From a virus (lineage: Duplodnaviria > Caudoviricetes): a stretch of DNA of 51,816 nucleotides. The notes under the pieces are model-generated. The model was not told the DNA's origin. It worked only from the letters and a program-made list of their open reading frames with translations, and ran no database searches. Position numbers and translations under genes: made by a program. Shown piece by piece: positions 1 to 51,816 of the stretch (the first letter of the stretch is position 1; every line of letters starts with the position of its first letter). Where the stretch lies: IMG/VR virus record IMGVR_UViG_3300005827_000005, positions 1 to 51,816 of that record, one strand, 5' to 3'.

Positions 1-230
1 AAAAAAAAAAAAAAAAAAAATTAAATCCCTCTATATATCTATATATATATTTATTTATATATTTATAGACACAAGTAAAGTAAGTAGATGAAATGATTAA
101 AAAAAGTTGAGTTTAAAAATGTGCCTGAAATTAAAGTGTGTCTGAGACACAAGTAATGTGGTCTAATAAAATCAACAAGTTACAACTTCAAAAATGAGGT
201 TGTGTCTGTGATTTTTGAGACACAAAATTT
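1..230. repeat. Right half of putative replication origin: poly-A/(TA)n core with AGACACA/TGTGTCT heptamer repeats
   Basis: A20 and TA runs at 1-66; AGACACA at 67-73, 145-151, 218-224; TGTGTCT at 137-143, 201-207; AGACACAAGTAA is identical at 67-78 and 145-156. Confidence 0.6.
170..182 (+). promoter_or_regulatory. IHF-consensus site
   Basis: AATCAACAAGTTA matches WATCAANNNNTTR and lies among the heptamer repeats. Confidence 0.45.
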
Positions 231-439
231 TTAGGTGTTTGAAAATTAAAAATTAAATTTTGGATGGATAGAAAAAAACTAGAATAGTGTTTTAAAATTT
301 TTTGTACTGGCGTAGCGTTAATTTTAAACTCTAAAACATAGTTAATAATAGCGTGATACCAGCGTAAAATACACATTGACTTTCATTTAGAAATCGACGA
401 TAAAAAATTGAAATATCGGAAAGGGAGAAATTAATTAAG

Positions 440-814
440 ATGATCGAAAAAAAAACAAATCACCTAACAAATTTGAGCAAAAAAGAAGCAAAAGAGAAAT
501 TCAAATTAATAGAATTTGACTTCTTAATAAGCAGCGATAAAACAACCATTGCTCGATATAAGAGCATTCCGCCAAAGTTTCAAACCAATTGGCTGAAATG
601 TTTTTTGGGATTAACAACTAACAAAAGAATGATGATCAAAGCAAAATGCTGCGAATGTGCTGGCTATGAGAATACAAAAGAAAATGTAGGTAACTGCGAT
701 ATTAAGACTTGTCCTTTATGGAATGCTAGACCATACAAGCAAAAAACAAAGGATTCTATAGTTGAAAAAGCATTTTCAAGAACTGCTAATATCGAAGAAT
801 TAGCTGGTTTTTAA
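440..814 (+). CDS. Cys-rich putative Zn-binding phage protein
   Basis: IKAKCCEC...C...CPLWNARP motif typical of a common phage hypothetical family; GGGAG RBS. Confidence 0.7.
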   Translation: MIEKKTNHLTNLSKKEAKEKFKLIEFDFLISSDKTTIARYKSIPPKFQTNWLKCFLGLTTNKRMMIKAKCCECAGYENTKENVGNCDIKTCPLWNARPYKQKTKDSIVEKAFSRTANIEELAGF

Positions 815-825
815 AGGAGAAAATA

Positions 826-1131
826 ATGAAAAACTTTGAATCTAGTGAAGTTAATACTATTTTATATTTTGGAATAAGAAATAATTTATTTAAAATAAGA
901 ACTAATTTATCGACAATGAATATAAACTCATATCAGGTTGGATTTTGTTTACCTTTTTGTTTTTATAATGTTTATAAAAAAGAATATTATTTTGCAACTG
1001 TGTTATTTATTGTATTTATTACTAATCTTTTTTCTTTAATAAAAGAAACAAAAGAAAACAAGAAGATGATAAAAGAAATTGAAGATAACTTAGGAATGGT
1101 TATAACTAATATAGAAAAAGGAAATATATGA
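826..1131 (+). CDS. Hypothetical membrane protein
   Basis: AGGAG RBS; two hydrophobic stretches. Confidence 0.7.
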   Translation: MKNFESSEVNTILYFGIRNNLFKIRTNLSTMNINSYQVGFCLPFCFYNVYKKEYYFATVLFIVFITNLFSLIKETKENKKMIKEIEDNLGMVITNIEKGNI

Positions 1132-1274
1132 AATACGTTTTTAATTTTGTAGTGAATTTTTTTATTGCGATTCCTTTTTTTACTTTAATGTTTATGTTTA
1201 TTCTTGTTTTTGATGATGGTATTTATAAAAAAAATTTATTTAAGTGTGGTGATGATGATTTCAAAATATTGTAA
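1128..1274 (+). CDS. Small membrane protein (48 aa, not in ORF track)
   Basis: ATGA overlap with the upstream stop; MKYVFNFVVNFFIAIPFFTLMFMFILVF hydrophobic segment. Confidence 0.55.
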   Translation: MKYVFNFVVNFFIAIPFFTLMFMFILVFDDGIYKKNLFKCGDDDFKIL

Positions 1275-1794
1275 TTACTGTAATAAAGAATTTTATATTA
1301 AATACAAAAGTGAAGAAAAAAGAAAATTCTGTTCTCAAAAATGTTGGGGTTTATTTTTAGTAGAGATTAAATACAATCATAAATACGAAGGAAAAACTGT
1401 TAGCGCTGTTGCTCTATGCCGAAAACTTAAATTAAACTATACATCAATCATGGGTAGAATTAAACGACATGGAATAGGTATTGAAGATGCTATAAAGAAT
1501 TTCAAACCAAAAAAAACGAGAAATAAAGTAGAAGTGATAGAACAAACTTGCTGCTATTGTAAAAGTAAATACAGAAGAAAAAAATATACGAATCATAAAA
1601 ATAATTATTGTAGTAGTAAATGCTACAGTAATTCTACAAAAAGACTTTTTGAATACAATGGATATCAATATAGTTATGCTGATATAGCTAAATTAATAGG
1701 AATGAGTGAATCTAATGTCAAACATAATATAAGAAAAGGATTTACTGTAGAGCAATTTATTTTAAAATACGGAGTAAAAAACAATGGGAACTAG
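1252..1794 (+). CDS. Zn-finger/HTH DNA-binding protein (homing-endonuclease-associated domains, no nuclease seen)
   Basis: Two CxxC...[FY]CSxxC fingers, each followed by a Y[EN]G...HTH-like module; start refined from 1204. Confidence 0.6.
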   Translation: MMISKYCNYCNKEFYIKYKSEEKRKFCSQKCWGLFLVEIKYNHKYEGKTVSAVALCRKLKLNYTSIMGRIKRHGIGIEDAIKNFKPKKTRNKVEVIEQTCCYCKSKYRRKKYTNHKNNYCSSKCYSNSTKRLFEYNGYQYSYADIAKLIGMSESNVKHNIRKGFTVEQFILKYGVKNNGN

Positions 1795-2242
1795 TACAAA
1801 TGCTTATTTATTTTTTGGAATTTTAATTGATGAATATGATGAATCTTTTGAAGAATTAAAAAACGATTGGGAAGAAAAATATGCTGCTAAGGTTGGGTTA
1901 GTTGATGATAGCGGACTATGGAATGATGACGGTGAGTATGCAATTCCTGAAGGAATTGAAAGAAAAAATGCTGAAGAAAATTGGAAAGTTTTTTTAAAAA
2001 GAAAACAAGATTTAATAGAAGAATTAGGAATTACTATAGACAGTCATTGTCATCGTGAATATCCTGAATATTTTGTGTGTATTTCAGATTCTTTTATTTC
2101 TGCTACTCGAGGAAATCCTGAAGTTATAAAATTCGATGAACTTAAAAAAACAGAAGATATTAATAAGCTAAAAGATTTTTGCGAATTAATGGGATTGAAA
2201 TACAAAGAACCTAAATGGTATCTAGCTAGTTTTTGGGGTTGA
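1784..2242 (+). CDS. Hypothetical acidic protein
   Basis: GGAG RBS, overlapping start, 152 aa. Confidence 0.75.
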   Translation: MGTSTNAYLFFGILIDEYDESFEELKNDWEEKYAAKVGLVDDSGLWNDDGEYAIPEGIERKNAEENWKVFLKRKQDLIEELGITIDSHCHREYPEYFVCISDSFISATRGNPEVIKFDELKKTEDINKLKDFCELMGLKYKEPKWYLASFWG

Positions 2243-2243
2243 T

Positions 2244-2465
2244 GTGGAAAATGTTTTAAGTAAAATAGAATTATTTTTAGCTGGAACAGAAGCAAAAAAT
2301 TACTCAGTTTGGCTGCAATACTCTAAGAAAGATGCATCGATTGCTTTTATGGCAAATACAGAATCAGAGGCTAGAAAGGTATATTATTACATGATAAGTA
2401 TTGGTTGTATTAATGGTGGTTATAAATACGGTCGCTGGATTTGCTTTAGGAAATTGACTGAATAA
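2244..2465 (+). CDS. Hypothetical protein
   Basis: GTG start right after the previous stop. Confidence 0.55.
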   Translation: MENVLSKIELFLAGTEAKNYSVWLQYSKKDASIAFMANTESEARKVYYYMISIGCINGGYKYGRWICFRKLTE

Positions 2466-2566
2466 TTAGAATTTAATAATAGAAACAATTGCTACGTACA
2501 AAATTTTCTATACTCTAACTCAAATTTGAGTTCAACAAATATTATAGTATTTACAACTACTTAAAA

Positions 2567-2607
2567 ATGTCATAGAAAGCTTTTGTTTAAACTGCTTTCT
2601 ATGACAT
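2567..2607. repeat. 14-bp perfect inverted repeat
   Basis: ATGTCATAGAAAGC ... GCTTTCTATGACAT. Confidence 0.85.
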
Positions 2608-2659
2608 ATCTTTGGATCACATTGAAATCATTGACAAATAAAAAATTTCTAAAGAAAGC

Positions 2660-2713
2660 TTGACAATATGACGAATAGTTATGTATAAGTTGTGTATCAA
2701 GAGTTCTTGATAC
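2660..2713 (+). promoter_or_regulatory. Sigma70-like promoter with palindromic operator at the start site
   Basis: TTGACA(2660)-18 bp-TATAAG(2684); GTATCAAGA-GT-TCTTGATAC at 2694-2713. Confidence 0.65.
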
Positions 2714-2732
2714 TAGAAATAAAAAATGGAGA

Positions 2733-2918
2733 ATGAAAATGAGTAAGACTATCGCACAAGTTATTTTTGAAATCGAAAAGATGCATCTATGTATGAGTAC
2801 AGCTGATAAATGCGCTGTTAGTACTGATCAAGATTTTGAAGAAGAATCAACTGTTTTTATTTTTGAAGACTCATCGAAAATAAAAATTTCAGGTAACGAT
2901 AAGGAATTAGTAGAATGA
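2733..2918 (+). CDS. Hypothetical early protein
   Basis: GGAG RBS downstream of the promoter. Confidence 0.7.
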   Translation: MKMSKTIAQVIFEIEKMHLCMSTADKCAVSTDQDFEEESTVFIFEDSSKIKISGNDKELVE

Positions 2919-3151
2919 GAACATCATTTTTAATTGATTATATAGACGGAAAAATTCTAGACGCTTGTAGTTTAGAATTAATAGCAACACGAGAAGTCTT
3001 TACGTGTGAGCGTTATAGTGTTGTTTTTGATATGATTATCATGACAGGGTATGAACGTTTTGTTTTTAAAGAACATAAATACGATTGTGATGAAGAAAAT
3101 GTAAAGACAACTTTAAGATTTTTGTACGGAAAAGAGATAAAGTTTTTTTAG
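2915..3151 (+). CDS. Hypothetical protein
   Basis: ATGA overlap. Confidence 0.65.
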   Translation: MRTSFLIDYIDGKILDACSLELIATREVFTCERYSVVFDMIIMTGYERFVFKEHKYDCDEENVKTTLRFLYGKEIKFF

Positions 3152-3161
3152 GAAAAATAAA

Positions 3162-3329
3162 ATGAAAAAAAAGACTGTAAAAAAAACTAGACATAATTTT
3201 AATATAAATCAAAATACACATGCGATCATGCAAGTAGAAGCGCAAGAGTTAGATTTGAGCGTGTCGAAACTTATTGAGTTATGTTTTTTGGATTGGTTTA
3301 AAAATAAGAAAGATAGGAAATTAATATGA
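3162..3329 (+). CDS. Ribbon-helix-helix-like DNA-binding protein (55 aa, not in ORF track)
   Basis: MKKKTVKKTRHNFNINQNTHAIMQVEAQELDLSVSKLIE fits the RHH pattern; AGGA RBS. Confidence 0.6.
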   Translation: MKKKTVKKTRHNFNINQNTHAIMQVEAQELDLSVSKLIELCFLDWFKNKKDRKLI

Positions 3330-3426
3330 GATTTTCGTAATTTATTACAATAAAATGAATTATTTTAATTAATGTTAGATTATTAATACCACACAAAACT
3401 TAAAAATTTTTATTCTTGGATTTATA

Positions 3427-3627
3427 ATGAAAAAGATTGATAAAGAATATATGCACAAAATGTTGTGTCATGTAGAAAATTTCAAAGATTTAAAGCAAGA
3501 ACATAAGGACATGTTATATAAAATATGTACTATATTAATTGACGCTGGTATACTTGATGAAAAAATTTTACATTCAGTAGCAAAAAGTATTATAGAAAAT
3601 ATTATTGAAAGTCATAATCATGAATGA
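3427..3627 (+). CDS. Hypothetical protein
   Basis: 66-aa ORF overlapping the next gene. Confidence 0.6.
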   Translation: MKKIDKEYMHKMLCHVENFKDLKQEHKDMLYKICTILIDAGILDEKILHSVAKSIIENIIESHNHE

Positions 3628-3928
3628 TTTGCAGAAAAAAATACTATCTTTGATGCAAAGAAATAAAAAGATTACTCATAAATCACTAGCAAAAAAACTA
3701 GGTGTTGATGTTGATTTAGTAGAGAAATCTTGTGAAGATGAATTTTTTATTATAGCAAAAGAAGATTTGCTTAAAACAAGCGATGAAATTTTTTATGAAA
3801 TAAATGATATAGCTATCAAGAGATTAAAGCTTCTTGTTAATAGTTCTGATAGCAAAATTTCTCTAGATGCAATTAAGGAATATAATAAGCTTATGCCAAA
3901 ATCTAATGATTTTCTTTGGCGCAAGTAA
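3620..3928 (+). CDS. HTH DNA-binding protein (AsnC-like N-terminus; possibly TerS-like)
   Basis: LQKKILSLMQRNKKITHKSLAKKLGV HTH followed by a helical C-terminus. Confidence 0.6.
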   Translation: MNDLQKKILSLMQRNKKITHKSLAKKLGVDVDLVEKSCEDEFFIIAKEDLLKTSDEIFYEINDIAIKRLKLLVNSSDSKISLDAIKEYNKLMPKSNDFLWRK

Positions 3929-4229
3929 TCTCTTTAAATCTTTCAACTTTCATTTCTACAAATTTTTCTACTGCTATTTTTTCTTCCATTGGTAATTGAT
4001 TGTAAACTCTTGTTATTACAATAATTACATCTGCTAGTTCTTCATGGAAATTATATAAATTTTCTTTCGTTTTTGAACCTAATTGCATTTTGATGATTGG
4101 CTTGATTAGTTCCGACATTTCTTCACAAAGTTTCAGCTTGGTATTTTCATGACTGAACATTTTATTTGCTTTTTTAACAAAAGCGTCTTCGCTTATATAA
4201 TCTATAATATCACCTAACAGTTTATGCAT
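3903..4229 (-). CDS. MazG-like nucleotide pyrophosphohydrolase
   Basis: EEMSEL ... EELADV (EExxE...ExxD) all-alpha NTP-PPase motifs. Confidence 0.8.
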   Translation of the reverse strand: MHKLLGDIIDYISEDAFVKKANKMFSHENTKLKLCEEMSELIKPIIKMQLGSKTKENLYNFHEELADVIIVITRVYNQLPMEEKIAVEKFVEMKVERFKEITCAKENH

Positions 4230-4241
4230 ATTGATTTTTTC

Positions 4242-4281
4242 CTGTTTACAAATGATTTAATTTATCTCATAATGTAAACAG
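4242..4281. promoter_or_regulatory. Divergent promoter region with inverted TGTAAACA boxes
   Basis: CTGTTTACA(4242-4250) and TGTAAACAG(4273-4281); TTTACA-17 bp-CATAAT. Confidence 0.55.
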
Positions 4282-4320
4282 AAATAAAAAAATGTCTACA
4301 ACTTTTTGAGAGAATAATAA

Positions 4321-4665
4321 ATGAACACGTCAAAAGCTCGTGGTGCCATATTGAATAAATCTTTTGAAAAATGGGGTAAAGGCTCTATTTCATATGGAAG
4401 TCTATACATAACGCTTTCATCTAGTGCGCTAGAAATTGCAAAGAATTTTTTTGAAGAATCACCGGAAGTAAGCCACGGTCATTATGAAATGTGGTGGTTT
4501 AACAATAATCATAGATTTGTTAATAGAGCAAAACAGCGTGAATTATTATTACTACATGAAATCATCGTTAAATTTATCACAGACTACGCACATGGGCGAA
4601 TAGCAAATGAACCAGCAGCAAACGAAAAAGAGAAGAAAACCAGAAACAAAAACATTGAGTTGTAG
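4321..4665 (+). CDS. Hypothetical protein
   Basis: 114-aa ORF after the promoter. Confidence 0.65.
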   Translation: MNTSKARGAILNKSFEKWGKGSISYGSLYITLSSSALEIAKNFFEESPEVSHGHYEMWWFNNNHRFVNRAKQRELLLLHEIIVKFITDYAHGRIANEPAANEKEKKTRNKNIEL

Positions 4666-4810
4666 AGTTACGATAACACAATTAGAAAAAATTGATGAGT
4701 ATTGTAAATCAACAGGATTAAATAGAAATGAATTTTTAAGAACTCTAGTTGAAAGTCTTTTCGATGAAGCCAAAAATAATCAAGAAGCAACAAACAGAAG
4801 TAGTATTTAA
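4607..4810 (+). CDS. CopG/RHH-family transcription regulator
   Basis: TLSCRVTITQLEKIDEYCKSTGLNRNEFLR RHH pattern. Confidence 0.7.
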   Translation: MNQQQTKKRRKPETKTLSCRVTITQLEKIDEYCKSTGLNRNEFLRTLVESLFDEAKNNQEATNRSSI

Positions 4811-5087
4811 TCAATCTGAATTTACCGCACACGTTTCAGGATTGCTTAGTAAATCTAGAAAAGAAGTTGAGCAGATATATTTAAATAAAGAAACCGATAT
4901 GCTTAGTGCTATTATGTCTGGTATTTTGTTGCGTGCAAGAGATGAGGCTTGTATCAATAGAATGGGATTTATTCTTGACAGATTGATCGGAAAATCTGAG
5001 ACTGTAATACCTGATAAAACAATTTTTACTGTTGAAATGTCTGATAACGGTAGATTTAAAACACTTAGACCTAGAGAAATAGCGTAG
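4764..5087 (+). CDS. Probable terminase small subunit
   Basis: Immediately upstream of TerL; helical with ILDRLIGK motif; start refined from 4749. Confidence 0.55.
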   Translation: MKPKIIKKQQTEVVFNQSEFTAHVSGLLSKSRKEVEQIYLNKETDMLSAIMSGILLRARDEACINRMGFILDRLIGKSETVIPDKTIFTVEMSDNGRFKTLRPREIA

Positions 5088-5094
5088 TGGTTTC

Positions 5095-6504
5095 ATGTCA
5101 AATGTTGTCGTTAGACTTCCTACACCACACGAAAAACAAAAAGAATTAGTTTTCTGGAAAGAAAAAAACCCGATCGCACAGGTTCTTGTTGCTCCTTGTG
5201 GTGTTAAAGTTGGTAAATCTTTTGGTTCAGCATTATGGCTTGCAATAGAAGCTATGATGTATCCTAATCTTTATTGTGTTTGGATAGCTCCCAGCTACAT
5301 GAAATCTAAAGTAGGATTTCGTTATATAAAATACATGTTACCTAATGTTAAAGGAATAAAAATAGTCGAATCACGGCTAGAAATAACATTGCCAAATGGT
5401 ACATTTATTAAATTTCTACACGGTAAAGATGCCGAGGCAACAATCGAAGGTGAGGCGGTAGATAGATTTGTTGTTGATGAAACTTCAAAACTAGAGCAAC
5501 AGCTTTGGTTTTCTTTGTTTACAACAATTTCTCAAACTGGTGGAATAGGAATCATTACAGGTTCTCCTAGGGGTTTTACGTGGTATTATGAACTATATCT
5601 AAAGGCTGTAAATGGTGACCCTTTCTTTTGTCATTTAACACTACGTTCTGTAGATTCTCCTTTTGTAAAAAGAGAAATAGTTGAACAAGCTCGAAAGATA
5701 ATGCCAAAGCATTTATTTGATCAGTATTACCTAGGTAAGTTTACATCTACATCAAGCGTATTCGGTGATATCGAAAATATGTTTGATGATCAATTAAAAT
5801 GTAATCCTGAAACAGTATTTTGGATTAATCCTGATAAAGAAAAAAGAAAAAAAGAAAGTATCACAGGATGGGATATTGCAAAGCATGTTGACTACTCGGT
5901 ATTCTACACGATTAGTTTAGACGGAGAATTAATAGGTTATTATCGTTTCAGAAAAGTAAAATATACTGATCAAGTTAAGAGATTGAAATCATATTTTGAG
6001 AAGTATTTTAATGAATCAGACAAGATGCTTAGATATGATAAAACTGGTGTCGGTAGTGCGATAGAAGATTTACTGTCAGAAGAAGATATAGATGCTTCTA
6101 TAACAGGTGTTGTTTTCTCTCAAGCCTCTAAACAAGAAATGGTTACAATTACAACCATGGCACTAGATTCCGGTTGGCACAAAGCACCACGAATTGAGCG
6201 TATTGCCCACGAATTTACAGCGTTAACAGTTAAAGTTACTAAGTCTGGATTATTTAGTTACTGCGCTCCTGATGGTGATCATGATGATGTTGTTATGGCT
6301 GCAATACTAGCAATTTCAGGTGGTTATAACATGCGAGATAGTGTTGATAATCAAGCGATAGATGAAGCGTTAGATTATGCAGAAGAAAATCAAGATTTAG
6401 AATTTTCGGAAGCAGCTAGAATTTTTTCTGGTGAAGATGATTTTGAAGATGATGAATCTTTTGAAGAAGAAGATGATGAAGTTTTTGATGATGTTTTTGA
6501 CTAA
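5095..6504 (+). CDS. terL: Terminase large subunit
   Basis: PHEKQ adenine-binding motif, GVKVGKS Walker A, FVVDE Walker B, GSP coupling motif, GWDIA/YDKTGVG/HDDVVMA nuclease motifs. Confidence 0.93.
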   Translation: MSNVVVRLPTPHEKQKELVFWKEKNPIAQVLVAPCGVKVGKSFGSALWLAIEAMMYPNLYCVWIAPSYMKSKVGFRYIKYMLPNVKGIKIVESRLEITLPNGTFIKFLHGKDAEATIEGEAVDRFVVDETSKLEQQLWFSLFTTISQTGGIGIITGSPRGFTWYYELYLKAVNGDPFFCHLTLRSVDSPFVKREIVEQARKIMPKHLFDQYYLGKFTSTSSVFGDIENMFDDQLKCNPETVFWINPDKEKRKKESITGWDIAKHVDYSVFYTISLDGELIGYYRFRKVKYTDQVKRLKSYFEKYFNESDKMLRYDKTGVGSAIEDLLSEEDIDASITGVVFSQASKQEMVTITTMALDSGWHKAPRIERIAHEFTALTVKVTKSGLFSYCAPDGDHDDVVMAAILAISGGYNMRDSVDNQAIDEALDYAEENQDLEFSEAARIFSGEDDFEDDESFEEEDDEVFDDVFD

Positions 6505-6662
6505 AAAACATCTCGCAGAGTACACCCAAAAAAAATAAGAATTAATAAATTTTTTTGACTGCGAGATTTTTGCATTGAATATTATTTTAATCGTTTTGTC
6601 AAACATGTTGATTTATTTTGTTTACAAGTTTATCATTAACAAAATTCAAAAGGTTACAAAAA

Positions 6663-8870
6663 ATGAATCTAAATCCGTTTAGAAGAAAAACAATTATTGC
6701 TTTGCCTGATGTGAAAAAGGAAGAACTTTTTGATCTAGCAGAAGGCCAAGGCGATGAGGCAATGCAGCTTAGAATTGGCAATGCAATTCAAAAGCAATTG
6801 GATGATTCTAGTTTTTTTCAGTATGCAGAAAATAATCAGGAAGGTAATTACTTTCAATCTGAGTTTAATATTATAGCAACATCGGCTAGAATAAAAACAA
6901 CATACGCAAAAGAACCTTGGATTGCAGCAACAACAAATTTAATAGCAAAAAGTTTATCATCACTACCAATGAAAGTAGTTTCTGCTACAGATGAAGATTT
7001 ACCAAATCACCCGCTAAATGATCAATTAAAATCTGCGAATGTTCTAGACGGTGAACTAATGCAGCAATGGAAATGCGATATCGATTTCCTATTAGGCGGC
7101 AATGCATACATTATTTTTGATGAAAAATATAGATCGAGTATAGTTGTACCTTGTGAAATGTGCACTATCGATATAAATGAACAAACTCAAATGCCACAAT
7201 ATTTGTGCGTTGGTTCTGGAAAAAGTTATAGAAGATTTCCTTGGCAGCAAGTAGTTCATTTTAAATTCCCAAATCCTTACAACATGTATTACGGACTTAG
7301 TTTATACACTGCTGCAAGTAGACCTATTCTTTTAGATCGATACAAAAATGAATTTGAAATGGCATTCTACTTAAGGGGTGCAACAAACGCTGGTATTATT
7401 GAAACTACTGATGAAGTAAATAAAACTAGAATGCAGCGTTTAATGAGAACGTTTGAAGCGGTTTACACAGGTCGTAGAAATTGGTGGAGAACTATCTTTT
7501 TGCCCAAGGGTGCTAAGTGGGTTCAATCAGGCATGAAAATGTCAGAGATGCAATACTTGGAAACCTTGCGAGAGAACAGATTATCTATTTTAGCTTGTCT
7601 CGGTGTGCCTCCAGCAAAAGTTGGTATCACAACTGATGTAAACAGAGCGACTTCAGAAACACAAGATAAAGACTATTGGGAAAATACGATTAAACCAATT
7701 GCAAATTTCAAGGCTGCATGTTGGAATAATTCCTATTTAGTTAGAGTTATCTATAAGGGAAAAGTTAAAATAGTTCCTGATTTTGATGCAATTGAAGCAA
7801 TTGCTGGCAGTATGATTACAAAAGGCGATAAAGCTAAATCAATGCAGCCTTTCTTTTGGATTGATGAAATTAGAGAAAAAATTTACAAAGAAAAACCTCT
7901 ACCAAATAATGCTGGTCAAAAATTTGTTTCGGAAGTTTCTGCTTCACCAACTCCGATACAAAACTCATTACAATTAGATGCTGGAACCGTTGTTGATCAA
8001 CCGATTGAAGATCAAGTAATTGTTTTGAGCGCAAAACAAGGTGTTGTTGGTGATCAAGATCAACTAGAGCAAAAGCTTTCTCCGATGTATTCATCAAAAA
8101 TAGAAGATTTAACAGATTATATTTTAGCAATTGTTGAAAATGCGCTTAGAAAAGAAATGAATATTCTTAGTGTTTTAAATACCTTAGAGAAAAAATTTGC
8201 AGAAAAATATATTAGGTCTGTTGAAAGAATTTTAGTTGTCGCATTGCAGCGAGGTTTTAGTTTAGCAGAAGGTCAAGCTAAACAATTACGTGATACGATA
8301 TCGAACAAAGCAACTTTTAATGCACGTGATCAGCAAGCTATTGATGCTTTGAGAGAAGAACAGTTAGACGGACAAAAAACTCAGCTGTTGAAAAGGTCTG
8401 TGGAAAACTTTTATAAGTTTAACAAAACAACTACTTCTAGGATTATGGATATCATCGCAAATGGTGTTGAGGATGGAAAAACTCAAGATCAAATTGCAGC
8501 GACTATTCGAGAAAATTACAAAGAAAAATACAAAGGACAATCGAACACGATTACTAGGACAGAAATACTCACTTCTGTTTCTCAAGGTATGAAGTGGAAT
8601 CACGATGTTCTTAAAGAAGTTTTCGATGATGTCAAAAAACAATGGTTTCACGTTGGAGATGCTGGAAGTAATCCTGATGCTAGAGATAATCATTTTGGGT
8701 TTGAACAACTAGGTGTTGTCGATAGTGATTATAAGTTTGGCGGTGTTTTGAGCTACCCTAGGGACAACTCTGCACCAGCGGACGAGGTAATTAATTGCCG
8801 CTGCTCAATGGTTTCAGTCATTCCAAAAGATGCTAAGTCACATGCTGATATCATACTAGACAAGGTTTAA
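6663..8870 (+). CDS. HK97-family portal fused to a MuF (SPP1 gp7-like) head morphogenesis domain
   Basis: Portal motifs LLGGNAY, VVHFK, YYGLS, LGVPP, EIRE; C-terminal ITRTE, ARDNH, INCRCS MuF motifs; start refined from 6618. Confidence 0.88.
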   Translation: MNLNPFRRKTIIALPDVKKEELFDLAEGQGDEAMQLRIGNAIQKQLDDSSFFQYAENNQEGNYFQSEFNIIATSARIKTTYAKEPWIAATTNLIAKSLSSLPMKVVSATDEDLPNHPLNDQLKSANVLDGELMQQWKCDIDFLLGGNAYIIFDEKYRSSIVVPCEMCTIDINEQTQMPQYLCVGSGKSYRRFPWQQVVHFKFPNPYNMYYGLSLYTAASRPILLDRYKNEFEMAFYLRGATNAGIIETTDEVNKTRMQRLMRTFEAVYTGRRNWWRTIFLPKGAKWVQSGMKMSEMQYLETLRENRLSILACLGVPPAKVGITTDVNRATSETQDKDYWENTIKPIANFKAACWNNSYLVRVIYKGKVKIVPDFDAIEAIAGSMITKGDKAKSMQPFFWIDEIREKIYKEKPLPNNAGQKFVSEVSASPTPIQNSLQLDAGTVVDQPIEDQVIVLSAKQGVVGDQDQLEQKLSPMYSSKIEDLTDYILAIVENALRKEMNILSVLNTLEKKFAEKYIRSVERILVVALQRGFSLAEGQAKQLRDTISNKATFNARDQQAIDALREEQLDGQKTQLLKRSVENFYKFNKTTTSRIMDIIANGVEDGKTQDQIAATIRENYKEKYKGQSNTITRTEILTSVSQGMKWNHDVLKEVFDDVKKQWFHVGDAGSNPDARDNHFGFEQLGVVDSDYKFGGVLSYPRDNSAPADEVINCRCSMVSVIPKDAKSHADIILDKV

Positions 8871-8895
8871 ATTTTATCGTAAAATTTTGTAAACA
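8857..8895 (+). promoter_or_regulatory. Putative promoter for protease and capsid genes
   Basis: TAGACA-17 bp-TAAAAT followed by TTTGTAAACA. Confidence 0.5.
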
Positions 8896-8909
8896 CAATA
8901 GGCGTAAAA

Positions 8910-9857
8910 ATGAAACAAAAGTATTTGAATCAATCATTAGGTTTTTCTATCGACTTGAACGATGGTAAAAAATGGCAATCTACAAAGCAAGGAACGCTTA
9001 AACTTGTTAATCCTAATGATACCGATAAGCTATTTACTGTCGGCTATCTAAAAGTTGTAAATAAAGATGCTGCTGCTAGTGGAAATGAAAAACCAAATGG
9101 AAAAGTTTACATTTCAGGTATGGCTAATGCTAATGTAGTCGATCGTGTGAAAGAACGTGTTGATCCCCGCGGTTTAGATTCTACAGACTTTCTTAAAAAC
9201 CCTATTTTATTAGCACATCATAGTTATTACCACCCAATCGGACAAGTAACAAGATTAGAACAAACTAACGAAGGTGTTGAGTTTGAAGCTTGGGTTGGTG
9301 ATCCAACAAAAGCCGATCTAACTGAAATGCAAGAAGAAGTTAGAAGCCTTGTTAAACAAGGTATTTTGAAAACTGTTTCGATAGGATTTATTCCAAAAGA
9401 AATTCAAAGACCAACATACAATGATGAAGGTTCCATGATTGAACCTCTCATTATTTTAAAATGGGAACTGCTAGAATTATCTATCGTAGGCGTTCCTTGT
9501 AATCAGGATTCAACTTTTAGCGTGGTTGATAATGGAAAAAATCACACTGAAGGAGAAAATAAAAATACTACTAACAAAGGAATAGATGAAATGTCAGACA
9601 AAAAAACAAGTGAAGATAATGCGGTAAAAACTGTATTAGATGAAATTAAAACAATCCTTAGCGGATTATCTACTGATATGAAAACAGTATCAGAAAGCAC
9701 ACAATCACTTTTGAAAAAAATGGATGAAAAAGCAAAAAAACCTAGTGACGGTGAACCTGATGAAGATGATGCTGCAAAAAGATTGTCTGTGTTAGAAACA
9801 AAATTTGCAGATGTAAGCAAAGTAATTGCTATGGTTTGGGATAAATTAAGTAAGTAG
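8910..9857 (+). CDS. HK97-family prohead protease with scaffold-like C-terminus
   Basis: NPILLAHH...PIG, TVSIGF, LLELSIVGVPCN motifs. Confidence 0.9.
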   Translation: MKQKYLNQSLGFSIDLNDGKKWQSTKQGTLKLVNPNDTDKLFTVGYLKVVNKDAAASGNEKPNGKVYISGMANANVVDRVKERVDPRGLDSTDFLKNPILLAHHSYYHPIGQVTRLEQTNEGVEFEAWVGDPTKADLTEMQEEVRSLVKQGILKTVSIGFIPKEIQRPTYNDEGSMIEPLIILKWELLELSIVGVPCNQDSTFSVVDNGKNHTEGENKNTTNKGIDEMSDKKTSEDNAVKTVLDEIKTILSGLSTDMKTVSESTQSLLKKMDEKAKKPSDGEPDEDDAAKRLSVLETKFADVSKVIAMVWDKLSK

Positions 9858-9925
9858 TATCGTTTCAGCATTTGTTAATAGCTGTTTCATTTCATTTAAA
9901 ACAAATTTTTAAAAGGGTTTAAATT

Positions 9926-11332
9926 ATGTCAGAACAAAAAGATCCTATTGCTTCTATTTTAGAGCAAGTAAATAAGGAACAAAAAGGTAAAACAAGCGAT
10001 GTAGTAGATAATAAGACAGCACCAGCACAAATTGGTAAGCCTGTATTTGAAAAAGACTTAGAAATTTTGTCTGCTTTTGGTATCAAAGGTTTGCAATCTG
10101 TTATCGGACATAGAATCGATGAAAATGCTCAAGGGAAAACATCTGCTGCAATGCCTTTGAACTTTGGTTCTAAAGCTTCTGTAGGTAAATTACCTGATGA
10201 TGTTCGTTTGAGATTATTCAATCTTAAGAAATTAGTTTCTGATGCTGAAATTCAAGCCGGTTATATTTACAAAACAGCTAATGTTTCACCAGAACAAATC
10301 ATGTCAACTCCTATCTTTAAAGATATGGTTGCACCTATGTTAAAGGCTTACAACGTAACTGATTTTGTAAACTGGATACCTACAGTTCAAGCAAGATTTT
10401 ATTTTGAAGAATTTGAAATCCCTTATTTGTTGGCAAATCAATTTGACATGTTGCCTATGGAAGCCACCAGCATGGAAGTAGCTGGAGACTTAGGATTTAT
10501 GGAAGGTGTAGAAGAAACTGATGATGCTACATTTACACCACAATATACTACTGCTGCTAAGTATCCTATTACAGCACGTAACAACGTAGTTCATTCTAAG
10601 ATTACTGAAGATTTAATTGCAGATAGCGCACCAGCATATATCGAAAGATATAGAAGAAATGTTTTAATCGGTACTGCTAGAGCGTTTGAAAAATCAATCA
10701 TCAACGGTGATACAACTATATTAACTTCGATTCGTGGTGATGGTCATCAAGATACTGATACTAGAGCATTAGCATTAAATGCAACATTCTCTAAGTCTTT
10801 TGATGGTCTTAGAAAAAGAGCATTTGCAAACACTGCAAACGGTGTTGTTATCGACAACCAAGGCGATAGCGTTTCTAAAACAACTTTCGCAAAACTCCTT
10901 GAATCATTCGATGAAGCAGGTACTGATAAGAGCGATTTAATGTACATCGTTCCGAATATCATCGAAACAAAAGTTATCACTGGTGCAATTCCAGAACTCT
11001 TTACAGCATTCACTTACGGTTCTGTTGCTAGTAATGTTAGCGGAAAATGTCCTCCAATTTTCGGTATTAGCCCGCTTTCATCTGCATTCATGAGAACAGA
11101 TTTAAACGCTTCTGGTGTTTACCAATCTGGCCAGACTTTAACTAGTATTTTACTTGTTAAGAAGTCTCGTTTTGCTTGCTACACTCGCCAAGCAACTCGT
11201 GTATGGGCTGCGCCAACTGCTGCAAATACTGATCAAATGAGCATGACAGCCAAAACAAGACACACTTTTGCTGGTAACCCACAATCTGCAAAAGAAAAAT
11301 CTGTAGCAATGGCTATCAACATCGCAAGATAA
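9926..11332 (+). CDS. Major capsid protein (HK97 fold)
   Basis: Follows protease; ITEDLIADS, SIINGD, IFGISP motifs; followed by a terminator. Confidence 0.88.
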   Translation: MSEQKDPIASILEQVNKEQKGKTSDVVDNKTAPAQIGKPVFEKDLEILSAFGIKGLQSVIGHRIDENAQGKTSAAMPLNFGSKASVGKLPDDVRLRLFNLKKLVSDAEIQAGYIYKTANVSPEQIMSTPIFKDMVAPMLKAYNVTDFVNWIPTVQARFYFEEFEIPYLLANQFDMLPMEATSMEVAGDLGFMEGVEETDDATFTPQYTTAAKYPITARNNVVHSKITEDLIADSAPAYIERYRRNVLIGTARAFEKSIINGDTTILTSIRGDGHQDTDTRALALNATFSKSFDGLRKRAFANTANGVVIDNQGDSVSKTTFAKLLESFDEAGTDKSDLMYIVPNIIETKVITGAIPELFTAFTYGSVASNVSGKCPPIFGISPLSSAFMRTDLNASGVYQSGQTLTSILLVKKSRFACYTRQATRVWAAPTAANTDQMSMTAKTRHTFAGNPQSAKEKSVAMAINIAR

Positions 11333-11339
11333 ATTTAAT

Positions 11340-11367
11340 TTACCCTTGAAATATAGGGTAACTTTTT
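11340..11367 (+). terminator. Rho-independent terminator
   Basis: TTACCCT/AGGGTAA stem followed by CTTTTT. Confidence 0.75.
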
Positions 11368-11380
11368 AGAAAGTTTTATT

Positions 11381-11707
11381 ATGCTTTGCAGAATTTATAA
11401 TTGTGATCAAATGCTTAATATGCCAATATCTCAGCTTGGTGGTATTGTTGTTCATCATGGACAAGTTTTAATTGTTAATGATCAAATTGGAGATGAATTA
11501 AAAAAGAATTTCGGTTCTAAATTAGTTCATGTTGGAAATATTGATAAGTCTCAATTGGCTTCTGGTTCTTTTGAATTAGCGCAAGCTTCTAAATTTGCTC
11601 CTAGCAATACTGTTGCTGCTGAAATTGAGCAAAAAGAAGATACTCAATTTAAAGCTCCAAACAGAGATATGGCTGGAAAAACTAAAGGAAAAGTCAGGAC
11701 TAAATAA
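11381..11707 (+). CDS. Hypothetical head-associated protein
   Basis: Lies between capsid and connector; basic C-terminal tail. Confidence 0.6.
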   Translation: MLCRIYNCDQMLNMPISQLGGIVVHHGQVLIVNDQIGDELKKNFGSKLVHVGNIDKSQLASGSFELAQASKFAPSNTVAAEIEQKEDTQFKAPNRDMAGKTKGKVRTK

Positions 11708-11710
11708 AAA

Positions 11711-12319
11711 ATGTCACTTACGACAATGAACGATATTAAAACTTTTTTAGGAATATCACTAAGTGATACTAGCAAGGATGCTATTATCACGATGTTTAAA
11801 GATTCTGTTGAGCAAAGTATTATAAATTACTGCGAATCAGATTTTTCAACAAAAGTTGTTACTAATGAAGTTTTAGACGGTGTTTTAAGTGATATTATTG
11901 TTCCAAAAAATTTTCCTGTTCTATCTGTTCAACAGGTAGTAATAGGAAACGGAATAGATAACAGCGGTGGTTTAACATTAGCTACTAATGATTATTATTT
12001 TGACGAAAGCTCTATAATTTTAAAGATAAATACTACACCTTTTTATAGATCTTCCGTGAAAATAGATTATACCTATGGTTATTCTACTGTTCCAGCAGAC
12101 GTTAAAATGTGCGTTTATCAAGCTGTTAAAGCAGAATTACAGCGATATGAATCTAATACTGAAAACGTATCAAGTAGATCAAAAGAAGGCGAAAGCGAAA
12201 GCCTTGGCGCTTCATGGGATTCTATAAGTGGACTTCCTAAACAAATAATTTCTAAGTTGCAAAGCTATCGTAGTAGTTACGAGTTCCCGAATATTTCTAT
12301 GTCGCAAAGGAACTACTAA
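11711..12319 (+). CDS. Head-tail connector (gp6-like adaptor)
   Basis: IKTFLGI, INYC, PVLSV, YTYGYSTVPADVK motifs. Confidence 0.85.
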   Translation: MSLTTMNDIKTFLGISLSDTSKDAIITMFKDSVEQSIINYCESDFSTKVVTNEVLDGVLSDIIVPKNFPVLSVQQVVIGNGIDNSGGLTLATNDYYFDESSIILKINTTPFYRSSVKIDYTYGYSTVPADVKMCVYQAVKAELQRYESNTENVSSRSKEGESESLGASWDSISGLPKQIISKLQSYRSSYEFPNISMSQRNY

Positions 12320-12891
12320 TGAACGATATAAATGCTTTAAAAGAATATGTTGTAGAATTAACTGATAAGAATGAAAAAGCACAATTCAAAGCAATGGTTG
12401 CTTGTCTGCAATTATCAGAAGCTTTTGCAAAAAGAAATATTACAAAAAACTTTACTGGTAGAAATGGTAGAAGATTGTCAGGTGGTTTATTAAATTCCGT
12501 TTATGTTAACTACAAAATGGAAGGTAAAACAATGACAGGTCAGTTAGGTGTTAAGAATATTCCTTACGGTGCTATCCATGAATTTGGTGGAACTATCACA
12601 CCTAAAAACGCTAAACATCTTTGGATTCCTAGATATGTAAATTCTAAAAAAATGACACCTATGGAATTCATGGCTTTGAAAAAAGGTAATCCTAGAGATT
12701 ATTTTTTAAATGATAAAGTAGCTGGTAAGGTGTTAAATAAAAATAGAAAGAAAAACGAAAGAGCTAAAATAATACCTTTATTTATGCTAGTCGATAAAGT
12801 TCAAATGCCAGCAAGACCTTACTTAGCACCAGCTATGGAAGATGCTTTTGATAATTACGGTGATTATTACCAGAAATTTTTAGGTGAGTAA
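12319..12891 (+). CDS. Virion morphogenesis / tail completion protein (HK97 gp10/Mu gpG-like)
   Basis: SGGLLNSV, PYGAIHEFG, MPARPYLAPA motifs. Confidence 0.85.
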   Translation: MNDINALKEYVVELTDKNEKAQFKAMVACLQLSEAFAKRNITKNFTGRNGRRLSGGLLNSVYVNYKMEGKTMTGQLGVKNIPYGAIHEFGGTITPKNAKHLWIPRYVNSKKMTPMEFMALKKGNPRDYFLNDKVAGKVLNKNRKKNERAKIIPLFMLVDKVQMPARPYLAPAMEDAFDNYGDYYQKFLGE

Positions 12892-13355
12892 TGTCAACTC
12901 GTTCTGAAATAATGCAAGCAATAGCTGATAGACTTGTTACAATTACATCTGCAAATGGTTATGATCTTAATTTGAAAAAAGTTTATTACGATAAAATACC
13001 TATGGGTATTCAATTATTATCACATCAATTACCTTGTTTATTTTTGCTTTCTGATTCTGACAATCCTAAAATGCAAAACTCTTGTGTAATTGGTGACTGG
13101 ACTATAAGAATTCAAATTTGGGCTGAAGGCAAAGCTTCTGATTTTCAAATGGATGATTATGTTAGAGATGTTTTTAAATGCATTTATGCTAATTCATCTA
13201 CTGCACAAGTTAATGATCAATTTAGATCACTTCATTCAAAGTTAGTTCGCATTGAACCATTGTCAATTGATCCTGATTTGAATATGATAGAGGCTAATCG
13301 TGTTTACGAACTCACTTTTAAAATTGAGTATCGTACAAATTTATTTTCTTTATGA
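12891..13355 (+). CDS. Tail terminator-like protein
   Basis: RSEIMQAIADRLVTITSANGY N-terminus and position. Confidence 0.7.
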   Translation: MSTRSEIMQAIADRLVTITSANGYDLNLKKVYYDKIPMGIQLLSHQLPCLFLLSDSDNPKMQNSCVIGDWTIRIQIWAEGKASDFQMDDYVRDVFKCIYANSSTAQVNDQFRSLHSKLVRIEPLSIDPDLNMIEANRVYELTFKIEYRTNLFSL

Positions 13356-13365
13356 AAGGTTTTTT

Positions 13366-13737
13366 ATGTTGATGTTTAAGAAAGTTTTATTGTTAATTGT
13401 TGGTTTTATTTCTTGTAATCTTTTCGCTCAATCTGTAATTTTTCCAGACCGCGTGACTAGAGTTAGTAACTATCATACCACGGTAGGAACAACAACAGCT
13501 GCTGCAATTCCTACTGTTTCAACTGATGTAATAGGTTGGGAAATTTGCAATGATGCTGTAAATACAAGTACATTTCTAGCCGTTGGTCAAGCTGCTGATG
13601 TTTCTACCGATGGTGTAGTATTAGGTTTAGGTCAGTGCTTTAAATGTCCTAACTGCACAAACGCTTTATTAAAACTAATGAAAGTTGAAGGTCAAGCCGC
13701 AAGTAATGGATACTCTGTTATTCAGTACAGAAAATAA
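13366..13737 (+). CDS. Small beta-sandwich protein with Sec-type signal peptide
   Basis: GAAAGG RBS; MFKKVLLLIVGFISCNLFA-Q signal; start refined from 13300. Confidence 0.7.
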   Translation: MLMFKKVLLLIVGFISCNLFAQSVIFPDRVTRVSNYHTTVGTTTAAAIPTVSTDVIGWEICNDAVNTSTFLAVGQAADVSTDGVVLGLGQCFKCPNCTNALLKLMKVEGQAASNGYSVIQYRK

Positions 13738-13744
13738 ATAATTA

Positions 13745-13774
13745 AGGCGGTCTTAATAGGCCGCTTGAATTTTT
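13745..13774 (+). terminator. Stem-loop, possible terminator
   Basis: AGGCGGTCT/AGGCCGCTT stem with G-U pairs, then GAATTTTT. Confidence 0.55.
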
Positions 13775-13797
13775 ACATTCATAAAGGAAATAAAAAT

Positions 13798-15387
13798 ATG
13801 AAATTTAGATCGAGAATAGATTATGCATCAATTTACAATTCTGATAGAAACGGAATTAACTTAGGTATTGATTCTGCTGTTTTCTTAAAAAAAGAATTAA
13901 CTCCAAGAGTTTTTAATGCTCCGACAATTGGAACACAAGGTAAGTCTACTAGTGCTAATACTGCTATTACAGATATTTCTGCATTAACAGATACAAATTT
14001 AAGAGTATCTGTTGACGGTGGTGCTATTGTTAACGTTACATTATCAAACGCTGGTAAAACAACAGGTAACTTAATCGCTGCTGAATTAGAATCTAAAATT
14101 AATACTGCATTAATTGCAGCTGGTCAAGACGGTAGAGTTTGGGTTGAATTTGTTGTTGATCATTATATTATTTGTTCACAAAAAACAGGTATAACTTCAA
14201 GCGTTGTTGTAACAAATGGACTTACTTTAAATATTGCAGATGATTTAGATTTAGGAACTGCTAATACTGGAACTGAAACAGTAGGTACTAATGACGAAGA
14301 TTTCTTGTTGTATACAACTGGAAACGCTACATACAAGCAAGATGTTGAATCTAATGCACATCGTTCCGGAAGAAGTCATACAGGTATTGTCAAAAAGAAA
14401 AAAATGGCTGAATGGAGCTTTGCTACTTATATCAATATGTTTGGTTCAGCCGGTGATTCAATTGATAAAGCAGTTCGTCTTTTATGGGAACAATTATTAG
14501 GAACTGAAGTTGTAACTGGTAGCTCTATTCAATACAAGCAAGGTATTCCTAACACTTTCGCCTCTCTTGTTAGATGTTCAACAATTTTTGGAGAATACTT
14601 CACAGGTCTTTACACTAGAGACATGACTTTAACCCAAGCGGGTGATGCTGCTGGTACAGAAGAATGGTCAGGAAAAGGCGCAAAAAGAACAATCGCTGGC
14701 TTATCTCAAGTAAACGGTGCTGTTGTTGCTAGTGCTGATGTTATTCTAAACTCGGGAGAAGCAAAACGCTATGACGTTGGCGCACCAGTTATGCTTGTTG
14801 ATATCGATGGTAGAACAGTTTTGTACGGTCAAGATGGTTCTTTATTAATTAGCAACATTGATTTACTAACTCACAAGTTAACATTGAATGCATCTGTTTC
14901 AATTGCAGATAATTCTTTTGTTGTTCCTTGGAATCCAGCAGCATTTAGCTCAACTGGACGTGATGCAATTTTTACTGACTTAGTGGGTAGTATAAAATTG
15001 AATCAAACATCATCGGCTATTTGTGCAACTAATATTCAGTTAGCTTTTGTTAACGATCATACAGATTTTGACAACTGCTTCGGTTCAGAAACCAACTTGG
15101 GTTATGCTGCTGCGAATAGAATGACAATAACTTTAACAGTAACATTTGACTTGTCGAATGAAAATTTTGCTGAAGTTGTTCAGGCTGCAAATTTTGCTGG
15201 TTTCAGTCCAGAAATTATTATCGGTGATGTTTCTGGTAGACACTTAAAGATAACCGCTCCAAAATGGATTCCTAGCGTACCATCCCTTGAAGTTCCAGAA
15301 AATGGAGTAACACCTGTTACTTTAGAGGGTATTTTATACCAGTCAGCTGCTGGTGCAAATGATGCAATTCTGGTAGAATTTAAATAG
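13798..15387 (+). CDS. Major tail tube protein with inserted domains
   Basis: Precedes the chaperones and tape measure; tube-like beta C-terminus (ITLTVTF, LKITAP, VTLEG); start refined from 13765. Confidence 0.7.
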   Translation: MKFRSRIDYASIYNSDRNGINLGIDSAVFLKKELTPRVFNAPTIGTQGKSTSANTAITDISALTDTNLRVSVDGGAIVNVTLSNAGKTTGNLIAAELESKINTALIAAGQDGRVWVEFVVDHYIICSQKTGITSSVVVTNGLTLNIADDLDLGTANTGTETVGTNDEDFLLYTTGNATYKQDVESNAHRSGRSHTGIVKKKKMAEWSFATYINMFGSAGDSIDKAVRLLWEQLLGTEVVTGSSIQYKQGIPNTFASLVRCSTIFGEYFTGLYTRDMTLTQAGDAAGTEEWSGKGAKRTIAGLSQVNGAVVASADVILNSGEAKRYDVGAPVMLVDIDGRTVLYGQDGSLLISNIDLLTHKLTLNASVSIADNSFVVPWNPAAFSSTGRDAIFTDLVGSIKLNQTSSAICATNIQLAFVNDHTDFDNCFGSETNLGYAAANRMTITLTVTFDLSNENFAEVVQAANFAGFSPEIIIGDVSGRHLKITAPKWIPSVPSLEVPENGVTPVTLEGILYQSAAGANDAILVEFK

Positions 15388-15421
15388 TCTCCTAGATATT
15401 TGATACAATGTTTTCAAGCCC

Positions 15422-15459
15422 ATGCCTTACTAGTTCAAACTAGCAAGGCATTTTCTTTT
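15422..15459 (+). terminator. Rho-independent terminator
   Basis: ATGCCTTACTAGT/ACTAGCAAGGCAT imperfect stem followed by a T-rich tail. Confidence 0.7.
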
Positions 15460-15503
15460 ATGATATGATTTTGTAAACATAATATTTAAATGGAGATTAA
15501 AAA

Positions 15504-15980
15504 ATGGCTATTAAGTTAGAAAAGAAAAGAAATTTATCTTGTATTGAATTTATTTCTAAAAATGATGATGCTTTAGATTTAGAGAGAAGTAATATTGAAG
15601 AATATGAAAAAACAGGTGATGTAATTCATCTTGTTTTTTTAGCAGATAAAGAACCAACTAAATTTATTTGTAACTTTCAATTAAAAGCAAATGAATTAGC
15701 AAACATTAAAAACTCAATGCTTAGTGGTGTTGATTCAGATGGTAAACCTAATATTTCTTTAGGTTCTTGGACATACAGAGTTGTTAAGTACGTTCTTAAA
15801 GATATTCAAAACCCAAATTATTTAAATCCTGAAGAAAAAATAGTTTTCAAAAAAGATTCTCAAGGTTATGTACATGATGAATTAATGGTTATTCTTGATA
15901 ATACAGGAATAGCTTCTGAAATTTTTTCTATGTATACAACATTAACTACAAGTGAATCTAAACAAAACGCAAAAAACTAA
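15504..15980 (+). CDS. Tail assembly chaperone (gpG-like)
   Basis: Between tube and tape measure; ends in slippery A AAA AAC. Confidence 0.8.
   Translation: MAIKLEKKRNLSCIEFISKNDDALDLERSNIEEYEKTGDVIHLVFLADKEPTKFICNFQLKANELANIKNSMLSGVDSDGKPNISLGSWTYRVVKYVLKDIQNPNYLNPEEKIVFKKDSQGYVHDELMVILDNTGIASEIFSMYTTLTTSESKQNAKN
15971..15977 (+). other. Programmed -1 ribosomal frameshift site
   Basis: A AAA AAC (X XXY YYZ) just before TAA; the -1 frame runs open into 15983-16390. Confidence 0.8.
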
Positions 15981-15982
15981 TA

Positions 15983-16390
15983 TTGGCGCTTATTGATTTA
16001 CATTTTGCTGATGACAAAATAAAAGTTACTTACGATTGTAATAATTGCATAAAAAATACTAAGAATTTTATTACTCGTAAATGTGAGCAAGATGGTTTTA
16101 ATAATCACGCCGAAAGACCGATAGACAAGTTGAGTTATAGATATACATTTTGTGTTGGTAAAGCAACTTGGTATGAAGAAATAATAGATTTATTTGACTT
16201 GTGTATTGTTGCTTATGAAACTGGAATAATGCCTAACTATGGTGGTTTTTTAGATCAAGAAGAAACTTTTAGGGAAATATTTCCGATGTTTGTTCAGAGA
16301 TGGAAAAGAAGAAATTATAACAGTGTTTGGTTAGATGTTAGTGATTTTTCTAGGATGATTTTAGAATCTATTTTTGGCAAAAAAAGATAA
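15983..16390 (+). CDS. gpT-like extension of the tail assembly chaperone
   Basis: In the -1 frame of gpG; TTG start lacks an RBS; GIMPNYGGFLDQ motif. Confidence 0.75.
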   Translation: MALIDLHFADDKIKVTYDCNNCIKNTKNFITRKCEQDGFNNHAERPIDKLSYRYTFCVGKATWYEEIIDLFDLCIVAYETGIMPNYGGFLDQEETFREIFPMFVQRWKRRNYNSVWLDVSDFSRMILESIFGKKR

Positions 16391-16403
16391 TAAAGGTTGA
16401 TTT

Positions 16404-19400
16404 ATGGCAGTTAGCAAAACTATGGATTTTAATATAAATCTAGAAGCTAAAAACAATATGAGTAATAGCCTAGATGCTATAAGTCAATCTATAAGCGATT
16501 TAATAGAAGTATACGATAAATCTATTCAATCAATAAAACAAGCAGTAAAAGAGTATATAAGTAATAAAGAAGCAATAAAATCTACTAAAGAAGCTTATGA
16601 ATCTACTTACAAAGCGATACATAAGTTTGATGAATCAGTATTGCAATCATCTACTTCAATTCAAAAGTTTTCTAATCAAATGAATTTTAGTATTTCTGGT
16701 ATTGGAAACTTTACTAAATTAATAACTAATTTAGTGATTGAATTAGATAGATTAACAAAACCTGAAACACTAAAAAGAACTTCTGACTTATTTGCTATAT
16801 TCGCTGCAATGACAAAATTAAGGGGATTTGATCAATTATCTAGTGGTATTTATAAAGTTTCACTAGCTATTAATTCACTTTCTAAAAAATCTTCTGATTT
16901 AAGAAGTTCTTTAACTGGTGATTTTGGCGATACATCTTTAAAAGCTAGGATGTATATGGGAGACACTAGCGCTTCTGTTGAATATTTGAAAAATTCTATA
17001 GTTGATTTATCTGGAACAATGGTTTCTGCAACAAAAAGCGTATTTGACTATGCAAAATCATTTATACAAGTAACTACTAATATTACAATGACTGCTCAAG
17101 CATTAAATACCTTAGTTACACCTGAAAACGCTAAAAACATTTCAAATATTTTTGCTGTTTTATCTGCTGGTTCTGAAATTAAAGGTTTTGATAATGTATC
17201 GAAACAATTAATGATGATATCAGATTCAAGCAGAAATGCATCTATTCAATTGCAAGATATGAAAGATAAACAAGAATCATTAACAAGTAGATTAGAGCAA
17301 GCAGCAAATGCTTCTAGATTGTATGTTAGTGCGATTTCAATGTTAAAAACAATTGGAATAGCTGCTGTTATAGGTACTGCAACAGGTTTTCTATATAGAT
17401 TCGCTAAAACTACAGAATACGGTAATAATTTAATAAATAACTGGATAAGCAGTTTTAATATATACGTAGATATTTTTAAAACATTTAGTAAAACTTTATA
17501 CGAAACTTCACCAGCAATATCTAAATTAATGATTATGCTGGTTGAATTATCTTCTGGATTTTCTTTATTAGGAAATTATTTAAGTTCATCTGATGATAAA
17601 TTTACACAATTTATAGGAAATATTTTTAGAAATTCTGCATTAACTGGTTTTGCTATTGGTGCAGTTTTAAACATTACGCTTAGGACTATTGGTGATGGAT
17701 TAGCTTCAATAGGTAAAATGCTAGATGAATCAATGACTAAGTTTGAAGAAAAATTTACTAAATCACAAAACGTAATGTCACAGTTTCAATTTGTTATAAA
17801 TGGTTTAACTCGTGATTTAGGAGAAGCTACAACTGGTGGTTTAGAAATGTGGAATAAAAAATTAGTAGAAATGCAAGATACAACTAAATTTGCTACTGTT
17901 GATATTGCTAAATCTATGAAAATGATTATTTCAGAAGGTGCTAGATTTGGTTTAACAACAGAACAAATATCTAACTTGATAACTAAATCAGGTGATATTG
18001 CTAGTTCTTATTCAATGGATGTTGTTGATTCAGCAAACATGATAACAAATGCATTAGCTGGACAAACTCAATCATTTGTAAACTTAGGTATTAGTGTTAA
18101 CGATGCTGCAAATGCTCATTCTGATTTATTTTTAATGATGGGAAAATCTTCTGATAAACTAACTAAACAAGAACAAGCGTTAGTTAAATATGATTTGATA
18201 ATGAAAGAAACTAGTTCAATTATTGGAGCTGCTACAAATGAATTAAATACAATTGCAGGAGCAACAGCTAAATATGAACGTGCTGTTGTTAATGTTCAAG
18301 TTAAAATGGGTACAATGGCATTTATTGCAGAAAATTTAATAGCAGCAAAAACAAAACTATTTGAAATTTTAAATAAACTTCCTAATAGTTTTTATATTGT
18401 TGCTGGTAGCGTTCAGGATTTATTATCATTTTTTCTTCCAGTTATTGGTGTTGTTATTAAATTCGGTACTTATATTTTAGCTGCTACAACAGTAATGAAG
18501 TTATTTAATGCTTATGCTGCTTCTACAGTAATAAGTAACACGGCTTTAGGTCGTTCAATTTTATTTGTTGCTAATTCTTTAAATGTTCAAACAATAGCAA
18601 TGACTGGAAGCAAAGAATTATTAATAAACTTAGGGAATATTTTAAAAGGCGCAATGTCACTTTCATTAGTTGCTTTTACTGCATTATTAAATCAAGCTAA
18701 ATTAGCACTAATTTCATTCTCTAAGGTTATTTGGAGTACTACAATAGCAGTATTATCAAACCCTTTGTTTTGGAAAGTAGCTATTATTGTTGGTTCTATA
18801 ATAGCTGTAATAGAAGCTATGAAACAACTTTATGAACAAGTTGATTTTGTAAGAGAAGGTATAGATAACTTAAAGAAAGAATTTATAGGTTTATTTAGTT
18901 CATTAGATAAAAATGTATCTTCTTTAAGTTCTATTAGTAATATTTTTATGGAACTTACACAAAATATTTTAGGTATTACAAAAATAATTGTAGGTGGTTT
19001 TGTTGCTGGTATTTATTCATTATCTAGTGCCTATTCTTTTTTAAGAGGTGTTTTATCAACGGATGAAAAAGAACAAGAAGAGTGGAATAATAAAGCTGAA
19101 GATGCAAGAGATAAAATAATACAATTATCTAAATTTATGTCTAAGGCTTCTGATGAAGTTACGCTACTCGGTGGAAAAACAGCATATGCAGCAACTCAAA
19201 TGAGTGTGGCAGATAAAAACGCTAAAAAATATAGTGACACATTAGAAAAATTAGTTTCATTTCAAATGAAAGATTTTAATGAAGAATCTGAGAGATTAAA
19301 AATTACTGGTAATGAATTCAAACAGGCTTTAGAAAAGCAAGAAGAAGCAATAAGAAATTTAACTAAAGCAAGACAAGAAAATTTAGAAATTGAAGATAAA

Positions 19401-22400
19401 GCTAAAGGTATTGCCGAAGCGCAAAAAGAATTGATAAAAGCAAATATGGAAGTTGAAAAACTTTCAAATGATACAATAAAAAAGATACGAGAAGATTCTT
19501 TAAAAGCAAGGATAGAGGAATTAAAGAAATCAGAAAAAGTTGTAGAATCTATAAAATTAGAGAATAAAGAAAAGTTACGTTTGTTCGATGAACAAATTAA
19601 TAATTTAAAAACTCTTGGAAGTCTTACAAAAAAACAACAAGATGATATTAATGAAGCAAGAAAAAATATTGTAAATTCAGGTTTAGCTGAAGTTGAATCA
19701 GAACAGAATAAAAAAGCTTTAGAAGATTATAATAAGATAAAAAACAGTAAAGAAAACTTATTAGAATCTATTAAAAAAGAAAATTTAGATCAAATATCTT
19801 CTATTGAAGGAGTTAGGGAATTACGTTTAAAAGAAATTGAAGATAATAGAAAAATTTTAAGAGATAAAGGAATTTTAAATAATGAAAGAAAAAAAGAACT
19901 AGATTTAGTTGAATCATTAGTAAATAAGAATTCTGATTTAGAAAAAAATAAAGCTTTATTGGAACAGCAAAAAGCATCTACAGAAATTCTAGTTGAAAAT
20001 AAGAAGATGATAATTGATATGAATAAAGATCAATTAGCTAAGATTGATATAATTGATGTTGAAAATCAATTATTATTAGATCAAATTGATATTAAAATGT
20101 TAGATAATAAACTTAGCGTTGAATCTATGAGATTATTACAACAACAAAAAGATTTGATAAAACAAAAAGGTGAAAAAGATAAGTCTTTAATTACTATAGA
20201 TGAAGTAATAAGCAGACGTGTTGATATTATAGTTGGTAAGAATGATTTAAATAAAGAGATGTACAAATCAGCGCTTGAATTTTCAATGCAAATTTCTGAT
20301 GCTATTAATATTGGTTCAAGAAAAGGTTTTAGTGAGATATCATCTTATATTTTAGATGCCGCTAAGTTTGCTTACAATATTTTTGATAAGACGTTCATTA
20401 CTCCTATTAAGGATTTGTATGAGGGATTATCTACCGGTGAAACTAATTTCACTGGAATAAAAGATAGTATCAAACTAGGTTCAGAAATATTTTTAAACAA
20501 TCAACTTACCGTTGTTGAAAAAATTGGATTGGCTTTTACATCTGGTACTTCATTAATTTCATCGACACTGCAAACGGCTGGTGCTGCATTAAATGCTGTA
20601 TTAACTGGTAAGCCATTAGATTTTATGGCAAGCATTTTAGAAACTATAAATAATTTACCTGAAAATTTGATGAAAATATTAGATAGATTTGATTCTGTAA
20701 TTTCTAGTTTGCTTGATAAATTTCCGCAAATGGTAACTAAATTAATTCAAAGATTACCAGAAGTGTTTAAAAAATTATTCGATGCCTTGCCGAAAATAGT
20801 TGATAACATAGCTAAATCATTACCTATTTTAGTTAAAACAATTGTTGATATGTTACCTGAAATGATTAAAAAAGTTGGTGCTGAATTGCCAAAATTATTA
20901 TCAGCTATATTCGATGGAATAATTGCTATTATCGATAGATTACCTGATATTATTGATTCTCTACTTGAAGCACTTCCTAAATTTATAGAAATGTTTTTCC
21001 AAAAATTGCCAGAATTATTTAGGTCAATATTTAGAGCTATACCAAAAATAATAGTTTCAATCTTAGAGAATCTACCTGATATTTTGGAGAGTTTAATTTC
21101 TGGAATAATTGGCGCTGTTGGTGAAATTGTTACAGCGTTTGTTGATGAATTTTTGTTAAAAGGAGGGCTTGAAAAAATAATAGTAGGAATAATTAAAGCT
21201 GTTCCTAGGATAGCCGTTGCATTAGTACATGGAATTCTAACAGGTTTATTACGCGGAATTAAATCATTCGGTAATTTATTTGGAGGAAAAATTAAACTAC
21301 CAGAAGAAATAACAAATTTACCTGAAAAGATTTCTGAAGGAGCTAAAAAGCTAGGTACTGATATTGGTAAATCTGTTTCTCAAGTATTTAGCGTTAAAGA
21401 CTTAAATGAAAATGCAAAGAATTTAGATATCGGTGAAAAAATGTCAAGCGCTATTAATGGTGCTATTACTAATTTTTCAAACGCTACGCAGAATTCTATG
21501 AATTTATTTATAAACGGTTTAAAAGCAGCATGGCAATGGGTATTAGATAATATTTGGAATCCTATTTTTAATTCTATAAAAACTGTATGGTTATGGGTTT
21601 ATGATAATGTTTTAAAACCTATTTGGGATGGTTTACTAGGTATATGGCAGTGGGTTAATGATAGTGTTATAACTCCCATGATAATTGCTATTCAATCTGT
21701 TTGGCAGTGGGTTAATGATAAAGTAATAACTCCTGTTGTTTCTGCATTAACTACATTGTGGACATGGGTTAAAGAAAAAATATTAGACCCTATAGTTTCT
21801 GCTTTTCAATCAACATTTCAATTTATTGGCGATAAGGTATTTAACCCTATTGTGAAAGCATTTGATACTATATTTACTTTTTTAGGTGAAAAAGTTTTAG
21901 CTCCAATGGTAAAAACATTAGGTTCTATATTTGATCCATTAACAAAAGCATTTAATAGTTTAGGAAAAATATTTGAACCAATAACAAAAGCATTTAACAG
22001 TTTAGGAAAAATATTTGAACCAATAACAAAAGTATTTTCTGATTTAGGAAAAAGTTTAGAATCTATCACAAAACCTTTTGACCAATTAAGCAAGTCTTTG
22101 AGCAGTTTTTCAGGCGGTGGAATATCAAATATAACAGGCGGTGGAGGCGGTGGAAATACTGTAACTAATGCAATTTCTAGTGTAGGAAAATCTTTAGGAT
22201 TTGCAAATGGTGGTTTGGTATATGCTGCTGAGGGACAGTATATAAATTTCAAGCCTCGCGGTACAGATACTGTTCCAGCTATGTTAACGCAAGGAGAATA
22301 TGTAGTTAAACGTGATGCTGTTAAAAGCCTTGGGTTATCTACAATGAATTCAATTAACAGCGGTGTACTTCCTTCGAGCGGTTCTAGTATTGTTATTCAA

Positions 22401-22538
22401 AAAATAGAAATAAATGCAAAAACTAATTTAGATGCTGACGGAATAAGAAGGGAAGTTATTCCAGCAATTGAAAAACATTTGTTAAAAAAATCTCAAGAAG
22501 GTCAAAGGATTATCGATCCAAAAGGAGTTAGAATATAA
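16404..22538 (+). CDS. Tail tape measure protein
   Basis: 2044 aa, helical; LP and W/F periodic repeats; C-terminal FANGG...GTDTVPAMLTQGEYVV motif. Confidence 0.93.
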   Translation: MAVSKTMDFNINLEAKNNMSNSLDAISQSISDLIEVYDKSIQSIKQAVKEYISNKEAIKSTKEAYESTYKAIHKFDESVLQSSTSIQKFSNQMNFSISGIGNFTKLITNLVIELDRLTKPETLKRTSDLFAIFAAMTKLRGFDQLSSGIYKVSLAINSLSKKSSDLRSSLTGDFGDTSLKARMYMGDTSASVEYLKNSIVDLSGTMVSATKSVFDYAKSFIQVTTNITMTAQALNTLVTPENAKNISNIFAVLSAGSEIKGFDNVSKQLMMISDSSRNASIQLQDMKDKQESLTSRLEQAANASRLYVSAISMLKTIGIAAVIGTATGFLYRFAKTTEYGNNLINNWISSFNIYVDIFKTFSKTLYETSPAISKLMIMLVELSSGFSLLGNYLSSSDDKFTQFIGNIFRNSALTGFAIGAVLNITLRTIGDGLASIGKMLDESMTKFEEKFTKSQNVMSQFQFVINGLTRDLGEATTGGLEMWNKKLVEMQDTTKFATVDIAKSMKMIISEGARFGLTTEQISNLITKSGDIASSYSMDVVDSANMITNALAGQTQSFVNLGISVNDAANAHSDLFLMMGKSSDKLTKQEQALVKYDLIMKETSSIIGAATNELNTIAGATAKYERAVVNVQVKMGTMAFIAENLIAAKTKLFEILNKLPNSFYIVAGSVQDLLSFFLPVIGVVIKFGTYILAATTVMKLFNAYAASTVISNTALGRSILFVANSLNVQTIAMTGSKELLINLGNILKGAMSLSLVAFTALLNQAKLALISFSKVIWSTTIAVLSNPLFWKVAIIVGSIIAVIEAMKQLYEQVDFVREGIDNLKKEFIGLFSSLDKNVSSLSSISNIFMELTQNILGITKIIVGGFVAGIYSLSSAYSFLRGVLSTDEKEQEEWNNKAEDARDKIIQLSKFMSKASDEVTLLGGKTAYAATQMSVADKNAKKYSDTLEKLVSFQMKDFNEESERLKITGNEFKQALEKQEEAIRNLTKARQENLEIEDKAKGIAEAQKELIKANMEVEKLSNDTIKKIREDSLKARIEELKKSEKVVESIKLENKEKLRLFDEQINNLKTLGSLTKKQQDDINEARKNIVNSGLAEVESEQNKKALEDYNKIKNSKENLLESIKKENLDQISSIEGVRELRLKEIEDNRKILRDKGILNNERKKELDLVESLVNKNSDLEKNKALLEQQKASTEILVENKKMIIDMNKDQLAKIDIIDVENQLLLDQIDIKMLDNKLSVESMRLLQQQKDLIKQKGEKDKSLITIDEVISRRVDIIVGKNDLNKEMYKSALEFSMQISDAINIGSRKGFSEISSYILDAAKFAYNIFDKTFITPIKDLYEGLSTGETNFTGIKDSIKLGSEIFLNNQLTVVEKIGLAFTSGTSLISSTLQTAGAALNAVLTGKPLDFMASILETINNLPENLMKILDRFDSVISSLLDKFPQMVTKLIQRLPEVFKKLFDALPKIVDNIAKSLPILVKTIVDMLPEMIKKVGAELPKLLSAIFDGIIAIIDRLPDIIDSLLEALPKFIEMFFQKLPELFRSIFRAIPKIIVSILENLPDILESLISGIIGAVGEIVTAFVDEFLLKGGLEKIIVGIIKAVPRIAVALVHGILTGLLRGIKSFGNLFGGKIKLPEEITNLPEKISEGAKKLGTDIGKSVSQVFSVKDLNENAKNLDIGEKMSSAINGAITNFSNATQNSMNLFINGLKAAWQWVLDNIWNPIFNSIKTVWLWVYDNVLKPIWDGLLGIWQWVNDSVITPMIIAIQSVWQWVNDKVITPVVSALTTLWTWVKEKILDPIVSAFQSTFQFIGDKVFNPIVKAFDTIFTFLGEKVLAPMVKTLGSIFDPLTKAFNSLGKIFEPITKAFNSLGKIFEPITKVFSDLGKSLESITKPFDQLSKSLSSFSGGGISNITGGGGGGNTVTNAISSVGKSLGFANGGLVYAAEGQYINFKPRGTDTVPAMLTQGEYVVKRDAVKSLGLSTMNSINSGVLPSSGSSIVIQKIEINAKTNLDADGIRREVIPAIEKHLLKKSQEGQRIIDPKGVRI
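21927..22052 (+). repeat. 3 x 42-bp tandem repeat inside the tape measure gene
   Basis: ATATTTGAACCAATAACAAAAGCATTTAA(C/T)AGTTTAGGAAAA-like units at 21927, 21969, 22011. Confidence 0.9.
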
Positions 22539-24079
22539 TGACAACTCAAGAATTAGGTTATTTAGATAATCCATATCTTCAAGATAATTATGCCTCTGGT
22601 GAGATTCATGATTTTCAAGGTATTCAATTGAATATGGTTGTTAATAACAATGTTTTTTCAACAGGTATTCAATCATATTTAATTGTTAATTACATAAATA
22701 GTTCTCAAGTACAAGTAAATTTGACTGTTGACAAACAACAATCTTTAGGCGCACAGGTATTAGCTGTAGCAAGCGGTTTAAATTTATCTAATATTCAAAT
22801 TAATCAGCAAGTGTTGAGTGGTTTAAAAAATTTAGGTATATCAGTTAATGCAGATAAATTAAGACATGCATTGTGCGAGTATTATTTAAATGAAGGATAT
22901 TTATCAGAATCATATTTATCTGAATGCATGGAAGCATTCGAGCATGTTCAGATAAAATTCGTTATAGATAACATTCAAAATAAAACAGGTGTTCAGTTAA
23001 ATGCAGTAATAGGAAATTCAGGAAGCCAAGGCTCACAAATAAAATCAGTAGTTACCAAAGATATTAGTACAGGAATTCAAATTAAATCATTGATTACTAA
23101 TAATTATATTGTTGGTACACAAGTAAAAATGGTAATAGATAAATTAAGGTCTATCGGTGTTCAAACTAAATTAGTCGTTAATAAGTCTTTTGCTAACGGT
23201 GTTCAGGTTATTAGAGTTCAATCTCTAGTATCAAACGCACAAATTACGATGGTTATTTACAATACTACTCAAATTAGATTCATGTGGGATTTTCCAAGTC
23301 GAGGAATTGCAGCATTGGGCGGTGATAATTGGATGGCATCTTCAACAGCAGTAGGTGATTTTTTATCTAAAAATTTAAACACAGATATTATTGAGCAAGT
23401 TTGGCGTTCTACAAATGATCCTAGCTATCAAACTTTAACTTGTGATACTGGGATTGTGCAAGGTGTTCCGATTGATACAATAGCTATCCTTGGACACAAC
23501 TTAACTAAGTCTGCTAACGTACAAGTTCAAGGCTCAAATGATAACTTTGCAACAGCTCCTAATATTACTTATAACATGTTAGTAGAATCTGATAACATGT
23601 ATTATATTTCCCCTGAATTTCCTACGGTTCAAGCGCAAAATAGATATTGGAGATTTATAATTGAAGATGTAACTAATCCTGATGGATTTATTGAGATTGG
23701 CTCTATTGTTTTCGGAACTTCAGAGCTATTTAATATTTATGAATCTTTTTCAAATCCTGTTAAATTTGGATATAAACATTTTAAAGATTCTATTCAGACA
23801 GAAGGTTTTACTACAACTTCAAACGATAGAGCTTTAAAGAAAATATTGGGATTGAAATTTGAAAGATTAAATTACTATAAAGGTAATTACAGAATTATAG
23901 ATGAGATAATTAATACTTGTCGAACTAGTATGAAATTTTTGATTATCCCAACGCCAAAAAATCCTTCTAGGTATGCATTGTTTGGAAAATTGCAGCAGAT
24001 TCCTGATTTAAATTTTGAAGGAATTTCCACAACAGATGAGTATGTTGATTTAGAATTAAACATAGATGAGAGTTTATAA
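22538..24079 (+). CDS. Tail protein (distal-tail position) with N-terminal GxQ repeats and a carbohydrate-binding-like domain
   Basis: First gene after tape measure; IAILGHNL, RYWRFII, FIEIG jelly-roll motifs. Confidence 0.7.
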   Translation: MTTQELGYLDNPYLQDNYASGEIHDFQGIQLNMVVNNNVFSTGIQSYLIVNYINSSQVQVNLTVDKQQSLGAQVLAVASGLNLSNIQINQQVLSGLKNLGISVNADKLRHALCEYYLNEGYLSESYLSECMEAFEHVQIKFVIDNIQNKTGVQLNAVIGNSGSQGSQIKSVVTKDISTGIQIKSLITNNYIVGTQVKMVIDKLRSIGVQTKLVVNKSFANGVQVIRVQSLVSNAQITMVIYNTTQIRFMWDFPSRGIAALGGDNWMASSTAVGDFLSKNLNTDIIEQVWRSTNDPSYQTLTCDTGIVQGVPIDTIAILGHNLTKSANVQVQGSNDNFATAPNITYNMLVESDNMYYISPEFPTVQAQNRYWRFIIEDVTNPDGFIEIGSIVFGTSELFNIYESFSNPVKFGYKHFKDSIQTEGFTTTSNDRALKKILGLKFERLNYYKGNYRIIDEIINTCRTSMKFLIIPTPKNPSRYALFGKLQQIPDLNFEGISTTDEYVDLELNIDESL

Positions 24080-24081
24080 AA

Positions 24082-25830
24082 ATGGCACATAGAGATAGGC
24101 GAGAATATTTAACAGCTACAACGCTTGATCAGGGCTTACTTGATCGGTGCCAAGATAATTTAGATTTCGGATTAGAAATTGGTGTTGACATTGAAAGTTC
24201 AATAGGTATAATTCGCACATCCAACATAAACAAATATATCGGTGGTAATTTTTACGAGGCGTTAACAGAAGTTCCTAACGTTAGGCGGTCAATAGGTGAT
24301 TGGTTGAATCCAAACCTAGAATTTTCATCGCTTTCTTTTTCTCTTTCTAACGTAGACGGTAGATTTAATAGCTTATTTCAAGGCGGGAATGACTATAGTG
24401 GTTGGATTAACAAATCTGTTGATCTAAAAATTGGTTTGCGTGATGTTGAATCTACTTATTTTACTGTATTTTCCGGTTTTGTTCCTGAAGTAGGTGGAAT
24501 ACAAAGATCAAGAGATATCATTTCTATAAATGCTCGTGATAGATTTGACAAGTACAGTATAGATTTTCCTAGAATTGTTCTAAATAAAAATAATTTTCCT
24601 GATTTAGAAGATAATTTAATTGGTGTAGTTCTCCCTGTTATCTATGGAGACTGGACAGTTTCACTTCCAGAAAAAAAACTAATACCGAATGACCCAAGTT
24701 CTCCTACTTCTAATGTTTCTATTGTTCCAGCATTTCCAGTTAATAGCAAAAATTCTGGTGTTATCGCTGGAACTACTCGTTTAAAATTGTATATCTCTAA
24801 TGATCAACTTAGTTATTTTGATTCGACAAAAGTTTATTTAAAACGAGGCGATTCGTACACGCTATTTAATTCTGCTGATGTAACAAGTGTTTTGCAAAAT
24901 AGAATTTTTGAAATTAAACTTGACGGTTCAGGCGGTGTTACTTTAGTCGATGGTTCGCTTTATAAATATGCAAGTGGTGATTTATTTTTTACTCAAGTAA
25001 AAGGAATTGATTTAGGTTCTTATGATGATAATATAGTAGCTCAAGCAAAACATCTGCTTTTGAATCAAGCTAATGTTCCATCTCTTGAGATTGACAATGT
25101 GACGTGGGATTATCTTAGAGATAAGAATACACCAACCGAATCTGCAATTGCAAGCATCAAGTCAAGGGTTTGGGTTCAAGAACAGCAAAACATTATTAAC
25201 TATGTGACTTCAATGCTTGAGCAAGTAAGAGTTGAGCTATTTATTTCTAAAGAAAACAAATTTACTTTATCAACAGTACACTTGGATGAATTTGAAGCAA
25301 ATCCTAGTCATGTGATTAGAAATTGGGATGTTGTAGCAGATACATTTCAGCCAAAACTAGATGATCGAAATATTTGGAATCGTGGCCAAGCTGTATATGC
25401 TTACAATCCGGCAGACAATCAGATGATTAAAAAAACATCTATCTACAAAAACCAAGCTGCTATTGATCAGCAAGGAAAAAAAATATCAAAAGAAATCTAC
25501 TACCCAAATCTTTATGTAGAATCAGATGTAATTTATCAATTAAGAGAAACAATAAAAATTGCAAGTGCTGCATTAGAATTAATAGAAGTTACATTGACAC
25601 CTAGATCAATTTTACAAGAACTAGGTGGTTTTGTTTTGTTGAACATTAATTTTGGTGCTACAATTTTTGAGAATGTTCCATGCATGATTAGAGAAATTGG
25701 CTACAATTCTAAAGGTTTTGTTGTACCTGTAAAATTATGGTCTTTTCAAATGCTAAACTTCACTGGACATAACCCTAGCTATAGCGGAATCGTTGGCGGT
25801 TCTGATGCAATAATAACAGAAGAAATATAA
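24082..25830 (+). CDS. Tail tip / baseplate hub-like protein
   Basis: LSNVDGRF and LPVIYGD motifs; position. Confidence 0.7.
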   Translation: MAHRDRREYLTATTLDQGLLDRCQDNLDFGLEIGVDIESSIGIIRTSNINKYIGGNFYEALTEVPNVRRSIGDWLNPNLEFSSLSFSLSNVDGRFNSLFQGGNDYSGWINKSVDLKIGLRDVESTYFTVFSGFVPEVGGIQRSRDIISINARDRFDKYSIDFPRIVLNKNNFPDLEDNLIGVVLPVIYGDWTVSLPEKKLIPNDPSSPTSNVSIVPAFPVNSKNSGVIAGTTRLKLYISNDQLSYFDSTKVYLKRGDSYTLFNSADVTSVLQNRIFEIKLDGSGGVTLVDGSLYKYASGDLFFTQVKGIDLGSYDDNIVAQAKHLLLNQANVPSLEIDNVTWDYLRDKNTPTESAIASIKSRVWVQEQQNIINYVTSMLEQVRVELFISKENKFTLSTVHLDEFEANPSHVIRNWDVVADTFQPKLDDRNIWNRGQAVYAYNPADNQMIKKTSIYKNQAAIDQQGKKISKEIYYPNLYVESDVIYQLRETIKIASAALELIEVTLTPRSILQELGGFVLLNINFGATIFENVPCMIREIGYNSKGFVVPVKLWSFQMLNFTGHNPSYSGIVGGSDAIITEEI

Positions 25831-25849
25831 TTTTTTTGGAGAAAAAATC

Positions 25850-26527
25850 ATGGCTGTAAATTTAACGATTTCAAAAACTCTTTCCGGAACTCAAATAGCT
25901 GATACGTTGGCTGGTGGTAGTTCTGGTTTGGATTTAGGTTCTGTAAACAATAACGAGTATGCTCCTATTATTTCAAAATCAGCAAATACTGGTGAGCAAA
26001 AAATATATGTTCGACACAACGCTACTATCGATCCAATCACAAATGTAAAAACATTTATTTCACAGTATTCCGGAACTTATGGTGGTGCTGCTACGGCTGC
26101 TGCTGACTATGCTACAGTAAAAAACAAAGGTCAGGCTTCTGGTAATTCTGCAAATAATGCAGACGGTTTAAGTTCTGGTTTTAGAATTGAAATGGCAGCT
26201 GATTTAAGTGATACATTAGGAGCGAATAAATTCTTAGGAACTAGAGCACAGGTAAAAATATACGGTGATAACGGTACAGACGGAATTGATTTAGCATCTG
26301 CATTCAGTTTACATACTGATGCGATGATTTATGATGCTGCAACACACGGAACTGCTGGAACACCTGTTGTAGCAACAGCACCTGTAACTGGTAAGATAGG
26401 TAAAGATGGTGATGCTGTTCTTGGTGATCATGCGTTAGTTAGAGTTAGATTTTATTTAGAAAATGCAGCACCAGACGGCGGTATACTACAATACGATTGG
26501 GTGTGGTCGTACTCATTTACAGCTTAA
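25850..26527 (+). CDS. Putative tail structural protein
   Basis: G/A/T-rich beta composition; GGAG RBS; inside the tail module. Confidence 0.6.
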   Translation: MAVNLTISKTLSGTQIADTLAGGSSGLDLGSVNNNEYAPIISKSANTGEQKIYVRHNATIDPITNVKTFISQYSGTYGGAATAAADYATVKNKGQASGNSANNADGLSSGFRIEMAADLSDTLGANKFLGTRAQVKIYGDNGTDGIDLASAFSLHTDAMIYDAATHGTAGTPVVATAPVTGKIGKDGDAVLGDHALVRVRFYLENAAPDGGILQYDWVWSYSFTA

Positions 26528-26539
26528 GAAAGTAATTAA

Positions 26540-26968
26540 ATGGAAAATATTCAACAAGAAATTCCTAGAAACTTTTATAGACTGCGTTGGAAGTTTTTCT
26601 TTACAAATGGAAAACTTCCTAAAACCGGTGTATGGAATGGTACTAGTCAATTAGTATCTGATTCTGCATTCGCTATTAATAAAGAGTTTATGGAAAGTGT
26701 TTCGATTGAAGCAGAAAATTTAGTAACTAATGAAATACTAACATTAGTTAATTGTCCTAAAAGCGAATACGCTTCTATGCAGTGGGAAGCTTATGCTAGA
26801 ATGCCAGCATTTTTCAAAGGTAATGGTGGAACAGCTAGAGAAAATATTTCCGGTTTATCTATCTTAACTTCGGATGAAAAAATAACTGCTTGGGTGAATG
26901 GTAATATTAGTAGAGAACAATTAAGTGATCATGATAAAAAATTTAACATCAAAGAACACAGTATTTAA
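26540..26968 (+). CDS. Hypothetical protein (tail module)
   Basis: 142-aa ORF. Confidence 0.65.
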   Translation: MENIQQEIPRNFYRLRWKFFFTNGKLPKTGVWNGTSQLVSDSAFAINKEFMESVSIEAENLVTNEILTLVNCPKSEYASMQWEAYARMPAFFKGNGGTARENISGLSILTSDEKITAWVNGNISREQLSDHDKKFNIKEHSI

Positions 26969-26979
26969 GGGGTTATAAA

Positions 26980-28431
26980 ATGGGAATAGTTTCAAAACTA
27001 AAACTAGATCATCCAGCGCTTGGTACGGCTGGTGGTGCTGGTTTGCATGCTTCTGTAGAAGCGTTATATACAAAAATTGGCGACAACATGAATAGCCGTT
27101 GGTTTGCTATTAATGATTTTGATCAAGCTGAAACATTTGATTTAGATCATAATTTCACAACAGATATTTTAAATTTAAGTTATGATATCTGGATTCATAA
27201 CGGAACCGAATGGGTTCAATTAGATGAAACAACAACGCCTTTACGGTCTGCATTTACTGTGATTGAAAAGGTAGGTTTTGAATCGACTATTCTACAAATA
27301 ACAAACAACACTGGAGGTGATAATTTAACTGCTGCTGTTTCTGTTATTTTAAAAACAATAACATTAAAAGACGATGTAAAAGATGTTGACGTTACAAGCA
27401 TAGTAGACGGTCAAGGTTTGATGTACAATAGTACAACAAAAAAATATGAGCGAGCAACAAAGAATTATATAGGTTCAGGTACTTTAGATGCATCGGCTGT
27501 GCTTCAAGCTGATTCTACAACAAAAGGTTTTTTACCTCCGAGAATGACACAAACCGAGAGGGATGCGATAGCATCACCAGCGAACGGTTTGATAGTATTT
27601 AACACTACAAGCGGACATTTAAATCAATATCAAAGTAGTTCTTGGGTTGAGCTTATATCTTCTGCAAGTCAATTCGTATTAAATTATACTATAAAACCTG
27701 CATCGGGTGACTATACGATATTAGATAATGATGGTTATAGACATGTTCATGTTACTAATGGTTCTTCAAACATAAATATTACATTACCTTCAGCAGTAAA
27801 TAATAATACTAGATTAATAACAGTACTAAAAGTTGATAATGGTGTTGGTGATTTAACAATAACAGGTACAATAAATGGTTCTTCTAGTTTAACTATTTTT
27901 TCTCAATTTGATCAAGTTACATTTTTATCAAATGGTTCAACTTGGAGTGTTGTATCAACAAATGGTTATGTTAGAGGTCAAACATCTTCTGATATTATAG
28001 CAGCCGGTAGAACTGGAGAACAAATAAAAGCTACTATATCAGCATCAACTACGCTTGGAGCAACTGAAGGTGATGTAGCTGGGGCAGTTTTACCCTTAAC
28101 TGTTGGATGGTGGAATATTTTATATCAAGCAACAGTATCTATTACAACACAACCAAATTCAAACTGTTCAGCTAGAATTAAGTTAGCTGTAACAAATCAA
28201 TCAGATGTTCACGTAGCAGAAACAGAGAGGGCTTTTCAGTTTGAAACACCTGATGCTGTTGCAAGAACATCGATGGGATGTCTATCTGCTTCTGCTGTAG
28301 TTTATGTTTCATCTGCACAGAATTATAAAATACGTGGTTTAGTACAGCAATTGACAGGTTCAAGTAACAGTGGTTTCGTTAATACAAATTCAACTAACTG
28401 GGGTAGTCAATTTCACGCTATAAGGATATAA
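26980..28431 (+). CDS. Tail fiber / receptor-binding protein
   Basis: DGQGLMYNS repeat, STTKGFLPPRMT...GLIVFNTT fiber module, ITLP..A module, beta-rich C-terminal head. Confidence 0.8.
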   Translation: MGIVSKLKLDHPALGTAGGAGLHASVEALYTKIGDNMNSRWFAINDFDQAETFDLDHNFTTDILNLSYDIWIHNGTEWVQLDETTTPLRSAFTVIEKVGFESTILQITNNTGGDNLTAAVSVILKTITLKDDVKDVDVTSIVDGQGLMYNSTTKKYERATKNYIGSGTLDASAVLQADSTTKGFLPPRMTQTERDAIASPANGLIVFNTTSGHLNQYQSSSWVELISSASQFVLNYTIKPASGDYTILDNDGYRHVHVTNGSSNINITLPSAVNNNTRLITVLKVDNGVGDLTITGTINGSSSLTIFSQFDQVTFLSNGSTWSVVSTNGYVRGQTSSDIIAAGRTGEQIKATISASTTLGATEGDVAGAVLPLTVGWWNILYQATVSITTQPNSNCSARIKLAVTNQSDVHVAETERAFQFETPDAVARTSMGCLSASAVVYVSSAQNYKIRGLVQQLTGSSNSGFVNTNSTNWGSQFHAIRI

Positions 28432-28435
28432 AATT

Positions 28436-29320
28436 ATGATTATTAATTATATTTTTATTTTATTTTTTTTATTTTCCTGTGGTAAAAAAGAAGAAAATGA
28501 ACCGATAAAAGATATGAGTTTAGAAGCAAAATCTAAACTGTATTGTGAGTTATCAAAAAGTATTTATGAAAAGCAAAAATATGTTGTTGATGAATGCGAC
28601 GGTGCAGGTTTTACGGCTTTATATGCTGTAGCATGCCAACAAAATAAAGTTGATATTTCAGTTTTTCAAAATAATGAAGGAAAGATGTTTAGAAATCCTA
28701 AGCATGATTGCTTTCCTAAAAATTCTGCTTCTGAATTTTCAAAAGATCATGTTTTAATGTCTATGATTGCATGGAATGAATTAAACAGAAATGATTTAGC
28801 TAATAAATTTAAAAAGTTTGTTGATAAGAATAAATTAAAATTCTGTGAAGGAAAAGACGTTGTAACAACAACATCAAGATGTATTCTATCAACAACTCTT
28901 TATTTTTTATTATCAAAAATTTCTCATTCGAGCGCTAACTTAAAACAAGAAAATGCGAATCTTGTAAAGGATGGGTTTGAAGGGCATTTAGAAGTTCTTG
29001 GGATTTGGTTAGAAGGCAGAGTTAACGGTGGTATAAATGAGGTTCAAAAGCAGAAAATTAAAAAATATGCTGAAAAGGAACAACTAAATGCTTTATATCA
29101 ATCGGTTGCTTATCGTTATGGCTTAACGACTATAGAATCTGTAAACAACTCTTTTTATTCAAAACGATTCCCTGATGATAAATTGCCAACAAATACAGAA
29201 TATTGCACTGAGTATTTATTCCAAAGAGATTCAAATTCTAAAGATTGGCAGCCATGTGCCGACAAAAAGTTACATACTGGAACAGATTTTGTTTTTGCTT
29301 ATTACGTATTGAGTAACTAA
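28436..29320 (+). CDS. Cys-rich lipoprotein
   Basis: Hydrophobic N-terminus with lipobox LFS-C followed by GKKEE. Confidence 0.75.
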   Translation: MIINYIFILFFLFSCGKKEENEPIKDMSLEAKSKLYCELSKSIYEKQKYVVDECDGAGFTALYAVACQQNKVDISVFQNNEGKMFRNPKHDCFPKNSASEFSKDHVLMSMIAWNELNRNDLANKFKKFVDKNKLKFCEGKDVVTTTSRCILSTTLYFLLSKISHSSANLKQENANLVKDGFEGHLEVLGIWLEGRVNGGINEVQKQKIKKYAEKEQLNALYQSVAYRYGLTTIESVNNSFYSKRFPDDKLPTNTEYCTEYLFQRDSNSKDWQPCADKKLHTGTDFVFAYYVLSN

Positions 29321-29677
29321 ATGCAATTTAATAATGAAATGATCATAACAATAGTAGGCGCTGTGCTATCTGCATTAGCTCCTATCATTGGTTTGATTGT
29401 TTATTTTATTAAAAAAACATTTGAAAAAATTGATGAAAGCACACAAAAGAATTCTGAAAATATAAAAGCTGTCACCGATGCCTGTTCTATTTTAGCGATA
29501 AAAGTTGAAAACCTTGGTGATAAGTTTTTAAGTATGGAAAAAGACATAGATAAATCTTTGGCAGCTGTTGAAAAAACAATAAGATTAGCAACAGAAATTG
29601 AAGTATTAAAACGTGATCAAAAAACTATGTTTAAAAAATTGGATGTAATACAGGAGAAATTAGCAAATGGAAAATGA
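29321..29677 (+). CDS. Membrane-anchored coiled-coil protein (holin-like)
   Basis: One N-terminal TM segment followed by coiled coil. Confidence 0.55.
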   Translation: MQFNNEMIITIVGAVLSALAPIIGLIVYFIKKTFEKIDESTQKNSENIKAVTDACSILAIKVENLGDKFLSMEKDIDKSLAAVEKTIRLATEIEVLKRDQKTMFKKLDVIQEKLANGK

Positions 29678-29942
29678 TTTCATCAGTCAAATTTTAAATT
29701 CTGGAATGGTTGGAAAATTTATTGTTTTTGTTATTGCAATTCAATTAGTTTTATTTGCATTAGGTGAAGCTTTAACAAGAATATCAGAGTTTACAGAAAA
29801 TAAATGGGATAATGATATTGCTAAGAAAATTTCTATTTTTGCTTGGTATCTCGGTGTTATTATTTCTAAGTTCGGCTATAGCGTGCCAAAACTTATTCTA
29901 GAAGAAAAAGCTAAACAGCTAATTGAAAAACAAAAAAAATGA
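29667..29942 (+). CDS. Putative holin
   Basis: Two hydrophobic segments flanking TENKWDN; basic C-terminus. Confidence 0.6.
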   Translation: MENDFISQILNSGMVGKFIVFVIAIQLVLFALGEALTRISEFTENKWDNDIAKKISIFAWYLGVIISKFGYSVPKLILEEKAKQLIEKQKK

Positions 29943-30106
29943 AACCTGTTTCAACATACGAATTAATACTTGCTGTAATTCAACTGCTAAAATTGGCGGT
30001 TGATCTTTTTAATAATAAAGAAAAGGTGCAAGATGTTAAAACCACAGAAAAAACTTATCGTGATGATCATGATAATGTTATCAACGAATTCCTTGGCCGA
30101 AAATAA
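29939..30106 (+). CDS. Small protein, i-spanin-like position (55 aa, not in ORF track)
   Basis: MKPVSTYELILAVIQLLKLAVDLF...; ATGA overlap with holin; overlaps the next gene by 74 bp. Confidence 0.55.
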   Translation: MKPVSTYELILAVIQLLKLAVDLFNNKEKVQDVKTTEKTYRDDHDNVINEFLGRK

Positions 30107-30332
30107 TTTTTGTTTAAATGAAGATGAAAAGCAAAAAATTTCTCACTTAATTCAAGACAATAAATTTTGTAAACAAGATTTAGAGTTGTATAAAAAATTC
30201 ATAGAAGATGAAAAATTAAACAAAAAAGAATTCACTGAAGAACATCTAGCTTATTCAATTGCTGCTGGTTTATTTGTAGGTTATATTTTAACAAATCAAA
30301 TAAAACGAATTGAGAAGCGAAATGATCATTGA
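30033..30332 (+). CDS. Signal-peptide protein with coiled coil and C-terminal hydrophobic helix (spanin-like)
   Basis: KKLIVMIMIMLSTNSLA-E signal; AYSIAAGLFVGYIL; start refined from 30000. Confidence 0.55.
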   Translation: MLKPQKKLIVMIMIMLSTNSLAENNFCLNEDEKQKISHLIQDNKFCKQDLELYKKFIEDEKLNKKEFTEEHLAYSIAAGLFVGYILTNQIKRIEKRNDH

Positions 30333-30690
30333 AGCAACAAATGTCCATCGAGCATATGCAGCGAAATCTAAACCTTTAAATGCTGATTTTAACTCTCATG
30401 TAATTGATTTCCGTGACATGCCTATGGGTTCGATTCAATTTGTTTGGTCTGGAATAACAGGTGACATAACAGGCCAGTTTAAAATATACGCTTCTAACTT
30501 TCCAGAAATTTCTTCTTTTGATATTGATGGAACTGAAATCGATGGTTCAGCATTTACGATTCACAATCTAAATGGTTCTAGGATTTGGATTAGAGATAGG
30601 CTGGCATTTAGGTATGCTCTTATTCGATATGTTTGTAATACAACAATCGATGGTATAATTGATATTATAGCTATCGGGAAAAAATCATAA
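30322..30690 (+). CDS. Beta-rich hypothetical (jelly-roll-like, possibly virion) protein
   Basis: SIQFVWSG..G.FKIYASN...RYALIRY pattern; start refined from 30310. Confidence 0.6.
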   Translation: MIIEATNVHRAYAAKSKPLNADFNSHVIDFRDMPMGSIQFVWSGITGDITGQFKIYASNFPEISSFDIDGTEIDGSAFTIHNLNGSRIWIRDRLAFRYALIRYVCNTTIDGIIDIIAIGKKS

Positions 30691-31106
30691 TGGCAAAAGC
30701 AATCGAAAGCCCATCTACTCCTATTTATGCATCAAGTCCGCTTGATGTAAATATAACAAATACTGTAACAACTGATACTGTTGGGCACATGAAATTTGTT
30801 GAGGGAATTGCTGTTATAACTCCAAATACAGATGAAATTTTAATTGATGGAGCTAAACCATTAACTGGTTCTTGGAGAATTAGACGTGTTGAATTTACTT
30901 CTAGATCATATGCTAGTTTTGAATTTTATCACAACACTACAATAATTAAAAACGGTTTAACTTCTCCTATGGAAGCCAACGGTTCTATGCCAGTGGAACC
31001 TTGGGTTGAAGTATTACCAGCTGATAATTTAAAAGTTGTTTACAAACAAACAGACGGTATAGGTGTAACCGTAAGTGCTAGAATTTATTATACAGAACAT
31101 TTGTAA
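30690..31106 (+). CDS. Beta-rich hypothetical protein
   Basis: TAATG overlap; beta-strand composition. Confidence 0.65.
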   Translation: MAKAIESPSTPIYASSPLDVNITNTVTTDTVGHMKFVEGIAVITPNTDEILIDGAKPLTGSWRIRRVEFTSRSYASFEFYHNTTIIKNGLTSPMEANGSMPVEPWVEVLPADNLKVVYKQTDGIGVTVSARIYYTEHL

Positions 31107-31179
31107 TTATTTTTTAATCTAAACTATAATAACTTTATACCGAGAATCATAAAATAAATTCTAAACGAAAGGTTTAATT

Positions 31180-31728
31180 ATGTCTGATTTACGTACTAGT
31201 TTTATGATTTTAGAAGATTCATCTACGCAAGCCGGTGTTCCGTTACACAAAGTAGCTGAAGGTAACGCTGCTTCAGGAAAAAATGCATTAGCTGGTTTGG
31301 TTGCAAAAGATCCTGATGGAAATTTTGTTTACTTAAAAACAAATGCAGCTGGTCAATTAACTGTTGATCAATCTGCACAATCTGTTTGTAAAAAAGCAAA
31401 AGGTGAATTAGCGGCTGGTTCTGCGACTATTGCTTCTGTAACAGGTGCTACAATTACATTAACAGCAGATAAGTCATATGAAAACATTGGTTTCATTGTT
31501 TCATGTCGACGTGATGCATTGTTTCAAATTGTTCAGGTAGATGACGCAACAGAAACTATTTTAGGTGAAATTGTTGTTGGTTCTGGTGCTTATACTGTTT
31601 CAAGTCAATTGCATTGCTTGAGTTTTACTGCTGGTTCAACAGGTACACAAGAATTAAAAATAGTAGCTAAAAACTTTGAAGCGTTATCAAGTTTAAGAGC
31701 TTCTATTACTGTAGAAGAAATAATTTAA
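31180..31728 (+). CDS. Beta-rich hypothetical, probably structural protein
   Basis: GAAAGG RBS; A/G/T/V-rich. Confidence 0.7.
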   Translation: MSDLRTSFMILEDSSTQAGVPLHKVAEGNAASGKNALAGLVAKDPDGNFVYLKTNAAGQLTVDQSAQSVCKKAKGELAAGSATIASVTGATITLTADKSYENIGFIVSCRRDALFQIVQVDDATETILGEIVVGSGAYTVSSQLHCLSFTAGSTGTQELKIVAKNFEALSSLRASITVEEII

Positions 31729-31743
31729 TTGTAGGTTTAATTT

Positions 31744-32073
31744 ATGACTGATTCAAGACCGGAATTTGAAATAGTAGATAGTGAAGGAACAACAATACAT
31801 ATTAGCGGAACATCTGCTAATACAAATGCGTTCAATGTTCCAACTTCTCCTACTACAAAAATATCTAGTTTTTTATTAGTCGCTGATCCTGAAAATTTAC
31901 CAGTGCCAACCGCTAAGATAGAAATATCATTAGACGGTGGCACAAATTGGTATCCTGTTTTTAGTGGTGGTAATTTATGTTGGACTATAAAAGGCGATGT
32001 AAAGCAGATAAAATTAAAAGCTAGTCATGTTGGTTTAAAATATTATGGTTTAATGAACTTGGAGGCATATTAA
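31744..32073 (+). CDS. Small beta-sandwich hypothetical protein
   Basis: IEISLDGGTNW motif. Confidence 0.65.
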   Translation: MTDSRPEFEIVDSEGTTIHISGTSANTNAFNVPTSPTTKISSFLLVADPENLPVPTAKIEISLDGGTNWYPVFSGGNLCWTIKGDVKQIKLKASHVGLKYYGLMNLEAY

Positions 32074-32636
32074 TGAATGGTAGCGCTGCCTCGGCATTAA
32101 AAGGTTTAATGAAAATATTAGGAGCAACAACTAGCACAGAAATTGGTAACGTTGGAGATTCTTTAAAAGTAAGTGCTAATATTTCTAATAATGATTTTGT
32201 AAAATCTTGGAACAAAAAACTAAGATATCAAGATATGAATTCAAGTACTAATGGTATTGCTAGAAATACATCCCTGTCCGGAGGAACTTGGACACAAATT
32301 TTTCAATATGCTGGTTCTGGTTTTTTGTCTGGAATGATAATAAATATTGAGACTTTTGCCACAGGGTGGTCTTTTAGATTGACTGTAGATGATGAAGTTC
32401 TATTTACATTGCCTGATGGTGATTTAGCAAACGATACGTTATATGATGTTGACGATGTTACAGATTTTAACCAAGGTTTTTTAGGGATATCAAAAGGTTC
32501 GCATGATAGATTTATTTGGCACCCACCTTTATTTTCACCACTTTATTACGGTTCATCTGTTAAAGTTGAAATAAAAAAAGATGGTGGTGCAAAAAAATTT
32601 CAAGCTGGATTAATAATTTTAAGCAAGGAAACATAA
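32073..32636 (+). CDS. Beta-rich hypothetical, possibly fiber-like protein
   Basis: IGNVGDSLKV stalk-like N-terminus followed by a beta domain; GGAGG RBS. Confidence 0.65.
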   Translation: MNGSAASALKGLMKILGATTSTEIGNVGDSLKVSANISNNDFVKSWNKKLRYQDMNSSTNGIARNTSLSGGTWTQIFQYAGSGFLSGMIINIETFATGWSFRLTVDDEVLFTLPDGDLANDTLYDVDDVTDFNQGFLGISKGSHDRFIWHPPLFSPLYYGSSVKVEIKKDGGAKKFQAGLIILSKET

Positions 32637-32638
32637 TT

Positions 32639-33061
32639 ATGGCTGGTTTAGAATTAAAAAGACTATCTGACTTTGATGCATACAAAGTAAATCTAAGAGT
32701 TTTTCATATTTCTGGTTTAGCTGTAGCACAACAGATAACTAATATAGACTATAAATTAACTGAAGAAAGATTAATTTACGGTGGTTTTGCTATTCTAAAA
32801 GGTCACAATATTGATGATGTTATTAAATATCAAGTTGTTGATGTTGATAATATTTTAGGTTTTGGTTCAAATGTTGTTCTTAATGAGTTTATTGATATTG
32901 CTGTTTGTGAAGATTCTCAAAAACAAGAAACAATCATGTGCGGATATCCTTCTAAAGTTCCAGCTGGCTTATATATAAGAATAGTTTACAATTCAACAGG
33001 TCAGCAAGACGTAAAAGTAAAAGCAAATATTCTAGCTGTTAAAAATATTACAGGCGAGTGA
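32639..33061 (+). CDS. Beta-rich hypothetical protein
   Basis: QVVDVDNILG, VPAGLYIRIVY. Confidence 0.65.
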   Translation: MAGLELKRLSDFDAYKVNLRVFHISGLAVAQQITNIDYKLTEERLIYGGFAILKGHNIDDVIKYQVVDVDNILGFGSNVVLNEFIDIAVCEDSQKQETIMCGYPSKVPAGLYIRIVYNSTGQQDVKVKANILAVKNITGE

Positions 33062-33621
33062 GGTTATCAATGATATTTATCTTTTCTACATCAAATAAAT
33101 TATCTAGCAGATTGATACGATGGGGTTTAAATTCCAAGGTATCACATTTTGCAATTGGAGAGGCTAATATTTGTGATGCATATGTTATAGATTCGACTTT
33201 TAAAACAGGTGTTGAGTTGCAACAATTGCATAACTTCAGATATGATTCAAAGATTGTTTATATGTTTGAAATAAAAACTATCGATTCTAGAAAATCCCAA
33301 GAATTGTTTGACAGATTATATTTATCGTTAAAAAATAAAAACTATGATCGAAAAGCGATAGCTTTTTTAAGTATCGTTATTTTGTTTTGCAGAAAACTAT
33401 TTAGAAGAGAACTCCCAATTGAAAACAAATGGGCTGATAAGAATGATTATTATTGCACAGAAGTAGCGTTGGAAATTAAAGATGAACTTAAGTTGTATGG
33501 TGGCATAGAAATAAAAGAAAGTCAAATGCTCACAACTGATATTTTATTAAAAAAATTTAAAGATCAAATTCTACTAGGTAATAAAGACGTTATTGAAATA
33601 AGTCTGGGCGGTAAAAAATGA
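33058..33621 (+). CDS. Permuted papain-like (YaeF/YiiX-type NlpC/P60) enzyme
   Basis: LIRW...SHFAI (His), KNYD, YYCTE (Cys), with His before Cys. Confidence 0.75.
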   Translation: MRLSMIFIFSTSNKLSSRLIRWGLNSKVSHFAIGEANICDAYVIDSTFKTGVELQQLHNFRYDSKIVYMFEIKTIDSRKSQELFDRLYLSLKNKNYDRKAIAFLSIVILFCRKLFRRELPIENKWADKNDYYCTEVALEIKDELKLYGGIEIKESQMLTTDILLKKFKDQILLGNKDVIEISLGGKK

Positions 33622-34094
33622 GTAATTTTGACGAACTTATTAAAGCAAAATCGCAAATATATAAACTCGATTGGTTATTGATAAAGTCTGTTTGCATAAA
33701 AGAATCAAATATGGACAATTGGGCAAGTCGCTATGAACCGATGTTTAAAAATACATTGGATTCTATGCTATATGCTAGATCAAATAATGTATCTCGTGAC
33801 ACGGAATTTACTCAACAAAAAACAAGTTGGGGGTTGATGCAAGTCATGGGCGCTGTTGCTCGTGAATGTGGCCACAAAGACAAGCTTACTAAGTTACTAA
33901 TACCTGAAATCGGTTTGGATATCGGCTGCAAAAAGTTATCGACTTTGATAAAAAAACATGCTGATTTGAGAACAGCACTAGCTGCTTACAATTCTGGCAG
34001 TGGAAACATTTTTGCTGGAATGGGTTATGCGAATTCTATTTTAGAAATTTACGACAAATTGAAAAAAGATATTGATAAGCAATTGAATGTTTAG
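33618..34094 (+). CDS. Endolysin, SLT lytic transglycosylase
   Basis: KES catalytic Glu, SWGLMQV, AAYNSG. Confidence 0.9.
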   Translation: MSNFDELIKAKSQIYKLDWLLIKSVCIKESNMDNWASRYEPMFKNTLDSMLYARSNNVSRDTEFTQQKTSWGLMQVMGAVARECGHKDKLTKLLIPEIGLDIGCKKLSTLIKKHADLRTALAAYNSGSGNIFAGMGYANSILEIYDKLKKDIDKQLNV

Positions 34095-34144
34095 TATATT
34101 TTATTTGTCTAGGGTTGGTTACAAGACCGAGATAAAAAATAAAG

Positions 34145-34531
34145 CTAGGATAATTCTTTGGGATATTGTTCTAGCTTTATTTTTATTTTTCCTAAAAAAT
34201 AATCATTAAAAAAAATACCAATTAATAAATCTTCTTTGTTGATAAGCTTGATTATTACATTACTACTTTTGCTTTTAAGTGTGTAATAATATTCATGAAA
34301 TTCTAGTTTAGTCGAACCTTCATATGTTGTTTTTTCACCGGTAAAATCGTTGTTTAAAATTAATTCAATCCGATCTTTTTCATAATCAAAAATAACGTGT
34401 GAATCTGAAACTACTGGCATTCTTTTGGGTTGAATAAAATTTACTTTTGTTGGGCAGAATCTATAAATTGTTTTCGCAGATTTCATTTCTAATTTTTGGA
34501 CTTTGCAAAACTGTTGTTGAATCATCGTCAA
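34145..34531 (-). CDS. Hypothetical beta-rich protein (paralog of 34884-35213)
   Basis: PTKV...SHVIFD...IELILNND...YEGS aligns by eye with its neighbour; true start may be 34486. Confidence 0.6.
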   Translation of the reverse strand: MTMIQQQFCKVQKLEMKSAKTIYRFCPTKVNFIQPKRMPVVSDSHVIFDYEKDRIELILNNDFTGEKTTYEGSTKLEFHEYYYTLKSKSSNVIIKLINKEDLLIGIFFNDYFLGKIKIKLEQYPKELS

Positions 34532-34703
34532 ATCTCACTAAACAATTTTTATTATAATCGCATTTTCCTACATTAACAATTAATTTGCATTTTTTATAGA
34601 CATCTTTTTTCATATGGTTTGAATAATCACGTGAGACATATAAAAATAAAAATAAAAAGCATAATATAAATATAATATCAATATCAATATTCCTGTTCTT
34701 CAT
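34461..34703 (-). CDS. Small membrane protein
   Basis: N-terminal TM segment and Cys-containing domain. Confidence 0.6.
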   Translation of the reverse strand: MKNRNIDIDIIFILCFLFLFLYVSRDYSNHMKKDVYKKCKLIVNVGKCDYNKNCLVRFDDDSTTVLQSPKIRNEICENNL

Positions 34704-34887
34704 CGTTTTTCTTATCTTCTAATGTATTTTGTTTAATTATATCATGGAGATATTTGGCATCTATTGCGCTTAGTTTATCGTTGTTTGCTTTAAATTGCAA
34801 ATTAAATCTAAATCTTTCTGTAAAAACCTTTTTACCTTCATCTATCCAAGCGCTAGATTGAACCTGTTTTGGTTTATTGAAAATCAT
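34684..34887 (-). CDS. Hypothetical protein
   Basis: GAGG RBS; ATGA overlap. Confidence 0.6.
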   Translation of the reverse strand: MIFNKPKQVQSSAWIDEGKKVFTERFRFNLQFKANNDKLSAIDAKYLHDIIKQNTLEDKKNDEEQEY

Positions 34888-35213
34888 TTTTTAACCTCTA
34901 TTTTATTTGAAATAATTATATTTATTTTACAAAATGAACCATCGTAAAATCCTTCACCGTAGCATTTATTATTATCGACAATTAAATTGAATTTGTTTTT
35001 ATTTTTAGAAATAAGTTTTGTTTTTTTTGTTAATAAATCAAAACTACCAGAAAAATTCTCAACATATTTTTTATTATCATTGAATATTTGTATAAAAATA
35101 AAATCTTCATCAATTAATAAATGGCAATATGCTAGAAATTCTTTATTTTTAAGTACCATACAATTTTTACAAAACCAAGATTGTTGGACTTTAGTTGGCC
35201 GAACTTCCTTCAT
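34884..35213 (-). CDS. Hypothetical beta-rich protein (paralog of 34145-34531)
   Basis: PTKV...CHLLID...IFIQIFND...FSGS. Confidence 0.65.
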   Translation of the reverse strand: MKEVRPTKVQQSWFCKNCMVLKNKEFLAYCHLLIDEDFIFIQIFNDNKKYVENFSGSFDLLTKKTKLISKNKNKFNLIVDNNKCYGEGFYDGSFCKINIIISNKIEVKK

Positions 35214-35496
35214 TTAACACCTTTTTTATAGTATTATCGTCAATAAATAAATTCTCTAAAACTTCTTTTACTTGATCGCATGTAAAGAATCTATTTTTTG
35301 TTGTTGGTGGGTTATTCCAGTGTTTGATAGCTTCATCTCTATCATCGTACCCAGATGTACCGTACGGCTGCACAACACATTCACTATTTTGACATACAAC
35401 AAAACTTTTTCCTAGCTTAGGTTCTCGAACAGTACAAGGTTCTTTTCCGCACCATGGACACCTTCTCATTTTACTAAATATATTTATATTATCCAA
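35191..35496 (-). CDS. Lar-family restriction alleviation-like Zn-ribbon protein
   Basis: CPWCG...VVCQNSEC...EAIKHWN signature. Confidence 0.75.
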   Translation of the reverse strand: MDNINIFSKMRRCPWCGKEPCTVREPKLGKSFVVCQNSECVVQPYGTSGYDDRDEAIKHWNNPPTTKNRFFTCDQVKEVLENLFIDDNTIKKVLNEGSSAN

Positions 35497-35510
35497 GATG
35501 AACCACCTTT

Positions 35511-35828
35511 TTACATTTTTTTTATATTTTCAGCTTTTATTTGATAAGTATTAACATCAATACCTTCTTTTGATTTATATTTAGTTCCTTCTATTGTTCC
35601 TTCAACTAAAACCATTGTTCCTTTTCTTAAGTTTTCGCAAGAGTAATCAGCTAACGAACCCCAACAAATTACATTATGCCAAGTCGTTATTTCTTGAAAA
35701 TTTCCTGATGAGTGTTTTTGTTTTATTGTTGTTGCTAGTTTTAAATTTGCAACAGATGTATTATTTGTAGTAACTCTTTTTTCTACATCTTTTCCCAATC
35801 TTCCTATTAATATTACTCTATTCAACAT
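35511..35828 (-). CDS. ssb: Single-stranded DNA-binding protein (no acidic tail)
   Basis: MLNRVILIGRLGKD, TTWHNVICWG, LRKG.MVLVEG. Confidence 0.93.
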   Translation of the reverse strand: MLNRVILIGRLGKDVEKRVTTNNTSVANLKLATTIKQKHSSGNFQEITTWHNVICWGSLADYSCENLRKGTMVLVEGTIEGTKYKSKEGIDVNTYQIKAENIKKM

Positions 35829-35895
35829 TTTATTGCATATCCTTTTTATTTATATTATAGATTTGTATCTTTAACATGTTTGGGAGAAAAAACAA

Positions 35896-36408
35896 ATGGA
35901 AAAGAAAAATAATTTATATGAGTTATTGGATATTTTAAATAAGAGTGAAGAATCAGATGATGTTTTAACAAACGAAGATTACATAAGAATAGTCGGTGAC
36001 TTGAAAGAAAAAGTTGATGCGATAAAAGACTTTTTCAGCCGTTGTGATGCTGAAGCAGATAGATTAAAAAATGACTATATCAAACCGATTCAAACGAGAA
36101 TAAAACAAATTGAGAAACAAAAAGAATCTTTTAATAAATGGATAACAGCAACAATGAAACAATATGATATGCCGCTAATTCATGGTGATTTATTCACGTT
36201 GCGATTGGAGGAACGATCTGATATTGAGATAGATGAGGTAGATATAACACCTACGTTTTATCTTGAATATAAAGACATGATAAAAAGGTCTTATGCTTGG
36301 GATAGAAATGAAGTAAAAAGACTCTTTAAATCAGGTAAAGACTTTCCATTTTGCAGAGAAATTACAAAAAATAATATAAAGTTTACAGTTATTAAGAAAG
36401 GAAAATAA
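35896..36408 (+). CDS. Siphovirus gp157-like protein
   Basis: LYEL N-terminus, KVDAI coiled coil, DRNEVKRLFKSG; upstream of the annealase. Confidence 0.7.
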   Translation: MEKKNNLYELLDILNKSEESDDVLTNEDYIRIVGDLKEKVDAIKDFFSRCDAEADRLKNDYIKPIQTRIKQIEKQKESFNKWITATMKQYDMPLIHGDLFTLRLEERSDIEIDEVDITPTFYLEYKDMIKRSYAWDRNEVKRLFKSGKDFPFCREITKNNIKFTVIKKGK

Positions 36409-36411
36409 CAC

Positions 36412-37851
36412 ATGTCAGAAGTAGCATTAGTTGAACGTCAAAAGAAGGAATTAGAATCTATTGTAAATACAGTAGTCATGCAACAACCGAGCTTGAAAGA
36501 TAAGCTGACAGTTCCAATAATTTGGAATTACATGCAAATGCCTGATTCTACATTTGGTTGGAATGCTGGCGGTGAAATGCCAAAGCACATGAAAGTTGCA
36601 TTAGTCGCTGCACATTTACAACATGGTGCTCAATTAGGATTTGGTCACATTTATTACTTAGGTAATAAAATGTATCAATCGGCTGAATTCGTAAGATCAA
36701 AAGCGGCAAATGATCCCGAATGGAAAGTTGTAGGAAACCCTACATTTAAACCTCATACTGTTGAAGAAAGATTAATGTACGGTTTAACTGAAGGTGATAT
36801 GTCATGTAAAGTTGAATGTGAAGTCGAGTACAAAGGAAAGAAGTTCTTAGCAAGTGGTGATGGTTTTATAGGTAAAGACGAGATAAATTATCGTTCAAGC
36901 GGTGGTAAGTCAAAAGCTGGAATGGATACAATTAAAAATAGAGCGATGACTTTAAAGACTCGAGCGATGAGAGATTTATACAATAGATACTATCCAACTC
37001 AAGGACTGCCGGTAGCACCAGAACACGGTGAAGATACGCCTGAATATCAAGATGCTCAATATGTTGAGCAAGTCAAGATTGTAAACGAAACATCAACAGA
37101 AGAAGCAAGAAGTGAGTATAGAGAAAAAATAAAATCAACTCAAGAAGATTCTGCGAAAAAAGAAGAAAAGAAAAAACTTCTCGAATTATTAGAGAAGATA
37201 AAAGAAGCTGCTAAAGCAAATGGTGTATCAAGCAAAGATTTGTGGGCTAGTGTTAATTGCAAAACACAAGCTGAATTCACAGCAATGCCTAACGAAACGA
37301 TAGCTGATTCGCTTGAAATAATGTCAGAATTTATTACTACAAAAGCAAAACCTGACACATTTGATGCTGAAGTTGTAACGGAGCAAAAAGAAATAAAAAA
37401 AGAAAAACCGAGTGAAGATAAAAAGCTATTAACAGCTGCATTGAAAATGTACGAAACGACAATAGGTAGCGTTCAAGGGATGGGTGGTTTACCTATGAAA
37501 ATTCTAGGTTTTAATCATATGAATGTTTTTGATTGGGATGATGTAAAAGCTATCCAAACTGAAACTAAAAGACTTGAAAAATGGATTGGCGAAAAAGTAA
37601 GAGAGTTAGCAGAAAAAGACCCATTTTCTGAAACTGTACTATCGATTGAACAAGATGAAGTTTCACTAAAGCAATTAAAAGCATTGCTTGAAAATCCTAA
37701 ATTGACAGATGATGGCGTTAAGATAAGATTACAATCACTATTAAAATGTAAATTAGTAGCTGGTGATCATGAATTAATTTTGAATGCAGCTAGGGTTGGT
37801 CAAATAGATAAAAATTATTCAGGTTTAGATAAGTTGATTAGCAGAAAGTAA
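36412..37851 (+). CDS. RecT/Red-beta-like single-strand annealing protein with long C-terminal extension
   Basis: G..HIYY...KMY...A and MTLKTRAMRDLY...YP motifs; gp157/SSB context. Confidence 0.6.
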   Translation: MSEVALVERQKKELESIVNTVVMQQPSLKDKLTVPIIWNYMQMPDSTFGWNAGGEMPKHMKVALVAAHLQHGAQLGFGHIYYLGNKMYQSAEFVRSKAANDPEWKVVGNPTFKPHTVEERLMYGLTEGDMSCKVECEVEYKGKKFLASGDGFIGKDEINYRSSGGKSKAGMDTIKNRAMTLKTRAMRDLYNRYYPTQGLPVAPEHGEDTPEYQDAQYVEQVKIVNETSTEEARSEYREKIKSTQEDSAKKEEKKKLLELLEKIKEAAKANGVSSKDLWASVNCKTQAEFTAMPNETIADSLEIMSEFITTKAKPDTFDAEVVTEQKEIKKEKPSEDKKLLTAALKMYETTIGSVQGMGGLPMKILGFNHMNVFDWDDVKAIQTETKRLEKWIGEKVRELAEKDPFSETVLSIEQDEVSLKQLKALLENPKLTDDGVKIRLQSLLKCKLVAGDHELILNAARVGQIDKNYSGLDKLISRK

Positions 37852-37858
37852 ATAATTT

Positions 37859-37884
37859 AGCCTAGAGTAATCTAGGCTTTTTTT
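37859..37884 (+). terminator. Rho-independent terminator between convergent genes
   Basis: AGCCTAGA/TCTAGGCT stem followed by a T run. Confidence 0.8.
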
Positions 37885-38086
37885 ATACTTTTTTTGGTGT
37901 ATTGTAATTTTTAATAAAACTATCTGCTTCTGATTTTAATACAAAATACTTATCTCGATAAATAATAGATGATTTAAATTTTGTTTTTGTTTTAATCCAA
38001 TAATGCACATTATTGATTGATACCCCTGTTTTTTCTGCTATTTCCTTCACATTATAATATTCATTTTCATCGAATGTTTTGCTCAT
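37883..38086 (-). CDS. Excisionase/MerR-like HTH protein
   Basis: YYNVKEIAEKTGVSINNVHYWIK. Confidence 0.75.
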   Translation of the reverse strand: MSKTFDENEYYNVKEIAEKTGVSINNVHYWIKTKTKFKSSIIYRDKYFVLKSEADSFIKNYNTPKKV

Positions 38087-38138
38087 TTAAAAACCTTTTT
38101 AAAATTCTAATTAATTTAGATATACAATAGTTTATTGT

Positions 38139-38169
38139 TGTTTACAAGCATTAGTTTGTTTGTTATATT
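38139..38169 (+). promoter_or_regulatory. Putative promoter for the helicase operon
   Basis: TTTACA-17 bp-TATATT with extended -10 TG. Confidence 0.5.
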
Positions 38170-38200
38170 TTGTAGAATTTAAAGCGGTGAAAATAATAAA

Positions 38201-39736
38201 ATGAGTAGTAATAAACCTAGACCATATCAAGAAAAAGCATTAACTCAAATAAGAAATGAATTTGAGAAAGGCAATAAAAAAGTGTTGCTACATATGAGTA
38301 CAGGTGGAGGTAAAACTTTAACTTTCTGCTGTATTTTAGCTGGTATTCAAAAGAAAAATAAAAAAGGAATAGTAGTTGTTAAAGGTAGAGATTTAGTTGA
38401 AAATGCAAGCAATAGATTAACTAGAGAAAATGTTAATCACGGTGTTTTAATGTCCGGACATTGGAAAAATTTACCGCATGAAAATATACAAGTTTGTAGT
38501 GTTGATACCTTATTTTCTCGTAAATTAATACCTGATGCTGATATTCTAATTATAGATGAAGCACAAGACGCTACAAGTAATAAGTACAAATGGCTAATCG
38601 AACAATATAAAGATAAATATATTCTTGGTGTTTCTGCTACACCACATGTTAAAACAGGTTTAAAACATATAGCAGATGTTGTTGTTAGGCCTATCACAAT
38701 AAACGAATTGATCGAACAAGGTTATCTAGTCAGACCTAGATATTATGCTCCGAGTAAAATTAATCTTAGTGGAATTTCTATAGATAAAAAAACAGGTGAT
38801 TATAAAATTGATGAGCTTGAAAAGGTTATGGATGACGTAAAAATCTATGGTGACTTGGTAGAGAATTATCGTAGGTATGCTTTTGGTAGAAAAGCAATTG
38901 TTTTTTGTGTTTCAATAGCTCATTCAAAAAGTGTTTGCGAGTATTTAAACAGTAACGGTATTAGGGCTGCACATGTTGACGCTAGTAGCTCAAGATCAGA
39001 TAGAGATATGGTTATTAAGCAAATAGAAAACGATGAAATAGATGTTGTTTGCAATGTGAATTTATTTTCTGTTGGCGTAGATATCCCTATTATCAGCTGC
39101 ATTATTCACGCTAGACCAACTAAAAGTTACAATTTTTGGATACAATCAAATGGACGTGCGACTAGACCTTTTGCAAATAAAAATGATTTTATTGTTTTAG
39201 ATCATGTCGGTAATATTTCAGAACATGGATTAATAGAAGATGAGCGAGAATGTTTACTGGAAGGCTGGAAACAAGACATACAAGTTGAATCAGTGACTAA
39301 CTGTGAAAGATGTTTTTCAGCATTTTCACCGAGAGAAAATTATTCATCTGTTATAAAATTTATTTTCGATAGCAATGAAAAAGAGTTTATAGAATTTTAC
39401 AATTCAAAAGATGTAAATATTAAGTATGGAGATAGAGCGTTTAGAAGTAAAAGATTATATTTTTGCTTGGAGTGTGGTTACAATAATACTCAGATAAATG
39501 AAGCAAAAGAACAAAATACTGAAGTCGGTGAAGATAAATTAAAAGAGATTTCGGAACATGATAAGTTGATGATAAAAGCAAAAACAAGACATAAAGAATT
39601 AAAGAAAATTAAAAAAGCAAAAGGATATAAAAGAGGTTGGATTAAACATATAATGGTAGCAGAGTTTGGAGTTGATATTGCAAATTTATTTGTAAATAAA
39701 ATAAAGTTACCAAAACATTTAGAGAGGTTTTTGTGA
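38201..39736 (+). CDS. SF2 (DEAD/DEAH-like) helicase with C-terminal Zn finger
   Basis: RPYQ, TGGGKT, DEAQ, SAT, GVDIP, QSNGRATR; CERC...CLEC. Confidence 0.92.
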   Translation: MSSNKPRPYQEKALTQIRNEFEKGNKKVLLHMSTGGGKTLTFCCILAGIQKKNKKGIVVVKGRDLVENASNRLTRENVNHGVLMSGHWKNLPHENIQVCSVDTLFSRKLIPDADILIIDEAQDATSNKYKWLIEQYKDKYILGVSATPHVKTGLKHIADVVVRPITINELIEQGYLVRPRYYAPSKINLSGISIDKKTGDYKIDELEKVMDDVKIYGDLVENYRRYAFGRKAIVFCVSIAHSKSVCEYLNSNGIRAAHVDASSSRSDRDMVIKQIENDEIDVVCNVNLFSVGVDIPIISCIIHARPTKSYNFWIQSNGRATRPFANKNDFIVLDHVGNISEHGLIEDERECLLEGWKQDIQVESVTNCERCFSAFSPRENYSSVIKFIFDSNEKEFIEFYNSKDVNIKYGDRAFRSKRLYFCLECGYNNTQINEAKEQNTEVGEDKLKEISEHDKLMIKAKTRHKELKKIKKAKGYKRGWIKHIMVAEFGVDIANLFVNKIKLPKHLERFL

Positions 39737-39889
39737 ATAATAAAAGTAAAATAGAATTAAAAGATTTACTTGAATTAGAGCGGATATCAAAAAGAACTCC
39801 AAGATTTGGATTTAATATTTTGATAATTTTCTTTTTTATGTCAATTTGCATTGTTTTATATAATATGTTTTTTTGATAAGGAATAAATT

Positions 39890-40528
39890 ATGCTGGAAGT
39901 AAAAGGTAAATTCATTGAACCACATTTTGTTAGTGAAGTTGGAATGATTGGGTTGACGTGCGTAGATATAGCTAGAGCTCTAGAAATAGACTTAAGAGAT
40001 TTACATAAAAAAATTAAAAGAGACACATGGACTAAAGATGAATCATGGAAACCAATTTCATATATTGTTAATAAAAATATTAAATCGGGGGCATATGTCC
40101 CAATGAAAAGAGAATCTTATTTTTTCTTTTCAATTCAAGGTGCTAAGGCGTTTGTAGCAAAATATAACAATAATGTTGGTGACTCTTATTTGAAGTTTCT
40201 TTTTGATTGTGAAGAAGCAGCTTTACATAAAATTCCACAGTTACAAAACATAATCAATCAATTATTAAACAAGAAAAAAGTTAAACATAAAAGAGGGTTG
40301 ATTGTAACAACTAAAGCAATAATCAGAAAAGGTTTGTTTGAACCAATTGTAGAAATAATAAAAGAAAAAGTGCTATTAGATGAATTGAGCTATGCTGAAC
40401 GTGAACAATGGGCTTTTCAACATAGATCATTAATAGCAGAAGGTTTAATGAGAAAGAATAATGAAAAAATTAGAGATTCAAAGATAATACCAATATCAAC
40501 ATCAACAATAAAAAAGAAAGATAAATAA
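39890..40528 (+). CDS. AntA-like antirepressor / DNA-binding protein
   Basis: DIARALE...YFFFSIQGAK...VGDSYLKFLFDCE resembles AntA/AntB. Confidence 0.6.
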   Translation: MLEVKGKFIEPHFVSEVGMIGLTCVDIARALEIDLRDLHKKIKRDTWTKDESWKPISYIVNKNIKSGAYVPMKRESYFFFSIQGAKAFVAKYNNNVGDSYLKFLFDCEEAALHKIPQLQNIINQLLNKKKVKHKRGLIVTTKAIIRKGLFEPIVEIIKEKVLLDELSYAEREQWAFQHRSLIAEGLMRKNNEKIRDSKIIPISTSTIKKKDK

Positions 40529-40728
40529 TGAGTAACCAAACTATACTTGCGATTATCATTAAGATTTGTGGAATAAGTGAAGTTGAAATGAAAAATAATA
40601 TGTTCGAGCAAGAAGAAAAATCTAGATGTTTTGCTATTGCTAATGTATGTGCGATAAATTATAGAGAGGCATTAGAATTTGAATCATGCTTAATTGAGAT
40701 AAAAAAGAACTCGGAGAAAAAGAAATGA
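40528..40728 (+). CDS. Hypothetical protein
   Basis: TAATG overlap. Confidence 0.6.
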   Translation: MSNQTILAIIIKICGISEVEMKNNMFEQEEKSRCFAIANVCAINYREALEFESCLIEIKKNSEKKK

Positions 40729-41180
40729 TTGATAGAGTATGCATTTGTATTTTAACTTTTTTGATTTGCTTTGTAATTATAATGACAATTAAATATTATG
40801 AAGAGTACAAGGTGTTAAAATTTAAATATGATAATTTGAAAGAATATGAAAAATATTTACAAGATAATATACGTAATTTAGAAGTAAATTTAACTAAAAC
40901 TCATTGTGAAAAAAGAGAACTAAATAAATTAATTGATGATTTAAAAAATACGTTTAATTCAGATGATATTAAGCTTAAAATTTTAGAATTAAAATCATTA
41001 GGAACAATGTCAAATGAATTGTGGTACAAGCCAAAGTTTTTTAAATTTAAAGATATTAGTGAAATTCATGAAGGAAAAATATATTATCCTTCAAAAAGAT
41101 TTTTTCATCAAAAAAATAATAATGCTATAGTAATTGGTGATAGTTGGGACAGTATGTATTTTCCAGTAAAGGATTTATAA
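40725..41180 (+). CDS. Membrane-anchored coiled-coil protein
   Basis: N-terminal TM segment and coiled coil; GGAG RBS. Confidence 0.7.
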   Translation: MIDRVCICILTFLICFVIIMTIKYYEEYKVLKFKYDNLKEYEKYLQDNIRNLEVNLTKTHCEKRELNKLIDDLKNTFNSDDIKLKILELKSLGTMSNELWYKPKFFKFKDISEIHEGKIYYPSKRFFHQKNNNAIVIGDSWDSMYFPVKDL

Positions 41181-41181
41181 A

Positions 41182-41976
41182 ATGGGATTTGTTAGCAGTT
41201 TATTTAGATTAATAAAGTCGATTTTTGGTTTGGCTGAAGGCGGAACAGATAGAGCAACAAAGAATCTTATCACGGCTTCTCCTGATATGATTAGAAATCA
41301 GTTTCAGAAAACAAGAAACGATTGGATTAAAGACTATGAAGAAATGAAAGAAGCTATTGCAGAATTGAAAGTTATAGCTAATCAAAAGAACGATGAATTA
41401 ATCGAGCTTGAAAAGAAGCAAATCAAGTATGAACAATTGATGATTGGAGCTATTGAGCAATTTAAAAAAACACAAGATGAAAATTTAAAAACTAAATATG
41501 CTCAATATGCAGAAATAAAAGAAGCTGTAGATAAAGAAATTTTAGAAACGAAAGAATTAATAGTTTCTCAAGAAAAATTAATAGACAGCTACACATTAAA
41601 ATTAAATGAATTAAAGGTAAACATAGATAATTTAAAGCAAGAAGAGGCTAAAACTATAGCTGAAATAACATCAAGTAGAAAAATTCAAAGTATTAACAAT
41701 AAACTTCAGGGATTAACTACTGATACTCAATCAAGAAATCTAGATGCAATCAGAGAAGAAGCAAAAAAAGCAAAAGCTATATCACAAATTTCTAGTAAAA
41801 TTTCTGGTGATGATGATAATGAGCAAGAAAAAATATTGCTAACATCTGCTAAAAGTTCTAAGTTTCTAGATGAATTTAATAAAGCAACAGCATTTGACGC
41901 TATATTTGTTGAAGAACCAAAAAAAATAAGCAGCGTTTCAAGTTCAGGCGATAAAATAGATAGTCTATTTTCGTAA
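41182..41976 (+). CDS. PspA/IM30/Vipp1 (ESCRT-III superfamily) protein
   Basis: Amphipathic MGFVSSLFRLIKSIFG, SPD hinge (cf. EDP), long helical hairpin. Confidence 0.75.
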   Translation: MGFVSSLFRLIKSIFGLAEGGTDRATKNLITASPDMIRNQFQKTRNDWIKDYEEMKEAIAELKVIANQKNDELIELEKKQIKYEQLMIGAIEQFKKTQDENLKTKYAQYAEIKEAVDKEILETKELIVSQEKLIDSYTLKLNELKVNIDNLKQEEAKTIAEITSSRKIQSINNKLQGLTTDTQSRNLDAIREEAKKAKAISQISSKISGDDDNEQEKILLTSAKSSKFLDEFNKATAFDAIFVEEPKKISSVSSSGDKIDSLFS

Positions 41977-41995
41977 ATATTAGGAGATTTTTAAA

Positions 41996-42601
41996 ATGAA
42001 TACAGAGGATTTAATGAAAAGAAATTATGTGTTATTAATTGACAAATCAGGAAGCATGAGCACCGTTGAAAACGGTAAATCACGTTGGGAAACTGCAAAA
42101 GAATCTACATTTGCTTTAGCCAGAAAATGTAGTGAGTTTGATCAAGATGGTATCGATGTATTTTTCTTTAATAGTAGTTTTAAAGAATACAACAACGTAA
42201 CTGCTGAAAAAGCACAAGACTTATTTAACCATGAAGAACCTATGGGTGGTACTGATTTTGTTCCAGTTCTTAAAAAGGCTTTTGAAAATCATTTCAAACA
42301 AAATGATAAACCAACAACTATCCTTGTTATTACTGATGGTGAACCTAGTGATGGTTTAACGGCTCAAAAAGCTACTGCTAAATTGATTGTTGAAACTTCA
42401 AACAAACTTGAAGCAGATGGTGATTTAAGTATTTCTTTCTTACAAGTTGGTAGTGATCCAGCAGCGGAAAAATTCTTGAAAACTCTTGATGATGATTTAC
42501 AAAAAGCTGGTGCTAAGTTTGATATCGTAGACACTAAGACATTTAAAGAATTAGAAAACATGTCTATTGTTGATGTTTTAATTGCATCTATTAACGACTA
42601 A
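41996..42601 (+). CDS. Stand-alone von Willebrand factor A (vWA) domain protein
   Basis: MIDAS DKSGS, GGT, ITDGEP, FLQVG. Confidence 0.9.
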   Translation: MNTEDLMKRNYVLLIDKSGSMSTVENGKSRWETAKESTFALARKCSEFDQDGIDVFFFNSSFKEYNNVTAEKAQDLFNHEEPMGGTDFVPVLKKAFENHFKQNDKPTTILVITDGEPSDGLTAQKATAKLIVETSNKLEADGDLSISFLQVGSDPAAEKFLKTLDDDLQKAGAKFDIVDTKTFKELENMSIVDVLIASIND

Positions 42602-42609
42602 ATTTTTTT

Positions 42610-42634
42610 AGCAGCCTTAATTGGCTGCTTTTTT
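42610..42634 (+). terminator. Rho-independent terminator
   Basis: AGCAGCC/GGCTGCT stem followed by a T run. Confidence 0.8.
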
Positions 42635-42646
42635 ATTGAGGTTATA

Positions 42647-42844
42647 TTGTCTGTTAAAATAAATAAAAATGATTATTATAACGCTATAAATTTATACTTA
42701 TGTTTTTGTGAACATTGTAGCAAGTTTGTAAAAGTTATTAGAATGAAAAAGTATAAGAATGCAATATGCTGTACTGAATGTGAATCTGATTTAGTGCATA
42801 TGCCAGAACTGGCAAAAATAAAAAAAATAATTGAGGTTATCTAG
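42647..42844 (+). CDS. Small Zn-ribbon protein
   Basis: CEHC...CTEC; GAGG RBS. Confidence 0.6.
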   Translation: MSVKINKNDYYNAINLYLCFCEHCSKFVKVIRMKKYKNAICCTECESDLVHMPELAKIKKIIEVI

Positions 42845-43023
42845 TGTCTGAAGAAAATAAAATAATTAGGTCTACTTTATTAATTCTCTTAGCTCGTATT
42901 CAAACAATCGAAGAAATAGTAATTGAACATGGCGGTGAACTAATAAAAAAAGAACTATCTGATAAATTCAATAGTAAATTAAAAGATTTGAAATTAGATA
43001 TTGGAAAGGATGTAAATGAATGA
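42844..43023 (+). CDS. Hypothetical protein (59 aa, not in ORF track)
   Basis: GAGG RBS, GTG start, fills the gap between neighbours. Confidence 0.5.
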   Translation: MSEENKIIRSTLLILLARIQTIEEIVIEHGGELIKKELSDKFNSKLKDLKLDIGKDVNE

Positions 43024-43204
43024 ACTAGTAGAAGAACTAAAGCTATTACTTACATTGAATACAGTTTTAATATTTATTTTATGCGGAATTATTATATTTT
43101 TAAATTACTCATATGATAAAAAATTAAAAATAGAAAAAGAACAAAACTACATTCTTAGAAATAAAATAAAACAATCAACACAATATATCACCTTGGAAAT
43201 ATGA
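43016..43204 (+). CDS. Small membrane protein
   Basis: One TM segment. Confidence 0.6.
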   Translation: MNELVEELKLLLTLNTVLIFILCGIIIFLNYSYDKKLKIEKEQNYILRNKIKQSTQYITLEI

Positions 43205-43297
43205 AGCGGATGGGGAATATATAAAATGCGCTGGTTGTGGGTTGATTGAATCTCAAGAATGGTGGCAAGATAAAGATTTGGAAAGGAATAATAAATA

Positions 43298-43582
43298 ATG
43301 TGGGAATATTACTATTATTTATCAAAAGAAACGATAGATGCATTTTATTTACTAGCAGTAGTCTGTTTCATGATATCTATTTTTATTTTTATATGTTTTT
43401 ATTCAGATAGGGAAAAAATAAATGATAAGGAAAAAATGGATATTATAATAATTATAAAAGTTATTGTTTTTATGTTTATATTATTTTTTTGTTTAGCTAC
43501 AATTTTACCGAGAAAACAGTTTGCAAAAAATAAAGCATGTGAAATAGAAAAAGTTGAATATTTATGTGAGGAGAAAGAATGA
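43298..43582 (+). CDS. Two-TM membrane protein
   Basis: Two hydrophobic segments; AAGGA RBS. Confidence 0.7.
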   Translation: MWEYYYYLSKETIDAFYLLAVVCFMISIFIFICFYSDREKINDKEKMDIIIIIKVIVFMFILFFCLATILPRKQFAKNKACEIEKVEYLCEEKE

Positions 43583-43857
43583 AAAAAATCTATAAAAAAG
43601 AACTAGAAGCTGCAAATATTATTTTAGAGTTGCCGCTTTTTTCAGAAATATTAGTAGCTCAAGAGCAAGATGGTTCAACTTTTATTTGGTACGAATTTGA
43701 TGAAGCATTTGAACAACAGTTATCAAAAGTTGAATTCTACATTCAAATTACGGGTTTTGGTATTGAAAGATCAGATAATTCAAAATATTTAAATTCAGTA
43801 TTTTTTAAGAATGGGTTTGTAGCTCATGTATATTATGAACGTAAATTAAAGGAGTGA
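43579..43857 (+). CDS. Conserved phage hypothetical protein
   Basis: KIYK...LP..SEIL..QEQ...IW...TG...YL....VAHVY pattern of a widespread phage family. Confidence 0.7.
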   Translation: MKKIYKKELEAANIILELPLFSEILVAQEQDGSTFIWYEFDEAFEQQLSKVEFYIQITGFGIERSDNSKYLNSVFFKNGFVAHVYYERKLKE

Positions 43858-43859
43858 TT

Positions 43860-44162
43860 ATGTTGAATAGAGAACACGCTAAACAAGCTATAGAGTATTT
43901 AAACGAACTTTTATTGTTAGATCATGATGCTATACAGAAATTGTTAATTGATAAAAGTGTAGCAGTGAATAGAGAAATTGCTAACCATCCTACAGCACAA
44001 GTTAGAACAGAAGATTTAGATTTAATTTTTCTATCTGTTCTTGGTTTGATAAATGGTATGTTCGGTATAGTCGGTGGTGATGGTAAACGAAGGAATTATG
44101 GGAATATTTCAGCCGTGCTTGAAGATGGTAAGATAGTTAGATTTCAAATAACTGAGGAGTGA
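43860..44162 (+). CDS. Hypothetical protein
   Basis: GGAG RBS; flanked by a 14-bp direct repeat; start refined from 43854. Confidence 0.7.
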   Translation: MLNREHAKQAIEYLNELLLLDHDAIQKLLIDKSVAVNREIANHPTAQVRTEDLDLIFLSVLGLINGMFGIVGGDGKRRNYGNISAVLEDGKIVRFQITEE

Positions 44163-44164
44163 TT

Positions 44165-44569
44165 ATGTTAGAATTTTTAGAAAATGTTAAAGATATTTTA
44201 GGCGAAAAAGTAATTGTAATGGATGAGTTAAGGGAGAAGTTTCCCGATAAATTTAATGAATCCGGTTCAATGGATTACAAATGGTTTAAAAAGGATATAA
44301 GACCTAATAATTTTATTTATGTTAGAAAAGATGTAAATTCAATTTCATTTACATTACAAAAAGGCGCAATAAAAGAAGTCGGTAAAAATGGTTGTGATGT
44401 GGCTTGTTTAATTGCAGCCGCTGGTGAGATGATTCAAAATGCTAATGAAAAATACCCATGTGACGAGAACGAAAAAGCTATTGAGCATTTAGAACAAGCT
44501 TTGCGATGGTTACGTGAAAGAACTAAAAATAGAGAACAGCGTGGCGTTGAAGGTACAAGTAATGTCTAA
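44165..44569 (+). CDS. tad1: Tad1-family (Thoeris anti-defence) nucleotide-sponge homolog
   Basis: LQKG..KE...NG...ENEKAIEHLEQALRWLRERTKNREQRGVEGT matches the recalled Tad1 pattern FQKG...REN..A.T..EEALMW..R...R..R.V.GT; start refined from 44159. Confidence 0.75.
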   Translation: MLEFLENVKDILGEKVIVMDELREKFPDKFNESGSMDYKWFKKDIRPNNFIYVRKDVNSISFTLQKGAIKEVGKNGCDVACLIAAAGEMIQNANEKYPCDENEKAIEHLEQALRWLRERTKNREQRGVEGTSNV

Positions 44570-44712
44570 TGGTGATGATGTAGATTTACAACAAGTTTAT
44601 GTGACTGGTATATATAAATCTATTGAATCTGTTAAACCTTGGAGTTTTCATTAAATTAATATCAAGGTTATAGATGCTACTATGACCTTGAAGTCATCAT
44701 TGGGTTGTTTGA

Positions 44713-45288
44713 ATGGTTGATGAAGAAAAATTATTTAAAATTTTAATCAGTGAATATATTCATAAAGATAAGTTTATTTTAACACATGGTAATAAAATAG
44801 GAAAAACTTTTTTGCAAAAATCATTCAAAGATAGGATAGAAAGCAATGAATATTTTAAATTGATAGGAGAAACAAAAATGAATACAGAATTTAATTTAAC
44901 GATAGGCCAAGCGATTGATTTGATGCAAGATGGTTATCCAGTGTGTAATGAGAAGAATCCTAAAATTAAATATTTTATGATAAATTCAATTATTAAGGCA
45001 CAAGATAATACTTATAGTGCTGAAGGAATAGCGTATGTCTCACTTGATTTTATTGAACGTAATTTAGGTTATTTTTTCAAAGAATATACCGATCCGAAAG
45101 AAGTAAAAATGATTACGTGGTATATACCTACTATTATTTGGCATAAGAACGCTTGGTTTCCACTATACGATGGTTCAAAATGTTATAAAAACAAAGATGA
45201 ATTTTTTACTGAATACTCTAAGAAAGAAATAAAAGTTCTTGAATGGAAAGAAATTCAAGCACCTGAAACTTGGGAGCAATGCGAATAA
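44713..45288 (+). CDS. Protein with Tad2/DUF2829-like N-terminal motif (likely internal start at 44878)
   Basis: AGGAG RBS before ATG 44878; LTIGQAIDLMQDG. Confidence 0.55.
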   Translation: MVDEEKLFKILISEYIHKDKFILTHGNKIGKTFLQKSFKDRIESNEYFKLIGETKMNTEFNLTIGQAIDLMQDGYPVCNEKNPKIKYFMINSIIKAQDNTYSAEGIAYVSLDFIERNLGYFFKEYTDPKEVKMITWYIPTIIWHKNAWFPLYDGSKCYKNKDEFFTEYSKKEIKVLEWKEIQAPETWEQCE

Positions 45289-45296
45289 GGATTAAG

Positions 45297-45458
45297 ATGA
45301 TGATGAAAGAAGATTGGTTAGGTTACGGTATTTTGATTGGTCTCTGTTTAGGATTAAATAAAAATGAGTCAATAATATATATAACAATAACACTAGCGAT
45401 AAATACAATAATCTATTCATTGATATTATATGGCTATAATAAACTAAGAAAAAGATAA
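45297..45458 (+). CDS. Small two-TM membrane protein
   Basis: AAGGA RBS; hydrophobic; start refined from 45270. Confidence 0.55.
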   Translation: MMMKEDWLGYGILIGLCLGLNKNESIIYITITLAINTIIYSLILYGYNKLRKR

Positions 45459-45473
45459 CTTTAAGGATTGTGA

Positions 45474-45674
45474 ATGAATGAATACGAAAAAGAACAAGAA
45501 TGGAAAAAGAAAGTAAATTTAAAAGAGTGTAATTGTTGTGAAACTTGCAAATACAGTACACCTATTGATGATCGAGAATCTATCTGTGAATTTGAAATAG
45601 AAATACATTATGTTTCTGATTTAAGTGTTTGCGATAATTTTTATAAGGATGAGGAAATAAATGAGCGAATTTAA
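45474..45674 (+). CDS. Small Cys-rich protein, copy 1
   Basis: CNCCETC...C...VCD; duplicated at 46129. Confidence 0.7.
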   Translation: MNEYEKEQEWKKKVNLKECNCCETCKYSTPIDDRESICEFEIEIHYVSDLSVCDNFYKDEEINERI

Positions 45675-45894
45675 TTTGACGATAGGCCAAGCGATTGATT
45701 TGATGATGCAAGGTAAACGAATGGTTTCAAATAACCACTCGGAGCACTTCTATTCTATGATAATAGACTTTCATCATGTACTTTTTACGGTAGATAATTT
45801 AGGAGGTGGTGGTGTTAGAACAGACTTAAACGTTGATTTTAAATCAATGTGGAGAGAATTTACTCCACCTGAAACTTTGGAGCAATGCGAATGA
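45661..45894 (+). CDS. Tad2/DUF2829-like small protein, paralog 2
   Basis: LTIGQAIDLMMQGKRMV resembles the F.EAL..LK.GK.V.R motif. Confidence 0.55.
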   Translation: MSEFNLTIGQAIDLMMQGKRMVSNNHSEHFYSMIIDFHHVLFTVDNLGGGGVRTDLNVDFKSMWREFTPPETLEQCE

Positions 45895-46118
45895 GTAATA
45901 TTATAGAAGATTCAGTTAAAATAGAAGCTATAAATAAAGTTACTGAATGTATACATGAGGCGAGAAAAATAGCTGTTAACTTCGATATCGATTTTGCTTG
46001 TATCGTTTTACTAGACGAAAAACGTGTATTAAATACGACAAACGGTGATTCTCTTAAAATACTAGGTCTTATTGATATTTTGAAAGATAGAATAATAAAC
46101 GAAACATTAACAAAATAG
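45891..46118 (+). CDS. Hypothetical protein
   Basis: ATGA overlap; start refined from 45885. Confidence 0.65.
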   Translation: MSNIIEDSVKIEAINKVTECIHEARKIAVNFDIDFACIVLLDEKRVLNTTNGDSLKILGLIDILKDRIINETLTK

Positions 46119-46128
46119 AGTTTATTAA

Positions 46129-46323
46129 ATGAATGAATACGAAAAAGAAAAAGAATGGAAAAAGAAAGTTAATTTAAAAGAGTGTAATTGTTGTGAGACT
46201 TGTAAATACAGTACGCCTATCGATGATCGAGAATCTATCTGTAAATTTGAAACAGAAATACATTATGTTTCCGATATAGTATTTGTGATAATTTTGATAA
46301 GGATGAAGATTACAGATGAGTGA
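46129..46323 (+). CDS. Small Cys-rich protein, copy 2 (1-nt deletion alters the C-terminus)
   Basis: Near-identical to 45474-45674 for the first 49 codons. Confidence 0.6.
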   Translation: MNEYEKEKEWKKKVNLKECNCCETCKYSTPIDDRESICKFETEIHYVSDIVFVIILIRMKITDE

Positions 46324-46774
46324 AGCAATTGAATTTAAAAAATGCAGCGTGTGTGAAGGTGAATTGAAAGATTATTTCTGGCATTTCACAACTAGTCAAT
46401 ACATGGTTGGAAAGTACCCAACAAAACAATTACAAGGTTATCATGGTCAAACACTTTGTCAAGAGTGTAACGAAGCGGCGTTAAATGCTTTGTATGATAG
46501 ATATCCAAACAAAGTTATACCAGACTTTTATTGTCCTAAGTGTAGTTATCTGCATTCAGACATTAAAATTAAAAGAGATGAAGAATTTTTAGAAATGATG
46601 TGCTTTGATTCTGTATGTGGTACATATCTGAAGGTTTATAAAAATGGTGATATTTCTAGATATGTTAATTTCGAGTGTAATGATTGTAGTCGTAAAGTTA
46701 CAAATCATTTTTACGGAATTGGCGGTAAAATAATTTGTCCCAAATGCTATAAGGAAAGAAATGAAAATACTTAA
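46316..46774 (+). CDS. Multi-Zn-finger protein
   Basis: Six CxxC-type pairs. Confidence 0.7.
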   Translation: MSEAIEFKKCSVCEGELKDYFWHFTTSQYMVGKYPTKQLQGYHGQTLCQECNEAALNALYDRYPNKVIPDFYCPKCSYLHSDIKIKRDEEFLEMMCFDSVCGTYLKVYKNGDISRYVNFECNDCSRKVTNHFYGIGGKIICPKCYKERNENT

Positions 46775-47018
46775 AGGACAGGATTTAAACGGTGAAATTT
46801 ATCATTTGAAATGCAAACATTATAAATGCAATGCAGAATTTGAATTTGAAGGATGGGAATTAAAACAAGAAATAGATGGTAATTACTACAATTATTTATT
46901 TACTTGTTTATTTTGTAAAACAGAAAATAAATATAGCGGTGGATTATTAGAACAATATATAGTGAAAACTGTAACAAAAGAAGTAAAATTAATGCATAAA
47001 AAAAAGAAAGAAGAATAA
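46761..47018 (+). CDS. Zn-ribbon protein
   Basis: CKHYKC...CLFC; AAGGA RBS. Confidence 0.65.
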   Translation: MKILKGQDLNGEIYHLKCKHYKCNAEFEFEGWELKQEIDGNYYNYLFTCLFCKTENKYSGGLLEQYIVKTVTKEVKLMHKKKKEE

Positions 47019-47060
47019 AAATGAAAAATAACAAACGACAAATAAAAAAAGGAAACACGG

Positions 47061-47414
47061 TTGGATAAAATAGTTAGATACACATGTTACGTTTGTGATA
47101 TAAAATACGATTGCAAACCTAAAACATTTCCACCGATGTGGCTGGTTGATTTATATCATGAAGGTGCGCCAAGGTGGTTTTGCAGTGACTATTGTAAATT
47201 TAAATCGGAAAAAGATAACATGATTAAACTAAACGAAGTCTACGTAAATTGTATCGAAGAAGAAGTTGTACCTATCGAGTTTATTACTTTAAAAATAGAC
47301 GGTATATGTCATAATGGAGTTATTTATGAAAAATTTAAAAGAGATGTTTTTAACTGGAAAACTTGCTGTAAATTAAGAGAGTTTCAATATAAATTTAAAC
47401 TGAAAGAAGAATAA
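47061..47414 (+). CDS. TRASH-like Zn-binding protein
   Basis: CYVC...FCSDYC; TTG start, or frameshifted from ATG 47021. Confidence 0.6.
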   Translation: MDKIVRYTCYVCDIKYDCKPKTFPPMWLVDLYHEGAPRWFCSDYCKFKSEKDNMIKLNEVYVNCIEEEVVPIEFITLKIDGICHNGVIYEKFKRDVFNWKTCCKLREFQYKFKLKEE

Positions 47415-47416
47415 AA

Positions 47417-47719
47417 ATGGAAAATAATAAAACTATAATCAACTATGCTTTTGAAGAAAAATACACAGATATTGCAAAAGAACTTTCAAAGATATCTGCA
47501 AATGCTGATATGAAAAATATCGTTCTATCAACACAATTTGAATCATTAAAACTTATAGAAGCTTTGCTTTTAAATATGATTTATTGTTTTAATAGTGATT
47601 TGATACATAATAAAAAATCAGTACCTATGCCTATAAATATGAAAAAGGAATTTATATCATCTGCATTATTAGATGTTAAAAATAATGTATTAGAAGATAT
47701 TGATAAAGGTAGGGTTTAG
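47417..47719 (+). CDS. Hypothetical protein
   Basis: 100-aa helical ORF. Confidence 0.65.
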   Translation: MENNKTIINYAFEEKYTDIAKELSKISANADMKNIVLSTQFESLKLIEALLLNMIYCFNSDLIHNKKSVPMPINMKKEFISSALLDVKNNVLEDIDKGRV

Positions 47720-47852
47720 AATGAAATTAATCATAAATTTACTTACAATCTTTATATTTACAATTGGTATTTTATTTACATTACATATCGCAGTGTACGG
47801 ATTAATAAATCTATTTAAATTATTTAACTCAATATTTATTATTTGGTGAAAA

Positions 47853-48176
47853 ATGGCAACATCTCAAGACCACAACCTACTTGTAAAACAAATTATAATC
47901 GCTATCGGTTCAAGTAAAAATATTCGAGTGTGGCAAAATAATACTGGTTCTATTAAGATACAAAATCGCTTTGTTTCTTTCGGCTTAAAAGGTTCTGCTG
48001 ATATTTTAGGAATCATAAAAGGTGGTACTTTTTTAGCAATTGAAGTTAAAACAGGCAAAGCAAAACAGACAACTGAACAAAAAAACTTTGAATTAATGAT
48101 ATTAAGCTTTGGGGGTATTTATATACTTGCTAATTCTGTAAATGATGTTTATGATCGATTGAATCACCTTATATAA
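47853..48176 (+). CDS. VRR-NUC domain nuclease (Holliday-junction resolvase-like)
   Basis: NNTG, GSADI, AIEVK, EQ..F PD-(D/E)xK motifs. Confidence 0.88.
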   Translation: MATSQDHNLLVKQIIIAIGSSKNIRVWQNNTGSIKIQNRFVSFGLKGSADILGIIKGGTFLAIEVKTGKAKQTTEQKNFELMILSFGGIYILANSVNDVYDRLNHLI

Positions 48177-48241
48177 TTGATAAATGCCTAGAAACTTTAT
48201 TAGTTATTTAATGGTGATTTTCTTTTCTAGGGAGAAAATAA

Positions 48242-50812
48242 ATGTCAATTTTAGATATAAAAGAATTTTGCCACAATAACGATTTCACAGATATTCCTAC
48301 CGATTTAATCCTTGACGGAAACGTACACAGATTTGGAGAGAAAAAAAGACGCTGGTACGTTGGAAAAATAATACACAATGAAAAAGGTAAATCATTATAT
48401 GTTTTTTCGTGTGGTGATTGGCGTGAAGGAAAAATTTTAAAATTCCAACCAAAACATCCTTTAAGTAATTCAGACAAAAAAACATTTAATATTCACCTTG
48501 ACGAACTTTTTGAAAAAAAAAGAAAACAAGAAGCATTAAATCGAATCGAAGCACAGAAAAACGCAAAGAAACTTCTGGATACTGCTATTCCTGATATCTC
48601 AAATTTTCCTTATGTCGTAAGAAAAAAAATAAAAGGAACTTATAACGTATTTTTAATAAACGATATATTTAGTAGTTATATCGCTATCCCGATGTACAAA
48701 GACGATAACTTAGTTGGGCTACAAAGAATCTATGAAGATGGTTCAAAAAAACTTCTTTTTGGTCAAGAGGTAAAAGAAACTTATCATGTTATTGGAAACA
48801 TCACAGAAAATACAGAAGTGTTTTATATGGCTGAAGGTTTCTCAACCGCTGCTAGTATTTATCAAGCGACAAACACGCCTGTAGTTATATGTTTTTTTGC
48901 TAACAATATGTCTACAGTTACAAAGATATTTAGATTAAAGTACCCAAAAGCAAAAATAGTTATTTGTGGTGATGATGATTTTGAGACAAAAGAACGTGCT
49001 GGAAACAAAGCAGCAGAAGAGGCATCAAAAATAACATGTACTGCTCCTATTTTCCCTGTGTTTCAGGATAGAAAAACAAAACAAACTGACTTTAATGATC
49101 TTCATATCGCTGAAGGCCTAGAGGTAATCGCACAACAATTATCACACACTGAAATAGTAGATCAAGGTTTCACAATCCTTGGCGGTTCTAAAAACGGATA
49201 TTATTATTTTATCAACAACTATTCTCGAATGATTATTAGAACATCTTCTTTTAAAATAGAGGAACTTCTAAAAATTGCTAATCTAGATTATTGGGATAGT
49301 ATCTATTCTGACGGAAAGCAAACAGACTGGCAACGCGCTAAGTCTGACCTTATTGAAAAAAGCAACCTGATACCTTACTACAATATTTCCAGACAGCGTG
49401 GAACAGGTGTTTGGCAAGATGAAAATCGGTTTATAATGAATACAGGAAAGTATCTTTTTATTGACGGTGTAAGGGTTTCTCTTTCAAATGTGAAATCAAA
49501 ATATATCTACATCAAATCAGATACTCATATTAACGATGATATACTTGATCTAAAGCTAAAGAATACAGACAGAGAACTGATTCAAAATGTAGTGGATTTG
49601 CTTTCTTTTAAATATGAACATTCAAAATATTTTCTCCTTGGTTGGCTTGCGCTTGCACGAGTGTGTGGTGCGCTTCCAGTTAGACCTAACATTTGGGTTA
49701 CTGGTGGTAGGGGGACTGGTAAATCAACTATCCTTGAAAACTTTTGCCAACCGCTTCTTGGGGATTTTTCTAGCTACAAAAAAATGACTGGCTCCGGAAC
49801 AACCGAAGCTGGTCTTAGATGTTCTGTTGATAGCGATGCAATCCCTGTCATTATAGATGAATTTGAAGTTGAAAACTCTGATTCATTTAAAAAAAACAAC
49901 AATGTGCTGCAAATGATTCGACAAGCTTACTCGGGTGACGGTGGTAAGATCACTAAAGGTACTCAGCAAGGTGGTGTAATTGAGTACAGGTTGATATTTA
50001 GTGTGCTGCTATCATCTATTAGAGTTTCTCTTGAAAACGATTCTGACAAATCTAGATTTACGGTAATTGATTTAGAAAAACCAAACGATTCAAAACAATG
50101 GCAAGACCTTAAAAAAATAATATACAAGATTAAACAAGATGCTGGTGAGCGTTTATTTAGTCACATGTTTAATCACTTGCCAGAAGTCATGAAAAGCTTT
50201 GATATTTTGCAACCTTTGATTGCAGAAATAGCAGACCAACGCTTTGGTCAACAACAAGGCATGTTGCTGGCTGGTTATCATGTAATGATGTGCGGAAAAG
50301 CAATAACAAAAGAAGAGGCTGAAAATCTTCTGAACAAACTTAAATTTAACGAACTAAAAGAAGAAAAAGACACAGATGAAATACCAGATGAATACGAGTT
50401 ACTTGATACTATTCTCACAAGCCTAATAACTCTAAACATCGCTGGCTACTACTCGGAGAATAGAGTTACCATGACTATCAGTGAGTTTATTAATATGCCA
50501 GAAGCTATTGCACCGCTTAAATCATATGGTATTTACTACTCAAAAGAAAAAGGAAAGGTCTACATATCAAACACTCATACAGGTATAAAAGACATTCTAA
50601 AAGGTACAAAATGGGCTTCTAATTGGAAGAAATCTCTTATTAGACTTTCTCGTAATGGAAAATATGAACGTGTTAGATTCGGTTCTTACGCTGTTCATAA
50701 TGCTGTAGGAATAGATTATGCTACAATATTTTCAGTAAACATGCCTGAACCAGAACCGATTAAGAAGAAAACAAAATACGAAGAAATAGATAATGAACCT
50801 TTACCTTTTTAA
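48242..50812 (+). CDS. TOPRIM primase fused to a P-loop (SF3-like) helicase
   Basis: DG.VHRF N-terminus, LQRI, AEGFSTA, CGDDD, TDFNDL; GGRGTGKS Walker A, IIDE Walker B. Confidence 0.9.
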   Translation: MSILDIKEFCHNNDFTDIPTDLILDGNVHRFGEKKRRWYVGKIIHNEKGKSLYVFSCGDWREGKILKFQPKHPLSNSDKKTFNIHLDELFEKKRKQEALNRIEAQKNAKKLLDTAIPDISNFPYVVRKKIKGTYNVFLINDIFSSYIAIPMYKDDNLVGLQRIYEDGSKKLLFGQEVKETYHVIGNITENTEVFYMAEGFSTAASIYQATNTPVVICFFANNMSTVTKIFRLKYPKAKIVICGDDDFETKERAGNKAAEEASKITCTAPIFPVFQDRKTKQTDFNDLHIAEGLEVIAQQLSHTEIVDQGFTILGGSKNGYYYFINNYSRMIIRTSSFKIEELLKIANLDYWDSIYSDGKQTDWQRAKSDLIEKSNLIPYYNISRQRGTGVWQDENRFIMNTGKYLFIDGVRVSLSNVKSKYIYIKSDTHINDDILDLKLKNTDRELIQNVVDLLSFKYEHSKYFLLGWLALARVCGALPVRPNIWVTGGRGTGKSTILENFCQPLLGDFSSYKKMTGSGTTEAGLRCSVDSDAIPVIIDEFEVENSDSFKKNNNVLQMIRQAYSGDGGKITKGTQQGGVIEYRLIFSVLLSSIRVSLENDSDKSRFTVIDLEKPNDSKQWQDLKKIIYKIKQDAGERLFSHMFNHLPEVMKSFDILQPLIAEIADQRFGQQQGMLLAGYHVMMCGKAITKEEAENLLNKLKFNELKEEKDTDEIPDEYELLDTILTSLITLNIAGYYSENRVTMTISEFINMPEAIAPLKSYGIYYSKEKGKVYISNTHTGIKDILKGTKWASNWKKSLIRLSRNGKYERVRFGSYAVHNAVGIDYATIFSVNMPEPEPIKKKTKYEEIDNEPLPF

Positions 50813-50865
50813 AATATAATATTATAGTGCGTTTCATTCTTTATTTAGAAAATTTACTCTAAATC

Positions 50866-50921
50866 AAGCTAGAAGATCAATAGATTTTCTAGCTTTTTTT
50901 CTTAGATTTTCTAGCTTTTTT
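50866..50921 (+). terminator. Terminator between convergent genes with a duplicated right arm
   Basis: AAGCTAGAAGATC/GATTTTCTAGCTT plus T run; TAGATTTTCTAGCTTTTTT occurs at 50881 and 50903. Confidence 0.7.
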
Positions 50922-50922
50922 G

Positions 50923-51168
50923 TTACCAGTCTTTTTCGTTTCTCGGTGGAAAATATGTTGGTTCTTCAAATGAATAAAATTTAAGATCAACATATGGCCT
51001 AGTACCCAAATGAAAAGGTATTGCTCCTGTAGCTCTAAAATGTTCGATTAGTTTTTCTTCTAGAAACTTATCTAAATCAAATGCTTTATCTTTAATTTCA
51101 TAAAACAATGTAGGATGTATGTGTGCTATTACTTTTTTCCTTTTATATTTTTCAATCGATATCATCAT
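50923..51168 (-). CDS. CcdA/RHH-like small DNA-binding protein, paralog 2
   Basis: KVIAHIHPTLF...FDLDKFLEEKLIEHFR; start refined from 51198. Confidence 0.55.
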   Translation of the reverse strand: MMISIEKYKRKKVIAHIHPTLFYEIKDKAFDLDKFLEEKLIEHFRATGAIPFHLGTRPYVDLKFYSFEEPTYFPPRNEKDW

Positions 51169-51463
51169 AACTACTTTCAGGTTCATCTTGAAAATCAAAT
51201 TGTTTAAACTCGTGGAAAAACTCTAAGCGATCATTCATTCTTTTTGGCAAATTATAGTGAAGCATTCCTTTCGATCGAAAAAATTCTACTAATTTAATTT
51301 CAATAAATTTAGTCAAATTGATTCTATTTTCCTGAACTAAGTTGTGCAAATGTTGGTGTATATATATTGTTCTTGGTAGTTTTTTGTACAATTTTCCTTG
51401 CGATTTTTTTTTTATTTCTCTCTTGGGTTTCTTGATAAAAATTTCAGAATTTTCGTTTTGCAT
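51152..51463 (-). CDS. CcdA/RHH-like small DNA-binding protein, paralog 1
   Basis: RTIYIHQHLH...INLTKFIEIKLVEFFR; GAGGAG RBS. Confidence 0.65.
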   Translation of the reverse strand: MQNENSEIFIKKPKREIKKKSQGKLYKKLPRTIYIHQHLHNLVQENRINLTKFIEIKLVEFFRSKGMLHYNLPKRMNDRLEFFHEFKQFDFQDEPESSYDDID

Positions 51464-51816
51464 GTATAATTTCTCCTCTTTTCATGTGAAATTTCTACAT
51501 TAAAAATTTTAAAACAACAACTAAAATAAATAAAAGCAGTTTTTTTACATGTTTTTCTACAACTAAATAGAAAATAAAAGAAACTATATTCTAAATTTTT
51601 GAAACAATTTTGAAAATTTTTTGTTTTATTTTTATAATATCCGGTGTTTTTTTTGCAAAATGTAACACTGCTTTTTAGTCAAAATTGTTGTACTTTATTT
51701 TATTTTTTTCGTGTGTTTTTTTTTGCTGTTTTGTAAGTATCTGATTTTATTATCTCTGTGCATGTGTGTCTGTGTCTAAAGCCAGAAAGGATATATATAT
51801 ATTTACATACGCAAAA
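51464..51816. other. Non-coding AT-rich region, left half of putative origin
   Basis: No ORFs; T tracts; TGTGTCT at 51765 and 51771; (TA)n and terminal As that would join the poly-A at position 1. Confidence 0.55.

Follow-up and report, generated by a model that had tools for sequence, protein, structure and literature searches.

PspA, Vipp1 (IM30) and LiaH, the bacterial proteins of PF04012, are built to a common plan: an N-terminal helix is followed by an α1-α2/3 hairpin, then by helices α4 and α5, and finally by a C-terminal extension that is variable. In ESCRT-III proteins, C-terminal MIM tails recruit Vps4 through MIT domains. In its accessible part, one review (PMC7619361) describes this recruitment of Vps4 by ESCRT-III C-terminal regions, credits bacteria with no Vps4-like regulator, and treats as an open question how polymers of PspA and Vipp1 are switched in bacteria without PspF or a Vps4-like ATPase; the two-gene cassette described below supplies a directly testable candidate for a regulator of such polymers. 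Two large surveys of Psp systems (PMC11237479 and PMC9239133) contain no occurrence of vWA, Willebrand or TerD. From phages, the available portion of a preprint by Yuan and Chen (bioRxiv, October 2026; 10.64898/2026.10.24.761521) reports that phage-encoded PspA is widespread, and that in huge phages TerD/VWA genes lie between those for PspA and a Ca2+ P-type ATPase. As far as that portion goes, phage PspA, sometimes with VWA neighbours, is therefore already known as a kind; the sequence-only reading of this locus, which had known of no characterised phage PspA–vWA system, stands with respect to experiments, but not with respect to the combination of genes as such.

The locus lies within a window of 51,816 nucleotides, the whole stretch of viral (Caudoviricetes) DNA that was analysed, and comprises genes for a 264-residue PspA-like protein and a 201-residue vWA protein. 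Its likeness to the phage PspA genes, as these are described in the accessible text of the preprint, extends to a PspA-family protein beside membrane- or cation-related genes, to VWA-domain proteins as frequent neighbours and to a proposed stabilization of the host membrane. The same text also allows differences to be drawn: the survey admitted only PF04012 matches at E ≤ 1e-5, a level that the 264-residue protein does not reach; the VWA genes surveyed occur with TerD, mostly in phages of >200 kb, whereas the present cassette consists of two genes alone and the phage is of 52 kb; and here there is neither TerD nor an ATPase among the scanned neighbours, and a tail motif is tied to the vWA gene. 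In this way, the known range of phage-encoded PspA grows to include a mid-sized phage, as well as a subfamily that escapes surveys built on Pfam.

With PspA, Vipp1 (IM30) and LiaH the 264-residue protein shares the same helix plan and family-level sequence homology, but its partner is a vWA domain: Pfam found none of PspF/B/C, LiaI/F, Toastrack or Band-7 in the eight genes at 36412–42844, and no classical Psp, Lia or Ydj partner family in those eight proteins or in the 10 proteins at 42844–46774. The resemblance to ESCRT-III MIM tails would be a works-like analogy only, in that a short motif lies at the C-terminus, past a flexible linker, and has a dedicated soluble partner; in contrast to ESCRT-III and Vps4, the candidate partner here would be a metal-dependent vWA adaptor and not an AAA+ ATPase. 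The Bac/YjfI–YjfJ cluster of Pseudomonas was considered as a relative and set aside, the paper describing it containing no vWA.

Three ORFs follow one another on the + strand at 40725–41180 (151 residues), 41182–41976 (264 residues) and 41996–42601 (201 residues), an arrangement that was recovered just as the sequence-only reading had described it, down to the gaps of 1 bp and 19 bp and the terminator. The ATG of the first ORF (40725) overlaps the stop codon of the ORF upstream (ATGA); its own stop, TAA, ends at 41180, leaving a 1-nt gap before the ATG at 41182, and 19 nt (41977–41995) separate the 264-residue gene from the vWA gene. Shine–Dalgarno-like sequences precede both members of the pair, AAGGA at 41169–41173 and AGGAG at 41982–41986, respectively. 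The transcription unit is closed by an intrinsic terminator-like hairpin and T-run (42610–42637, + strand): the hairpin (42610–42629) has a 7-bp stem with five GC pairs and a loop of six, and is followed by TTTTTTATT. It is the sole terminator-like site in 39600–43100, where shuffled sequence yields 0.7 such sites on average; thus, it is credible because it lies directly after the vWA stop codon, and not because of the site count. With its overlapping or close starts, ribosome-binding sites and terminator, the pair has the layout of an operon. No RNA sequencing run carrying the record is listed; two DNA runs from one study carry it in small shares (0.10 and 0.09), which bears on neither expression nor habitat. 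For the structural arm, megablast against INPHARED returned no match. Small hydrophobic ORFs are also present near the pair, at 43016–43204 and 43298–43582.

As a single sequence, the 264-residue protein (41182–41976, + strand) matches no Pfam family. Its homologs were gathered with its own profile at E ≤ 1e-13, and the profile of 107 family members (A2) matches Vipp1 (6zvr_B) with E = 5.9e-13, positions 39–257 of the profile aligning with residues 30–235 of the chain; the match is colinear, nearly full length and far stronger than those to coiled coils of other kinds listed with it. A smaller profile of seven sequences, compared with the PDB, placed Vipp1 at E = 0.5–1.1, which is below significance. 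Moreover, 25 of the 107 members match PF04012 in their own right (best E = 3.4e-7), whereas any other family is matched by five at most.

The predicted model (pLDDT 79.5) is almost wholly helical, with helices at residues 3–17, 19–30, 34–97, 101–176, 187–200 and 221–242 and a disordered linker and tail. Helices 34–97 and 101–176 would form a long hairpin, and the ESCRT-III arrangement, in which the α1-α2/3 hairpin is succeeded by α4 and α5, is present in the model. In two Foldseek searches, Vipp1 or PspA accounted for 10 of 10 and nine of 10 top matches, respectively (probability 1.00), with no match at E ≤ 1e-3 in either search, and the Atlas clusters nearest to the protein are named PspA/IM30 (0.94; 212 shared features). 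VIA-align gave Z scores of 12.0 for Vipp1 (rmsd 4.9; 156 aligned residues) and 11.8 for PspA (rmsd 2.3; 122 aligned), which are tied with those of SMC and dynein coiled coils (12.1–12.7); therefore, the fold alone would be that of a generic hairpin. That the protein is nothing else, a generic coiled coil with no PspA relative, could be argued from this unspecific structural match and from the single-sequence Pfam result, but it is scarcely tenable given the full-length Vipp1 profile match and the preponderance of PF04012 among the family members. Judged by sequence similarity, the protein is a divergent member of the PspA/IM30 family of the ESCRT-III superfamily; the profile match, the PF04012 counts, Foldseek and the Atlas all agree with the PspA/ESCRT-III-like identity first proposed for it.

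The conserved N-terminal helix (residues 2–17; 41185–41232, + strand), with the consensus GFxSSxFRLIxSIFGLAEG, is the putative equivalent of α0 and the predicted membrane-binding element. This block is strongly conserved in the alignments and is modelled as a helix over residues 3–17, its pLDDT being below 50 in the first model; judged by eye, hydrophobic residues alternate along it with basic or polar ones. In the bacterial vWA-linked forms, a hydrophobic N-terminal segment replaces α0. Pattern searches with alignments A1 and A3 found no relatives of the protein in viral contigs, and none was found in INPHARED by tblastn or in genome contigs with the A1 pattern.

The 201-residue protein (41996–42601, + strand) is a stand-alone cytoplasmic vWA protein of the vWA-TerF-like subfamily. 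It passes the Pfam gathering scores for VWA_2 (E = 3.4e-10; 40.9 bits versus 27), vWA-TerF-like (2.6e-8; 34.7 versus 29.4) and VWA (2.5e-7; 31.5 versus 23.8), and matches phrog_5359 at 1.5e-18. TerF-like is the best subfamily, Copine being weaker (1.1e-4), and PADLOC TerY gives a marginal match (E = 0.0046) over 32 residues (103–134). The DxSxS motif (D16-K-S-G-S20; 42041–42055, + strand) occupies invariant columns of alignment A4, in which D16, S18, S20, T86 and D114 are all unchanged among 35 aligned homologs; these columns we take to be the MIDAS positions of the vWA fold. The MIDAS is, on this reading of the columns, intact, and the assignment of this gene in the sequence-only reading, as a vWA protein with an intact MIDAS, is upheld. 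It differs from TerF, TerY and copine proteins (PF10138 and PF07002) in being a domain that stands alone, and there are no TerD, PP2C or kinase genes among its scanned neighbours (Pfam, 36412–46774). The vWA systems of Kaur et al. (2020) were likewise considered and set aside, that paper mentioning neither PspA nor the vWA family seen here.

The pair recurs in other genomes. In one locus (L002), a PspA-like gene at 678–1613 is followed by a vWA gene at 1629–2243; in three more (L103, L104 and L105), a vWA gene lies directly downstream of the PspA-like gene; and in L009, a diverged 263-residue coiled-coil gene ends 15 bp before a vWA gene (neither this protein nor its diverged counterpart in L106 matches a Pfam family). 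Additionally, for four of the six close PspA-like homologs there are vWA homologs on contigs with exactly equal numbers of base pairs (19507, 3495, 2384 and 31016), the pairing at these four being read from equal length only; one of the four, P0004, ends in …DNIFDD. On the evidence of these neighbourhoods, the PspA-like and vWA genes are a conserved linked pair, recurring in related phage-like contigs and in a few bacteria, and the linkage envisaged at the outset is borne out. The notion of a phage-specific module is not, as two of the paired loci sit among housekeeping-type genes in an ordinary bacterial chromosome context.

The vWA gene is nonetheless common by itself: an HMM search (E ≤ 1e-3) found a PspA-like neighbour at none of 63 viral and none of 80 bacterial vWA loci, and in Streptomyces phages the gene is found alone among tRNA genes (65 records, none with a PspA-like neighbour). 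As the greater part of the vWA family has no PspA-like gene beside it, the vWA protein does not need such a partner. These counts favour a reading in which the two genes are adjacent but independent: the vWA protein would have a different target, in host or phage, and the PspA-like gene would have come along as a passenger derived from the host. We regard this as improbable, since proteins with as little as ∼20% identity (L009, L104 and L105) are still encoded in the same order and at close spacing, and the tail motif goes with the presence of the vWA gene.

This motif, [DEN]xLF at the C-terminus, corresponds to I259-D-S-L-F-S264 of the PspA-like protein (41956–41973, + strand), a candidate docking site for the vWA domain; F263 is invariant in alignment A1. 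All six vWA-adjacent members carry it (the window, L002, L103, L104, L105 and L009), as against none of 14 non-adjacent members (L003, L004, L005, L089 and L093–L102), where L089 and L093–L102 were scored as non-adjacent from 1.5-kb flanks only. The background frequency of a C-terminal [DEN]xLF is about 0.1–0.3% (3/2251 and 3/1071 ORFs). Among the upstream neighbours of vWA genes, the motif occurs in none of the 62 viral ones and in one of the 76 bacterial ones, namely L009. Of the further PspA-like homologs, P0002, P0006, P0007 and P0009–P0012 bear the motif, and P0014–P0020 lack it. In the tree, L002 (with both vWA gene and tail) and L003 (with neither) are sisters (support 100/99), and the members without a vWA gene form one clade (support 96/94). 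Across the sequences compared, the tail motif co-varies with vWA adjacency, a relationship that is new here; these sequences are related and amount to some two independent contrasts, the motif was drawn up with them already in view, and the …DNIFDD tail of P0004 fails the strict pattern. A complex prediction for the vWA domain, Mg and tail residues 196–264 gave a score of 0.01 and a mark of 0.32, which speaks neither for nor against binding.

The gene immediately upstream (40725–41180, + strand) encodes a 151-residue protein in which an N-terminal, uninterrupted hydrophobic (TM-like) stretch, VCICILTFLICFVIIMTI, precedes a charged, heptad-like region that resembles a coiled coil. Co-transcription of this gene, and its translational coupling, with the gene for the PspA-like protein are probable. 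A word-indexed search of a 5.8-billion-protein database returned, besides the protein itself, one homolog (65% identity; 19,507-bp contig), which is in the closest relative; no Pfam or PHROG family is matched, Atlas scores are below 0.9, and in L002, L106 and L108 the pair is not preceded by such a gene. By this distribution it is lineage-specific and lies outside the conserved cassette, and so its proposed place as a third member of the module had to be given up.

The PspA-like and vWA proteins probably act together at the host membrane. On balance, we lean modestly towards a cassette in which a membrane-binding PspA-like polymer, its tail docked on the vWA MIDAS, would keep the host membrane sealed. 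The pair would be expressed from the early/accessory arm of the phage, and the N-terminal helix of the PspA-like protein would attach it to the host inner membrane, where it may polymerize via the hairpin and α5, like PspA and Vipp1. The vWA MIDAS would dock on the short acidic–hydrophobic tail (…IDSLFS) and, once docked, the vWA protein would, depending on cations, recruit the polymer, cap it or switch it. In favour of this reading, members of the vWA family are accompanied elsewhere by I-D-x-L-hydrophobic motifs, as at the bacterial loci described below, and the hydrophobic N-terminal segment of the bacterial vWA-linked forms points to a link with the membrane. The likely purpose would be a host membrane that stays sealed and energized during phage replication, to the presumed benefit of the phage.

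A counter-defence role would assign the same proteins a narrower target: the polymer would reseal the lesions of abortive infection, or additional PspA would hold the cyclase of a type II CBASS in its conjugated, inactive state, with the vWA protein as regulator. Some 1.5 kb downstream of the pair, the ORF at 44159–44569 matches Thoeris anti-defense 1 (8kbb_A) with E = 2.9e-10 over residues 61–135, five more Tad1 chains at E = 6e-4 to 9e-4 (four so named, and 7uav_A under another deposited name) and phrog_2428 at 7.6e-22; by these matches, it is a Tad1 homolog, as the sequence-only reading had supposed, and it lies among small accessory genes between helicase and primase. Moreover, the available text of Krueger et al. 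(2024; PMC11153139) describes conjugation of the CBASS cyclase to host PspA by Cap2, and earlier activation of the cyclase upon loss of PspA. The effect described there is, however, subtle and derived from Bacillus, one anti-defence gene nearby is weak evidence in a gene-dense phage arm, and scans with NCBIfam and PADLOC gave nothing useful, PADLOC being without a match of note. The pair is also found among housekeeping-type genes in bacterial chromosomes, and a dedicated anti-defence role, therefore, fits badly; we consider it unlikely.

The polymer might instead buffer lesions made by holin-type proteins or by incoming phages, thereby delaying lysis or blocking a second infection. PspA-type proteins are established as countering proton leakage, a point that the Yuan and Chen preprint (10.64898/2026.10.24.761521) repeats in its discussion; the layout places the pair on one transcript with the small membrane protein gene at 40725–41180, and the hydrophobic ORFs at 43016–43204 and 43298–43582 are near. 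Such a role in lysis timing or superinfection exclusion is, however, very improbable: the pair lies away from lysis and structural genes, the sole endolysin-like match seen being inside the tape-measure gene (16404–22538), and no holin linkage is found in the related loci with examined neighbours.

Beyond the membrane-sealing cassette that we prefer, the locus points to a large uncharacterized vWA family, with 3706 homolog clusters at E ≤ 1e-10, many of them in phages and multicellular cyanobacteria, whose recurrent neighbours share an I-D-x-L-hydrophobic motif. A broader proposal, which is distinctly unlikely as it stands, is that stand-alone vWA-TerF-like proteins are cation-gated readers of the tails of ESCRT-III-type polymers and of other carriers of this motif: ions entering at a membrane lesion would load the MIDAS, the vWA domain would grip the PspA-like tail and the phage-made polymer would be turned on where the damage lies. 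If true, bacteria and phages would possess a counterpart to the recruitment of ESCRT-III by MIM/MIT or by Ca2+-ALG-2, and a phage so equipped could survive abortive infection directed at the membrane, or restrain CBASS. Of 80 bacterial vWA loci, 53 encode nearby a small protein with IDxLLA[EQ]x[KQ] repeats; its cyanobacterial form matches no Pfam family, and the repeats are present in 48 of the 53 small neighbour proteins as against none of 2710 background ORFs.

The 264-aa product of 41182-41976 (+) is assigned by its sequence profiles to the PspA/IM30-ESCRT-III superfamily as a divergent member, and the predicted fold is consistent with this. As a single sequence, it has no match in Pfam, PHROG, NCBIfam or PADLOC; a word-indexed search found 6 relatives among 1837 candidates, and a 7-sequence profile reached Vipp1 chains only at E = 0.5-1.1. 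With this profile, an exhaustive HMMER search reached 382 cluster representatives at the E ≤ 1e-3 cut-off, of which 210 also passed 1e-10 and 20 passed 1e-30. The alignment taken from it, comprising the 264-aa protein and 106 of the 150 rows listed (44 short or part-profile rows were dropped by eye), gave a 107-sequence profile that is colinear with Nostoc Vipp1 (6zvr_B; E = 5.9e-13, profile 39-257 against chain 30-235), and seven more Vipp1/PspA sequences rank ahead of any other protein. Individually, 25 of the 107 sequences match PF04012 (PspA_IM30; best 3.4e-7), the next commonest family being matched by 5. Independently, the protein atlas places the protein with 'PspA/IM30 family' clusters at 0.94. 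The PspA/ESCRT-III-like identity proposed by the sequence-only reading is thus upheld.

AlphaFold models of the protein have pLDDT values of 71.2 (7 sequences) and 79.5 (107 sequences; pTM 0.63). The latter predicts an N-terminal helix (residues 3-17), a second short helix (19-30) and a hairpin (34-97/101-176), followed by two further helices (187-200, 221-242) and a tail without predicted structure. In the Foldseek comparison that had been suggested as a check on the fold, Vipp1/PspA structures fill 10/10 and 9/10 of the top ranks for the two models with probability 1.00, at best E-values of only 2.1e-3 and 2.8e-3; VIA-align gives a tie between Vipp1 (Z 12.0) or E. coli PspA (Z 11.8) and SMC or dynein-stalk coiled coils (Z 12.1-12.7).

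The neighbouring 201-aa product of 41996-42601 (+) carries one vWA domain, which exceeds three Pfam gathering scores, the best specific subfamily being vWA-TerF-like. As described earlier, this is a stand-alone vWA protein with an intact MIDAS: D16, S18, S20, T86 and D114, assigned to the MIDAS from the general fold of vWA domains, are invariant across 35 aligned members. By eye, the sequence has neither a signal peptide nor a hydrophobic segment, so the protein is probably cytoplasmic.

The three ORFs lie as claimed, with gaps of 1 nt between the TM gene (40725-41180, +; 151 aa) and the PspA-like gene, and of 19 nt between the latter and the vWA gene; ribosome-binding sites can be read from the sequence, and the expected terminator is seen as a hairpin and T-run just past the vWA stop. 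An ORF at 40528-40728 overlaps the start of the TM gene (ATGA); therefore, the transcription unit probably begins further upstream, ending at 42610-42637. Just past the terminator is a small Cys-rich ORF (42647-42844, +) that weakly matches a DksA-like zinc-finger PHROG (0.0063). The TM gene does not belong to the conserved cassette, contrary to the possibility raised originally: a word-indexed search gives its product one homolog (65% identity), on a 19,507-bp contig that, judged by its length, also holds the closest PspA-like and vWA relatives, and the gene is missing upstream of the pair at loci L002, L106 and L108. The protein atlas found no informative neighbour for this protein, and the gene may be a local accessory.

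The adjacency of the PspA-like and vWA genes, by comparison, is conserved. Metagenome locus L002 encodes a 311-aa family member followed, after 16 bp, by a 204-aa vWA homolog. Among 131 genomes from the phylum of an Oligoflexia MAG, family members occur at 14 places in 12 genomes; a vWA gene is directly downstream at three (L103, L104 and L105), and none lies within 1.5 kb at the other 11 (L089, L093-L102). In a diverged form, L009, a 263-aa coiled-coil gene stops 15 bp ahead of a vWA gene; its product is weakly but colinearly related to the family (hhalign E = 3.8e-4, 36% probability; BLASTP E = 0.023, 85-262 against 84-263). Moreover, four of the six close PspA-like homologs (P0001, P0003, P0004 and P0005) are on contigs of 19507, 3495, 2384 and 31016 bp, exactly the lengths of those bearing vWA homologs P0156, P0157, P0159 and P0170, which indirectly indicates a shared contig in each case. 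No vWA gene is found near the members at L003, L004 and L005, the latter two having fmt-, ScpB-, SpoU- and crotonase-like neighbours (by eye from translations). At L003, an ORF (5049-5924) lying 2 kb downstream of the member appears SPFH/Band-7-like by eye. The module is indeed present in a phage, but it belongs to cells too, since the pairs at L106 and L108 have ordinary chromosomal genes as neighbours (solute-binding protein, hydrolase, GntR, ABC ATPase; DUF1552/DUF1592, GDPD). In the diverged bacterial genes beside vWA at L106 (9212-10117) and L009 (1510-2400), a strongly hydrophobic, TM-like N-terminal segment replaces the putative amphipathic helix, a further pointer to the membrane.

All vWA-adjacent family members terminate in [DEN]xLF plus 0-2 residues: IDSLFS in the window and L103, LDDLF in L002, NDLFS in L104, NNLFS in L105 and VDQLFK in L009. 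This tail, a pattern defined after the endings had been seen, occurs in 0/14 members without an adjacent vWA gene (endings such as …VDAELANLKSGIN), these counts being of related sequences that provide only about two independent contrasts. It occurs in 0/62 upstream neighbours of viral vWA genes (other ORFs, 3/2251) and in 1/76 of bacterial ones, namely L009 itself (ORFs, 3/1071). In a maximum-likelihood tree (44 rows), members without vWA group into a single clade (96/94), and the window falls in a separate clade of five (100/100), all with a [DEN]xLF-type tail; L002, with both vWA and tail, is sister to L003, with neither (100/99). By eye, 11 of the 20 closest members have the strict pattern; P0004, one of the same-size-contig cases, ends …DNIFDD and fails it.

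The vWA family is both very large and highly conserved: of 3857 candidates, 3706 clusters pass E ≤ 1e-10, many at 50-60% identity. Silvanigrella aquatica and a number of filamentous cyanobacteria are among the records that carry a name. No PspA-like neighbour was found at E ≤ 1e-3 at any of 80 bacterial vWA loci, nor at any of 63 viral ones, where weak rows appeared at 0.0035 and 0.021. Homologs at ~31-34% identity occur in 65 Streptomyces phage records; in Coruscant (L007) and Yaboi (L008), a ~265-aa homolog stands alone inside tRNA gene arrays, with a Band-7 or Band-7-like membrane protein gene 2.6 kb upstream in Yaboi. In bacteria, two to four vWA genes often stand in tandem, and cyanobacterial loci among L010-L088 (e.g. 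L032 4306-6107 and L027 4191-7323) combine 2-4 tandem paralogs with a conserved small protein bearing 1-3 IDxLLA[EQ]x[KQ] repeats. Such a small protein, for which Pfam has no family, is encoded near vWA genes in 53/80 bacterial loci; at least one copy of the motif is present in 48 of the 53 proteins and at least two in 28 (background ORFs, 0/2710). Because an I-D-x-L-hydrophobic core is common to this protein and the PspA-like tail, we infer that the vWA family may read such motifs.

By homology to PspA/Vipp1, the PspA-like protein would bind the host inner membrane and polymerise. Adjacency and co-variation suggest that the vWA protein would grip its C-terminal tail via the MIDAS and control assembly; the phage would use the pair to maintain an intact, energised host membrane during replication. 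The preprint 10.64898/2026.10.24.761521 reports phage-encoded PspA (189 pspA genes across 184 huge phages and 667 IMG/VR genomes) and notes that genes for TerD and VWA-domain proteins are common between those for PspA and a Ca2+ P-type ATPase; the IMG/VR screen described there demanded PF04012 at E ≤ 1e-5, a cut-off that the window protein fails. The terms vWA, Willebrand and TerD have zero occurrences in two large Psp surveys (PMC11237479, PMC9239133), and full-text searches on PspA with vWA, ESCRT-III, Snf7 or phage found no described PspA tail-vWA interaction. Although phage-encoded PspA and VWA neighbours are known, the tail-vWA link is therefore new with respect to the literature searched.

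The window is the complete record (51,816 bp; CheckV completeness 100%) of a tailed phage and encodes large terminase, portal, tape measure, Gam-like protein, helicase and primase; no tRNA genes were found in it, and INPHARED holds no close relative. The cassette is situated in the + strand early/replication arm, between helicase (38201-39736) and primase (48242-50812), where small accessory ORFs are numerous. One of these (44159-44569, +; 136 aa) is a homolog of Tad1 (Thoeris anti-defence 1; 8kbb_A, E = 2.9e-10 over residues 61-135; phrog_2428, 7.6e-22), in agreement with the Tad1-like gene noted previously. Its proximity to the pair keeps a role in counter-defence as a live alternative to membrane maintenance, as does the report (PMC11153139) that PspA bears conjugated CBASS cyclase, which is activated earlier when PspA is absent. 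Also in this region, 43579-43857 (+) encodes a DUF7352 protein (Pfam, 4.6e-12). ORFs 44713-45288 and 45661-45894 (+; 191 and 77 aa) have no Pfam match at E ≤ 0.01; they are probably paralogs, as they share a 'FNLTIGQAIDLM' block (residues 59-70 of the former, N-terminal in the latter) and both finish at the C-terminus in 'E(T)(W/L)EQCE'. Elsewhere, the C-terminal third of the 2044-aa tape-measure protein (16404-22538, +) also matches an endolysin PHROG (phrog_971, 1.2e-19).
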